Assembly (NCBI GenBank): GCA_022704645.1 | Contig: JAKJGA010000001.1 | Coordinates: 1 to 40,982, forward strand | Reading direction: 5' to 3' | Source of the DNA: Spirochaetota bacterium | Lineage (GTDB): Bacteria > Spirochaetota > UBA4802 > JAFGJZ01 | Length of the DNA stretch: 40,982 bases | In this document: one piece after another, positions 1-40,982 of the stretch | How the letters are laid out: each line of letters starts with the position of its first letter | How positions within the stretch are numbered: the first letter of the stretch is position 1 | Translations under genes and position numbers: made by a program | The notes under the pieces: model-generated | The model's input: the letters and a program-made list of their open reading frames with translations, nothing else | Database searches by the model: none | What the model was told of the DNA's origin: nothing

Positions 1-170
1 GTAAAGGCTTTTTGTATTCAAAACGGGATTGAAGAATAAAATACCCGCGTTTGCCGTCTGGGAGAAGCGCTTAGAACCACGGTAAACGTGGGTTCTCGCA
101 CGGGCAATTTGGTCTTCTTCCGAAGAAGCGTGACCTACAGACCCGGATATAAAAATCCCTCTAAAGAATT
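1..170 (+). ncRNA. rnpB: Probable 3' portion of RNase P RNA (type A-like), cut by the window start
   Basis: Motifs occur in the order seen in bacterial RNase P RNA. GAGAAGCGC (cf. E. coli UAAGAGCGC), exact ACGGUAAAC at 79-87 in a hairpin loop, GCACGGGCAAUUUGG (cf. GCAAGGCCAAAUAGG), hairpin CUUCUU-CCG-AAGAAG at 114-128, and ACAGACCCGG at 137-146 (cf. P4 strand ACAGAACCCGG). The 3' module is shorter than in E. coli and GGCUUA is not conserved, so the 3' end is approximate. Confidence 0.5.
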
Positions 171-259
171 AGGTTCAAGAGCATTGACCCTTCGCGAACA
201 ACGCAGGCATAATCAATATAAGAATACAAGGTTTAACGGGCAAGCAAATTTCGCAAATT

Positions 260-2785
260 ATGAGAAGAATTATAATAGCTCTTTCATTATTTCTGAGTAC
301 TTCATTATTATCTAACCGGATTACTTCAGAGAAAATTGATTCTACCCTGAGAACTCTGCATTTTAATGTTCATTATGAAAAAGGGTATGAGGCGAATGCC
401 GTAAGAACTGCAGAATATGCAGAACTGGCATATGAATATCTTTCAGAAAAATTCCGGATTAGGACTGATTACGTTACTGATATAATTCTTTATCAGAATT
501 CCTGTGATTATAAAAATACATGGATTGTTGATATCAATTATGACGATTCAGTATTGGCTTTTTCATCACCTGAAAATAGATATATAGTTCTGCCTTTTTA
601 TTCAGAAAGAAAAACATTAAAAAAAATAATATTTCATGAGATGACTCATGTTTTCATCCATAAATATATAAAACAGAAAAGCTGTTATAAAAAAATTCCT
701 TCAGAGTTGGAAGAAGCATTTTGTGAATATTTTTCCGGCGGTTACGACTCACATGAAATTATGATTCTTCGGGATATGATACTTTCTAAAAATCCGCTTA
801 ATTATAGTTATAGAAAATATTATGCTTCGTATTATCCGGATTCATCTATAATATCAGCTTTTGCATTGCGTCTTATTTCAGAAAGACATGGTGAGGATGC
901 TGTTCTTAAAATTCTTTACGATGTGTTGTCCGGAGGAAACTATCGTGATATTATTGATCATCTTGCCGGCGGAGACGGAGAGTTGTCAGGATTTCTGGAA
1001 AAAAAAGCAGAACATGATGATTCTGAAATGAACTTCCCATATTCTGAAATATTACCGTTGAGTAAATCCGTATCTGATTTTTCTATTTCCGAAGAAGGTA
1101 TGGTCGGCGTTAATTACGGAGGATCAATCGTTCTTTATAAAAACGGTAAAAAATTGTATTCAAAAAGGCGCAGTATTTCCGGAAGAACATTGATTTTAAA
1201 TGATATAGCTATGTCTTCTGGCCGGATTGTTTATTCCATATTGAAAAACGGAATCCGATATGCTGTTGTATTAGATTTAAATGAAAGTGAAAAACATATT
1301 CAGATACCTGTTAAAAATTCCGATCTGATTAAAATTTCAAGCTGCGGCAATTATTTATATTATCTCATAAGATCAGCATCATCAAATATCATCGCGGAAT
1401 TTTCTATAAATTCCAATGCTTCAAGGATAATTTACAGTACCGGAAATCATATCTATGATTACATTGTTTCGGCTAAAAATATTTATATATCTGAAGATTC
1501 GGATAAGTCCTCAGTATTAAAAAAAATAGATTATTCGGCAAAGACAGAGAGAACCATTGCACAGATTAAAGCTTTTGATCTGGCAATCAGCGGCAGATAT
1601 CTGTATTTTTCGTCAGATAATGACGGGACTTTTCAGATTTACAGCATTGATACGGATAATTACAGTATTCTCCGCCATACAAATTCTTCCACATCTGCGA
1701 AGAAGCCTTTCGTTTCGGGAGAAAAGCTTTATTTCTCTGTTTTCAGAAACATGTCCTGGCATATATCCGAAAAACAGATTCTTGGTACTGCTTATATACC
1801 GCTTACATTATCTGTTGAACAGTCAAAACCATATTATGATTTCAAGGATTCGGATTTTTCGGATTTGCAAAACCGCTTGATTCCAATTCCCGGTTTCAAT
1901 GTGTCCATATTTAATTCGCGTTTTTCCGGAATGTTATCATTTTCCATTTCAGGACTCACTAATCAAAATTCATTTAATATCAAAACCGAATACAAATATA
2001 GAAAGAAAGAAGAGAAAGACGCTTCCGCCGCTGTGTATTTCAATTCTGATAATGGAATTCTGAATTATCAGGCGGGATTTTATCACCTGAAGAATCCGGA
2101 ATTTAATGATGGATTATCTGTAAGTATGCCTTTTTCATTATCTTTCGATAAACAGGATACTTTGTATGCAAAAGCATTTCTCCCATTAACTTGTTATTTT
2201 TCTATCGGTTCGGCATTTTATTATCAACACAGCGGCAATGAATATTATAAAACTGCAGATGCTTATATTCTGTATGATACATGCGATAATGTAATTGCAT
2301 CTGAGAAATCCGGTGTTTTTTTTAAAAGCGATTTCTTATACACTTTCTCAAAAAATGCATTTTCGTCTTATTTTGTTTTGTTTGATATTTACGCAGATAT
2401 ATCTCCTTTATCGCTTTATTATAAAGGTTCATTCTATAAAAGCCGCTTTGAGTATAAATCGTCTTATATGGAATTTTTATCAAAGGATGATTTTGAAATA
2501 TCATCTGAAATCATGCAGAAAAATAAATTTTCCTTAACTTTCGATTTTAATGAAATCAGTTCATGGAGGAATTATTTTGATGTTCCGCTCAGTGCCGGAA
2601 TATTTTGGTCCAGATATTATTATGGAAATCCGGATAAAATAAATTATTTCAATGAAGCCGGTTTTACTGTTTTTGTTGAAAATTCAAACGGTCTTTTTTT
2701 ATATCTTGACTACGGAAAGACTTACCGGTACAGAGAAGGCTTGAGCGGCGGAGGTGTTTCTTTCGGCGCCTCTTTTTCAATATAA
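260..2785 (+). CDS. Exported HExxH metalloprotease-like protein with PD40/TolB-like repeats and a C-terminal beta-barrel-like region
   Basis: 841-aa ORF with signal-like MRRIIIALSLFLSTSLLS. HEMTH is followed by IPSELEEAFCEYFSGG, a Peptidase_MA_2-type pattern with a distal Glu ligand. The middle has PD40-like repeats (YLYFSSDNDGTFQIYSID). The last ~300 aa are aromatic-rich with alternating hydrophobicity and end SFGASFSI. Confidence 0.6.
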   Translation: MRRIIIALSLFLSTSLLSNRITSEKIDSTLRTLHFNVHYEKGYEANAVRTAEYAELAYEYLSEKFRIRTDYVTDIILYQNSCDYKNTWIVDINYDDSVLAFSSPENRYIVLPFYSERKTLKKIIFHEMTHVFIHKYIKQKSCYKKIPSELEEAFCEYFSGGYDSHEIMILRDMILSKNPLNYSYRKYYASYYPDSSIISAFALRLISERHGEDAVLKILYDVLSGGNYRDIIDHLAGGDGELSGFLEKKAEHDDSEMNFPYSEILPLSKSVSDFSISEEGMVGVNYGGSIVLYKNGKKLYSKRRSISGRTLILNDIAMSSGRIVYSILKNGIRYAVVLDLNESEKHIQIPVKNSDLIKISSCGNYLYYLIRSASSNIIAEFSINSNASRIIYSTGNHIYDYIVSAKNIYISEDSDKSSVLKKIDYSAKTERTIAQIKAFDLAISGRYLYFSSDNDGTFQIYSIDTDNYSILRHTNSSTSAKKPFVSGEKLYFSVFRNMSWHISEKQILGTAYIPLTLSVEQSKPYYDFKDSDFSDLQNRLIPIPGFNVSIFNSRFSGMLSFSISGLTNQNSFNIKTEYKYRKKEEKDASAAVYFNSDNGILNYQAGFYHLKNPEFNDGLSVSMPFSLSFDKQDTLYAKAFLPLTCYFSIGSAFYYQHSGNEYYKTADAYILYDTCDNVIASEKSGVFFKSDFLYTFSKNAFSSYFVLFDIYADISPLSLYYKGSFYKSRFEYKSSYMEFLSKDDFEISSEIMQKNKFSLTFDFNEISSWRNYFDVPLSAGIFWSRYYYGNPDKINYFNEAGFTVFVENSNGLFLYLDYGKTYRYREGLSGGGVSFGASFSI

Positions 2786-2798
2786 TAAAGGAGTTACC

Positions 2799-3380
2799 AT
2801 GGAACGTAAGGCAGACATTAAGCGTAAAACGAGCGAAACTGATATATCGCTGAAAATAAATCTTGATGACAACTCACCTTCGGAAATATCTACAGGGGTT
2901 CCCTTTTTTGATCATATGCTTAGTGCGTTTGCAAAACATGGACAATTTTGTCTTGAAATCAGATGCGATGGAGACACTCACATCGATGACCATCATTCGG
3001 TCGAAGATATAGGAATTGTTATGGGGCTTGCTTTCAAAAAAGCGCTTGGTGATAAAAAAGGTATTTCAAGGTTTGGTTTTGCTTCTGTTCCCATGGATGA
3101 TTCTCTGGCGCAGGTTTCTGTGGATTTTTCCGGGCGTGCTTACTATAAATATAGCGGCTGTGAATTAAGCGGATATATTTCTGATTATGCTGAAGAACTT
3201 ACCAATGAATTTTTTTATGCGTTTGCGGCAAATGCAGGAATGAATCTTCACGCTAATCTGATTTACGGTCAAAACCGCCACCACATTCATGAGGCATTAT
3301 TTAAGGCTCTTGCGGTAGCTGTCCGTGAAGCAAAGAAAATTGTTTCTGATGAAATTCCTTCAACAAAGGGAGTGATATGA
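2799..3380 (+). CDS. hisB: Imidazoleglycerol-phosphate dehydratase
   Basis: SD AAAGGAG at 2787-2793 precedes ATG 2799; the track start 2754 lies inside the upstream gene. IGPD motifs present: ETDISLKINLD, FFDHML, DDHHSVEDIGIV, HHIHEALFKAL. Confidence 0.93.
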   Translation: MERKADIKRKTSETDISLKINLDDNSPSEISTGVPFFDHMLSAFAKHGQFCLEIRCDGDTHIDDHHSVEDIGIVMGLAFKKALGDKKGISRFGFASVPMDDSLAQVSVDFSGRAYYKYSGCELSGYISDYAEELTNEFFYAFAANAGMNLHANLIYGQNRHHIHEALFKALAVAVREAKKIVSDEIPSTKGVI

Positions 3381-3988
3381 TTTCAATAATTGATTACGGC
3401 ATGGGCAATCTCAGATCTGTTGCAAAAGCCGTTGAACTTTTTACCAAAGATGTTCAGATAATAAGAGATCCTGATGAGATAAGGAAATCTTCAGCGATTA
3501 TTATTCCCGGCGACGGGGCTTTTCCGGCTGCAATGAAAAATCTTTCAAGCGGCGGCTGGATAGAGCCTCTGCGTGAACATATTGCTTCTGACGGGTATTG
3601 TCTGGGCATATGTCTTGGATTTCAGATTTTATTTTCATCAAGCGAAGAATTTTCGTACAATGAAGGATTGGATGTGATAAAAGGCAGGGTTGTCAGATTC
3701 AGCGACTCTTCGCTCAAAGTTCCGCACATGGGATGGAACAGAGTTGATTTTAATTCAGAGAATAAATTTTTAAAAGGAATTGAAAGCGGAACATATTTCT
3801 ATTTCATTCATTCTTTTTACCCCGTAGATGTTGAGCCTTCATCTGTTATAGCTACAGCGGATTACGGCGGGCGTTTTACATGCGTAGCGGGACATGGGAA
3901 TTTGATAGCATCACAGTTTCATCCAGAAAAAAGCCATGAAGCAGGGCTTAAAATTATTAAGAATTTTGTTGAGGAATCATGCAGATAA
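3377..3988 (+). CDS. hisH: Imidazole glycerol phosphate synthase, glutamine amidotransferase subunit
   Basis: ATGA overlap with hisB. Has MISIIDYGMGNLRSV, catalytic Cys in GICLGFQIL and QFHPEKS. Confidence 0.93.
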   Translation: MISIIDYGMGNLRSVAKAVELFTKDVQIIRDPDEIRKSSAIIIPGDGAFPAAMKNLSSGGWIEPLREHIASDGYCLGICLGFQILFSSSEEFSYNEGLDVIKGRVVRFSDSSLKVPHMGWNRVDFNSENKFLKGIESGTYFYFIHSFYPVDVEPSSVIATADYGGRFTCVAGHGNLIASQFHPEKSHEAGLKIIKNFVEESCR

Positions 3989-4701
3989 TACCGGCGATTG
4001 ATATAAGAAACGGAAAATGCGTCCGTCTTGTTCAGGGAGATTATTCCCGTCAGATAAATTATGAGAATGATCCCGTCTCGCAGGCTATGTTTTTTGAAGA
4101 CTGCGGAGCGAAAATAATTCATGTGGTAGATCTTGACGGAGCAAAAGAAGGACATCCGGTAAATTCGGGACTAGTCCGTGAAATACGTTCAAGAGTAAAT
4201 GTTGAAGTTGAAATCGGAGGCGGCATCCGCACCGAAAAAGACATATGTCTTTATGCAGATGCAGGCATAAACAGAATTATCATCGGTACCAAGATTCTCA
4301 ATCCTGAGTTTTCGGATACTATTTCCAAGTATAAAGACTCTATTGTTGCAGGGATTGATGCTAAAGACGGCAAGGTTGCTACACATGGATGGGTAAATGT
4401 TTCAGAGCATAATGCTCTTGATGTTATCCGTAATCTTTGCTCGCAGGGAGTTAACCGTATAATTTTTACGGATATAGCTACAGACGGCATGATGCAGGGA
4501 CCAAATTATGATTCTTTAAAGCAGATTCTTGATAATATCCCGGGAGTTGCACTGGTCGCTAGCGGCGGTGTTTCGTCTGTTGATGATGTAAAAAAACTTA
4601 AAATGCTTGAAAAAAACGGGCTCTTCGGCTGTATTATAGGGAAGGCTATATACGACGGTATGATAGACCTAAAAGAGGCGGTCAGAATAGCGAATGGCTA
4701 A
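3979..4701 (+). CDS. hisA: ProFAR isomerase
   Basis: Has IIPAIDIRNGKCVRLVQGDY, GGGIR and ASGGVSS. The N-terminus is HisA-type rather than HisF-type. Overlaps hisH by 10 nt. Confidence 0.9.
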   Translation: MQIIPAIDIRNGKCVRLVQGDYSRQINYENDPVSQAMFFEDCGAKIIHVVDLDGAKEGHPVNSGLVREIRSRVNVEVEIGGGIRTEKDICLYADAGINRIIIGTKILNPEFSDTISKYKDSIVAGIDAKDGKVATHGWVNVSEHNALDVIRNLCSQGVNRIIFTDIATDGMMQGPNYDSLKQILDNIPGVALVASGGVSSVDDVKKLKMLEKNGLFGCIIGKAIYDGMIDLKEAVRIANG

Positions 4702-5782
4702 GAGCTCCGAAAAAAACGATAAAGCTCAGCTTGAATATTTTGAAAGAAAGATATTCGATTTAAAGCAGCTCATAGAGATAAGCAAGGGTCTTAACTCGAC
4801 TCTGGAGTACAATGTTCTCATCGACTCAATTTTGCTTACATGCATGGGTCAGATGCAGCTTGTGAAAGCCGGGATATTTTTTAAAAAGAATTTTGATGAT
4901 GAGTATTTTTCTCTACACCGCAATCACAAAGGAATTGAGCTGAACAGAGATACTGATTACGTAATTCCAAACGATTCATATCTTGCCGGTCTTCTTGCCG
5001 GAAATGACCGTTGTTTTACTGCTAGTGAAATATATGCCGATTCAAATGTATCACCCGCGGAGAAGGATATGCTTTCGAGTATTAATCCTACTCTTCTTGT
5101 TCCGCTCAAGGGTAAGGGGAAATTTCACGGGATTATACTTTTAGGCGATAGAATAAGAAATTGTGATTTCTCAGATGAAGAAAAAGAATACCTGCTTGAT
5201 ATTGCATCTCTTGCAGGTATCGCAATTGAGAATGCATACCTTTACGAAGTCGCAACTACCGACATGATGACTAAACTCAAGATTCATCATTATTTTCAGA
5301 CTGTTTTAACAGAAGAAATCAAACTTGCCTATCAGATATTGACACCTGTTTCACTTTTGATGCTTGATATAGATAATTTTAAAGAATTCAATGATACCTA
5401 CGGACATCTTTGCGGTGATATTGTTTTAAAGAATGTTTCATCTCTCGTAAAAAAGAACTGCCGTCAGATAGATACTGCTGCTAGATACGGCGGAGAGGAA
5501 ATTGCAGTTATTTTAACGCGAACTAATCTTGATGACGCTTTGAATGTTGCAGAAAGAATACGCGATCAGATTGCAAGCAGCAGGATAACTCATGATGGGA
5601 AAGAACTTAAAACAACTGTTTCCATAGGTGTTACAGAGTTTGACCGTTCGATTAAAGAAAACAACAATACAATGATAGCCAGAGCGGATTCAGCTCTTTA
5701 TGATTCGAAAAGATCCGGAAAAAACCGTGTTTCTTTCTGTACTTCTGGCGGAAAAACCGGAGATATCAATGGCCCGCGTTAA
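4694..5782 (+). CDS. GAF-domain diguanylate cyclase (GGDEF family, GGEEI variant)
   Basis: The N-terminal ~180 aa look GAF-like. The C-terminal GGDEF domain has DIDNFKEFNDTYGH and RYGGEEIAVIL, with an RxxD I-site (RQID) five residues upstream. Overlaps hisA by 8 nt. Confidence 0.85.
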   Translation: MAKSSEKNDKAQLEYFERKIFDLKQLIEISKGLNSTLEYNVLIDSILLTCMGQMQLVKAGIFFKKNFDDEYFSLHRNHKGIELNRDTDYVIPNDSYLAGLLAGNDRCFTASEIYADSNVSPAEKDMLSSINPTLLVPLKGKGKFHGIILLGDRIRNCDFSDEEKEYLLDIASLAGIAIENAYLYEVATTDMMTKLKIHHYFQTVLTEEIKLAYQILTPVSLLMLDIDNFKEFNDTYGHLCGDIVLKNVSSLVKKNCRQIDTAARYGGEEIAVILTRTNLDDALNVAERIRDQIASSRITHDGKELKTTVSIGVTEFDRSIKENNNTMIARADSALYDSKRSGKNRVSFCTSGGKTGDINGPR

Positions 5783-6491
5783 GAAAGACCCGTTAAAAGC
5801 TGTTCTTCCCAAAAAAACGTCAACCAGAGCTAAGAAGAAAACTTCGAGTGCTCATTATGTTTTGATTATAATGATTCTTGTTGCTGTAATTGCCGTTCTT
5901 GCCGTTAACATTCTTGATTATAATCCGGCAGCATCACATGTGCAGAAAGAATTGCCGCATGAAGATTCGGTTAAGTCACAGGAAAAACCTTCAGATGATA
6001 AAACTGAGATTGCTGATGAAATTAAAGATGAAAAAAATGATGAAAAAAAAGAAAACAGCGAAGAAAATCTTCCAAAGCAGGTTAAGGTAAAAAGTTTTTT
6101 TATTTCCGTAAATGAAGACAGCGGAAAGATAAAATATATCCCGTTTGAACGGTCAGTTCCGGCAGGAAATGATCTGCGTGAAGCTCTGACAGTTTTATCG
6201 AAGGGGCTTTCGCGCGATGAAGAGAAAAAAGGATTTCTTTCAAGTATACCTAAATCGCTGAAAGTACATTCAGCGGTAATACGCGGCGGAATTGCATATA
6301 TCGATGTATCTTCGGATATTTCTCATGAGGCATTCGGAGATATCGCACTCAGCCGTGTTAATCAGATCTATTATACTGCGAGGCAGTTTCCCGGAGTTAA
6401 AGGAATCTCCATTACCGTCAACGGTAAAAAAGTTAATTCCATAGGACAGGATGGACGAATAATACAGTGGCCGATAAGGAATCCTCTTTGA
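5769..6491 (+). CDS. Membrane-anchored GerMN-domain protein
   Basis: ATG 5769 (MARVKKDP) is preferred over the track start 5700, which lies deep in the GGDEF gene. Has one TM (YVLIIMILVAVIAVLAVNIL), a Lys/Glu/Asp-rich linker and a GerMN-like C-terminus (LTVLSKGLS...GIAYIDVSSD...VNQIYYTARQFPGVKGISITVNGK). Confidence 0.7.
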   Translation: MARVKKDPLKAVLPKKTSTRAKKKTSSAHYVLIIMILVAVIAVLAVNILDYNPAASHVQKELPHEDSVKSQEKPSDDKTEIADEIKDEKNDEKKENSEENLPKQVKVKSFFISVNEDSGKIKYIPFERSVPAGNDLREALTVLSKGLSRDEEKKGFLSSIPKSLKVHSAVIRGGIAYIDVSSDISHEAFGDIALSRVNQIYYTARQFPGVKGISITVNGKKVNSIGQDGRIIQWPIRNPL

Positions 6492-7018
6492 ATTTTGAAA
6501 TTGAATTAAAAGCATATTATGATGATGAAGACGAGTTGCGTAGAAAACTTGAATCTTTAGGTGCTGTGTTCGTTTCCAGGCTTGAAGAAGAGGATGTTTA
6601 TTTTTCACATCCTTCAAGGGATTTCGCTGAAACAGGAGAAGCTTTCCGCATTAGAAAAAGCGGCAATGATTTTTGTTTTACTTACAAAGGACCAAGGCAA
6701 TCGTCCGGAATAAAGGTTCGCGAGGAGATTGAGTTTTCCATCGGAGATTATTCTGCAGCTTATGCGATGATAGAGAAGCTATCTTTTATGCCCCGCGGCA
6801 GAGTTAAAAAGGTAAGAGAAATATTTAATTATTCTGATTTTACAATTTGCCTTGATGATGTAGAGGAAGTCGGAAAGTTTATTGAGGTCGAAAAAATCGG
6901 TTCTGATAAAGATGTAATAGAACAGGAAATACTTGTAATTGCGCAAAAGCTTGGAATAAATCGTCTTGAAAAGCGGTCTTATCTGACGATGCTCATGGAT
7001 ATTAAAAAAAACTCATAG
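6467..7018 (+). CDS. CYTH-domain protein, class IV adenylate cyclase (CyaB)-like
   Basis: GTG start overlaps the GerMN gene by 25 nt. Has the ExExK motif FEIELK, plus FRIRK, TYKGP, VREEIEF, ICLDDVEEVGKFIEVE. Confidence 0.75.
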   Translation: MADKESSLNFEIELKAYYDDEDELRRKLESLGAVFVSRLEEEDVYFSHPSRDFAETGEAFRIRKSGNDFCFTYKGPRQSSGIKVREEIEFSIGDYSAAYAMIEKLSFMPRGRVKKVREIFNYSDFTICLDDVEEVGKFIEVEKIGSDKDVIEQEILVIAQKLGINRLEKRSYLTMLMDIKKNS

Positions 7019-7078
7019 AAATCATTTTTTAAGTAAAATTTCTGTTTCAAATCCGTATTAATTACTGAGGAGAAACGA

Positions 7079-8596
7079 ATGCTTGCCAAAACTCTATCCC
7101 TTGGAATTAACGGGATTACTTCACAGATTGTCGAAATCGAAATAGATCTTATTAAGGGTCTGCCGGGTTTTACAATAATCGGACTTCCTGATTCGGTCAT
7201 TAAGGAATCAAAGGATAGAATACGGAGCGCAATTGAAAATTCCGGTTATATATTCCCGCCGCATAATTATATCGTAAATCTTGCGCCCGCAACTTTCAGA
7301 AAACAGGGTTCGAATTATGATCTTGCAATAGCATTGGCTATTTTGAATATAACCGGTCAGATATCTCTGCCGGAAAAGCCTATTCCTGTTGTAGGTGAAG
7401 TTTCACTCGACGGTGATATTAGAGGCGTAAACGGTGTGATATCGATGGTCATAGCGCTTTACGATCTCGGTTACAAGGAAATAATCCTTCCATACTATAA
7501 CCGCATAGAAGCATCATCTCCGGGACTGATTGATATTTATGCTGTAAAAAATCTTCGTGAAGCAGTAGATGCAGTTAACGGTGAAAGTGAAAAATATGTT
7601 TATGAAGAAAAGGGTTTTGAAAGTGAAGAATGCCTTTATGATTTTAAACATGTCTATGGTCACGAAACCGTAAAACGTGCTATAGAAATAGCTGCTGCCG
7701 GAAATCATAATATATTAATGTACGGCCCTCCGGGAAGCGGAAAAACTATGATTGCAAAATCACTTCCATCAATACTGCCGAATCTTTCGAAACAGCAATC
7801 GATTGTAACAACAATGATTCATTCAGTTTCGGGAGTTCTGCCTTGCGGAATAGGTTTAAAAAAAATACCGCCGTTTAGAACACCTCACCATACTTCATCC
7901 GATGCTGCATTAGTCGGGGGCGGAAAGATCCCCGGAGCAGGTGAGATCTCATTGGCTCATAACGGCGTCCTTTTTCTGGATGAATTTTCGGAATTTAAAA
8001 ATAATGTTCTTCAATCATTGCGTCAGCCGCTTGAAGATTATGAAATTACTGTTTCCCGTGCTTACGGTTCAGTAACTTTCCCGGCGGATTTCATGCTTGT
8101 TGCATCGAGTAATCCTTGTCCGTGCGGATATCTTTTTGATGATAAAATAAAGTGCAAATGTCCGCCTCATATTATAAAAAACTATTTCAGAAAAATCGCA
8201 GGACCGATCCTTGACAGAATTGACATTGAGGTTTATGTTCCGCGTATTAATTACCGGGAACTTATGAGTGTTTCCGAATCTGAACATTCAGATTCAATTA
8301 AAGAAAGAGTCAGTTCAGCGCGGAGGATACAACGCAAAAGATTTGAATCCGATTCTCATGAATATAATTCACGGATGACAAGCTCTCAGACAAAAAAACA
8401 TTGTAAGCTCGATTCTGATTCTTCGGATTTTCTTGAAAAAGCATCAATTTCATTAAATCTTTCGACCCGCTCGCTATTTCGTGTCTTGAAAGTTGCAAGA
8501 ACAATCGCGGATCTTGATGAAAGCGGAAATATCGAAAAGAAGCATCTGGCAGAAGCTTTGTCGTTCAAAAATCTTCAGAAGTTTTACGATGTATAA
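7079..8596 (+). CDS. comM: YifB/ComM-family Mg-chelatase-like AAA+ ATPase
   Basis: SD GAGGAG lies upstream. Lon-like N-terminus (GLPGFTIIGLPDSVIKESKDRI), Walker A GPPGSGKTM, Walker B LFLDEFSEF, and a CPCG zinc-like insert. Confidence 0.9.
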   Translation: MLAKTLSLGINGITSQIVEIEIDLIKGLPGFTIIGLPDSVIKESKDRIRSAIENSGYIFPPHNYIVNLAPATFRKQGSNYDLAIALAILNITGQISLPEKPIPVVGEVSLDGDIRGVNGVISMVIALYDLGYKEIILPYYNRIEASSPGLIDIYAVKNLREAVDAVNGESEKYVYEEKGFESEECLYDFKHVYGHETVKRAIEIAAAGNHNILMYGPPGSGKTMIAKSLPSILPNLSKQQSIVTTMIHSVSGVLPCGIGLKKIPPFRTPHHTSSDAALVGGGKIPGAGEISLAHNGVLFLDEFSEFKNNVLQSLRQPLEDYEITVSRAYGSVTFPADFMLVASSNPCPCGYLFDDKIKCKCPPHIIKNYFRKIAGPILDRIDIEVYVPRINYRELMSVSESEHSDSIKERVSSARRIQRKRFESDSHEYNSRMTSSQTKKHCKLDSDSSDFLEKASISLNLSTRSLFRVLKVARTIADLDESGNIEKKHLAEALSFKNLQKFYDV

Positions 8597-8615
8597 AATA
8601 TTATTTTATACATCG
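8587..8615. terminator. 29-nt perfect palindrome between convergent comM and valS (likely bidirectional terminator)
   Basis: CGATGTATAAAATA (8587-8600) pairs with TATTTTATACATCG (8602-8615). It overlaps the comM stop codon (8594-8596). It is AT-rich and the flanking U-tracts are short. Confidence 0.4.
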
Positions 8616-8623
8616 TTTCCGGT

Positions 8624-11269
8624 TTATAGATTTTTAAGATTGTTGATGCTTTCGGTGATTTTATTTTTCAGTTCAACGAATTCATCACGTTTTGTTTTTT
8701 CTTTTGCTACGATATCTTCAGGTGCTGATGATATGAATTTATCATTTGAAAGTTTGCCTTCAACACGTGAAAGATCGGCCTCAATTTTAGATAATTCCTT
8801 GTTGAGTCTTTCAAGTTCTTTATCGACATCAATCAGTCCTTTAAGAGGAAGATAAATTTCGGCATCTTTAATAACTGCGGAGCAATCGCTTTTCTCTGGT
8901 TTATAAGATGCATCGACTTTAATGGACTCAATCTTTGCAAGTGATTTCAGCTGAGCAGATTCTTTCTCGACGATTTCTTTCACAAGCGGGCTTTCGGATT
9001 TGATTATCAGATCAGCCTTTCTATCAGGTGCGATATTCATCTCACCGCGGATATTTCTGATTTTATAAATGATTTCCTGAAAAAGCGCTGTTTCGTCGGC
9101 TTCTTTTATAAAATTAAAATTCGGATCAGTTTCCGGATATTTGGTTATTATCAGTAAATCCTGATTCTTGTCCTTAATCTTGCTCCATATTTCTTCCGTG
9201 ATAAAAGGCATGAACGGATGGAGAAGTTTAACCGATTCTTTTAGAACATGAAAAAGAACTTCTTTGGCGCAGTTTGCGGACTCTTCGCCGGAATGACCGT
9301 ATAGACGCGGTTTTGTAAGTTCAAGATACCAGTCGCAGAATTCATTCCAGAAGAATGAATAAACGGATTGTGCCGCATCATTGAATCTGTATTCGCTTAA
9401 TGCTTTAGAAATTTCATCTATTGCACAGTTGAGACGGAAAAGAATCCATTTGTCGAAACGTTCGAGTGAAGCATTATTGATTCCCTTTGTAGAAAAATTC
9501 TCGCCGAGATTCATGAGAACGAAACGTGTCGAATTCCATATTTTGTTCGAAAACGCTCTGTATCCTTCGATTCGTTTTTCCGACATGATTACATCGCGGC
9601 CCTGGGCTGCAAACATCGCAAGAGTAAATCTGAATGCGTCCGTACCGAATTTATCCATCATTATCAGCGGATCAATTACGTTTCCTCTTGATTTGCTCAT
9701 CTTGTGACCGTGTTCATCACGGACAAGAGCGTGGATATAGACATCCTTAAAAGGCACATCTCCCATGAATTTCAAGCCCATCATAATCATTCTGGCAACC
9801 CAGAAGAATATGATGTCAAAACCCGTAACCAGAACTGAAGTAGGGTAGTATTTCTTGAGCTCGGCTGTATCATCAGGCCATCCGAGAGTTGAAAACGGCC
9901 AGAGTCCGGAACTGAACCATGTATCGAGAACGTCTTCATCCTGTTTGATATTAGTTGATGAACATTTTGAGCATTTGCTTGGATCTTCCATTTCGACATT
10001 TATATGGCCGCAGTCTTCGCAGTAAAATGCCGGAATTCTGTGACCCCACCAAAGCTGACGTGAAATACACCAGTCGCGGATATTTCTCATCCATTCGAAA
10101 TAAGTTTTTTCCCAGTTTTTAGGAACGAATTTTATGCGTTCATCTTCAACAGCTTTTATTGCTTCATCTGCAAGCGGTTTGATTTTTACGAACCATTGAC
10201 TGCTTATATACGGTTCAATTATTGTCGAGCATCTGTAGCAATGTCCGACTGAATGAGGATTGTCTTCGATCTTTTCTACAAGACCGAGGTTTTCAAGGTC
10301 TTCAATTATTTTTTTGCGGGCGTCGAATCTGTCGAGACCGTTGTAAGATCCCCCGTTTTCATTTATGAAGCCCTTGGGCGTAAGAACATTGATTTCTTCA
10401 AGAGAATGACGTTTGCCCATTTCAAAATCGTTAGGATCGTGAGCAGGGGTTATTTTAACCATACCTGTTCCGAATTCCTTATCAACATAAGAATCAGCGA
10501 TAATAGGAATTTCGCGGTTGATTAACGGAAGGATCAGTTTTTTGCCGATAACGTTTTTATATCTTTCATCATCAGGATTTACTGCAACGGCTGTATCTCC
10601 AAGCATTGTTTCGGGTCTTGTTGTTGCAACTGTGATGTATCCGCTTCCGTCTGCATAGGGATATTTTAAATGATAAAGTTTTCCATTAAGGTCTTTATAT
10701 TCTGTTTCAATGTCAGAAAGGGCAGTTTCGCATCTAGGGCACCAGTTGATTATTCTTTCTCCGCGGTAGATGAGTCCTTCTTTGTACAGGGTGACAAAAA
10801 CTTTACGTACGGCTTTAGAGAGACCTTCATCGAGTGTAAATCTTTCTCTCTCCCAGTCAAGGCTCGCACCAAGCCGCTTAAGCTGGCTCTGTATCATTCC
10901 GCCGGATTCGGCTTTCCATTCCCATACTCTTTTTTCGAAAGCTTCGCGTCCCATATCGTGACGTGATTTTCCTTCTTTTGCAAGAAGTCTTTCAACGACG
11001 TTCTGAGTCGCTATACCGGCATGATCCATTCCCGGCATCCAGAGAACCGATTTGCCTTTCATGCGGTTCCATCTTGCTAAAATATCCTGAAGAGTATTAT
11101 TCAGGGCATGTCCCATATGAAGAGATCCCGTTACATTCGGCGGAGGAATGACTATGCAATATGCGTCTTTATTGTCCTTTTCATCGGCGTGGTAAAAATT
11201 TCCTTCATTCCATGCTTTAAGCCATTTTTCTTCTGTTTCTTTAGGTTCATAAGATGTCGATAACTGCAT
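8624..11269 (-). CDS. valS: Valine--tRNA ligase
   Basis: HIGH motif (PPPNVTGSLHMGHAL), KMSKS, and a C-terminal coiled coil. ATG 11269 with SD GAGGAA is preferred over the track TTG at 11293. Confidence 0.95.
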   Translation of the reverse strand: MQLSTSYEPKETEEKWLKAWNEGNFYHADEKDNKDAYCIVIPPPNVTGSLHMGHALNNTLQDILARWNRMKGKSVLWMPGMDHAGIATQNVVERLLAKEGKSRHDMGREAFEKRVWEWKAESGGMIQSQLKRLGASLDWERERFTLDEGLSKAVRKVFVTLYKEGLIYRGERIINWCPRCETALSDIETEYKDLNGKLYHLKYPYADGSGYITVATTRPETMLGDTAVAVNPDDERYKNVIGKKLILPLINREIPIIADSYVDKEFGTGMVKITPAHDPNDFEMGKRHSLEEINVLTPKGFINENGGSYNGLDRFDARKKIIEDLENLGLVEKIEDNPHSVGHCYRCSTIIEPYISSQWFVKIKPLADEAIKAVEDERIKFVPKNWEKTYFEWMRNIRDWCISRQLWWGHRIPAFYCEDCGHINVEMEDPSKCSKCSSTNIKQDEDVLDTWFSSGLWPFSTLGWPDDTAELKKYYPTSVLVTGFDIIFFWVARMIMMGLKFMGDVPFKDVYIHALVRDEHGHKMSKSRGNVIDPLIMMDKFGTDAFRFTLAMFAAQGRDVIMSEKRIEGYRAFSNKIWNSTRFVLMNLGENFSTKGINNASLERFDKWILFRLNCAIDEISKALSEYRFNDAAQSVYSFFWNEFCDWYLELTKPRLYGHSGEESANCAKEVLFHVLKESVKLLHPFMPFITEEIWSKIKDKNQDLLIITKYPETDPNFNFIKEADETALFQEIIYKIRNIRGEMNIAPDRKADLIIKSESPLVKEIVEKESAQLKSLAKIESIKVDASYKPEKSDCSAVIKDAEIYLPLKGLIDVDKELERLNKELSKIEADLSRVEGKLSNDKFISSAPEDIVAKEKTKRDEFVELKNKITESINNLKNL

Positions 11270-11339
11270 AATTTCCTCAATATGATATAGCAATCAATGA
11301 AAAAATTGAAATTTTGCAAGGTGCCGCTGTCAACAGTTT

Positions 11340-12320
11340 TTAGGGTTTATTTTTGGAGAAATATGATCCGAACAGGGATTTATCTATTTCAATAAGTCTT
11401 TGGGATATCTGGGATAATATAGAGAGATCGTAATTCTGAAAATGATAGTAATCATAAAGCCATAAGTATTTATTGATCAGACGGGGAAGCACATTTGATT
11501 TTTTGAGTTTCTCTCTTGTCATTGACTGATAAGATTTTTCAAGAGAAGCGATATCTTTTGTAATAAGTTCTGCGGTTTGCTGACTGATTTTTCCTTTTAC
11601 ATAAAAAATATCCATGAGAAATCCGTAAACAGGAACCCATTCCCTTATATCTTCATCAGGATGTGCTTCTTTGGAAGCGCTCGTGAGTTCATTTATCGGT
11701 TCACATTTGATGAGTTCGATGTCTATTGCTGACGGATTGATGAAAAATGCTTCTCTGAATAAAAGAAGAGATTTTGGAGCTTCTCCGGTTTTGAAATATG
11801 CGGCCGCTAGAATTGAAAGCAGTTTCGGATCGTTTTTAAAAAAGCTTTTTGCATATTCCAGTGTTTCTATGGTTTTCGGATAATCTTCAAGAGTCATGAA
11901 GCATACTGCAAGGTTCATAAGAAGGCTGAAGTTATCTGCAGGAGATTCCTGATTCGCAAATGCTGTTTTGTAATGTTCGCTTGAATTATAGTAAATATAT
12001 TTCTGAACAGCCTTGAATGCGCTTCCGCCGAAAAAATTCTTTTCTCTGGAATAATTTTCAAATTCGTTCCATTGACCCATTAAAAAATCAGCACTTTCCT
12101 TACCATTGTTCAGAGTGGCCAGACCCGGAACACGATTAAGCCAGTAACGCGATGTACGGTATCCCGCTTCAACTCCGGGATAATCTGGTTTGTTGTTCAT
12201 TATGGAATCAAAAACCGAGAATGCATTCATAAAATCGCCGTTCTCAAGAAAATCAAGACCGCGGTTCACGGATTCAACAGTTTTATCGTCCGAAAAAGTT
12301 AATTGATCGCCATTATTCAT
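11340..12320 (-). CDS. All-helical TPR-like protein, family not recognised
   Basis: 326-aa ORF. Its ATG shares one nucleotide with the stop of the upstream ATPase (TGATG at 12318-12322). Repeated amphipathic helix pairs resemble TPRs (FMNAFSVFDSIMNNKPDYP, LAVCFMTLEDYPKTIETLEYAKSFFKNDP, LAAAYFKTGEAPKSLLLFREAFFINP). Confidence 0.55.
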   Translation of the reverse strand: MNNGDQLTFSDDKTVESVNRGLDFLENGDFMNAFSVFDSIMNNKPDYPGVEAGYRTSRYWLNRVPGLATLNNGKESADFLMGQWNEFENYSREKNFFGGSAFKAVQKYIYYNSSEHYKTAFANQESPADNFSLLMNLAVCFMTLEDYPKTIETLEYAKSFFKNDPKLLSILAAAYFKTGEAPKSLLLFREAFFINPSAIDIELIKCEPINELTSASKEAHPDEDIREWVPVYGFLMDIFYVKGKISQQTAELITKDIASLEKSYQSMTREKLKKSNVLPRLINKYLWLYDYYHFQNYDLSILSQISQRLIEIDKSLFGSYFSKNKP

Positions 12321-14443
12321 CAGAATTTAACCGTTTGACCTATGCCGGAAAAGAGTTTATCATCGCATGTAAGTATTATGATCTGCCTTTCAGATGAAAA
12401 TTCCGACAGTATGCTGAAAAATTTATCAATTTTTCCCTTATCCAGATATGATGCGGGTTCGTCAATTATTAAAGGCAGTGAAATGTTCGAATTTTTCATT
12501 GCTCTTCCCATTGCAAGCTTGAAAGCCAGTAATGCGGAATATCGGAGAGATGTGTTTTTAATCGAGCTCATATCCCCTTTGATCAGCAAATCCGTATCTT
12601 GTTTATTTACGGAGCTCGAAGATGTTATTTCTGAGAAAATAGAATAAGTATCTTCGGAAATTTGTGTGAAGGCTCTGTTTTCAAATTCTGCTCTTGCCTG
12701 AGTCATATTTGTAAGTATGAATGAAGCGCTTCTGTGCGATGATTTTAAGCTTTTAAGTTTTTGTTCGTGAAAAAGTTTTCTCTGATTAAGTGATTCACTC
12801 TGGCTGCTTTCTTTTCCTCTGGCTTGAAGTTCTTCGTTCATTCTATTTAGAATTTCTATGTTCCGCTCAAGTTCATCTTTTAAAACTGCGATTTTTTCTG
12901 AGTTTCCTTCAATTTGTTTATTGATTGCAGTATTTTTTGAGTTTCTTTCACCGTTTATACTTTCGAGCGACTTCAGAAGAACTGATCTGTTTTTCTCAAG
13001 ATCAAGAATTTCCTGTCTGACGCTGTTGATTTTTTCTTCAGGAAACAAAGAATTTTCAATGTCATCTATTTCAGCTTCATTTTCAAGAAATTCAGAGTAC
13101 TCTTCGAAATATTGAAGAAGAAATTCAAACATGTCTTCGAAATGCTCTGATGATACCGGTATATCGCTTTTTGATAAAATCTCTTTGAGTTCTGCAACTC
13201 TTTGATTGAAGAGCTCCTCCAGTTTGTGGCTGATATCTTTTTTTAATCTGAACCGGATTATTGCAATAGAAAGTATGGATATAAATAATCCTGATGAAGG
13301 AATTAAAATTTTATGAAGAGTATTTATTTGTTCAAAATATTGATGAAAAAAATGGACGACTGCAGGAAACGCCAGCGACGCGCAGAAAAATGAAGCTGTT
13401 AGAGTATAGCATAAGTTTTTTAGAATTCCGATTGTTTTTAGTCGTTTAATCAACGAATCTTTCGCATCAATTGCATACTTGTAAGCAAGCTGAATGTTGT
13501 TAAGATTATTTCTCTGGGTTTCAGAAAGATTTATGAATTTCGAAAACCTGTCGTTAAGTTTCTGTTTTTTTGTTTCTATCGCAGAAACTTTGCTTTCCTC
13601 TGATGCAACAAAGTTCTTGAGTCCGTTGAGTTTGCTTTCTATTATGAAAACATTTGCAAGAGCCTCCTGAGATTTATGAAGAAAAGCTGTTCTGCTTTCA
13701 ATCTCAATCAGTTCTTTTTCAATGCTTTGATTGCGGTTTTTTATTTCTGATAATTCCTGTGATAATTTGTCAATCTTTGAAAAATGAACATCAAAAATCT
13801 GAAGCTCTTTTTTGATTTTCTGAATTTCATTTTCGTGATAAAAAATATTAGAAAGGAATGAGTTGTTTATTCTGGATGAAATATGTTCGGAATAAATGCT
13901 GTGTTTAAGTTTTGAGTGTATATCTATGAATTTATCTTCCGAAAATGATACAATTTTATTGATATTCTCGTAACTATAGTAAGGTGCAAGAAATGATTCG
14001 AAAGGAGAGGATATAAGTGATGCATCAATAAAAACCTGCGGTGTCAGTGTTGTAATCAGGCGGCAAATCATGGAGTTTGAAAGATTCTGCTGAGATTTAA
14101 TTTTGTCAGAAAACCTGGCGATATCGGTTTCACCGGCATAAACTTCTTTTCCGGTTCCGGATGAGACATCTGCGAAAGTTATTAGACTGCTTCCGTTCCG
14201 GATAATTGTCATTTTTTCATTTTCATCCGAAAGTGTCATGTTCACATACAGATTGCTCCACATGTCTTCAGATAAGATGCGGTTTTCTTTTTGTATTGCG
14301 AAAGCAGAATCTATCATCGCTTTTGCGAAAAGCGACTTTCCTGATTCATTTCCCCCGTAAATTATTGTAATTGAATTGTCAAAATTGATGATCTTATTTT
14401 CAAGAACACCGGTTTTGGCAGCTATGCATTGAGTAAAGCGCAA
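12320..14443 (-). CDS. SMC/Rad50-like ATPase of the YhaN/SbcE type with a central transmembrane hairpin
   Basis: Walker A GGNESGKS, Walker B/D-loop LPLIIDEPASYLD, and long heptad-rich arms. Two hydrophobic helices sit at mid-protein (nt ~13253-13429). The preferred start is TTG 14443, preceded by GGAGGA with a 6-nt spacer. It gives MRFTQCIAAKTGVLEN, which aligns in length with my recollection of YhaN-type N-termini. The track start TTG 14485 is the alternative. Confidence 0.75.
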   Translation of the reverse strand: MRFTQCIAAKTGVLENKIINFDNSITIIYGGNESGKSLFAKAMIDSAFAIQKENRILSEDMWSNLYVNMTLSDENEKMTIIRNGSSLITFADVSSGTGKEVYAGETDIARFSDKIKSQQNLSNSMICRLITTLTPQVFIDASLISSPFESFLAPYYSYENINKIVSFSEDKFIDIHSKLKHSIYSEHISSRINNSFLSNIFYHENEIQKIKKELQIFDVHFSKIDKLSQELSEIKNRNQSIEKELIEIESRTAFLHKSQEALANVFIIESKLNGLKNFVASEESKVSAIETKKQKLNDRFSKFINLSETQRNNLNNIQLAYKYAIDAKDSLIKRLKTIGILKNLCYTLTASFFCASLAFPAVVHFFHQYFEQINTLHKILIPSSGLFISILSIAIIRFRLKKDISHKLEELFNQRVAELKEILSKSDIPVSSEHFEDMFEFLLQYFEEYSEFLENEAEIDDIENSLFPEEKINSVRQEILDLEKNRSVLLKSLESINGERNSKNTAINKQIEGNSEKIAVLKDELERNIEILNRMNEELQARGKESSQSESLNQRKLFHEQKLKSLKSSHRSASFILTNMTQARAEFENRAFTQISEDTYSIFSEITSSSSVNKQDTDLLIKGDMSSIKNTSLRYSALLAFKLAMGRAMKNSNISLPLIIDEPASYLDKGKIDKFFSILSEFSSERQIIILTCDDKLFSGIGQTVKF

Positions 14444-15480
14444 ATCCAGTCCTCCGAAATTATTGATCCGTTTTTGATAATGCAAAAAACCATCCGCGAC
14501 AATTCTTTAATATCCACATCCTCCGGTATTTGCTTGGTATTCAGCAAGTCGAAAAAATCTCTCCACATTCCGTTTGTTTCAATCTCTGATGATAATTGCT
14601 TTAATGTCGGAAAAGAATTGTCGTCTATTTTGACTGACTTATATTTTTTTTCCAGATTGAAATTATCTATTGGATAATTTCTCATTCCGTCAAATCTAAT
14701 ATAAAGACGTGTTTCGGAATTTTTTGATTCATCGACCATGGCTTCTATATCATTTAAATTACTATTATCGCAATCAATGGTCAGCGATACGAATTTTGTA
14801 CTTTTTAGAGGTAATCTTTTTATTTCATAAATGGAATCGTCTGAAGTCACAATGTTTAACGAATACTTTGCGGAATTTTCTTCTGCGGAAAAAGCTTCAG
14901 CGTGACCCGGGTATGCAGCTATTATTTTACCTGATACTTTAAAAATTTTGGTTGTGTTGATTCCGCCGAGTGCGTAAAAATCAAGAGGAAGCTTTTTGAA
15001 AAAGGTCTTCATTTCAATTTCATTTTCAGCATATTCTTCAATGTTTAAATTGAAAAGACCTATATGAAAACCGTCTTCAGAGGTTTTATCCGTAAGAAAA
15101 ATATCATCTTTTCTGGAAGACCCGTAAAAATAAATTTTTTCATTATCCTTTTCTAATAGAAACGGTTCATTATCTTTTGTGAAAATTTTATCTGCGGATT
15201 CAATATCTAGATTCAATTCCTCCATCATTCTTCTTTCTTCATCAGTTAGGAGAATGATAATTTTTGCATCAATTCCGTTTCTATCTGCAAAAATAATGTT
15301 TAATTTATCTGTTATTTCAGGGGAAATATTAGTAAAAATATTTCCTGGGATTAGGATTGCATCCGCATCAGCTGAATCTTTAATTGCGTTTTTGAGCGTG
15401 TCTAGGCGGTCTTCGTCCGATATTGGAAGAAAATCATCTGTTAAACCAAGAGCAAAATCAGAAAGAAGAACAAAACGCAT
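14422..15480 (-). CDS. SbcD/Mre11/YhaO-fold protein with degenerate metallophosphoesterase motifs
   Basis: Motif spacing is SbcD-like but the ligands are replaced. LLSDFALG (DxH to DxA), LIPGNIF (GD to GN), no GNHD, YALGGIN (GHxH to GGxN). Overlaps the downstream ATPase gene. Confidence 0.6.
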   Translation of the reverse strand: MRFVLLSDFALGLTDDFLPISDEDRLDTLKNAIKDSADADAILIPGNIFTNISPEITDKLNIIFADRNGIDAKIIILLTDEERRMMEELNLDIESADKIFTKDNEPFLLEKDNEKIYFYGSSRKDDIFLTDKTSEDGFHIGLFNLNIEEYAENEIEMKTFFKKLPLDFYALGGINTTKIFKVSGKIIAAYPGHAEAFSAEENSAKYSLNIVTSDDSIYEIKRLPLKSTKFVSLTIDCDNSNLNDIEAMVDESKNSETRLYIRFDGMRNYPIDNFNLEKKYKSVKIDDNSFPTLKQLSSEIETNGMWRDFFDLLNTKQIPEDVDIKELSRMVFCIIKNGSIISEDWICALLNA

Positions 15481-15667
15481 ATTTTTACCGTAAAAAATGT
15501 CTTATATAATTATCGGCATCATTATCTTCAAACTTGATTGTGTTGTCATCATCAAAATGATCAAAAACATCTGAAGTTATTTTATTATTATACAGTACGC
15601 TTGGACGGTAAAATGGTTGACAATCGTTTGAAAGAACTAATCAATAATGTTATAAAAGAAAGGTTAA

Positions 15668-16705
15668 ATGATGAATTTATTGAATTTAAGATTTTTAATT
15701 GTCTGTTCTCTTATGCCGGCAATACTATTTCTGTCATGTAAAAAGGATAATCAATCCAAACAAGAGAATATCCCGGTTGTTGAAAAGAGTATTTTGAAGA
15801 TTTCTCCTGCACCTGAAGGTTCTCCTGTTTCCAAATATGGAAAACTTCAGATTAAAGGAGTCAATCTTTGTGATGCGAACGGAAATATCGTTCAATTAAA
15901 AGGAATGAGTCTATATTGGAGTCAATGGTCAAACGGATTTTGGAATAAGGATGTTGTTAATACTCTTGCGGATGATTGGAAATGCACGGTAATACGTGCC
16001 GCAATGGGAGTTGTCAAGGGCGGTTATCTTGAAAATTCCGGAGAAATTGATAAGCTTAAAATAGTTCTGGATGCGGCAATTGAAAAAGGCATTTATGTAA
16101 TCATTGACTGGCATGATCATGATGCGATAAGCCATACGGAAGAAGCTAAGAAATTTTTCGCTGAAATGGCTGCCGGATACGGGCAGTATCCTAATATTAT
16201 TTTTGAAATATTTAATGAACCTATAAATGATCAATGGCTGGATGTAAGAAAATATTCCGAATCTGTCATTGAAACGATACGCGCCAACGGATCAGACAAT
16301 GTCATAATTGTCGGAACTACATCATGGTCGCAGGATGTGGATATTGCTGCGGAGTTTCCAGTTAAAAACGGAAAGAATGTTGCATATGCCCTTCATTTCT
16401 ATGCGGCGACTCACAAAAAAACATTTAGAGACAGAGCTGAAGCTGCTATCTCAAAAGGTCTTCCAATTTTTGTTTCTGAATGGGGTACTTGTGAAAATAA
16501 CGGCGACGGTTTTGTTGACATTGAAGAAAGTCTGATATGGCTTGATTTTATGGATAAACACAAGCTTAGCTGGTGCAACTGGTCATTGTTTAATAAAATG
16601 GAATCAGCATCCGCTTTGAAGGCTAATGCAAAGCCTTCAGGAAAGTGGAATAATTCGCTTCTTACTGAATCCGGAAGATTTGTAAAAAAGAAAATATCTG
16701 AATAA
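15668..16705 (+). CDS. GH5 endo-beta-1,4-glucanase (cellulase family) lipoprotein
   Basis: Signal peptide with spirochaete-type lipobox (ILFLSC). Has DWHD, acid/base Glu in IFEIFNEP, nucleophile Glu in VSEWGT, and HFYA. Confidence 0.88.
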   Translation: MMNLLNLRFLIVCSLMPAILFLSCKKDNQSKQENIPVVEKSILKISPAPEGSPVSKYGKLQIKGVNLCDANGNIVQLKGMSLYWSQWSNGFWNKDVVNTLADDWKCTVIRAAMGVVKGGYLENSGEIDKLKIVLDAAIEKGIYVIIDWHDHDAISHTEEAKKFFAEMAAGYGQYPNIIFEIFNEPINDQWLDVRKYSESVIETIRANGSDNVIIVGTTSWSQDVDIAAEFPVKNGKNVAYALHFYAATHKKTFRDRAEAAISKGLPIFVSEWGTCENNGDGFVDIEESLIWLDFMDKHKLSWCNWSLFNKMESASALKANAKPSGKWNNSLLTESGRFVKKKISE

Positions 16706-16737
16706 AAAAACGGGCATTGTTAAGCCCGTTTTTTTTA
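16704..16737. terminator. Bidirectional rho-independent terminator
   Basis: AACGGGC (16709-16715) pairs with GCCCGTT (16724-16730) across an 8-nt loop. An A-run lies upstream and a T-run downstream, between convergent genes. Confidence 0.8.
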
Positions 16738-16783
16738 TTTTTGAAGACAGAAGCAGTCTCTGTCTTTCTATGATAAGTTTGTC

Positions 16784-18319
16784 TTATTTTATCATGGAAT
16801 AAGTTACCTTGAATTCACCTTCTGTGTTTGCAGGTACTCTGAGAATTCGTTTTTTAGAATCAAAATCAGTATAATCTTTTCCATTGAGTTCGACTTTTGA
16901 AATGATTAGATTCTGAATTTCCTCAACAGGGTTCATCGGAAATTCCCGATTCTTAGAAGATTTTTCGATGTTGTAGAAAAGAGATACATCCTTTTTATGA
17001 AAATATAGATTTCCATACAGATAAAGATAATAGGCTGTTTCAAGTGAATGATATGCGCTTTTCCAGTAAGAGCCCTTATATTCATCTTCGTCTGTTTTAA
17101 GTCTTTTCCCGTCAGGTTTAACTTCATCAAAGATGTCCCCATATTCCTTGTCGATTGTATACCGCTCGAAAAATCCGCATGCCTCATCAGCCATTTTGAG
17201 ATACAAGGTGTTTCCCGTTACATAATAGTTTATTAGACCGCTGGTGATTGCCTGCTCCAGAGTCCAATAGTTTTTATTGTCATTGGTAATTACTCCTTCG
17301 AAGCTGTCTGCGAAATTGTATGGTCCGCCGTTTGAGTTGTCCCATGCTTTTTCGTTGATGTTGTGAAGTATTTTTTCTGCTGTTTCTGAATATTCCTTTT
17401 TTGGGCTAATCAGATTCGCGCGCTGAAGGCACCATGCAGTTTTAAGCATATGACCGATAAAAATGAATGATTCGTCACGGGGTCTCCATTCGGAGTCATA
17501 TTGCTCTTCATAGCCGATTTTTCTTGATTTTGAGGTCGGATACATGTGAGTTATAACATTGTCCGCAAGAGAAATAAGTCTTTCCTTGTATTTTTCATTA
17601 TTAGTTAGAAGGTAAAGAGAAAGGCCGTGTGTCGTTACGCAGTCCATGGTCGGTGTAAATCCTTTTCCTCTCGGATTTCTCCAGTCATAATCGGCTGATT
17701 CGAAATAACCTTCGTATCCTTTTCTGTTGTCATACAGTTTTTCGTCCAAAAGCGCGCGCGATTTAATCAGAAAATCAAAATGTTTTTCATTCCGAGTGGC
17801 GTCGACAAGTGCGGAATAACCCAGGAGAGCATAGTGCTGCATGAAAGACCATTTTTCTCTTTGTCTGTTGTTTTGATTCAGAAGAATATCATAAGTGAAA
17901 TCAATATTTCTCCCGGTAGCATCAACGGTAGTATAAAAGCCTCCGTGTTCTTTGTCGTAACACTTTGTTCTGATGAAATCTTCGGCATAGTTTGCGTACT
18001 TTAAGAATTTTTTATCACCAGTAAGCATATACGCGCGGGAGAAGGCATACATTATTCTGCTTTGAGACAATGTTGACTTATAATTATTTCCGAGGACGTC
18101 TCCATTGCGTGCAACCATTGTGAAGAAGCCGCCGTTCTTTTCGTCATATGTTTTAGTCCAGAATTCTGCACTGGTACGTGCGAAATCTACAGCTTTATCC
18201 GGGTTTTTCAGCATTAAGGAATACATATCTTTGATTTTGTATTCTGCCGGATATTTTTTGCAGGCCGTAATAATGCATCCAAGGGCTAAAATTAGCAGTG
18301 CAATTTTTCTTGTATTCAT
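16784..18319 (-). CDS. AGE-family (N-acylglucosamine/cellobiose 2-epimerase-like, alpha/alpha-6 barrel) lipoprotein with an extra C-terminal beta-rich tail
   Basis: SD AAGGAGA lies just upstream (5-nt spacer) of ATG 18319; an ATG at 18340 forms an ATGA overlap with the upstream stop and is the alternative start. Lipobox IITAC. AGE-like repeats: DEKNGGFFTMVARNGD, KSTLSQSRIMYAFSRAYMLTGD, KEHGGFYTTVDATG, HMLKTAWCL. Confidence 0.65.
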   Translation of the reverse strand: MNTRKIALLILALGCIITACKKYPAEYKIKDMYSLMLKNPDKAVDFARTSAEFWTKTYDEKNGGFFTMVARNGDVLGNNYKSTLSQSRIMYAFSRAYMLTGDKKFLKYANYAEDFIRTKCYDKEHGGFYTTVDATGRNIDFTYDILLNQNNRQREKWSFMQHYALLGYSALVDATRNEKHFDFLIKSRALLDEKLYDNRKGYEGYFESADYDWRNPRGKGFTPTMDCVTTHGLSLYLLTNNEKYKERLISLADNVITHMYPTSKSRKIGYEEQYDSEWRPRDESFIFIGHMLKTAWCLQRANLISPKKEYSETAEKILHNINEKAWDNSNGGPYNFADSFEGVITNDNKNYWTLEQAITSGLINYYVTGNTLYLKMADEACGFFERYTIDKEYGDIFDEVKPDGKRLKTDEDEYKGSYWKSAYHSLETAYYLYLYGNLYFHKKDVSLFYNIEKSSKNREFPMNPVEEIQNLIISKVELNGKDYTDFDSKKRILRVPANTEGEFKVTYSMIK

Positions 18320-18336
18320 ATTATCTCCTTTGTTTG

Positions 18337-20385
18337 TCATTTGCGTATTCCCTCTGTTAGTCCTTCCGTAAACTGTCTGTGAAATTTCAGAAATAGAAGT
18401 AATGGTATTATTATAGAAATAAAGCCTGCCGCGAGTACTGCTCCTGTGTCGTTTATCAGCAGAATTCTTACAGGAAGAGTCATAAGCTTTTCATCGCGCA
18501 TAATTATTACCGGATTAAGGAAATCATTCCAGACAATTCGGAACTGAATTATTGCAAGCGCCGCAAGCGCTGGTCTTGCGAGAGGAAGAATGATGTGCCA
18601 CCAAATTCTTAAATGTCCGGCTCCGTCCATACGGGCAGCTTCAATTACTGCTAACGGAATTCTCATGAAATACTGCCGTAAAAGAAATACGCCGAATCCG
18701 CTGACAGCACCTGGAAGAATCAGTCCGAACCAGCTGTTGAGCAGATGCAGATTCTTCGCGACTTTGTACATCGGTATCATAAGTGCGTTAGCCGGGATCA
18801 TCATGGTTGAAAGGGCAAGAATCAGGAAAAATTTCTTATGTTTGAACTCCATAAAGACAAGTGCGTATGCGTATAGAGATACTACAATTGCTGTTAAAAA
18901 AATTGTTCCTGAAGATACTATTATCGAATTAAACAGGGCTCGGCCGACATCAAAATGCCAGAATGCCGCGAGATAAGAATCCCTCGTATAGCTTTCAATT
19001 GATTTCCATATAGGCTGTTGAAAAATCGCAGGAGGCGATTGTATTACTTCGAGAGGCGGACGAAGGGATGCGTCAAGCAGCCATAAAAGCGGAAAAATAA
19101 ACAGAAGAGCGAGAATGCAAAGTAAAAATGCACTGAGAAGCTTCCCCGGCCTTATTTTTCTTTTAGCTCTAAATACTTTTTCCCGGACTCTTTGAACTCT
19201 TTCGATGAAAGGTTTTTCGATGAATTGAAAAGATAGTGCTGCCGCTCCGTAAGAAATTACTATCATCAATAATGAAGCACCCGCCCATAGTCTCCAGTCT
19301 TTGATTGCCATGTAGTTCATATACTCGGGAAGAATATAGAAAGAAATCAATGCTATTATTACATAGTGCCAGATATAAAGGCCGAAAGAAATTTTAGCTG
19401 TAAATCTCATAAAGCGCGAATCAAATAATTTTCCGGTAAATTTTGAATTTACAAGCGAAACGGCGAGTATTGAAATCAATGCTGTCAGATATGGAAAGTA
19501 GTAAGGCTGCTTTTGAATGCTGTGAGTGAATTCTTCTTCGGTACGTACATAGCATAGGAGTCCTATTATGGCCGCGGAGCTAACAATTGAAGCAATGTCG
19601 AAAATGTTTTTATCAGCGATTCTGTCTCTGAGAGTTTTATTCTTTATAAAATAGGCGCATATTCCGCCGGCTAGTATTCCGAATGTGAAATGACCGAAAA
19701 AGCCTATTGGGTTGTAATTCGGCATCCACCATTTTGATCCGCCTGTGACTCCGAATTCCCATCCTCGTTTGACATTATCAGGAGTAAGATACATGTGTAT
19801 AAGCTGATTTATACCGATTATCAGGAGTAGGGTGAATACCCAATAAATGATTCCTTTTTTAAATGATCTTTTTTCTCCAGTAAAGCGGAATAGGCCGAAC
19901 ATGAAAACCGGCATTAGTAAATATGAAAAAACTTCGAAACTGATAGACCACAAAGGTGAATTTACAAACGACGGAAAAAGTGTTGTGTAATGAAATCCTG
20001 CCGTGAAAGTTAATCCTGTTATAAGTCTTCTGGCAAAATAATCCATATCAGGAATAAAAAGCAGGGCAAGAATAGTACTTACTGCGAATGAAGCGTAATA
20101 ACCCGGTACTATGCGTGCCGCTCTGCGCTTTGCGTAGTTTGAAATATCCGGAAAATCAAGGTTTGAAATATAATTTTTCCAGAATGGATAAGAAAGGAGA
20201 AATCCGCTGAGTACGAAAAAAAAGCTTACACCGGTGTTTCCCATCAGAAAGAAGAGCTGTATATGCTGAAGAATGAAATGCTGCGAGTATATGTCCAGTC
20301 TCTGCGCGACATGATGAAATATTACTAATAGACATGCTGCAGCGCGCAGTCCGTCAAGTCCCGGGAATCTGTTTTCAATCTTCAT
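18337..20385 (-). CDS. Fusion protein: acyltransferase-3 (OafA/NolL-like) domain plus MalG-type carbohydrate ABC permease domain
   Basis: AT3 motifs at the N-terminus: LDGLRAAACLLVIFHHV, GVSFFFVLSGFLL, RRAARIVPGYY, WSISFEVFSYLLMP, FIEKPF. A basic linker RVREKVFRAKRKIRPGK (nt ~19140-19200) follows. Then a complete permease: FIFPLLWLLDASL and the EAA loop VIEAARMDGAGHLRIWWHIILPLARPAL. There is no in-frame stop or plausible internal start at the junction. Confidence 0.8.
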   Translation of the reverse strand: MKIENRFPGLDGLRAAACLLVIFHHVAQRLDIYSQHFILQHIQLFFLMGNTGVSFFFVLSGFLLSYPFWKNYISNLDFPDISNYAKRRAARIVPGYYASFAVSTILALLFIPDMDYFARRLITGLTFTAGFHYTTLFPSFVNSPLWSISFEVFSYLLMPVFMFGLFRFTGEKRSFKKGIIYWVFTLLLIIGINQLIHMYLTPDNVKRGWEFGVTGGSKWWMPNYNPIGFFGHFTFGILAGGICAYFIKNKTLRDRIADKNIFDIASIVSSAAIIGLLCYVRTEEEFTHSIQKQPYYFPYLTALISILAVSLVNSKFTGKLFDSRFMRFTAKISFGLYIWHYVIIALISFYILPEYMNYMAIKDWRLWAGASLLMIVISYGAAALSFQFIEKPFIERVQRVREKVFRAKRKIRPGKLLSAFLLCILALLFIFPLLWLLDASLRPPLEVIQSPPAIFQQPIWKSIESYTRDSYLAAFWHFDVGRALFNSIIVSSGTIFLTAIVVSLYAYALVFMEFKHKKFFLILALSTMMIPANALMIPMYKVAKNLHLLNSWFGLILPGAVSGFGVFLLRQYFMRIPLAVIEAARMDGAGHLRIWWHIILPLARPALAALAIIQFRIVWNDFLNPVIIMRDEKLMTLPVRILLINDTGAVLAAGFISIIIPLLLFLKFHRQFTEGLTEGIRK

Positions 20386-21274
20386 GTTTTTCACCAAGTC
20401 CGAGAAATTTAAGCTGAAGCAGACTCACTGCCAGAATCAGAAAAAAAGCAATCCATCCTGCGGCGCTTGCAGCCCCGATTTCAAGATCCCATTGAAATGC
20501 TCTCAGGTAGATATAGAGAATAATCCCGGTGACATTTTCATAAATATTATATTGAAAAAGACCGAGAATGAGGTCAAAAACCAGAAGCGATGATACGGCA
20601 GACGTTATCGTCATGAATATCAAGGCGGGTTTCATGAGCGGCAAAGTGATGTTTTTTAGTATGCTGAGTCTTCCGGCTCCGTCAATTCTGGCTGCTTCAT
20701 AAGGCGACTGATTAAGTGACCTGAGGTTTGCTGAGAAATATATAATCTGAAATCCGATACATTGCCAGAAAGAAACAAATACAAGCAGCGGAAAAGCAAG
20801 AGTTTTATCATCAAGCCAGTTCATATTCGGATTTCCTCCGAAGAAGCCGATGATAATATTTGCGATACATTGTTCTCCGGTGAATAACAGCCTGAAAAGA
20901 ATTCCTGCTACAAGAGTATTGATGAGAGAAGGTATGAAAAAGGCTGCTTTGAGTAAACTCTGCGTTCTTTTATACGGCAGGCTTTCTATCCATAAAGAAA
21001 TCAAAAACGCAGCCGGAATCTGAATTGCAACCGAAACAGCTGCGAATTTAAATGAAACATAAACAGAATTCCAGAAATAAGTGTCCTTGAGAATATTCTT
21101 GAAATTTTGAAATCCGATGTTTTTTCCAGGATTAATTCCCTGGGCATCGGTAAGACTGGTTAAAAAACCGATTCCGAATACTATAATGGTGAATATGAAC
21201 ATCAGAATCAGAAAGGGCGCCATAAAGCGTAGAGCCTGCCGTTCATTTTTATCTGTAAGCTTTATCATCTGCAA
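20375..21274 (-). CDS. MalF-type carbohydrate ABC transporter permease
   Basis: Six predicted TMs and the EAA loop YEAARIDGAGRLSILKNITLPLMKPAL. Overlaps the downstream fusion gene by 11 nt. Confidence 0.85.
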   Translation of the reverse strand: MQMIKLTDKNERQALRFMAPFLILMFIFTIIVFGIGFLTSLTDAQGINPGKNIGFQNFKNILKDTYFWNSVYVSFKFAAVSVAIQIPAAFLISLWIESLPYKRTQSLLKAAFFIPSLINTLVAGILFRLLFTGEQCIANIIIGFFGGNPNMNWLDDKTLAFPLLVFVSFWQCIGFQIIYFSANLRSLNQSPYEAARIDGAGRLSILKNITLPLMKPALIFMTITSAVSSLLVFDLILGLFQYNIYENVTGIILYIYLRAFQWDLEIGAASAAGWIAFFLILAVSLLQLKFLGLGEKHED

Positions 21275-21382
21275 TTTCCTTGGTATTTAGGCTTAATCAA
21301 TATAAGCATACCTATTTTAAAAAATTTGTCGTTCAATCTTATAAGGTAGAACATAAAAACGGATTAAATGTCATAAAGCATC

Positions 21383-21410
21383 TTGACCTTTCATTAGTAA
21401 ACGTTAAAAT
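21383..21410 (+). promoter_or_regulatory. Candidate sigma-70 promoter for the membrane AraC-type regulator
   Basis: TTGACC (21383-21388), 16-nt spacer, TAAAAT (21405-21410), about 108 nt upstream of ATG 21518. Based on motif match only. Confidence 0.3.
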
Positions 21411-21517
21411 AAGGCATTTTTAGATATTTTCAAAAAATAGCATTATTTTATTCTGTAAGAAGTGAGAAAAGCATAAAATGCTTTATTTAATAAGTATCAT
21501 TCATTTGAGTTGTAGGT

Positions 21518-22762
21518 ATGTTTGAACAATTTGTGTTAATTAATGGAATAATTACTCAATTATGTCTATTAGCAGCGGCCCAGGGTTTTTTTTTGTTTTT
21601 CTTGCTCTTCCGCAGATCGGGATCAGACAGAGTTTTTTCTTTTGCAATTTTATTTGTATCTTATGAGCTCGCACTGCATTATGTTTATAAGGCCCATATG
21701 TGGTCTGAGTATCTCCCTTTATTTTTAGTAAAAGATACATTGGGTTTTTTATACGGATTTCTTATTCTGCTATATGTCCGCTTTCTTTTTGGGAAAAATG
21801 TCCGGTTAAGCTTTTTTGATTTTATTCATTTCGTTCCTGCGATAGTTTTTTTCGGAATCGGCTTATTTTTTAATACTCACTATCTTGGATACGGAACTTA
21901 TTCTGTTATTGATTTTGATGAAAGCGGAATCACTCGGTTCAGGTTTTATTCGCAGAATATAAAGTATGTAATTATATTCAGTTATCTTGTTTTTTCGCTG
22001 AAGGATGTCTTTAGATACCGAAACAGGCAAAAAATATTTTTTCCAGGGATAAAAAGAAGTTCGACTACATGGCTTCTTGTTTTTTTGTTTGCAGTTTTTA
22101 TTCTTTGGCTTCTTCCATTCCTTTCTCTTAATTTCTATTATATGGAATCATTTGCTCATTTCTGGACTTTTTTCCATATAATAAAAATTCCTTTTTTACC
22201 TGAGATTTTATCACTAGTTAATTCATTTTTTACAGTAATTTCTATCTATTCGGCCGGATACTATATTCTAGGTAAAGTTTCGCCTGATACTGATGCGAAT
22301 AATCTAATCAATTCGAGCTGTGATAGTGAGACAGTTGGTCATTCAAAGTACAGAAAAAACCTGTTATCAGAGACTATTAAAGCTGATTATCTAAAGCGTA
22401 TAATAAACTGTATGGATGTCGAAAAACCTTATCTCGATCCGGACTTTTCGATAAAAGATTTTTCCAATAAAATAAACGTATCAACGCATAATATATCTCA
22501 AATAATCAATGATACTTTCGGTAAAAATTTCTTTAATTTTGTTAATGATTACAGGATAGACTTTGCTGCCGCTATTATTTCAAATACCTCCAGAGATGTA
22601 AATATTCTTCACGCAAGTCTTGATTCGGGTTTTAATTCCAAATCTGTGTTTAATACAGTGTTTAAAAAGAAGTTCGGAATGACTCCGTCTCATTATAGAA
22701 ATCATTTTATGGAAAAAGCAGTACAGCCATCCGTAAAAGAGATTGAAAATGAAGTTGATTAA
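21518..22762 (+). CDS. Membrane-embedded AraC/XylS-family transcriptional regulator
   Basis: The N-terminal ~250 aa contain multiple TM helices. The C-terminal HTH_18-type domain has KDFSNKINVSTHNISQIINDTFGKNF and FNSKSVFNTVFKKKFGMTPSHYR. Confidence 0.8.
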   Translation: MFEQFVLINGIITQLCLLAAAQGFFLFFLLFRRSGSDRVFSFAILFVSYELALHYVYKAHMWSEYLPLFLVKDTLGFLYGFLILLYVRFLFGKNVRLSFFDFIHFVPAIVFFGIGLFFNTHYLGYGTYSVIDFDESGITRFRFYSQNIKYVIIFSYLVFSLKDVFRYRNRQKIFFPGIKRSSTTWLLVFLFAVFILWLLPFLSLNFYYMESFAHFWTFFHIIKIPFLPEILSLVNSFFTVISIYSAGYYILGKVSPDTDANNLINSSCDSETVGHSKYRKNLLSETIKADYLKRIINCMDVEKPYLDPDFSIKDFSNKINVSTHNISQIINDTFGKNFFNFVNDYRIDFAAAIISNTSRDVNILHASLDSGFNSKSVFNTVFKKKFGMTPSHYRNHFMEKAVQPSVKEIENEVD

Positions 22763-22972
22763 CATATTGTAAACCAGAATTACTTGTTGATGTTGCAAAA
22801 ATGATACAATGATATTAATTCGCACGTTGATGCAAAACCAGTTAAATTAACAAAAAATTAAAAATGTATAAATAGTGTTTAAATTTATGATAAAATATGG
22901 TCAAATCAGATAATATGTTCAGTAAAATCACTGTTAATATCTAATAAGTGCTTCGCCTTAAGTTCTTAAATG

Positions 22973-22988
22973 TGGCACGATTATTGCT
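22973..22988 (+). promoter_or_regulatory. Sigma-54 (RpoN) -24/-12 promoter
   Basis: TGGCACGATTATTGCT matches the consensus TGGCACGR-N3-TTGCW at every specified position. It is intergenic, correctly oriented, and its GC element lies 36 nt upstream of ATG 23024. No other TGGCAC-N5-TTGC was seen in the window. Confidence 0.65.
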
Positions 22989-23023
22989 ATATAATATGTG
23001 TACTTAAGAAACTGGAGGAAAAT

Positions 23024-23218
23024 ATGAATAAATCAATTTGTAAAGACTGTTGCAACAGAAGCTTCTGCGGAGATAAAGGCTTGGGAAATTGCGAGCACTT
23101 TGACATTTCTTATACAAGATCAGAAGTGTTTGACATGCTTACAAACGCAGATGATAACAGCCGTAGAGCTATTCTTTCTGCTGTTGAAAATGTCTATAAA
23201 ATTAAGTTGGCCTACTAA
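23024..23218 (+). CDS. Small Cys-rich protein (64 aa), unknown family
   Basis: SD GGAGGA precedes ATG 23024 with a 5-nt spacer. The N-terminus has C6, C9, C10, C15, C23 and H25 (CKDCCNRSFCGDKGLGNCEH), followed by a helical-looking tail. A strong terminator follows. Confidence 0.6.
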   Translation: MNKSICKDCCNRSFCGDKGLGNCEHFDISYTRSEVFDMLTNADDNSRRAILSAVENVYKIKLAY

Positions 23219-23241
23219 TATTCCAATAGACCTTTTACTTA

Positions 23242-23273
23242 GAGAGGAAGCCCATGCTTCCTCTCATTTTTTT
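23242..23273 (+). terminator. Rho-independent terminator
   Basis: GAGAGGAAGC (23242-23251) pairs with GCTTCCTCTC (23256-23265) across loop CCAT, then ATTTTTTT. The right arm overlaps the stop codon of the convergent ABC ATPase gene. Confidence 0.85.
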
Positions 23274-24220
23274 ATGCATCTTGCCGAATGATTTTTCTTT
23301 TTTTCTTCAAGTGAAATTTTGTTTTCAAGACATTCCGGACTGCGTTCCCTGCATCTGTCATAAAAACGGCAGCCCTTTGTTTCAAAGTCTATAGGCGGAA
23401 CATTGCCCACTATCGGGTTTAAGTGTTTTTCTTTGCAGTTTTGTGCAGGAATTGACTCTATGAGAGCCTGAGTATAAGGATGCATCGGATCCGAGAAAAT
23501 TGTTTCCGAGGAACCAATTTCAACTATTTCGCCGGCATATAAAACGGCTGTGCGTTCACAAAGATTTGCCGTAATTCCGAGATCATGAGAAATAAAAATT
23601 AATGAAAGTCCTTCATTTTCAACCTTGCTTTTTAAGATTGATAATATTTGCGACTGAACAGTTACATCCAGTGCGGTGGTTGGTTCATCCGCGATCATAA
23701 GAGAAGAGCCTGAAGCAAGTGCTGAAGCAATCATTATTCGCTGCTGCATGCCGCCGGAAAGTTCGTGCGGATAGCATGAGTATATTTTTTCGGGATCAGG
23801 AATTTTCATGCTGTCAATAAGTTCAATAGCTTTGTTCCGTGCTTCTTTTTTAGAAATATTCTGATGGGCTAGAATAGTCTCAGATATTTGATACCCGGCT
23901 GTATAGCATGGATCAAGAGCTGTTGAAGGCTCCTGAAAGATCATTGAGATTTCTTTACCTCTTTTCAGGCGCATTTCCGCTTCGCTGCACTGCAGAAGAT
24001 CCTCTTCCTTAAAGTATACTGCTCCGGATATTATTTCACCGGGACTCTGCAAAAGCCGCATAATGGAATAAGCTGTAACGGTTTTTCCGCATCCGCTTTC
24101 TCCAATGAGGCCTAATGCGTGACCCTTTTCAAGAGTAAAAGAAATATCTCTGGCTGCCGGATACAGCTTATCTTTGATTCTGAAACCTGCATAAAGTGAT
24201 TTGACTTCAAGAAGACTCAT
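23264..24220 (-). CDS. OppD/DppD-type oligopeptide ABC transporter ATP-binding protein (no permease or binding-protein gene nearby)
   Basis: Walker A GESGCGKT, Q-loop IFQEP, signature LSGGMQQR, Walker B LMIADEPTTALD, H-loop ISHDL. The Opp-type C-terminal extension carries a Cys cluster (GCRFYDRCRERSPEC). Confidence 0.88.
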   Translation of the reverse strand: MSLLEVKSLYAGFRIKDKLYPAARDISFTLEKGHALGLIGESGCGKTVTAYSIMRLLQSPGEIISGAVYFKEEDLLQCSEAEMRLKRGKEISMIFQEPSTALDPCYTAGYQISETILAHQNISKKEARNKAIELIDSMKIPDPEKIYSCYPHELSGGMQQRIMIASALASGSSLMIADEPTTALDVTVQSQILSILKSKVENEGLSLIFISHDLGITANLCERTAVLYAGEIVEIGSSETIFSDPMHPYTQALIESIPAQNCKEKHLNPIVGNVPPIDFETKGCRFYDRCRERSPECLENKISLEEKKKNHSARCIKK

Positions 24221-25002
24221 TTAATTGTTTTTCCTTCAAATGATAGTTTGCCGTTGACTATTTGAATTATAAAGTAATCATATTTTTTTCGTTTGTCTTC
24301 AATGGACGGAAGCGGGAGATTGATATGCCGGATTCCGTCTTTGTTAATGTCATATTCGAAATTTGATTCTGATGAAATAACCGCTAAAACATTATGCTGC
24401 AAGAGAATATTGTGTGTTTCCGAAGGATTGGTGATTGTCTGTGTTTTAATTTTCTGCGGAGCGAAAAGCGGTATTTTTGAAAATATGATTATTCTAGAAT
24501 CTTTATATTTTTGAATATCTGATTTAAGCCAGATTAACTGGTCTTCTGTGATAAATCTTTCCGAATTTGTTGCGTTTAACGCAATGAAATGAAGGGTTCC
24601 GTAATTAAATGAAAAATATTCTCCATGATTTTCTCTTTTATTAAAAAGATCAAAACTGTCATCGAATTTATCGTGTTCTGCCGGGATAAAATATGCAATG
24701 GATCTGAAACGCGAGAATTCTTTTTTTGCAGAATCAAGCTGTTTTTCGACATCATTCTTTATTATACCGCTTTTTGATGAACCGCCCTGAATCAAATTCC
24801 CAAGATGAATCAGAAATGTCGGGTTATCTTTATTGATTGAATCAATAAGTTTTGCAAGTTCGGCCGGATTTGTCTTGAAAGCTGATTCGGGCAGAGTATT
24901 TGCGACAAGGGCAAAATTTACATCATTTGTTCTTTTTTCAATTCCGGCGCAGGAAAATGCTGATAATAAAGTTGCTAATAGAATTATTTTTTTAGTAAAC
25001 AT
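24217..25002 (-). CDS. Lipoprotein with a calcineurin-like phosphoesterase fold and degenerate metal-binding motifs
   Basis: Lipobox SAFSC. Motif spacing is MPE-like but the ligands are altered: FALVANT (DxH lost), LIHLGNLIQGG (GD to GN), PAEHD (GNHD to AEHD), VISSESN (GHxH lost). ATGA overlap with the ATPase gene. Confidence 0.5.
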   Translation of the reverse strand: MFTKKIILLATLLSAFSCAGIEKRTNDVNFALVANTLPESAFKTNPAELAKLIDSINKDNPTFLIHLGNLIQGGSSKSGIIKNDVEKQLDSAKKEFSRFRSIAYFIPAEHDKFDDSFDLFNKRENHGEYFSFNYGTLHFIALNATNSERFITEDQLIWLKSDIQKYKDSRIIIFSKIPLFAPQKIKTQTITNPSETHNILLQHNVLAVISSESNFEYDINKDGIRHINLPLPSIEDKRKKYDYFIIQIVNGKLSFEGKTIK

Positions 25003-25119
25003 CAGTAATGCCGTCAGTATGTTTTATTAGTTACAGAATATATCTGTATTTAAGAAAACATAAATCTTTTCATTAATCTGTAAAGATAAAAAGTTCTTGA
25101 TTGCAATTATTTTGGCTAA

Positions 25120-25887
25120 ATGATGGCAGATATGGTTATAAATACAAAGAAATTGGTAAAAGCATTAGAGAATAGAGTTTTCCGTGTCACGGCGGTTATT
25201 CTTGCTGCTGTTTTTCTCGCAGGTCTCATTTTTTCATTGAGAACAATAAGCATTGAGATTTTAGTTTTATCTGATGCAGGTATGTTTTTGTTATTTTTCT
25301 TTGTCTTTTTCTTTCTTGTATTTACGTCAAGCTTTTTGGCTGCATTATTTTTGTATAAGTTTGATGTCAGACCGGGCCTTCTTATTGTTTCTTTGCTGGC
25401 TGTTCCGCTGTTTATTCCGTCTGATATCACCGCGGTTATTTTTGATTTGTTTTTTTCTCCAAGAGAGGGTTTTCTTGCCTATTTGGGTGATAAGTATGAT
25501 ATAGAAATATTGAATAATTTATTATTGGAGAATTATTCAGTTTTTATTTTTTCATTTACCGCGTATGCCTGGAAAATGATGGGATCTGTATCGATTTTAA
25601 TTTTCTTCATCATTAAAAATACAACTCGAAAGAATAAAACAATTTTTCTTCATAGACTTTTGTTTCTTGTAAAATCCGTTTCTGCTGCTTTGGTAATTTT
25701 TGCTGCTTTTATTTATCAAATTCCGGTTATGATGAAGTGTTATGTGTCGCGTTATGAATATGTGTATTCATTTCCGGATTGTTTTTCACCTGAGATTTTT
25801 ACTTTCATTTATTCTTTTTCTTTTTCTGTGATTGCAATTATGCTTCTTTTTACTATTTTTTTGTCAAAAAGAGTCATTCCGAAATAA
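25120..25887 (+). CDS. Polytopic membrane protein, unknown family
   Basis: 255-aa ORF with about 6 hydrophobic helices and no recognisable motif. The antisense ORF 25116-25430 is judged spurious. Confidence 0.5.
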   Translation: MMADMVINTKKLVKALENRVFRVTAVILAAVFLAGLIFSLRTISIEILVLSDAGMFLLFFFVFFFLVFTSSFLAALFLYKFDVRPGLLIVSLLAVPLFIPSDITAVIFDLFFSPREGFLAYLGDKYDIEILNNLLLENYSVFIFSFTAYAWKMMGSVSILIFFIIKNTTRKNKTIFLHRLLFLVKSVSAALVIFAAFIYQIPVMMKCYVSRYEYVYSFPDCFSPEIFTFIYSFSFSVIAIMLLFTIFLSKRVIPK

Positions 25888-26038
25888 TTTAGGGTACTTG
25901 ATCGGTATTAAAAAAAAATTGACAAACCCTGCCGCGAAAAGAGTATGGTCAGATTGAATACAACTTTGTGTTGATATCCTAAGATGATTTAATATCAAAC
26001 AGGAAATTTTTTAATTAACATTTAATAGTGAGGGAAAA

Positions 26039-28126
26039 ATGCCGCTTTCGAAACTTAGAAATATCGGTATTGCCGCGCATATTGACGCGGGAAAAACAAC
26101 TACTACTGAGCGAATTCTTTTTTACACAGGTGTAAACAGAAAACTCGGAGAAGTTCATGACGGAGCGGCATCTACCGACTTCATGAAGCAGGAACAGGAA
26201 AGAGGTATTACGATCGCTTCTGCCGCAATTACAACAAAGTGGAAAGATCATCAGATTAACATCATCGATACCCCGGGTCACGTTGACTTTACTGTCGAAG
26301 TTGAACGTTCAATGCGTGTAATTGACGGACTTGTAGGTCTTTTCTGTGCTGTGGGCGGTGTTGAGCCTCAGTCTGAAACAGTTTGGAATCAGGCTGACCG
26401 TTATAAAGTACCAAGAATAGCGCTTGTAAATAAAATGGACCGTGTAGGTTCTGATTTTATGGAAGTTGTCGGTCAGTTGAATAAATATCTTGATGCCAAT
26501 GCAGTTCCTTTTCAGCTTCCTATCGGAGCTGAAGATAATTTTCAGGGGGTAATAGACCTTATGAAAATGAAGGCTGTTTATTATCCGGCTGAATTGAAAA
26601 GAGAAGAAAAAGATATTCCTGAAGACATGAAAGCTGAAGCCGAAGCTGCAAGAAAGAACATGATCGAAAAAATTGCAGATTTCAATGACGCAATCATGGA
26701 AAAGTATCTTGCAGAAGAAGAAATCGGATATGATGAACTTAAAAAAGCTGCGAGAACTGTTACTATAAATCAGAATATTACTCCCGTTTTCTGCGCATCT
26801 TCATATAAAAACAAAGGTGTAGAAGAATATCTTGATGCTGTTCTTGATTATCTTCCTTCTCCTGTTGATATTGGTTCTGTGCACGGACAGGATATTAATG
26901 ATCCTTCAAAATCTCATACAAGACATCCTGTTGAGTCCGATCCTTTTTGTGCGCTTGCGTTCAAGCTTATAAATGACCCTTATGTTGGTCAGCAGACATT
27001 TATTCGAATTTATTCCGGAAAACTTGAAAGCGGTATAACTGTACTTAATTCAACAAAAGGAAAGAAAGAGAGAATAGGACGAATTCTTAGAATTCATGCG
27101 AAAGACAGAGAAGAACTTACATCTGCAGGTGCCGGCGAAATCGTTGCACTTATCGGTATGAAAGACACTAAAACAGGCGATACTCTTTGTGATCAGGATA
27201 ATCCTGTAATTCTTGAAAAAATTCATATTCCGCCTGCGGTTATTGAAATGAAGATTACTCCGCAGAGTAAGAAAGATGAAGAGAAGCTTGGTTTTGCTCT
27301 TAACAGACTTTCAACTGAAGACCCTTCATTTAAGACTCGTGTTGATGAAGAATCAAATGAAACGGTTATCGCGGGTATGGGAGAGCTTCACCTTGAGATC
27401 ATGGTTGACCGTCTGAAAGAAGAGTATGGTCTGATAGTTGATGTCGGAGAACCGGCTGTAGCATTCAGAGAAACAATGAAGACTCCTGTTGAAAATTCTT
27501 ATAAATTTGCTAAGCAGACCGGTGGTAAAGGTATGTTCGCAAACTGTACCATCCGTTTTGAGCCTAATCCGGGTAAGGGTTTCGAGTTTGTTGATATGAT
27601 TAAGGGAGGAGCAATTCCTCAGGAATATATTCCTTCAGTTAGAAAAGGTCTTGAAGCAACTATGGATGAAGGTATTCTTGCGGGCTTCCAGGTTCTTGAC
27701 GTTAAAGCTATTCTGATAGACGGTAGTTTCCATGCAGTCGATTCATCGGATATGGCGTTCAGACTTTGTGCTTCAATGTGTTTTAAACAGGCTTTTCTAA
27801 AAGCTGATCCGATTCTTCTTGAGCCGGTAATGAAAGTTGAAGTAAATACACCGGATGATTATATCGGTGATGTAATCGGAGATCTTAACAGAAGAAGAGG
27901 TAAGATCGGAGACATGAGAAGATTCAGAAAAGGATCTCAGAAAGTTGACGCTAAAGCACCTCTTGTTGAAATGTTCGGTTATGCAACTACACTTAGATCT
28001 CTTTCAAGCGGAAGAGCAAACTATTCAATGGAATTTCATGCATATGAACAGGTTCCAAAAGACGTTCAGGAAAAAGTTGTAAAAGCAGCTGCTGAAAAAC
28101 GTGCAAAAGGCAACAAAGCCGATTAA
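26039..28126 (+). CDS. fusA: Elongation factor G
   Basis: SD GAGGGA lies upstream. G1 [10 protein letters not shown]3 DTPGH, G4 NKMD, and EF-G domains IV/V conserved ([15 protein letters not shown]). Confidence 0.95.
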
Positions 28127-28132
28127 TATAAT

Positions 28133-28165
28133 AAAACACCGCCTTACAGGCGGTGTTTTATTATA
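28133..28165 (+). terminator. Rho-independent terminator of fusA
   Basis: AAAACACCGCC (28133-28143) pairs with GGCGGTGTTTT (28149-28159) across loop TTACA, followed by an A/T-rich tail. Confidence 0.85.
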
Positions 28166-28382
28166 TTTCTTTCTTTAATAAATTTAATTAAAATCCTTTC
28201 TCTTTGTTTTAACTTCTTGTGTTATTTATAGAAAAATTTAAAAGTATGTCATAGATGTAAAAATATGAGTGATGTAAAGCCATATTTAAAAAAAAAATGA
28301 AAAAACTTAATAAAACGATGATAAATACCCATTTATTTTCCGTATATAATATTATAAATTGTATTGAAAGGGGACAACTAAA

Positions 28383-28904
28383 TTGAAAAGCTATGAAAAA
28401 CGTTTTGATCTGCTTTATCGAAATTACTTCAGCGATATTGTCGGATTCATCTGCAAGAAAATTCATAATTCACAAACAGCTGAAGAAATTGCTCAGGAAA
28501 TATTTTTAAATCTTTTCGCAAAGAAGAAAGAATTGCCTCCGGAATCATCGATTTCTAAAAGATATTTATTTGTGTGCGCAAAAAATAAACTGATTGATTT
28601 CTACCGTCAGAGAAAACCGAGTATTATTTCTGAACCGATAGAGAATATTGAATACATGGAGATGGAGAAGCTGAATGACTTTAATCTTGAGAATATGATT
28701 ATCCGTGAAGAAATAATTTCTACATTCTACTCTACGCTATCAACATTTAATCAATCAAAAAGAAAAGCCTATCTTTCGTGTATAGTAAAAGAAAAAAATA
28801 CCAAATACACGCAAAAATATTATCGTTTCCGCAGAAAAGTTCTTAATGAAATAAATGAAATAATGAGAACAAAACTTTCAGAATATGAAGACATGGTGAA
28901 ATGA
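28383..28904 (+). CDS. ECF-like sigma-70 family factor with an atypical region 4
   Basis: TTG start after AAGGGGA. Region 2 patterns: AEEIAQEIFLNLF and YLFVCAKNKLIDFYRQRKP. The C-terminal part (KRKAYLSCIVKEKNTKYTQKYYRFRRKVL) is short and lacks a clear HTH. Confidence 0.55.
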   Translation: MKSYEKRFDLLYRNYFSDIVGFICKKIHNSQTAEEIAQEIFLNLFAKKKELPPESSISKRYLFVCAKNKLIDFYRQRKPSIISEPIENIEYMEMEKLNDFNLENMIIREEIISTFYSTLSTFNQSKRKAYLSCIVKEKNTKYTQKYYRFRRKVLNEINEIMRTKLSEYEDMVK

Positions 28905-29951
28905 CTATTTTCTGATATTTATATTTTGCGTCGGATATGCAAACTCTATTTTTTTGGATTTGAAATATTTCATAATTTCTAAATTTATTTGTTCATTTAT
29001 CTCCATAAAGTATGCGTAATCCGGAGAAGAAATAAAATATTCTGTTTCAAAGATAATTGAATAATCTGATAATTCTTTTAAATTTGAACGTGAGTATTCT
29101 GTGTCTTTATGAGACTCGATTATTTTTTTAATTTCTATCGGAATTTTTTCAAGCTTGCTGATTTCAGTATCGTAACAGACTGAATGTGAGAGGAGTACTC
29201 TTCTTTTTTTCATTTTTGTATAATTTCTTACGGTCTTATTTGTCAGCTGATTATTTGAGAGAATAATTTCTTCACCGTTTAAGCTCAATATTCTTGTGCT
29301 TCTTATACCTATTTTAATTATTGTACCTGCGACGTCATCGAATCTTATAAAATCATTTTGCACGAAAGGTTTATCAACATATATAGTAAAGGAAGAAAAT
29401 AAATCAGAAAGAATATTTTGAAAAGCAAATGCAAAAGCAATACTGGTTATTCCAAGACTCGTAACAAGTGTTGAAACTTTGAAACCAAGATTTGAAAGAA
29501 TTATTATTAATCCTGCTGAATAAATTGCTGTCTTGGAAAGAACAATAATAATATTAAAAAAAGTTTCTGAGGATTTATATTTTTTCCCTTGGTGTATTTT
29601 GGAAAAAATAAGATTTAGGCTTTTTCCTGCTATTGAGGCTAATTCCAGAAAAACTGAAGCAATAACAAAAGTATTTATAATCATTTCTTCGGTTTTTGAT
29701 AAAGTAATCAAATTAGAGGCAATCTCAAATGATATCGCAAAAATAAGCATGTAGTGTGTTTCTGCAATAAATGAAGTGATTCGTCTTATTTTTTTATTGT
29801 TTTTAGATGCTTTTCTAAGACGCATCCTCAAAGTGCTTCTAATTGCCGAAAGAATAATGAAGATGAGAGTAGATGCTGTAAAAAAGACTACTGCTTTTGA
29901 AAAATTATTTTCTTCAATCAGAAAGTTTTTAATTGTTTCAAATGTTTCCAA
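28905..29951 (-). CDS. MscS-family mechanosensitive channel
   Basis: TM3 plus beta-domain signature: LGITSIAFAFAFQNILSDLFSSFTIYVDKPFVQNDFIRFDDVAGTIIKIGIRSTRILSLNGEEIILSNNQL (cf. E. coli MscS). TTG start with SD AGGAGA, which overlaps the upstream TAG stop. Confidence 0.85.
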   Translation of the reverse strand: METFETIKNFLIEENNFSKAVVFFTASTLIFIILSAIRSTLRMRLRKASKNNKKIRRITSFIAETHYMLIFAISFEIASNLITLSKTEEMIINTFVIASVFLELASIAGKSLNLIFSKIHQGKKYKSSETFFNIIIVLSKTAIYSAGLIIILSNLGFKVSTLVTSLGITSIAFAFAFQNILSDLFSSFTIYVDKPFVQNDFIRFDDVAGTIIKIGIRSTRILSLNGEEIILSNNQLTNKTVRNYTKMKKRRVLLSHSVCYDTEISKLEKIPIEIKKIIESHKDTEYSRSNLKELSDYSIIFETEYFISSPDYAYFMEINEQINLEIMKYFKSKKIEFAYPTQNINIRK

Positions 29952-29961
29952 AAACGTTCTC

Positions 29962-30741
29962 CTATGCAGGGAAAATATAATTTAGTGAAGAGCCGGAATT
30001 ACGGACTTTTTTAAAATCAATTTTATATAATTTGGAAGCTATGTCACTTTTCAGAAATTTATCGGATGATCCTGAAAAAAAAATGCTGAAATCCTTCATT
30101 GCTGTAATAATATCAGAAAATCTTATTGCGGTATTTATGTCGTGAACAGAAGCAATAACAGTTTTTCCTCTGTCGGCTTCGGCTCTTAAAATTGAATATA
30201 TGTTATATGCATGACTGATATCAAGATGAGATACCGGTTCATCCATAATTATAATTTCAGAATTTTTTGCGATACACCCGGCAAGCAGTGTAAGCTGAAG
30301 CTCTCCCGCTGATAAATGATTTAAAAGTTTTTTGGATAATTTTTCAATTCGGCATTTTTTGAGAGCGATATCTTTATATTCATAATCATCATTTGAAAAT
30401 GCAAAGCCTTTTTTTAATGGAAAGCGGTTAAGTAAAACGAACTCATCAACTGTTATCGGTTTTGCCGAAAAATCAGATGAAAATACCGAAGAAATAATTG
30501 ATGATTTTTCCTTTACTTCAAGCGTATCGATGCAAGTATTTCCTATAAGGACTTCACCCTTTAGAGGTCTTTGAATTCCGCATATAATTTTAAGCAATGT
30601 TGTTTTCCCTGATCCGTTGGGACCGATCAGGGATGTAAGTTTGCCTTTTGGGAAAACTGCTGACAATGATTCAAAAACATTTTTGTCTGAATATGAAAAA
30701 AAAATATTTTTTAGAACTATGTCATTTTTATTATTTAGCAT
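29962..30741 (-). CDS. FepC/BtuD-like ABC ATPase without a cognate permease and lacking the Q-loop glutamine
   Basis: Walker A GPNGSGKT, signature variant LSAGELQ, Walker B IIIMDEPVSHLD, H-loop SVHD. No Gln occurs between GIQRPL and the signature motif, where the Q-loop should be. Confidence 0.8.
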   Translation of the reverse strand: MLNNKNDIVLKNIFFSYSDKNVFESLSAVFPKGKLTSLIGPNGSGKTTLLKIICGIQRPLKGEVLIGNTCIDTLEVKEKSSIISSVFSSDFSAKPITVDEFVLLNRFPLKKGFAFSNDDYEYKDIALKKCRIEKLSKKLLNHLSAGELQLTLLAGCIAKNSEIIIMDEPVSHLDISHAYNIYSILRAEADRGKTVIASVHDINTAIRFSDIITAMKDFSIFFSGSSDKFLKSDIASKLYKIDFKKVRNSGSSLNYIFPA

Positions 30742-31360
30742 TAAAACCGTTTAAAAAATCAGTAAAGTCCTGTTTGTATTCCGGATATAGTTCCTTGCTT
30801 GTAAAAAGAGTAATTTGAGTTGAACCCTTTGAATCGGAATAAACATAATAATTGTAAACGAAATTGATGCCCTGGATAACTCCAGAGAGTTCAATAAATT
30901 TTACCTGCTTTCCGTTTACCAGACGAACTTCCGAATTAGTTATTTCAACATTCGTTGCAACTTTTTGCGCATTATCAACCACTATAGAATCAAAATTTTC
31001 CATAGGTATTCTTATTCTTTCGGTTATTATCATTGCATATGCGTCACCGGAAGAATGCTGGAAAGAAGCCTCTGCCATTTGATTTAATGATGTTGATAAA
31101 ATTTCCCATTTGGAAGGATTATATTTAACAATAAAATTGCCGCGTTTAGCATTATAAACAGATGTAGAATCTGCAGGTGTGGTAAACTGCTGTGTGATTA
31201 ATTGATCATTTTTCTTATCTTCGTTTTTTTTATCGTATTTCCATGTTCCATTCTCTGAAAGAATTATCTTTTTACCGTCTTCAGTTGTTGCTGTTATGTC
31301 CTTTGCTGAAGCATATGAACATAAAAGAAGCGCCAACATGATGTACATAATTGTCTTCAT
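30731..31360 (-). CDS. Secreted protein, DcrB/PsbP-like fold suspected
   Basis: Signal peptide MKTIMYIMLALLLCSYASA, an N-terminal GTWKY motif, then an alpha/beta region (YNPSKWEIL...GDAYAMIITERIRIP...VNGKQVKFIELSG). The fold assignment is by pattern only. Confidence 0.45.
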   Translation of the reverse strand: MKTIMYIMLALLLCSYASAKDITATTEDGKKIILSENGTWKYDKKNEDKKNDQLITQQFTTPADSTSVYNAKRGNFIVKYNPSKWEILSTSLNQMAEASFQHSSGDAYAMIITERIRIPMENFDSIVVDNAQKVATNVEITNSEVRLVNGKQVKFIELSGVIQGINFVYNYYVYSDSKGSTQITLFTSKELYPEYKQDFTDFLNGFNAK

Positions 31361-31414
31361 ATTTCCTCCGTTTTGTTTATTATCAATAATTATTGAAAAA
31401 AATCAAGTAAAGAG

Positions 31415-31936
31415 TCAATATTTATTGATGTCTTTTATGATTATTTTTAGAGCCGGAAGATACATTATTAATGAATTTTTATATGTATTGTATATGGAAA
31501 TTATGGTTTTCATATCCTCCCTCGAAATTTCATGACTAGCTTCTTCGTAAACCGTTTCTTTGCAGAAAGGACTCAGTTCTGCTGAATTGAGAAATGTCTT
31601 TATAAACTTTTCTGAATCATCTTTTTCGGGAAAGGCTTTTTCTGCGGCGGTTTTTACTTTTGATGAGCTTAATTCCTCTATGGACTTTAAAGCTTCAACG
31701 GTATCTATATTATGACGTTTCATGAAATCAGGAAGTAGTATAAGCTTATTTTTTATAATAATGAAGTTATCGGGCGCAATTGCAGACAGATTATCATTCA
31801 TGACAGTAAAAGCTATCATTTTAGGAACAAAAATATGGCTTGCAAGTATGCTTAAGCCAACCATCGAAATGATAAATATTATCCCTCTTATTTTACTTTT
31901 TAGTGAAACAGGGGGAAGTTGTCCGTAAGTTATCAT
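31415..31936 (-). CDS. Single-pass membrane-anchored protein, unknown
   Basis: 173-aa ORF with an ATG start and one TM (IIFIISMVGLSILASHIFV). It is the first gene of the minus-strand block ending in the MscS gene. Confidence 0.45.
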   Translation of the reverse strand: MITYGQLPPVSLKSKIRGIIFIISMVGLSILASHIFVPKMIAFTVMNDNLSAIAPDNFIIIKNKLILLPDFMKRHNIDTVEALKSIEELSSSKVKTAAEKAFPEKDDSEKFIKTFLNSAELSPFCKETVYEEASHEISREDMKTIISIYNTYKNSLIMYLPALKIIIKDINKY

Positions 31937-32145
31937 CGGATAAGACTGATTTACAATGTATTTTTTTCAAGAATTTTACAGTTTATTTGATCTAAAACCG
32001 TAAAATCAATTCTCAGTGCCATATAATTTCTTAATATCGATTAACCCTATAAATTTAATTTTTTTAAAACCATGATTAAAAATGCCTAATTGTATTTCAA
32101 AAATCGTCCGAGATTGATAATAAGGTGAATTTCGGAAGGTAGAAG

Positions 32146-32643
32146 ATGAGCAATTTATTTCGTGAAATTATATCGATTATTGACAGACAAACCGAGCTTT
32201 ATGAAGAGTTTCTCGGATTAGAAAGAAAAAAAACTGACTGCATTTCCGGAAATCTTGTTACGGAGCTTGAGGGAATTGTTTCTGATCAGGACAAAGTTAT
32301 TGGTCAAATTGAACTTATTGAATCAAGCAGATTAAGCTGTGTTCGTAAAATAACAGGAAAATTCTATATAAATAAGGCAAATCCATCATTACGGGATATT
32401 GCTCAATATGCGGATGATGTCTCTGGAAAAGAAATGATTCTTTGTGCTGAACGGTTAAAAAAAATAACTAATGAGCTGCAGAGAATTTTAGAAACCAATG
32501 CCAGAATGATAAAGGATAATATGAACTTTTATTCTTTGATAGTTGAGGGGATAAAAGATTCGCTTGATGATAAAAGCGCTTATTCTGCCGGAAGAGAATC
32601 AAGAGTAAAAAAGAATTCTGTTTTAATAAACAGAACAGTTTAG
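32146..32643 (+). CDS. flgN: FlgN-like flagellar export chaperone
   Basis: 165-aa helical protein immediately upstream of flgK-flgL, in the position of flgN/yvyG/flbF. SD GGAAGG precedes the ATG. Confidence 0.6.
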   Translation: MSNLFREIISIIDRQTELYEEFLGLERKKTDCISGNLVTELEGIVSDQDKVIGQIELIESSRLSCVRKITGKFYINKANPSLRDIAQYADDVSGKEMILCAERLKKITNELQRILETNARMIKDNMNFYSLIVEGIKDSLDDKSAYSAGRESRVKKNSVLINRTV

Positions 32644-32652
32644 GGGGAGTAT

Positions 32653-34557
32653 ATGAACTCGACTTTTATGGGACTTGAAATATCACGGCGGGGATTGATG
32701 TCGCACCAGCAGGCTCTTCATGTTACAGGGCATAATATTTCTAATGCAGAAAATGAAGAATATACACGTCAGCGTGTTTCGATAACTTCAATGGATCCGA
32801 TTTATGTTCCAAGTCTTAGCAGGGCCGAAACTGCCGGTCAGCTTGGTCAGGGCTCTGTTGTGGCGCAGATTGAGCGTGTGAGAAACAGCTTTATTGATGA
32901 TAGAATAGTTTCTGAAAAGAATGCAATGGGTTACTGGAATTCAAAAAATGATTTTATTTATCAGATAGAGCAGGTTTATAATGAGCCTTCAGACCAGTCA
33001 ATTAGAAGCAAAATGGATGCTTTCTGGGAATCATGGCAGGAACTCTCAAAATATCCTGAGACTCGAGCGACCCGTGAAGTTGTTAAGGAGAAAGCAAATG
33101 CTTTCTCGAATGAGATTCAGCATGTATACCGTCAGTTGGATGAACTTCAGCAGGATGCAAACCGTCAGGTTGCTGCGAAAGTTGAAGAAATCAATAACTA
33201 TGCCGCAAGTATAAGAGATTTGAACGAGCGTATCATGAAATCCGAAGCAGTCGGAGATAATCCGAATGATCTTCGTGATAAACGGGATGCACTTATTGAA
33301 AAGCTTTCAACGATTGTAAATATTTCAGTCGGCAGAAGCGATAAGGATGAAACGATTGTTTATATCGGTTCGGAAAATCTTGTTCAGGGTGAAGTGCTTC
33401 ATAAGCTTGAAGCATATCTGAATCCTGAAAATAAAGGCTTTTTCGGTGTCAGATGGGCAAAAAACGAAGCACCTGTAAAAATAACCCATGGTGAACTTGC
33501 GGGATTAATTGAAGTCAGAGATAAAATATTAAGGGATAATATTAACAGCGTCAATTCATTAGCTGTAAACATAATGGATCTGACGAATGAAATTCACCGT
33601 GACGGTTTCGGAAAGAACGGTGAAACAAATGTAAATTTCTTCAAAGAGATTATGGTTAGCGATAATGTAGAAGGAAATCATGACCTCAATAATGACGGAG
33701 TTTATGATGTATCCGCTGTATTTAAAGTAACCGGAGCGAATAAAGTTGATGCTTCCGCGGCAATAGGAATTACAGGAACTCTTACTTTTGTTTCTAATGA
33801 TGAAATTGAAGGTGAAATTCAGATCAGTTACGCTGCAACAGACAGCATCTATGATGTTATGAAAAAAATCAATGACGGTCATTTCGGTGTAAATGCATAT
33901 ATAGATCACAACAGTCATCTGGCATTGAAGGCAACAACTGCGAAAGACAGCGATAAAAAGAATTTTATGATACGTCATATAGAAGATTCCGGTCAGCTTT
34001 TCGTAGGTCTAGCCGGAATACTTAAGCAAACCGGTGCAGCCGGATCTTTTGATTACAGGCGTATCAATGATATTGCAAAGCTTTTGCCGGACAGAGAACA
34101 TGTCACTATTACTCCGCAGTACAATCCTGCTGCATATATGTCCGTTTCTACAGATATTTTGAAAGATATTGATAAAATTGCTGCAGCACAGGGAAAAGAC
34201 ATCGGCGGAACCGGAGATTTTAATAAAGGCAATAATATAGGTGACGGAAGTAATTCCCTTAGAATTGCAAATTTACGGCATAAACCGGCAATGGTTGATT
34301 CTAATTCTACTTTCAATGATTTCTATATTTCATTAGTAGCAAAAATAGGAAGTCAGGGTTCGGAATCAGACGACAGGGTCAAAAATCAGGAGACTCTTCT
34401 GGCAAATCTGAATAATCTAAGAAAATCAGTTTCCGGAGTCAGTCTTGATGAAGAAATGAGCAATATGGTTCAGTTTCAGCATGCATATAATGCAAATGCC
34501 AGAATGATCAGCACATTTGATAAAATGCTCGAAACAATTATCAGACTTGGAGCGTAA
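32653..34557 (+). CDS. flgK: Flagellar hook-associated protein 1
   Basis: N-terminus MNSTFMGLEISRRGLMSHQQALHVTGHNISNA and C-terminus MVQFQHAYNANARMISTFDKMLETII. Confidence 0.93.
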   Translation: MNSTFMGLEISRRGLMSHQQALHVTGHNISNAENEEYTRQRVSITSMDPIYVPSLSRAETAGQLGQGSVVAQIERVRNSFIDDRIVSEKNAMGYWNSKNDFIYQIEQVYNEPSDQSIRSKMDAFWESWQELSKYPETRATREVVKEKANAFSNEIQHVYRQLDELQQDANRQVAAKVEEINNYAASIRDLNERIMKSEAVGDNPNDLRDKRDALIEKLSTIVNISVGRSDKDETIVYIGSENLVQGEVLHKLEAYLNPENKGFFGVRWAKNEAPVKITHGELAGLIEVRDKILRDNINSVNSLAVNIMDLTNEIHRDGFGKNGETNVNFFKEIMVSDNVEGNHDLNNDGVYDVSAVFKVTGANKVDASAAIGITGTLTFVSNDEIEGEIQISYAATDSIYDVMKKINDGHFGVNAYIDHNSHLALKATTAKDSDKKNFMIRHIEDSGQLFVGLAGILKQTGAAGSFDYRRINDIAKLLPDREHVTITPQYNPAAYMSVSTDILKDIDKIAAAQGKDIGGTGDFNKGNNIGDGSNSLRIANLRHKPAMVDSNSTFNDFYISLVAKIGSQGSESDDRVKNQETLLANLNNLRKSVSGVSLDEEMSNMVQFQHAYNANARMISTFDKMLETIIRLGA

Positions 34558-34559
34558 TT

Positions 34560-35822
34560 ATGAATAGAATTACAAATCAGATGATAAATCAGAACATGAC
34601 TTTTAATCTTAAACGTCATCAGTATGAAATGGATAAAATAAACAATTCACTCGCTACGGGGAAGAATGTCCGTGTTCCGCGGGATAATCCGATCAATGCA
34701 ACAAATCAGATGCTGTACAGAACTAATCTTACAGAAGTAAATCAGTTCATTAAAAATATTGATGAGAGCAAATCATATCTTAATCAGGCTGATTCTACAC
34801 TTCAGTCTGTAACAAGAATTTTTCAGCGGCTTAGAGTTCTTGCCGTTCAGGGTGCAAACGGTATTTATACAAACTTCGAATTAAAGGAAGCTATGGCTAC
34901 TGAAATAAATCAGCTTCTTGAGGAGCTTGTTGCTGTTGCTAATGCCAAAGACGGAGCAGGAAGATCACTGTTCGGCGGATATATGACCGGCGATGATAAA
35001 AATCCTAATCCTTTTCTTTCAATTTATCAGACTTTAACTGCCGGAAACCAGGGTGATGCCATGACCGGTGTTGAATACAGGGGTGATATCGGCCGGCTGA
35101 CAAGAGAAGTCTCAAAAGGAGAATATGTTGATATAGGAATACCTGGTAATCAGGTTTTCTGGGCGACAAATCAGGTTCTAACTTCAAATAAGGATGCGAC
35201 AACTTATTCGTCTGACACGGACCAAGCGATTAAAATTGACGGCGTTGAGATTAAAATTAGTGCGGGAGATAATCTTGATATAATAATTGATAAAATCAAT
35301 AATGCCGGACTTGCCGTAAAAGCAAGCAAGGGCGGACGTAATAATCTGATAATTGAAACAACGACTCCTCATCAGACATGGCTTGAAGATTCAGGAAGCG
35401 GAAGAGTTCTTAAAGATTTGGGTCTTATCAATCCGCAGTTTCCAAGTCCGCCCAATAACTACGATCCGACCGTAACAGTTGACGGAATGAGTCTTTTTGA
35501 AATGGTTATCAGACTTCGCGAGGATCTTGTTGCAGGAGATCAGGAGCTCGTCGGCGGACGTGATATCGGTCTTCTTGACATGGGTCTTGAGAATGTCTTG
35601 AAAAATCTTGCAGAAATCGGCGCCAAATCAAGAAGAATTGACGAACTTGCTAAAAGAAGTGAATTTGCAAAAGCCAATATTACCGAAATGCTTTCTAAAA
35701 CTGAAGGCATTGATTATGCTGAGACGATAATGAATTTTAAATGGCTTGAATCTGTTCATCAGTATGCGCTTGCTGTCGGAGCAAAATCAATAAAATCAAC
35801 GCTAATGGATTTTTTAAGATAA
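34560..35822 (+). CDS. flgL: Flagellar hook-associated protein 3
   Basis: Flagellin-like N-terminus (RITNQM...RVLAVQGANG) and C-terminus (YALAVGAKSIKSTLMDFL). Follows flgK by 2 nt. Confidence 0.9.
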   Translation: MNRITNQMINQNMTFNLKRHQYEMDKINNSLATGKNVRVPRDNPINATNQMLYRTNLTEVNQFIKNIDESKSYLNQADSTLQSVTRIFQRLRVLAVQGANGIYTNFELKEAMATEINQLLEELVAVANAKDGAGRSLFGGYMTGDDKNPNPFLSIYQTLTAGNQGDAMTGVEYRGDIGRLTREVSKGEYVDIGIPGNQVFWATNQVLTSNKDATTYSSDTDQAIKIDGVEIKISAGDNLDIIIDKINNAGLAVKASKGGRNNLIIETTTPHQTWLEDSGSGRVLKDLGLINPQFPSPPNNYDPTVTVDGMSLFEMVIRLREDLVAGDQELVGGRDIGLLDMGLENVLKNLAEIGAKSRRIDELAKRSEFAKANITEMLSKTEGIDYAETIMNFKWLESVHQYALAVGAKSIKSTLMDFLR

Positions 35823-35832
35823 AAGAGGTTTT

Positions 35833-36351
35833 ATGACTCAGTCCAATGCCGCTAAGGCGCAGTATTCGGAGAATCATCTCCCGAATTTTTTAAGAGAATC
35901 AGATGATAAAGTTTTAATCAGGACGAAATCATGGGGAGAAATTGAAGTTTTTTCCTCGCAGATTTTCTCCTTTCCTGAAGGTATTCTCGGATTTAACTTC
36001 GTAGACAGTTTTGCTTTTCTGCAGGAAGATTCGTCTCCGTTCATGTGGATGCAGGCTATCGGTGAACCTGATCTCTCTTTTGTAGTTATTGAACCTGAAT
36101 CATTTATGGATTCGTATGATCTTGCTGTTTCACAGAATGATATTGATTCTATTGGTGAAAAATCAATCGATAATATTAAAGTACTCTTTATTGTGACAAT
36201 TCCTGAGAAGACTTCCGATATGACAGCTAATCTTCAGGGCCCGATCATTTTAAATTTACAGAAAAAAACCGGGAAACAGTCTATAAGCCTTTCTGATAAA
36301 TATAAAACCCGTCACAGCATTCTTGAAGAGCTGAATAAACGGGGTAAATAA
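35833..36351 (+). CDS. fliW: Flagellar assembly factor FliW
   Basis: Has IFSFPEGILGFNFVDSFAFL and PFMWMQAIGEPDLSFVVIEP. Carries an N-terminal extension of about 27 aa compared with my recollection of typical FliW lengths. Confidence 0.88.
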   Translation: MTQSNAAKAQYSENHLPNFLRESDDKVLIRTKSWGEIEVFSSQIFSFPEGILGFNFVDSFAFLQEDSSPFMWMQAIGEPDLSFVVIEPESFMDSYDLAVSQNDIDSIGEKSIDNIKVLFIVTIPEKTSDMTANLQGPIILNLQKKTGKQSISLSDKYKTRHSILEELNKRGK

Positions 36352-36353
36352 TC

Positions 36354-36602
36354 ATGCTGGTTCTTGCACGTAAAACAAATGAAAGTATAATGATAGGGGA
36401 TGATATTGAACTTGTTGTCGTTGAAGTAAAAGGCGATCAGGTAAAGCTCGGCATTAAGGCCCCAAAAAAAATTGCAGTTCATAGAAAAGAAATTTTTGAT
36501 GAAATAAAACAAGCCAATATAAGTGCCGTGAGTCAGAAGTTTACACCGAATGCTCTTCGCGATCTATCAGATTATTTTAAAACCAAAGACGGAAAAGACT
36601 AG
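36354..36602 (+). CDS. csrA: Carbon storage regulator CsrA
   Basis: MLVLARKTNESIMIGDDIELVVVEVKGDQVKLGIKAPKKIAVHRKEIFDEI, with a C-terminal extension as in FliW-partnered CsrAs. Confidence 0.95.
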   Translation: MLVLARKTNESIMIGDDIELVVVEVKGDQVKLGIKAPKKIAVHRKEIFDEIKQANISAVSQKFTPNALRDLSDYFKTKDGKD

Positions 36603-36604
36603 AG

Positions 36605-37051
36605 CTATTTTCCGGTGAAAGGAATCGATTTGATCAAACGGTTGAGGAAGAAGTCGTCAACCGTTTTTGATTTATATACGTAAATTGCAGCCGTAACCCA
36701 TAGAGCCAAGGTGAATACACACATAAATTTCAAAAGAAATTCCGATCCGAAATCATCTGCTTTATAGAAAGCATAAGTCAAAGCTATCGGCCAGAATATG
36801 AAGTTGATATAAAACAGCAGAACGATTAGTTCTTTTAGAAATGCCATAATTACAGTATACCAGTCGGCTTTAAATGCGGTGTACCCTTTAAATACTTCCT
36901 CAAAGAAAAAATACATATAAAATGCAAATACTAATGTTGCTGCTATTTTCCAGAAGAATTCTAGCTTTGGTCTGAACCAGATAAAGAAAAGAGCTATTCC
37001 CCAAAGAGCCATAAAAATGAAAACTGAATTGAAAATGAGTGATTTTTCCAT
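36605..37051 (-). CDS. Small polytopic membrane protein, unknown
   Basis: 148-aa ORF with 4 hydrophobic helices. Its stop lies 2 nt from the convergent csrA stop. Confidence 0.5.
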   Translation of the reverse strand: MEKSLIFNSVFIFMALWGIALFFIWFRPKLEFFWKIAATLVFAFYMYFFFEEVFKGYTAFKADWYTVIMAFLKELIVLLFYINFIFWPIALTYAFYKADDFGSEFLLKFMCVFTLALWVTAAIYVYKSKTVDDFFLNRLIKSIPFTGK

Positions 37052-37074
37052 GTCTCTATTATCCTGGGAATTTA

Positions 37075-37434
37075 TTATTCTGCTTTTTTGTCGGAAGGAG
37101 ATTCTGATTTTATTTCGGTTGATTCAACCGATTCTTTGATAAGTCGTTTAATTATTTGAATTTCTATAACTTCTTTTGTCTTTTTGTTATAAGTGATTTT
37201 AACGATTTTATCTACCCAAATGAGATCTGAAGAAATGATATCGCCGTTTTCATCATAAATTTTTGTTTCATCACTAACCGAAAAAGTTTTCTCTGTTTTT
37301 CCTTTTTTAACAATCAGTTCGGAGCCGTTTACACTTATTACTCTGCCGGAGAACGTTTTGTTGCCGGTTGCATTTGAAAAAACACTCTGGAATGTTAATA
37401 AAAGAACTGCAGTAAAAATCAGATATTTTTTCAT
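37075..37434 (-). CDS. Small secreted beta-rich protein, unknown
   Basis: Signal peptide MKKYLIFTAVLLLTFQSVFS. 119 aa with an acidic/Ser-rich tail. Confidence 0.5.
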   Translation of the reverse strand: MKKYLIFTAVLLLTFQSVFSNATGNKTFSGRVISVNGSELIVKKGKTEKTFSVSDETKIYDENGDIISSDLIWVDKIVKITYNKKTKEVIEIQIIKRLIKESVESTEIKSESPSDKKAE

Positions 37435-37561
37435 TTGCTGTTTCCCCTTGTTATAGGATAAATTGTTTAAGAGAATCTGTCAAGATAGAAATTGAAGTAA
37501 CACCTTCGGAATTTTATTGACTTCCATTGCCGGATATTATAGGGGTTTCTTCGGGGGTTAT

Positions 37562-38059
37562 ATGCTGAAATTAATATCTTTTTTGCCGTTGCTGTTTGTG
37601 TTTCTTTTAGGTGCTGAACCTGAATTTTCATGGGAGTCGCAGCTTTCTGATGTTCGAAAAAACAGCCAGGGTAGTGAATTTTCCCGGGTCGAAATAAATC
37701 AGAATGTAATTTCATCAAATAAAATTCTTGCTCACATCAATTCAATTCACCCCGACGTGATATCTTTTGTTTCTATTTACAACAAGGGTACGTCTGAATA
37801 TGTGTTTATCAAGGATAAACTTATTTGTGTTTGTTCTACGGAATATCAGTTAAGCGGGGAATTGGCTGACAAAAAAATAAGTGATATTAGAAAGAATTAT
37901 AAGAATGAATCATTGATCAATGATAATGATATTACGACTTATAATCTTTACGATGATAAAACCATTGTAAATTTATCTGTGCGTGAACGCGGCGGGAAAA
38001 AAGACATCAGAGTATATTATTATCCTAAAAATCTGTTTTCAATTTTAGTTAAATTATGA
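37562..38059 (+). CDS. Secreted protein, unknown
   Basis: ATG 37562 yields the signal peptide MLKLISFLPLLFVFLLGA; the track start 37517 adds a non-signal leader. ATGA overlap with the next gene. Confidence 0.5.
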   Translation: MLKLISFLPLLFVFLLGAEPEFSWESQLSDVRKNSQGSEFSRVEINQNVISSNKILAHINSIHPDVISFVSIYNKGTSEYVFIKDKLICVCSTEYQLSGELADKKISDIRKNYKNESLINDNDITTYNLYDDKTIVNLSVRERGGKKDIRVYYYPKNLFSILVKL

Positions 38060-38886
38060 AGAAATTATTTTTTATTATATTTACTCTTCCTTTGATTCTG
38101 AACGCATCGGATAAAAAATATTATATCGTCAATTTCGGAGGTAATTCTGATTGTCCTGTTAAAGGCTGGACGAATAACGGGAAGTACGAAGAAATATTCA
38201 GGTGGGGAAGAGGTAAAAACCTTTTTCTTTCCGGTGATCTTTCACCTGTTTCAAACGGTACTGCCTCCTTTGTTTCAAAATTCGGTTCTTCAATTGAATT
38301 AACCGGATTAAAACAGCATGTAAGATATGTTTTGTGGATTGATTTTGTGCGTTTTAAGGATATGGATAAATCCGGACTTTCTTCAAGACTTGAGATATAT
38401 GCCGACAGAACTAAAATTTCCGATCTTGATGTTACAAAACTTCCGCTTGATAAATATGTAGGAATAGATATTCCTGATGATATAACTTTCAAGGGGGGCT
38501 GTATAATTACTTTCAAAGAGTATTCTTTGAATCCGGGTTTGTGGGGAGCATGGGATATTATAATTGCTGAAGAATCTTTTTTCCCTGATTCTTCTGAGGT
38601 TGAATCAGCTGATAATCCGCCGCCAGTAAAAGAAGTAAAATCCGGCATACAGCAGAAAAAAAATACTTTTAAAAAAGAAGTTAAAAAAAATACGCCTCAG
38701 GCTGATGTGAAAAAGAAAGAAGATAAGCCTGCTGATACTCCGAGAGAGGATGACAGCATAAAAAAATCAGTGAATGAATCCGTTAAAAAGGACTTACCTT
38801 CTGATTCAGGAAAAAACATGAAGGTTTTTGATGTTTTAGAACCCTTACCGCCGAAGGAGCCTTCTTTGCCGGATATTGTGGAATAG
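38056..38886 (+). CDS. Secreted protein with a beta-sandwich-like core and Lys/Pro-rich disordered tail, unknown
   Basis: Signal peptide MKKLFFIIFTLPLILNA. The tail reads PPPVKEVKSGIQQKKNTFKKEVKKNTPQADVKKKEDKPADTP. The antisense 175-aa ORF is rejected. Confidence 0.55.
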   Translation: MKKLFFIIFTLPLILNASDKKYYIVNFGGNSDCPVKGWTNNGKYEEIFRWGRGKNLFLSGDLSPVSNGTASFVSKFGSSIELTGLKQHVRYVLWIDFVRFKDMDKSGLSSRLEIYADRTKISDLDVTKLPLDKYVGIDIPDDITFKGGCIITFKEYSLNPGLWGAWDIIIAEESFFPDSSEVESADNPPPVKEVKSGIQQKKNTFKKEVKKNTPQADVKKKEDKPADTPREDDSIKKSVNESVKKDLPSDSGKNMKVFDVLEPLPPKEPSLPDIVE

Positions 38887-38972
38887 GCGAAAAAAACTCC
38901 GTAAATTTCGTTGACAAAAGTAATACCCCATTTTTGCCTGTTTTAAACGGAAAAACATAAGCCGAGGTTTTT

Positions 38973-39245
38973 ATGAGCAATGAACTTGAAAAAGATCTTG
39001 ATGATGAAGTTTATGAAGACAGCTATTACGACGATGACGAAGAAGAATTGGAAGATGAAGATGAAAAAGATCTTGATGATGAAGAATCTTCGGGTGAAGT
39101 TACTGTCAGCATGAGTTTTGTCTGCGAAGACTGCGACTACCGTTGGGATGACTATATTACCAAAGATTCGGATGAAGCAGAAGACGATGATGACATTGAT
39201 GTTGTCTGCCCAATGTGCGGATCTGTGAATGTCTCACAAATTTAA
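38973..39245 (+). CDS. Poly-acidic small protein with a C-terminal CxxC...CxxC zinc ribbon (FmdB-like)
   Basis: SD GAGGT lies upstream. The first ~40 of 90 aa are about two-thirds Asp/Glu. The ribbon is [10 protein letters not shown]...VVCPMCGS. The 3' end overlaps the uvrA start by 17 nt. Confidence 0.6.
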
Positions 39246-40982
39246 GAGTTTCATTAAGGTAAGAGGGGCGCGGGAGCATAATCTCAAAAACATATCAGTT
39301 GATATACCGCGCGATTCTCTTGTCGTAATTACCGGCCTTTCCGGTTCAGGAAAATCATCACTGGCTTTTGACACAATCTATGCGGAAGGGCAGCGGCGTT
39401 ATGTTGAATCGCTCTCAGCTTACGCACGTCAATTTCTGGGTTTAATGGAAAAGCCCGATGTTGATTTTATTGACGGTCTGTCTCCGGCTATATCAATTGA
39501 ACAGAAAAGCAGTCATAGAAATCCGCGTTCCACTGTCGGTACTGTTACCGAGATACATGATTATTACCGCCTTCTTTTTGCGCGCATAGGTATTCCTTAT
39601 TGTCATAAATGCGGAAAAAAAATATCATCAATGTCTGTTGATCAGATAGTTGAAAATATAATGACAGTTCCGGAAAAAACCAAACTGGTCATAATGGCTC
39701 CTGTTGTACGCGGAAGAAAAGGTGAGCATTCGGATATAATTGAAAATGCACGGAAAAAAGGATTCGCCAGAGTCCGGATTGACGGTGAAATCAAGTCTCT
39801 TGAAGAAGAAATAAAACTCGCTAAGAATATAAAACATAATATTGATATAGTAGTAGACCGAATTGTAATGAAAGACGGCATACGCCCCCGTCTGGCTGAT
39901 TCTCTTGAAACTTCGCTTGATATGGGTTCAGGGCTTACGTCGGTGCTTATTGATGATGAAGAAAAACTGTTTTCATCACTTCTATCCTGTACTGATTGCG
40001 GTATTTCAATACCGGAACTTACTCCGCGTCTTTTTTCATTTAATGCTCCCTATGGTGCTTGTGATGAGTGCAGCGGTCTGGGTTTTCTTATGCGTTTTGA
40101 TGAAGATCTCATTGTGCCCGATAAAACAATTTCAATAGAAGATGGAGCTGTCCTGGCTTGGGGGAAACAGTGGACGGAAGAACAGGCGCGTCTATTAAAC
40201 AGAACTTTTTCTGTTGATACTTCTATACCATGGAAAAAACTTCCTAAAAATGTTACGGAATTTATTATGCATGGTACCAGTGATGCAAGAACGAAGCCGT
40301 ATCCGTACAACCGAGCTTTTGAAGGTGTTATTCCGAATCTTGAAAGAAGATATAAAGAGACTAACAGTGAAGATATCCGTGGATGGATGGAAGGGTTTAT
40401 GCATAATCAGATATGCCCATCCTGTAAAGGTGCAAGACTAAAGCCTGAAGTACTTTCAATCAAAGTTGCGGATAAATCGATTCATGATGTAAGTTCTATG
40501 TCTATTAAAAATTCAAAAATATTTTTTGACGGATTAAAACTTACTCCGACTGAAGAAAAAATAGCATTTCAGATTTTAAAAGAGATACGTCAAAGACTTA
40601 ATTTTTTGAATGATGTCGGTCTTGATTATCTGACTCTTGACAGAGCCGCCGGAACACTTTCCGGCGGAGAGGCACAGCGCATCAGACTCGCAACTCAAAT
40701 CGGTTCCGCTCTTACCGGTGTGTTATATGTTCTTGACGAGCCTTCTATCGGACTTCATCAGCGTGATAATGACAAATTGATTGCAACATTAAAACGTCTT
40801 AGGGAGCTCGGCAATACTGTTATTGTCGTTGAACACGATGAAGATACCATGCATGCATCGGATTATATCATAGATTTGGGTCCTGGCGCAGGTGAAGCGG
40901 GCGGGCATCTTATTGCCTGCGGAACTGCACAGGAAATAATGAAAAATAATGAATCTGTTACGGGCCGTTTTCTTTCGGGAAA
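39229..40982 (+). CDS. uvrA: Excinuclease ABC subunit A (5' part, runs off the window)
   Basis: Not in the ORF track because no stop is reached. Read manually from ATG 39229: [71 protein letters not shown]. Later motifs include CxxC zinc modules and [17 protein letters not shown]. Confidence 0.93.

Follow-up and report, generated by a model that had tools for sequence, protein, structure and literature searches.

A Spirochaetota operon for a probable membrane-anchored, Mre11–Rad50-like complex with a third, TPR-like subunit

What can an Mre11-like protein contribute once it has lost the residues that hold its metals, and what might it form with the Rad50-like ATPase and the repeat protein encoded beside it? 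The question is raised by three genes packed on the minus strand of the window, by which we mean the whole stretch of 40,982 nucleotides of a Spirochaetota contig that was analysed. The answer that we consider the probable one is an operon of uncultured Spirochaetota for a membrane-anchored Mre11–Rad50-like complex of the YhaN/YhaO type with an additional subunit, serving in the lineage of the window as a nuclease-dead scaffold. The genes and their immediate surroundings are as follows.

15521..15549, minus strand: candidate sigma-70-like promoter, ATGACA-17-GATAAT, 5' of the Mre11-like gene (a pattern match from a consensus scan)
14422..15480, minus strand: Mre11/SbcD-fold protein, 352 aa (phosphoesterase, capping domain and C-terminal helices)
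12320..14443, minus strand: YhaN/AAA_27-type Rad50-like ATPase, 707 aa (TTG start at 14443, Shine–Dalgarno sequence, homologues)
11340..12320, minus strand: all-alpha TPR-like protein, 326 aa (start overlaps the ATPase stop)
8624..11293, minus strand: valS, 46 nt 3' of the TPR-like gene, a conserved neighbour

A sequence-only reading of this DNA had described three tightly packed minus-strand frames, and the ORF coordinates bear it out: 14422-15480 gives 352 aa, 12320-14485 gives 721 aa when counted from the first TTG, and 11340-12320 gives 326 aa. The peptides that it quoted (LLSDFALG, LIPGNIF, YALGGIN, GGNESGKS, LPLIIDEPASYLD and both hydrophobic stretches) are all found in these frames. Homologues of the ATPase begin at residue 15 of the 721-aa ORF, a TTG codon at 14443 preceded by the Shine–Dalgarno sequence GGAGGA (14455-14450); the ATPase is therefore 707 aa long and its gene overlaps the Mre11-like gene by 22 nt. 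The overlap had been put at 22-64 nt, of which the lower figure stands; 64 nt arises only with the upstream start, which has no support. At 12322-12318 the minus strand reads TGATG, as had been noted, the stop of the ATPase gene here running into the start of the TPR-like gene. Across loci, the overlap of the ATPase gene with the Mre11-like gene amounts to 4-22 nt, and the spacing from the ATPase gene to the TPR-like gene lies between -11 and +14 nt in 92 of 96. Such coupling could mean co-expression instead of a complex. The promoter candidate matches the consensus at 10 of 12 positions and is the top minus-strand site within 8400-16000. No convincing terminator is present between the TPR-like gene and valS, which is possibly co-transcribed, and the operon would run from the promoter through the Mre11-like, ATPase and TPR-like genes into valS.

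The first protein matches NCBIfam Mre11_Halo at 2.6e-8, and its family profile finds Tm, Mj and Pf Mre11 and Ec SbcD in the PDB at 6e-13 to 1e-11. In a Foldseek search with the AF2 model (pLDDT 79), the best 49 matches are all Mre11/SbcD (E 6e-12, TM 0.5-0.6). The likeness to Mre11–Rad50/SbcCD takes in the capping domain, and the model matches Mre11 across its full length, including the C-terminal helices, which in Mre11/SbcD are of the kind that binds the Rad50 coiled coil. Profile alignment to the solved Mre11/SbcD structures sets the equivalents of the motifs DxH, GD, PGNHD (PGExE in the family) and GHxH. In the family alignment, five of the seven canonical metal-ligand positions of the window protein hold non-ligand residues (H10A, D47N, H144N, H173G and H175N). 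The proposal that this is an SbcD/Mre11 fold with its metal ligands lost is upheld by the PDB profile alignment, Foldseek and the motif tables. Motif III, with canonical GNHD in Mre11–Rad50/SbcCD, reads PGExE in the family and LTDEE in the window protein, and its catalytic His is missing throughout the family. DxH, GD, H and GHxH are retained by most orthologues, and ligand loss is restricted to the window clade and one further locus. Judged by this distribution, the loss arose within one small clade and does not characterise the family as a whole. The Asn, Asp and Glu residues at former ligand positions may in principle still bind one metal.

It is unlikely that the proteins form an active SbcEF/SbcCD-like nuclease, processing double-strand breaks or hairpins, in the window organism too. 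[quoted passage not shown] Since the di-metal site is gone in the window lineage, the complex there would be unable to cut DNA.

The ATPase carries the following features, numbered from the TTG at 14443.

14333..14356, minus strand: Walker A GGNESGKS, aa 30-37, kept in the window clade
13346..13414, minus strand: hydrophobic helix 1 of the apex hairpin, LCYTLTASFFCASLAFPAVVHFF (Kyte-Doolittle 19-mer 1.72)
13250..13309, minus strand: hydrophobic helix 2 of the apex hairpin, ILIPSSGLFISILSIAIIRF (Kyte-Doolittle 19-mer 2.02)
13100..13129, minus strand: FEFLLQYFEE motif, aa 439-448, ~40 residues past hydrophobic helix 2
12455..12478, minus strand: Walker B LPLIIDEP, aa 656-663 (alignment to P. furiosus Rad50, family table)

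It scores 24.4 bits against Pfam AAA_27, where the gathering score is 22, and hhalign aligns it at 99.6% probability with an AAA_27 set led by a protein with the JGI cluster name YhaN, which confirms the earlier assignment to the YhaN/SbcE type. It also matches NCBIfam Rad50 (5.7e-8) and Rad50 heads in the PDB (6e-4). As in Mre11–Rad50/SbcCD, the ABC head is bipartite; its halves, with Walker A and Walker B, lie at the two termini and are joined by two long antiparallel arms that are nearly free of Pro and Gly. Unlike those enzymes, the ATPase has NTSLRY in place of LSGG at the signature position upstream of Walker B, and in the hhalign alignment the YhaN-like ‘LSxGTxDQ’ is substituted, with a 4-residue gap. 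On these alignments the ABC signature motif is absent from the entire spirochaete ATPase family. The top-conserved block is FEFLLQYFEE, with a mean column conservation of 0.86 in 90 sequences; Walker A, Walker B and the H-loop-position block reach 0.66-0.68 in the same set. Near-variants occur in the remaining family members, and the motif was not found in distant YhaN-like relatives. A separate clade without Walker A and Walker B still has the hairpin, the FEFLLQYFEE motif and the TPR-like partner.

Where Rad50 and SbcC carry the zinc hook, the spirochaete ATPase has a hydrophobic hairpin and no CxxC. Hydropathy places the helix pair at nt 13250-13414, in agreement with the stretch of ~13253-13429 proposed before. 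Two central hydrophobic 19-mers are found in 87 of 90 orthologues, with a loop of median 11 aa between them; the flanks of the hairpin hold 4.7 and 3.4 K/R per 15 aa and the loop 1.4. In helix 1 the hydrophobicity is conserved but the sequence is not, the N-terminal flank is K/R-rich, and a Pro is invariant in a five-sequence alignment. A pair of hydrophobic helices of ~20 residues each, joined by a short loop and flanked by K/R-rich segments, is the pattern of an in-out-in transmembrane hairpin, membrane insertion being called here from hydropathy and charge bias. The apex of the ATPase would lie in the cytoplasmic membrane, and the heads, with a dimer of the Mre11-like protein, in the cytoplasm. 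There is little to favour a buried, soluble dimerisation hinge in place of this hairpin. Polar and nucleoid-associated foci of SbcE-YFP have been seen, and the SbcE centre has been called hydrophobic and insoluble without being named transmembrane (PMC2811018), but conservation of hydrophobicity rather than sequence, in ~20-residue segments with a KD mean of 1.7-3.0, and the K/R-rich flanks about a short, near-uncharged loop in those 87 orthologues argue for the membrane. The hydrophobic centre is general to YhaN-type ATPases and was previously noted for SbcE.

The third protein, compact and all-alpha, is less easily placed. Every match to Pfam TPR is under the gathering score, Foldseek against the PDB with the AF2 model (pLDDT 92, 17 helices) gives generic TPR matches only (E>=1.8e-3, TM<=0.30), and a profile search of the PDB aligns no more than aa ~115-200, equal to two consensus TPRs. 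Its 268 homologues are all of like length, those listed (120) spanning 324-341 aa. With a mean pairwise identity of 0.56, against 0.35 for the Mre11-like protein and 0.27 for the ATPase, and a dN/dS of 0.01-0.03, similar to that of valS (0.03), it is the most conserved and constrained of the trio. That a TPR-like gene is coupled third, where Bacillus has yhaM, is borne out by the recurrent gene order and the ATPase-TPR spacing. The subunit may dock through a short conserved peptide, candidates being the membrane-adjacent FEFLLQYFEE and, in the subunit itself, the disordered, conserved N-terminal stretch GQLTFSDD. At a few loci (L098, L102, L110 and L114) a homologue is found with neither of the other two genes close by, so the TPR-like protein may also have an independent role.

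Of the systems known, SbcE/SbcF (YhaN/YhaO) of Bacillus subtilis is the nearest. In both, the ATPase is SMC/Rad50-like and of the Pfam AAA_27 type, lacks a CxxC hook and has a hydrophobic central domain containing a conserved Pro; an SbcD/Mre11-like gene lies directly 5' of its gene, and the arrangement comprises three genes. The spirochaete ATPase differs in its length (707 aa against 963 aa for SbcE), in the juxtamembrane FEFLLQYFEE, which is specific to the spirochaete family, and in lacking the ABC signature motif, a contrast drawn through the alignment with YhaN-like proteins. The Mre11-like partner in the window lineage is without the metal site, and the third gene is TPR-like, whereas that of Bacillus encodes the HD-domain exonuclease YhaM. 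Published work on SbcE itself describes binding to SbcF, the lack of a CxxC and a central domain that is hydrophobic, insoluble and marked by a conserved Pro (PMC2811018).

A genome scan finds the trio in 44 related loci, all with one gene order save where a gene is lost at a contig end or went unscored in L005, and a metagenome scan finds it in ~60, nearly all informative loci keeping the order; together these make ~100 independent loci, and all the organism labels are Spirochaetota. The neighbours are housekeeping genes, e.g. valS, rpe, rimM and dnaK/dnaJ; valS follows on the 3' side in 18 loci, two of which (L001 and L002) carry the same protein, and no integrases, transposases or known defence genes are present near the trio. 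Divergence of each protein follows that of valS (Spearman 0.92-0.94). The sequence-only reading had suggested accessory DNA from spot counts of 15/60 and 30/60 G+C; the counts are correct but unrepresentative, the trio having an ordinary composition (G+C 34.6% against 36.4% for the window, GC3 0.29-0.34 within a neighbouring-gene range of 0.22-0.38). It had also set against its own proposal a core locus with the TPR-like gene unlinked elsewhere; by synteny and divergence the trio is a vertically inherited core locus and not a defence island, with the TPR-like gene linked.

The suggested SMC-type anti-phage or anti-plasmid module, loosely Lamassu- or Wadjet-like, is accordingly very improbable. 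The likeness to Lamassu (LmuABC) and Wadjet (JetABCD) consists of an SMC-like ATPase with two partner proteins and a weak match to PADLOC LmuB (1.8e-7), a generic Rad50-head similarity. However, JetC gives E=0.2, PADLOC has no match for the Mre11-like and TPR-like proteins, PHROGs yields a weak SbcC match only, and equivalents of LmuA, LmuC, JetA, JetB and JetD are missing from the trio. Where proximity to defence islands had been proposed as a check, conserved synteny with valS, rpe, rimM and dnaK was found. That the ligand-less gene or the entire operon is a decaying, functionless remnant in the window lineage is hardly credible, for although the catalytic residues are gone and the Mre11-like gene has the highest dN/dS of the trio in close-relative comparisons (0.11 at dS ~0.64), frames are unbroken in every member of the window clade, the other two genes stand at 0.01-0.06 (0.04-0.06 for the ATPase), the Mre11-like model fits Mre11 over its full length, and the coupling and overlaps are kept.

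The preferred reading is thus of a membrane-anchored complex that has outlived its catalytic site. In the window clade, dN/dS is 0.11 for the Mre11-like gene, 0.05 for the ATPase gene and 0.02 for the TPR-like gene, with valS at 0.03, and since the trio is under strong selection although the metal site is lost, it probably encodes a scaffold and not a DNA cutter. As far as the sequences tell, what is novel here is the third subunit, the lost ABC signature motif and the repeated loss of catalytic sites. Given that signature loss and the loss of the di-metal site, the selected function in the window lineage would most likely be to tether or scaffold DNA or some other client at the membrane, with ATP binding and without nucleolysis, and ancestral SbcEF-like end-processing would probably be left only in the orthologues that have kept their ligands.

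The trio is encoded on the minus strand by three reading frames that lie where the sequence-only reading had placed them, and all the peptide strings cited in that reading are found in the translations.

14422-15480, minus strand: Mre11-like protein, 352 aa
12320-14443, minus strand: SMC-like ATPase, 707 aa
13100-13129, minus strand: FEFLLQYFEE, aa 439-448 of the ATPase
11340-12320, minus strand: TPR-like protein, 326 aa
12291-12320, minus strand: first 10 codons of the TPR-like gene, with GQLTFSDD

Homologues of the ATPase begin at residue 15 of the longest middle frame. The codon of this residue is a TTG at 14443 with GGAGGA six bases before it, so the ATPase is 707 aa long and its gene overlaps the upstream gene by 22 nt. 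The ATPase stop and the TPR-like start have one base in common within TGATG. A promoter-like site is found directly upstream of the Mre11-like gene, and no convincing terminator was found in the 46 nt between the TPR-like gene and valS downstream.

As a single sequence, the 352-aa protein matches NCBIfam Mre11_Halo weakly (2.6e-8) and nothing in Pfam. A single-sequence search of the PDB gave noise only, including a match to the P22 tailspike (E = 1.4) that was rejected, and a family profile was therefore needed. The profile of 21 members matches the Mre11 proteins of T. maritima, M. jannaschii and P. furiosus and SbcD of E. coli at 6e-13 to 1e-11, and the alignment equates DlH, GD, PGExE and GHxH of the family with DWH, GD, PGNHD and GHIH of Mre11. 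The 49 best PDB matches of an AlphaFold2 model of the protein (pLDDT 79) are all Mre11/SbcD (E ~6e-12, TM 0.5-0.6), among them full-length chains with the Rad50-binding helices. At the ligand positions the window protein has D8, A10, N47, N144, G173 and N175, that is, the substitutions H10A, D47N, H144N, H173G and H175N at sites where most orthologues retain the ligands; motif III reads LTDEE. The proposal of an Mre11 fold without its metal ligands is thus borne out by the profile alignment, the model and the ligand positions.

The N-terminal head of the ATPase matches Pfam AAA_27, the YhaN family model, at aa 26-103 with 24.4 bits (gathering cut-off 22), PF13514 is among the precomputed annotations of its homologues, and the C-terminal head aligns to Rad50. 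Comparison by hhalign with five distant AAA_27 proteins, the first of which belongs to a cluster named ‘uncharacterized protein YhaN’ by JGI (YhaN being COG4717), gives a probability of 99.6% and E = 5e-25, which places the C-terminal head among homologues of YhaN-named proteins. Walker A (GGNESGKS) and Walker B (LPLIIDEP) are both intact, as in Mre11-Rad50 and SbcCD. Where those proteins carry the ABC signature LSGG in the C-terminal head, the window ATPase has instead NTSLRY, which aligns to SGGE of P. furiosus Rad50 and, in hhalign, is aligned to the YhaN-like LSxGTxDQ with a gap of four residues; this position is degenerate throughout the family. In the window clade, the close relatives whose Mre11-like protein lacks the ligands, a Cys at the H-loop position (LTCDD) was considered as another lost catalytic residue and was rejected because distant YhaN-like relatives have the same Cys (FTC) in hhalign.

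The coiled-coil arms span aa 190-335 and 400-600, with no and two Pro residues, respectively. Rad50 and SbcC carry a CxxC zinc hook at the apex of their coiled coil, whereas a search of the window ATPase, which has five Cys in all, found no CxxC. The arms are separated by two hydrophobic 19-mers, whose Kyte-Doolittle means are 1.72 and 2.02. The pair is present in 87 of 90 orthologues, its sequence is not itself conserved, and a Pro in the hydrophobic helices is invariant in a five-sequence alignment. The joining loop has a median of 11 residues across orthologues and 1.4 Lys or Arg per 15 residues, against 4.7 and 3.4 in the flanks. This pattern of hydropathy and charge fits an in-out-in transmembrane hairpin that would leave both arms in the cytoplasm. 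A hydrophobic centre is not special to the window locus: distant AAA_27 relatives, of 850-1076 aa, likewise carry strongly hydrophobic segments midway along the protein. The central domain of B. subtilis SbcE (YhaN) was described in 2009 as hydrophobic and insoluble, with a conserved proline and without CxxC (PMC2811018), a hook-less centre like that of the window ATPase. A literature search on SbcE/SbcF, YhaN-type ATPases and Rad50/Mre11 proteins with transmembrane helices found nothing past that paper. The most conserved 10-mer of the ATPase, FEFLLQYFEE, lies ~40 residues past the second hydrophobic helix; its conservation is 0.86, where Walker A, Walker B and the block with the H-loop position reach 0.66-0.68, and it is absent from the distant YhaN-like relatives.

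All Pfam TPR matches of the third protein fall below the cut-offs. An alignment of 65 sequences gives a confident all-alpha model (pLDDT 92, 17 helices), for which Foldseek finds generic TPR solenoids in the PDB (E >= 1.8e-3, TM <= 0.30) and no specific relative. The class test for TPR proteins being an array of canonical 34-residue repeats, likeness to consensus TPRs is limited to two repeats at residues ~115-200; the remainder is family-specific and alpha-helical, with no close fold match. No HD or OB domain was matched in Pfam, in NCBIfam or, with the AlphaFold2 model, in Foldseek. The N-terminal GQLTFSDD is nearly invariant, is modelled as disordered (pLDDT <50) and looks like a short docking motif.

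A genome scan that sampled one genome per species found 46 loci. A recognizable relative of the ATPase is carried by 44 (L004-L047), of which 42 are labelled as Spirochaetota or a sub-lineage, many as Leptospirales, and two as ‘uncultured bacterium’ only. L048 is a weak match truncated by a contig end, and L049, from a Clostridia MAG, was rejected as a 41-residue chance match. Wherever the contig extends far enough, the Mre11-like, ATPase and TPR-like genes follow in this order on one strand. A profile search with the TPR-like protein gave 69 metagenome loci; with four exceptions, each of those with sufficient flank has the other two genes upstream. The Mre11-like gene is upstream of, and overlaps, the ATPase gene in every locus with that flank present (by 4-22 nt), and in 92 of 96 loci the ATPase and TPR-like genes are separated by -11 to +14 nt. 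Among 1.84 billion representative proteins, searched exhaustively by profile, 88 relatives of the ATPase score E <= 1e-30 and 114 reach E <= 1e-10, those of full length being ~700 aa; a word-index search with the TPR-like alignment found 268 proteins, and the 120 of these that were listed are 324-341 aa long. Organism-named members of the family are all Spirochaetota MAGs.

The four solo TPR-like genes (L098:1738-2730, L102:1526-2521, L110:4466-5440 and L114:4920-5930) encode proteins of 38-40% identity, or 26% for the distant L114. They neighbour a GGDEF protein and icd/purA or, in the GC-rich-looking L114, a gene for an 894-aa protein with a GreA/GreB domain at its end. A close relative of the window locus (L005:8001-10000) has no scorable ATPase ORF, its tblastn match being limited to residues 1-585; masked bases or a frameshift may be the cause.

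Within the family, catalytic sites have been lost more than once.

Catalytic states of the trio (counts from ~90 partly redundant loci; the 19 and the 10 include loci with one protein scorable)
Six scored ligand positions (motifs I, II, IV and V) kept, Walker A/B intact: 41 loci
First His of GHxH or motif IV His variable, Walker A/B intact: 17 loci
Walker A/B lost (ATPases of 656-682 aa), motifs of the Mre11-like protein mostly retained: 19 loci
Nuclease ligands lost (window clade and, separately, L084): 10 loci

All four states retain the hairpin, the FEFLLQYFEE block and the TPR-like gene. The clade of Walker-less ATPases (L045-L047, L086-L090, L092, L095, L099, L100, L104, L107-L109 and L112) keeps the hairpin, the motif as YEFLLQYF, a largely ligand-bearing Mre11-like partner and the TPR-like gene. 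L084:1999-3021, outside the window clade, is an independent second loss of ligands and reads DHNKGN over the six positions scored. Pairwise identities average 0.56 for the TPR-like protein, 0.35 for the Mre11-like protein and 0.27 for the ATPase.

dN/dS within the window clade
Mre11-like: 0.11
ATPase: 0.04-0.06
TPR-like: 0.01-0.03
valS: 0.03-0.04

By these ratios, the ligand-less Mre11-like protein is maintained and not decaying. Separate clades have lost the metal site and the Walker motifs while purifying selection has kept the architecture, a pattern that speaks for a core function other than catalysis.

Of the known systems, YhaN/YhaO (SbcE/SbcF) of B. subtilis, to our knowledge the least understood bacterial relative of Mre11-Rad50 and one with a role in DSB repair or competence, comes closest. 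Like that system (the B. subtilis sequences being compared by description), the trio has an AAA_27 head, a hydrophobic centre without a hook and an adjacent SbcD/Mre11-like phosphoesterase gene, here upstream of the ATPase gene. It differs in that the partner of the YhaN/YhaO type is a nuclease that depends on metal and has its phosphoesterase motifs intact, whereas the nuclease is presumably dead in the window clade; in the loss of the signature motif; in the family-specific juxtamembrane motif; and in the third gene, which is yhaM, for an HD-domain 3'-5' exonuclease, in the one and TPR-like in the other. As SbcCD proper, whose nuclease has seven metal ligands in motifs I-V that the window protein does not have in full, the trio fails on hook, signature and ligands; as Lamassu or Wadjet, it fails on partners and context.

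A loose resemblance to these defence modules on accessory DNA had been suggested from the sequence. The trio has 34.6% G+C and the window 36.4%, GC3 of the trio is inside the range of its neighbours, and the low single-line count behind the suggestion sits in the Phe/Ile/Leu-rich hairpin, so the G+C argument for an accessory origin falls away. Downstream of the trio lies valS in 18 loci (L001 and L002 being one protein twice); other neighbours across loci are rpe, a PASTA protein, rimM, dnaK/dnaJ, response regulators and an OmpA-family protein, and the window also encodes hisB, a GGDEF protein, fusA and flgK among others. The neighbours in the window and in the relatives' loci include no integrase, no transposase and no known defence gene. 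The pairwise identity of each trio protein follows that of valS (Spearman 0.92-0.94 over 15-16 loci, the pairs not being independent). Judged from synteny and divergence, the trio is a vertically inherited chromosomal core locus. PADLOC gave a weak LmuB match to the ATPase (1.8e-7) and none to the other two proteins, and neither PADLOC nor PHROGs gave anything specific for the trio. Lamassu joins LmuB to an LmuA effector and LmuC, and both Lamassu and Wadjet are patchily distributed in defence islands or mobile contexts; here there is the weak LmuB match only, with housekeeping synteny instead. With the required partners absent and the divergence following valS, the defence reading is excluded.

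Four other features of the window may be recorded.

260-2785, plus strand: 841-aa ORF with no Pfam match at E <= 1e-6
7079-8596, plus strand: Mg-chelatase/ChlI-family AAA+ protein, convergent with valS and a neighbour common to the closest relatives only (L004-L006); its architecture presumably corresponds to ComM/YifB
18337-20397, minus strand: single 686-aa ORF with Acyl_transf_3 (aa 12-384) and the ABC permease domain BPD_transp_1 (aa 504-668), which may be an unusual fusion or else two separate genes taken for one
28000-31500: lowest G+C of the window (0.28-0.30), below that of the trio, with an ECF-type sigma factor fragment, an MscS-family channel, an ABC ATPase and two ORFs without Pfam match

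With the folds, the hairpin signature, the operon coupling, the vertical inheritance and the losses under purifying selection treated as established, a mechanism can be proposed for the trio. The apex would anchor the ATPase in the inner membrane, its heads would carry an Mre11-like dimer, and the TPR-like subunit would be bound via a short conserved peptide. The ancestral complex was probably SbcEF-like and acted on DNA near the membrane; that of the window lineage would not hydrolyse DNA and is probably an ATP-binding tether or scaffold. Identity and mechanism taken together seem to us somewhat probable, the identity being near-certain and the mechanism much weaker. A bolder suggestion, which we hold to be rather unlikely, is that the trio is an undescribed membrane-bound SMC-like machine. 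As nuclease and ATPase chemistry have both been lost, in separate lineages, neither would then be its conserved job. That job would be structural, around the highly constrained TPR-like subunit and the invariant juxtamembrane FEFLLQYFEE, for instance holding the nucleoid or some other client at the inner membrane of these spirochaetes.

The spirochaete family makes explicit what the SbcE paper hints at, a membrane-hairpin-like centre of these proteins, and adds a third, strongly constrained subunit to the YhaN/YhaO type. It also supplies natural ‘mutants’, one clade without the nuclease metal site and another without the Walker motifs, that provide clear constructs for comparison. These catalytic-loss lineages and the highly constrained TPR-like subunit merit the attention of specialists.

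What the first reader, a model, noticed from the sequence alone, without database searches (positions are those of the whole stretch)
18337..20385. In-frame fusion of a complete acyltransferase-3 domain to a MalG-type sugar ABC permease
One uninterrupted ORF encodes an intact AT3 O-acyltransferase module. Its motifs are the R/H motif LDGLRAAACLLVIFHHV, then GVSFFFVLSGFLL, RRAARIVPGYY, WSISFEVFSYLLMP and FIEKPF.

A basic linker follows, then a full six-helix permease with the EAA loop EAARMDGAGHLRIWWHIILPLARPAL. The junction (nt ~19140-19200, RVQRVREKVFRAKRKIRPGKLLSAF) has no stop and no ATG/GTG/TTG that could restart a separate permease.

A 10-TM AT3 domain would end in the cytoplasm. That is where a MalG N-terminus belongs, so the fusion is topologically plausible.

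AT3 domains are known fused to SGNH domains (OafA-type). I do not know of an AT3-ABC permease fusion. It would physically couple oligosaccharide import with acyl transfer, or use the AT3 channel for something else.
Basis: seen in the sequence. Interest (0 to 1): 0.65.

Follow-up and report, generated by a model that had tools for sequence, protein, structure and literature searches.

The report
Acyltransferase fused to sugar ABC permease
A real, conserved and transcribed gene in uncultured spirochaetes joins a membrane acyltransferase (AT3) to one half of a sugar ABC importer; it always sits beside the other permease half and an exported epimerase-like lipoprotein, never a binding-protein gene, which suggests an unstudied way of chemically tagging sugars at the point of uptake.

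Summary
Window 18337..20397 (-) is one 686-aa ORF; the likely ATG at 20385 gives 682 aa. It encodes a complete 10-helix AT3 domain (Pfam 6.8e-32), a basic linker, and a complete 6-helix CUT1 MalG/UgpE/SugB-type permease with its EAA loop.

It is not an assembly artefact:
- Four independent metagenome assemblies are identical across the junction.
- Fifteen homologues (49-94% identity) keep the frame through a variable linker.
- dN/dS against a close relative is about 0.06.
- RNA contigs cover the junction.

Topology is coherent: 16 helices, N-in/C-in, with the EAA loop cytoplasmic. The universal AT3 motifs are invariant.

New findings:
- The gene always lies in a three-gene cassette of malF-like, AT3::malG and an exported cellobiose-2-epimerase-fold lipoprotein. 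This holds in about 10 unrelated genomic contexts, none with a binding-protein or ATPase gene.
- The same AT3 subfamily has fused to CUT1 permeases in at least three separate clades and five geometries.

Best reading (about 0.45): acyl transfer physically coupled to uptake of beta-1,4 oligosaccharides. The function is untested, and I found no paper describing the architecture.

The parts
20375..21274 (-). MalF/UgpA-type CUT1 ABC permease (299 aa), first gene of the cassette. Its end overlaps the start of the fusion gene.
   Evidence: Pfam BPD_transp_1 at residues 90-286. NCBIfam UgpA 2.9e-22 and GlcT 5e-19, both below the equivalog cutoffs. It is conserved immediately upstream of every AT3::malG gene examined.
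18337..20397 (-). AT3::MalG fusion gene. It is 686 aa from the TTG at 20397; the ATG at 20385 (682 aa) is the more likely start.
19210..20364 (-). AT3 (acyltransferase-3) domain, residues 12-396, with 10 transmembrane helices. Its motifs are R18-X10-H29, F60-F61-V-L-S64-G65, R92-A-A-R95 and E394.
   Evidence: Pfam PF01757 6.8e-32. Ten hydrophobic segments. AF2 pLDDT is about 80 over this half. The motif residues are invariant or nearly invariant in 16 sequences and match the functional motifs defined in PMC7448272.
19126..19209 (-). Cytoplasmic basic linker, residues 397-424 (IERVQRVREKVFRAKRKIRPGKLLSAF).
   Evidence: There are 11 K/R in residues 391-424. No column is invariant and the length varies among homologues, yet the frame is always kept. 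There is no start-type codon and no stop.
18340..19125 (-). MalG/UgpE/SugB-type CUT1 permease domain, residues 425-686, with 6 transmembrane helices.
   Evidence: NCBIfam UgpE 1.6e-35, covering model positions 12-278 of 281. PDB phmmer: SugB 1.2e-25, AlgM2 3.4e-23, MalG 2e-6. The top Foldseek hit is SugB of LpqY-SugABC.
18565..18642 (-). EAA loop (EAARMDGAGHLRIWWHIILPLARPAL, residues 586-611), the docking site for an ABC ATPase.
   Evidence: E586, A588, G592, P605, R608 and P609 are invariant. The loop lies in the cytoplasmic loop 574-600 between TM4 and TM5.
16784..18340 (-). Exported AGE-superfamily lipoprotein (cellobiose-2-epimerase fold) with an extra C-terminal beta-sandwich. It is the last gene of the cassette and has a 4-nt ATGA overlap with the fusion gene.
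   Evidence: Pfam GlcNAc_2-epim 1.6e-29. AF2 pLDDT 94.1. Foldseek matches RmCE 3wkf with E 7.5e-22 and TMt 0.83. It has an N-terminal signal with lipobox ITAC. H297, H431, E434 and R95 are conserved family-wide, and the catalytic-site Glu of epimerases is replaced by K300. It is conserved downstream of every AT3::malG gene.
16704..16735 (.). Bidirectional terminator-like hairpin between the cassette and the convergent GH5 gene.
   Evidence: A 12-bp stem flanked by an A-run and a T-run. This is a consensus match only.
15668..16705 (+). Neighbouring GH5 endo-beta-1,4-glucanase lipoprotein. It is convergent and not part of the conserved cassette.
   Evidence: Pfam Cellulase 3.7e-60. PDB GH5 endoglucanases 3e-92. 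Lipobox FLSC.
21518..22762 (+). Divergently transcribed AraC-type regulator with a long hydrophobic N-terminal region, a candidate local regulator.
   Evidence: Pfam HTH_18/HTH_AraC at residues 317-395. It is not conserved beside the cassette in other genomes.

Best explanation
The gene encodes a single 16-helix inner-membrane protein. A catalytically competent AT3 transmembrane acyltransferase (10 helices, N-in/C-in) is joined by a basic cytoplasmic linker to the MalG-type half (6 helices) of a CUT1-family type-I ABC importer.

It pairs with the MalF-type permease encoded just upstream. It must dock, through the two EAA loops, an ATPase encoded elsewhere.

The third, translationally coupled gene encodes an exported lipoprotein with a cellobiose/mannobiose-2-epimerase fold.

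Proposed mechanism:
1. Beta-1,4-linked gluco- or manno-oligosaccharides are released outside the cell, for example by the neighbouring GH5 endoglucanase lipoprotein.
2. The AGE-fold lipoprotein binds them in the periplasm and possibly epimerises them at the reducing end.
3. The AT3 domain passes an acyl (most likely acetyl) group from cytoplasmic acyl-CoA through its pore and O-acylates the sugar at the periplasmic mouth of the MalF/MalG translocation pathway.
4. The ABC half moves the sugar in.

Shown: the architecture, topology, motif conservation, purifying selection, cassette conservation, repeated independent fusions and transcription.

Inferred: the substrate, the acyl donor, the order of steps, and that the two activities act on the same molecule.
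For: - The fusion is real. The junction is identical in 4 independent assemblies, and 15 fused homologues at 49-94% identity were found. Against L008 there are 62 synonymous and 11 non-synonymous codon differences. RNA-derived contigs cover all three genes, and one spans 18957-19233 across the linker.
- Both halves are complete and look functional. Pfam and NCBIfam cover them fully. The AT3 half has 66 invariant columns and the MalG half 67, while the linker has none.
- The AT3 motifs R-X10-H, FFxxSG, RxxR and the Glu after TM10 are all kept. The EAA loop is kept in both permeases.
- Topology is 10+6 helices with the positive-inside rule satisfied throughout. Published AT3 topology is N-in/C-in (PMC9833829).
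- There is a physical or functional link between this AT3 clade and CUT1 permeases. Five fusion geometries exist: AT3-G, F-G-AT3, F-AT3-G, F-AT3 and G-AT3. They fall in three separately supported clades of the AT3 tree, which needs at least 3 gains.
- The cassette malF / AT3::malG / AGE-lipoprotein is present in every AT3-G locus with enough flank, about 10 different genomic contexts.
- Substrate hints come from the neighbours: a GH5 endoglucanase here, a GH26 fragment in L001, and GH9-CBM3 about 8 kb away in L093. The AGE partner's closest structures bind cellobiose or mannobiose. Its wider exported family carries CBM2/CBM60 or T9SS domains and sits in a GH10/GH43/GH3 cluster in Anaeromyxobacter.
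- There is a precedent for a catabolic transmembrane acetyltransferase: HGSNAT of the same TmAT superfamily (PMC12423673).
Against: - No biochemical datum exists for any member.
- No binding-protein or MalK/MsmX-type ATPase gene lies within 8-10 kb in any of the loci. Transport competence is therefore unproven, and the whole genome could not be searched because the genome search was shut.
- Six or seven of the roughly 10 contexts have no glycoside hydrolase nearby, so the link to beta-1,4 glycans is weak.
- There is no obvious benefit in acylating a sugar that is about to be catabolised.
- Close stand-alone AT3 relatives in Bacillota (about 50% identity) are not linked to permeases.
- The AF2 model of the permease half is poor (pLDDT about 50), and no inter-domain geometry could be evaluated.
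Confidence: 0.45

Rival explanations
1. Co-expression fusion without mechanistic coupling. The AT3 domain acylates some envelope or periplasmic glycan of the cell itself, as OpgC, Oac and WecH do. The MalF/MalG pair is an ordinary sugar importer. The fusion only ensures co-localisation or stoichiometry.
For: All characterised bacterial AT3 proteins modify the cell's own glycans or secondary metabolites (PMC9558356). Most contexts lack CAZymes. Stand-alone sister AT3s are not permease-linked.
Against: At least three independent fusions, in five geometries, join the same AT3 subfamily to the same permease family. That is hard to explain without a shared substrate or complex. The cassette contains no glycan-synthesis genes.
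Confidence: 0.2
2. A binding-protein-independent or re-wired ABC system. The AGE-fold lipoprotein, or the AT3 periplasmic face, replaces the classical substrate-binding protein as the receptor that delivers substrate and triggers the ATPase.
For: The AGE-lipoprotein gene occupies the operon slot in about 10 of 10 contexts and is translationally coupled (ATGA overlap). No PF01547/PF13416 binding-protein gene lies nearby. In L001 the AGE orthologue has lost both catalytic-type His residues yet is retained, which fits a binding role.
Against: H297 and H431 are conserved in 116 and 120 of 121 family members, which argues for an enzyme. The F-G-AT3 fusions of Deinococcales have no AGE gene but lie next to a classical LacI-SBP-permease operon. 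No natural type-I importer without a binding protein is known (own knowledge). An orphan binding-protein gene elsewhere in the genome was not excluded.
Confidence: 0.15
3. The machine exports or builds rather than imports. The permease pair and AT3 act on a periplasmic or extracellular glycan made by the cell, for example an acylated glucan, with the AGE-fold protein as a polymer-modifying epimerase.
For: The cassette is autonomous and often sits among signalling or motility genes rather than catabolic ones. There are weak PF06662 (glucuronyl C5-epimerase C-terminus) hits on the AGE protein.
Against: The permease halves are canonical type-I importer domains: full-length matches to UgpE, SugB and MalG with EAA loops. 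No member of that fold is known to export (own knowledge). There is no glycosyltransferase or synthase in any cassette context.
Confidence: 0.08
4. Reverse or salvage chemistry. The system takes up naturally O-acetylated hemicellulose oligosaccharides, and the AT3 domain moves their acetyl groups inward, onto CoA or water, instead of outward.
For: Plant xylans and mannans are O-acetylated, and their acetylation uses TmAT-type proteins (PMC6110886 listed; own knowledge). The exported AGE family sits in a xylan-degrading cluster with a predicted esterase (PF10503 Esterase_PHB) in L090.
Against: Transfer from an O-ester to a thioester is thermodynamically uphill (own knowledge). No AT3 is known to run in reverse. 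The neighbour here is a cellulase, not a xylanase or mannanase.
Confidence: 0.05
5. Artefact or pseudogene: a frameshift, chimeric assembly or decaying gene merely mimics a fusion.
For: Two relatives (L010, L076) carry frameshifts, and one Deinococcales copy (L041) has an in-frame TGA.
Against: The junction is identical in four independent assemblies. Fifteen intact fused homologues exist. dN/dS is about 0.06. All catalytic and EAA motifs are intact. RNA contigs span the junction.
Confidence: 0.01

Closest known systems
CUT1-family type-I ABC sugar importers (MalFGK2-MBP, UgpAEC-B, LpqY-SugABC, AlgM1M2SS-AlgQ)
   Same: The C-terminal 262 residues are a full-length MalG/UgpE/SugB-type permease with six helices and an EAA loop. 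A MalF/UgpA-type partner gene lies immediately upstream.
   Different: A 10-helix AT3 acyltransferase is fused to the N-terminus. No binding-protein or ATPase gene lies in the operon or within 8-10 kb in any relative; an exported AGE-fold lipoprotein occupies that place instead.
AT3 acyltransferases: stand-alone (Oac, WecH, OpgC, IcaC) and AT3-SGNH (OafA, OafB, OatA, PglI)
   Same: It has the same Pfam family, a 10-TMH core, and the R/K-X10-H, FFxISG-like and RxxR motifs plus a Glu after TMH10.
   Different: There is no 11th helix and no SGNH domain. The C-terminal partner is a membrane transporter domain that begins in the cytoplasm. The likely acceptor is a soluble oligosaccharide rather than an envelope polymer. 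The AT3 reviews read here list only AT3-only, AT3-SGNH, AT3-alanine-racemase (VanT) and eukaryotic NRF-AT3 architectures.
MalF-MalG-AT3 triple fusions of Deinococcales/Meiothermus (e.g. P0064, L004/L047), and F-AT3-G, F-AT3 and G-AT3 fusions (P0247, P0270, P0271, P0254)
   Same: They join the same AT3 subfamily to the same CUT1 permease family. None has been characterised.
   Different: Domain order and number differ, and they form separate clades in the AT3 tree. They have no AGE-lipoprotein neighbour; the Deinococcales genes sit beside a LacI-SBP-permease-GH81/GH1/GH43 operon.
HGSNAT (lysosomal heparan-alpha-glucosaminide N-acetyltransferase, TmAT superfamily)
   Same: It is a transmembrane acetyl-CoA-dependent acetyltransferase acting on a glycan fragment on the far side of the membrane as part of a degradative pathway (PMC12423673). 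This is a functional analogy only.
   Different: It is a eukaryotic lysosomal N-acetyltransferase from a different Pfam family, and it is not fused to a transporter. Homology to this protein was not tested here.
Cellobiose/mannobiose 2-epimerases (RmCE 3WKF, CsCE 4Z4J), compared with the cassette partner
   Same: It has the (alpha/alpha)6 barrel (Foldseek TMt 0.83-0.86), and both catalytic-type histidines are conserved.
   Different: It is exported as a lipoprotein rather than cytoplasmic. Lys replaces the active-site Glu of the GHxxE motif. It has an extra C-terminal beta-sandwich of about 65 residues.

Membership tests
Acyltransferase-3 (AT3; PF01757 / IPR002656) | Significant match to the family profile above the curated threshold | tested here: met
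   111.2 bits against a cutoff of 31; residues 12-384 cover model positions 2-323 of 326.
Acyltransferase-3 (AT3; PF01757 / IPR002656) | Core of 10 transmembrane helices with N- and C-termini cytoplasmic | tested here: met
   Ten hydrophobic segments between residues 11 and 390, with K/R-rich loops alternating consistently. AF2 helices agree. The topology is a prediction only.
Acyltransferase-3 (AT3; PF01757 / IPR002656) | R/K-X10-H in TMH1, FFxISG-type motif in TMH2, and RxxR after TMH2 (PMC7448272) | tested here: met
   R18...H29, F60-F61-V-L-S64-G65 and R92-A-A-R95. All are invariant or at least 90% conserved in 16 fused homologues.
Acyltransferase-3 (AT3; PF01757 / IPR002656) | Acyl-CoA-dependent acyl transfer to a carbohydrate acceptor | not testable with these tools
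   This needs biochemistry.
AT3-SGNH two-domain O-acyltransferases (OafA/OatA type) | An 11th TMH plus an extracytoplasmic SGNH domain C-terminal to AT3 | tested here: not met
   There is no SGNH hit. The sequence after TM10 is a cytoplasmic basic linker followed by a BPD_transp_1 permease.
CUT1 type-I ABC importer permease (MalG/UgpE; PF00528) | Profile match, six TMH, and an EAA-x3-G-x9-I-x-LP loop on the cytoplasmic side | tested here: met
   PF00528 at 52.5 bits against a cutoff of 26.4. UgpE model covered at positions 12-278 of 281. Six segments lie between residues 425 and 670, and the EAA motif is at 586-611.
CUT1 type-I ABC importer permease (MalG/UgpE; PF00528) | Heterodimer partner permease (MalF/UgpA type) encoded alongside | tested here: met
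   The gene at 20375..21274 (-) overlaps the fusion gene's start and is conserved in all loci.
CUT1 type-I ABC importer permease (MalG/UgpE; PF00528) | Cognate extracytoplasmic substrate-binding protein (PF01547/PF13416) in the operon | tested here: not met
   None is found in the 41-kb window or within 8-10 kb of the cassette in L001, L006, L007, L092, L093 and L094. The rest of the genome was not searchable.
CUT1 type-I ABC importer permease (MalG/UgpE; PF00528) | MalK/MsmX-type ATPase available | tested here: inconclusive
   None is adjacent in any locus. Shared, unlinked MsmX-type ATPases are common in CUT1 systems (own knowledge). The genome search tools were shut.
AGE superfamily / cellobiose 2-epimerase (cassette partner, 16784..18340) | (alpha/alpha)6 barrel with two catalytic histidines | tested here: met
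   AF2 pLDDT 94. Foldseek 3wkf with E 7.5e-22 and TMt 0.83. H297 is conserved in 116 of 121 and H431 in 120 of 121 members.
AGE superfamily / cellobiose 2-epimerase (cassette partner, 16784..18340) | GHxxE active-site Glu, cytoplasmic location, and equivalog-level score | tested here: not met
   Lys300 replaces the Glu in 117 of 121 members. It has a signal peptide and lipobox. NCBIfam EpiA scores 83 bits against a cutoff of 800.

The most novel reading that the evidence does not exclude
The cassette is a new kind of ABC importer that carries out group translocation without a classical binding protein.

On this reading the exported epimerase-fold lipoprotein captures a beta-1,4 disaccharide or oligosaccharide, perhaps epimerises it, and docks on MalF/MalG in place of a binding protein. 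The covalently attached AT3 O-acylates the sugar with cytoplasmic acyl-CoA as it enters the translocation pathway. Uptake then becomes chemically irreversible, and the sugar is 'privatised' against competitors.

The repeated, independent AT3-permease fusions in Spirochaetota, Deinococcales and other lineages would be convergent solutions to the same coupling.
Probability: 0.2. Interest if true: 0.9.

Novelty: new variant of a known kind. Interest (0 to 1): 0.68.

Why it matters
AT3 proteins are known only as modifiers of a cell's own surface glycans or antibiotics. Type-I ABC importers are thought to move substrates unchanged and to depend on a dedicated binding protein.

A conserved covalent union of the two has arisen several times. 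Here it comes packaged with an exported epimerase-fold lipoprotein instead of a binding protein. This points to an unexplored mode of sugar acquisition, chemical modification at the point of uptake, in polysaccharide-degrading bacteria of digesters, sludge and wetlands.

It also gives AT3 research a naturally tethered, soluble-substrate system, and possibly a defined acceptor. That could help answer how stand-alone AT3 domains hand the acyl group to their acceptor.

Tried and rejected
1. Artefact or frameshift at the junction: rejected.
2. 'Relatives with separate adjacent AT3 and malG genes': the two candidates are disrupted fused genes. L010 has an 11-bp duplication (CAGGTTATAAG) and L076 a frameshift in an A8 run.
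3. Functional clues from neighbours of the stand-alone AT3 relatives (Bacillota, Devosia): clustering of flanking ORFs gave only lineage synteny (guaA, IMPDH, der in Devosia) and a sporadic SDR. Permease genes lay within 8 kb in only 4 of about 70 loci, which is uninformative.
4. AF2 of the whole fusion with the 16-sequence alignment: the AT3 half is acceptable, but the permease half is poor (pLDDT about 50). Foldseek scores are weak and no inter-domain conclusion is possible. No AT3 structure was returned from the PDB.
5. Literature: four full-text searches and three AT3/TmAT papers gave no mention of an AT3-ABC permease fusion.
6. Whole-genome search for an orphan binding protein or MsmX ATPase: not possible, because the genome search and the fetch from genomes were shut.
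Full report
**Observation.** The minus strand of the window carries one uninterrupted ORF at 18337..20397, 686 aa from a TTG. The closest homologue starts at the internal ATG (MKIEN, window 20385). That start gives the same 11-nt overlap with the upstream gene that is seen in L001, so 682 aa is the likelier product.

Pfam finds Acyl_transf_3 over residues 12-384 (6.8e-32, 111 bits against a cutoff of 31) and BPD_transp_1 over residues 504-668 (6.8e-14). NCBIfam aligns residues 422-682 with positions 12-278 of the 281-position UgpE model. phmmer against the PDB gives SugB 1.2e-25, AlgM2 3.4e-23 and MalG 2e-6. The C-terminal part is therefore a complete CUT1 MalG-type permease, not a fragment.

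**Is it real?**
- The 801-nt stretch around the junction is held at 0.99-1.00 word share by at least 20 public runs: activated sludge, wastewater, anaerobic digester, biogas and soil, from many studies.
- Contigs assembled independently from four of these runs match 18900-19500 with 0 differences and 0 gaps.
- A search of 5.8 billion proteins returned 15 full-length fused homologues (680-705 aa, 49-94% identity), all with both Pfam domains.
- In their alignment the AT3 part has 66 invariant columns, the permease part 67 and the linker (residues 397-424) none. The linker varies in length but never breaks the frame.
- Against the 98%-identical copy L008 there are 62 synonymous and 11 non-synonymous codon differences, roughly dN/dS 0.06.
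- Low-depth RNA-derived contigs from activated-sludge metatranscriptomes cover all three cassette genes. A 277-nt contig (18957-19233) from X25, a wastewater library filed as 'METAGENOMIC RNA-Seq cDNA' in which DNA carry-over cannot be excluded, crosses the linker without a difference.
- Two relatives that look split are broken fused genes. L010 has an 11-bp tandem duplication in the linker, and L076 has a frameshift in an A8 run of a long-read MAG.

**Topology and catalytic competence.** Hydropathy gives ten segments in residues 11-390 and six in residues 425-670. All K/R-rich loops fall on one side: the N-terminus, 73-98, 173-182, 252-267, 317-339, the linker 391-424 with 11 K/R, 516-524, the EAA loop 574-600, and the C-terminus. 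This matches the experimentally supported N-in/C-in topology of 10-TMH AT3 proteins (PMC9833829). It also matches the known N-in/C-in, six-helix MalG (own knowledge from the MalFGK2 structures).

The motifs shown to matter in OafA, Oac and OafB are the R/K-X10-H of TMH1, FFxISG of TMH2, RxxR, and a Glu after TMH10 (PMC7448272). Here they are R18...H29, F60-F61-V-L-S64-G65, R92-A-A-R95 and E394. All are invariant or nearly so in the 16 sequences. The EAA motif is intact in both permeases. The AF2 model (16-sequence alignment) is good for the AT3 half (pLDDT about 80) and poor for the permease half (about 50). Its best PDB match is SugB of LpqY-SugABC, and no AT3 structure was returned.

**Surroundings: a conserved three-gene cassette.** Upstream, overlapping the start, lies a MalF/UgpA-type permease at 20375..21274. 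Downstream, with an ATGA overlap, lies a 518-aa protein at 16784..18340. It has a lipoprotein signal (lipobox ITAC) and a GlcNAc-2-epimerase/AGE domain.

The order malF-like, then AT3::malG, then AGE-lipoprotein recurs in every AT3-G locus with enough flank:
- the window and its near-identical copies L095 and L098 (L008 ends within the fusion gene);
- L001/L009 and L006 (Spirochaetota MAGs);
- L007 (a 'Deltaproteobacteria' MAG);
- L010 (Brevinematales);
- L076, L092/L096, L093, L094 and L097.

The flanks differ completely between these loci. None contains a CUT1 binding-protein gene (PF01547/PF13416) or a MalK-type ATPase within 8-10 kb. The 41-kb window has none either. A promoter-like site lies upstream of malF-like and a bidirectional terminator-like hairpin lies after the AGE gene, consistent with one operon; these are consensus matches only.

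**The partner protein.** With a 59-sequence alignment, AF2 gives pLDDT 94.1. Foldseek's best hits are cellobiose 2-epimerases (3wkf E 7.5e-22, TMt 0.83), glucose 2-epimerase and mannose isomerase. Residues 452-516 form an extra beta-sandwich. Across 121 homologues the two catalytic-type histidines (H297, H431), E434 and R95 are conserved, but the Glu of the epimerase GHxxE motif is Lys (K300).

Of the first 46 family sequences whose N-termini were printed, most that are not obviously truncated begin with a signal peptide or lipobox-like segment. Many more distant members carry T9SS sorting domains, CBM2 or CBM60. An Anaeromyxobacter member sits among GH10, GH43-CBM6, a predicted esterase and GH3-CBM6 genes. 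It therefore belongs to an exported, probably glycan-active clade of the AGE superfamily. In L001 both histidines are replaced (N and N) although the gene is kept.

**Substrate hints.** The convergent neighbour in the window is a lipoprotein GH5 endo-beta-1,4-glucanase, 3e-92 to solved endoglucanases. L001 has a GH26 fragment after the cassette, and L093 has a GH9-CBM3 gene 8 kb away. The other contexts have no CAZymes.

**The fusion is one of several.** A profile search of 1.84 billion representatives found only one 50%-identity cluster with the AT3-G order. The same AT3 subfamily also occurs in four other orders:
- F-G-AT3, about 1000 aa, in Deinococcales and Meiothermus;
- F-AT3-G (P0247, L088);
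- F-AT3 (P0270, P0271);
- G-AT3 (P0254, followed by a LacI gene).

In a maximum-likelihood tree of 131 AT3 domains these fall in three separately supported clades. The AT3-G clade has SH-aLRT 99 and is sister, at 98, to stand-alone Bacillota AT3s. The F-G-AT3 clade has 95, and the F-AT3/F-AT3-G/G-AT3 clade has 99. At least three origins are therefore required. This is classical 'Rosetta-stone' evidence that this AT3 subfamily works together with CUT1 permeases. Stand-alone relatives (about 50% identity in Paenibacillus and other Bacillota, about 35% in Devosia and Rhizobium) are not permease-linked.

**Mechanism.** Shown: a single 16-helix protein with an intact AT3 and an intact MalG-type domain, a MalF-type partner, and an exported epimerase-fold lipoprotein, all conserved, under purifying selection and transcribed.

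Inferred, best reading (about 0.45): AT3 conveys an acyl group from cytoplasmic acyl-CoA to an oligosaccharide at the periplasmic mouth of the MalF/MalG pathway. The AGE-fold lipoprotein binds or epimerises that oligosaccharide, and an unlinked ATPase drives import. The logic resembles HGSNAT, a TmAT-superfamily enzyme that acetylates a glycan fragment across a membrane as part of degradation (PMC12423673).

Rivals:
- fusion for co-expression only, with AT3 acting on an envelope glycan (0.2);
- the AGE lipoprotein or AT3 replacing the binding protein (0.15; this can combine with the best reading);
- an export or biosynthetic role (0.08);
- inward acetyl salvage from acetylated hemicellulose (0.05);
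- artefact (0.01).

**Comparison with what is known, and novelty.** The protein passes the tests for membership of the AT3 family and of the CUT1 permease family. It fails the AT3-SGNH definition. As an ABC system it lacks the operon-encoded binding protein.

The AT3 reviews and the TmAT paper list AT3-only, AT3-SGNH, AT3-alanine racemase and NRF-AT3 architectures, and no ABC permease fusion. Full-text searches found no description. JGI's automatic annotation does give both COG names to these proteins, so the architecture is present in databases but appears unstudied.

Earlier notes of this scan had flagged the Deinococcales triple fusion and a Lachnospiraceae ectodomain-AT3-MalG fusion, and the binding-protein-less state of this locus. 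I re-derived the first and the third independently here.

I class this as a new variant of known kinds. If the coupling is mechanistic it would be a categorically new reading: group translocation by an ABC importer.

**Verdict.** The function is untested. Interest 0.68.

Noticed in passing
window 21518-22762 (+): The divergently transcribed AraC-family regulator has about 300 N-terminal residues that are strongly hydrophobic and look multi-helix, ahead of the HTH_18 domain at 317-395. A membrane-embedded AraC-type sensor next to the cassette is unusual. It is not conserved beside the cassette elsewhere.
   Followed up: partly
window 15668-16705 (+) and 16704-16735: A GH5 endo-beta-1,4-glucanase with a lipoprotein signal (FLSC) converges on the cassette. 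The two share a perfect A-run/stem/T-run hairpin that could terminate both transcripts.
   Followed up: partly
L010 about 9260-9300; L076 about 8540-8560; L041 about 8335: Three relatives carry lesions in the fusion genes: an 11-bp tandem duplication in the linker (Brevinematales MAG), a frameshift in an A8 run inside AT3 (long-read Spirochaetota MAG), and an in-frame TGA at a conserved Trp of the EAA loop (Deinococcales MAG). These may be sequencing errors or recent inactivation.
   Followed up: partly
L001 12078-13568: In this Spirochaetota MAG the cassette's AGE-fold lipoprotein has Asn in place of both conserved catalytic-type histidines (GH to NN, YH to SN), yet it is otherwise well conserved. 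This may be a non-catalytic binding variant.
   Followed up: no
L092 6910-8668: A second pair of CUT1-type permease genes (295 and 283 aa) lies directly upstream of the cassette, again without a binding-protein or ATPase gene.
   Followed up: no
P0121-P0240 (family of window 16784-18340): This is a sizeable exported clade of the AGE superfamily. Lys replaces the epimerase active-site Glu, and members often carry T9SS sorting domains, CBM2/CBM60 or a beta-lactamase-like domain. In Anaeromyxobacter (L090) it is embedded in a GH10/GH43/esterase/GH3 cluster. It appears to be uncharacterised.
   Followed up: partly
P0246, P0256, P0269: There are other uncharacterised fusions in the same AT3 subfamily: AT3 + DUF2141 (585 aa), AT3 + an unassigned C-terminal region of about 330 aa (728 aa), and an unassigned N-terminal extension of about 125 aa + AT3 (530 aa).
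   Followed up: no
L088 4914-7940 and 8159-10700: The single-gene MalF-AT3-MalG fusion (1008 aa) is followed immediately by an IS21-type transposase/IstB pair. Any downstream partner gene may have been displaced.
   Followed up: no
window 23264-25002 (-), 28905-30741 (-): Two orphan ABC ATPase genes lie in the window: an OppD/F-type coupled to a phosphoesterase-fold protein, and one next to an MscS channel. Neither is a MalK/MsmX type (no such Pfam pattern), so neither is an obvious partner for the cassette.
   Followed up: no
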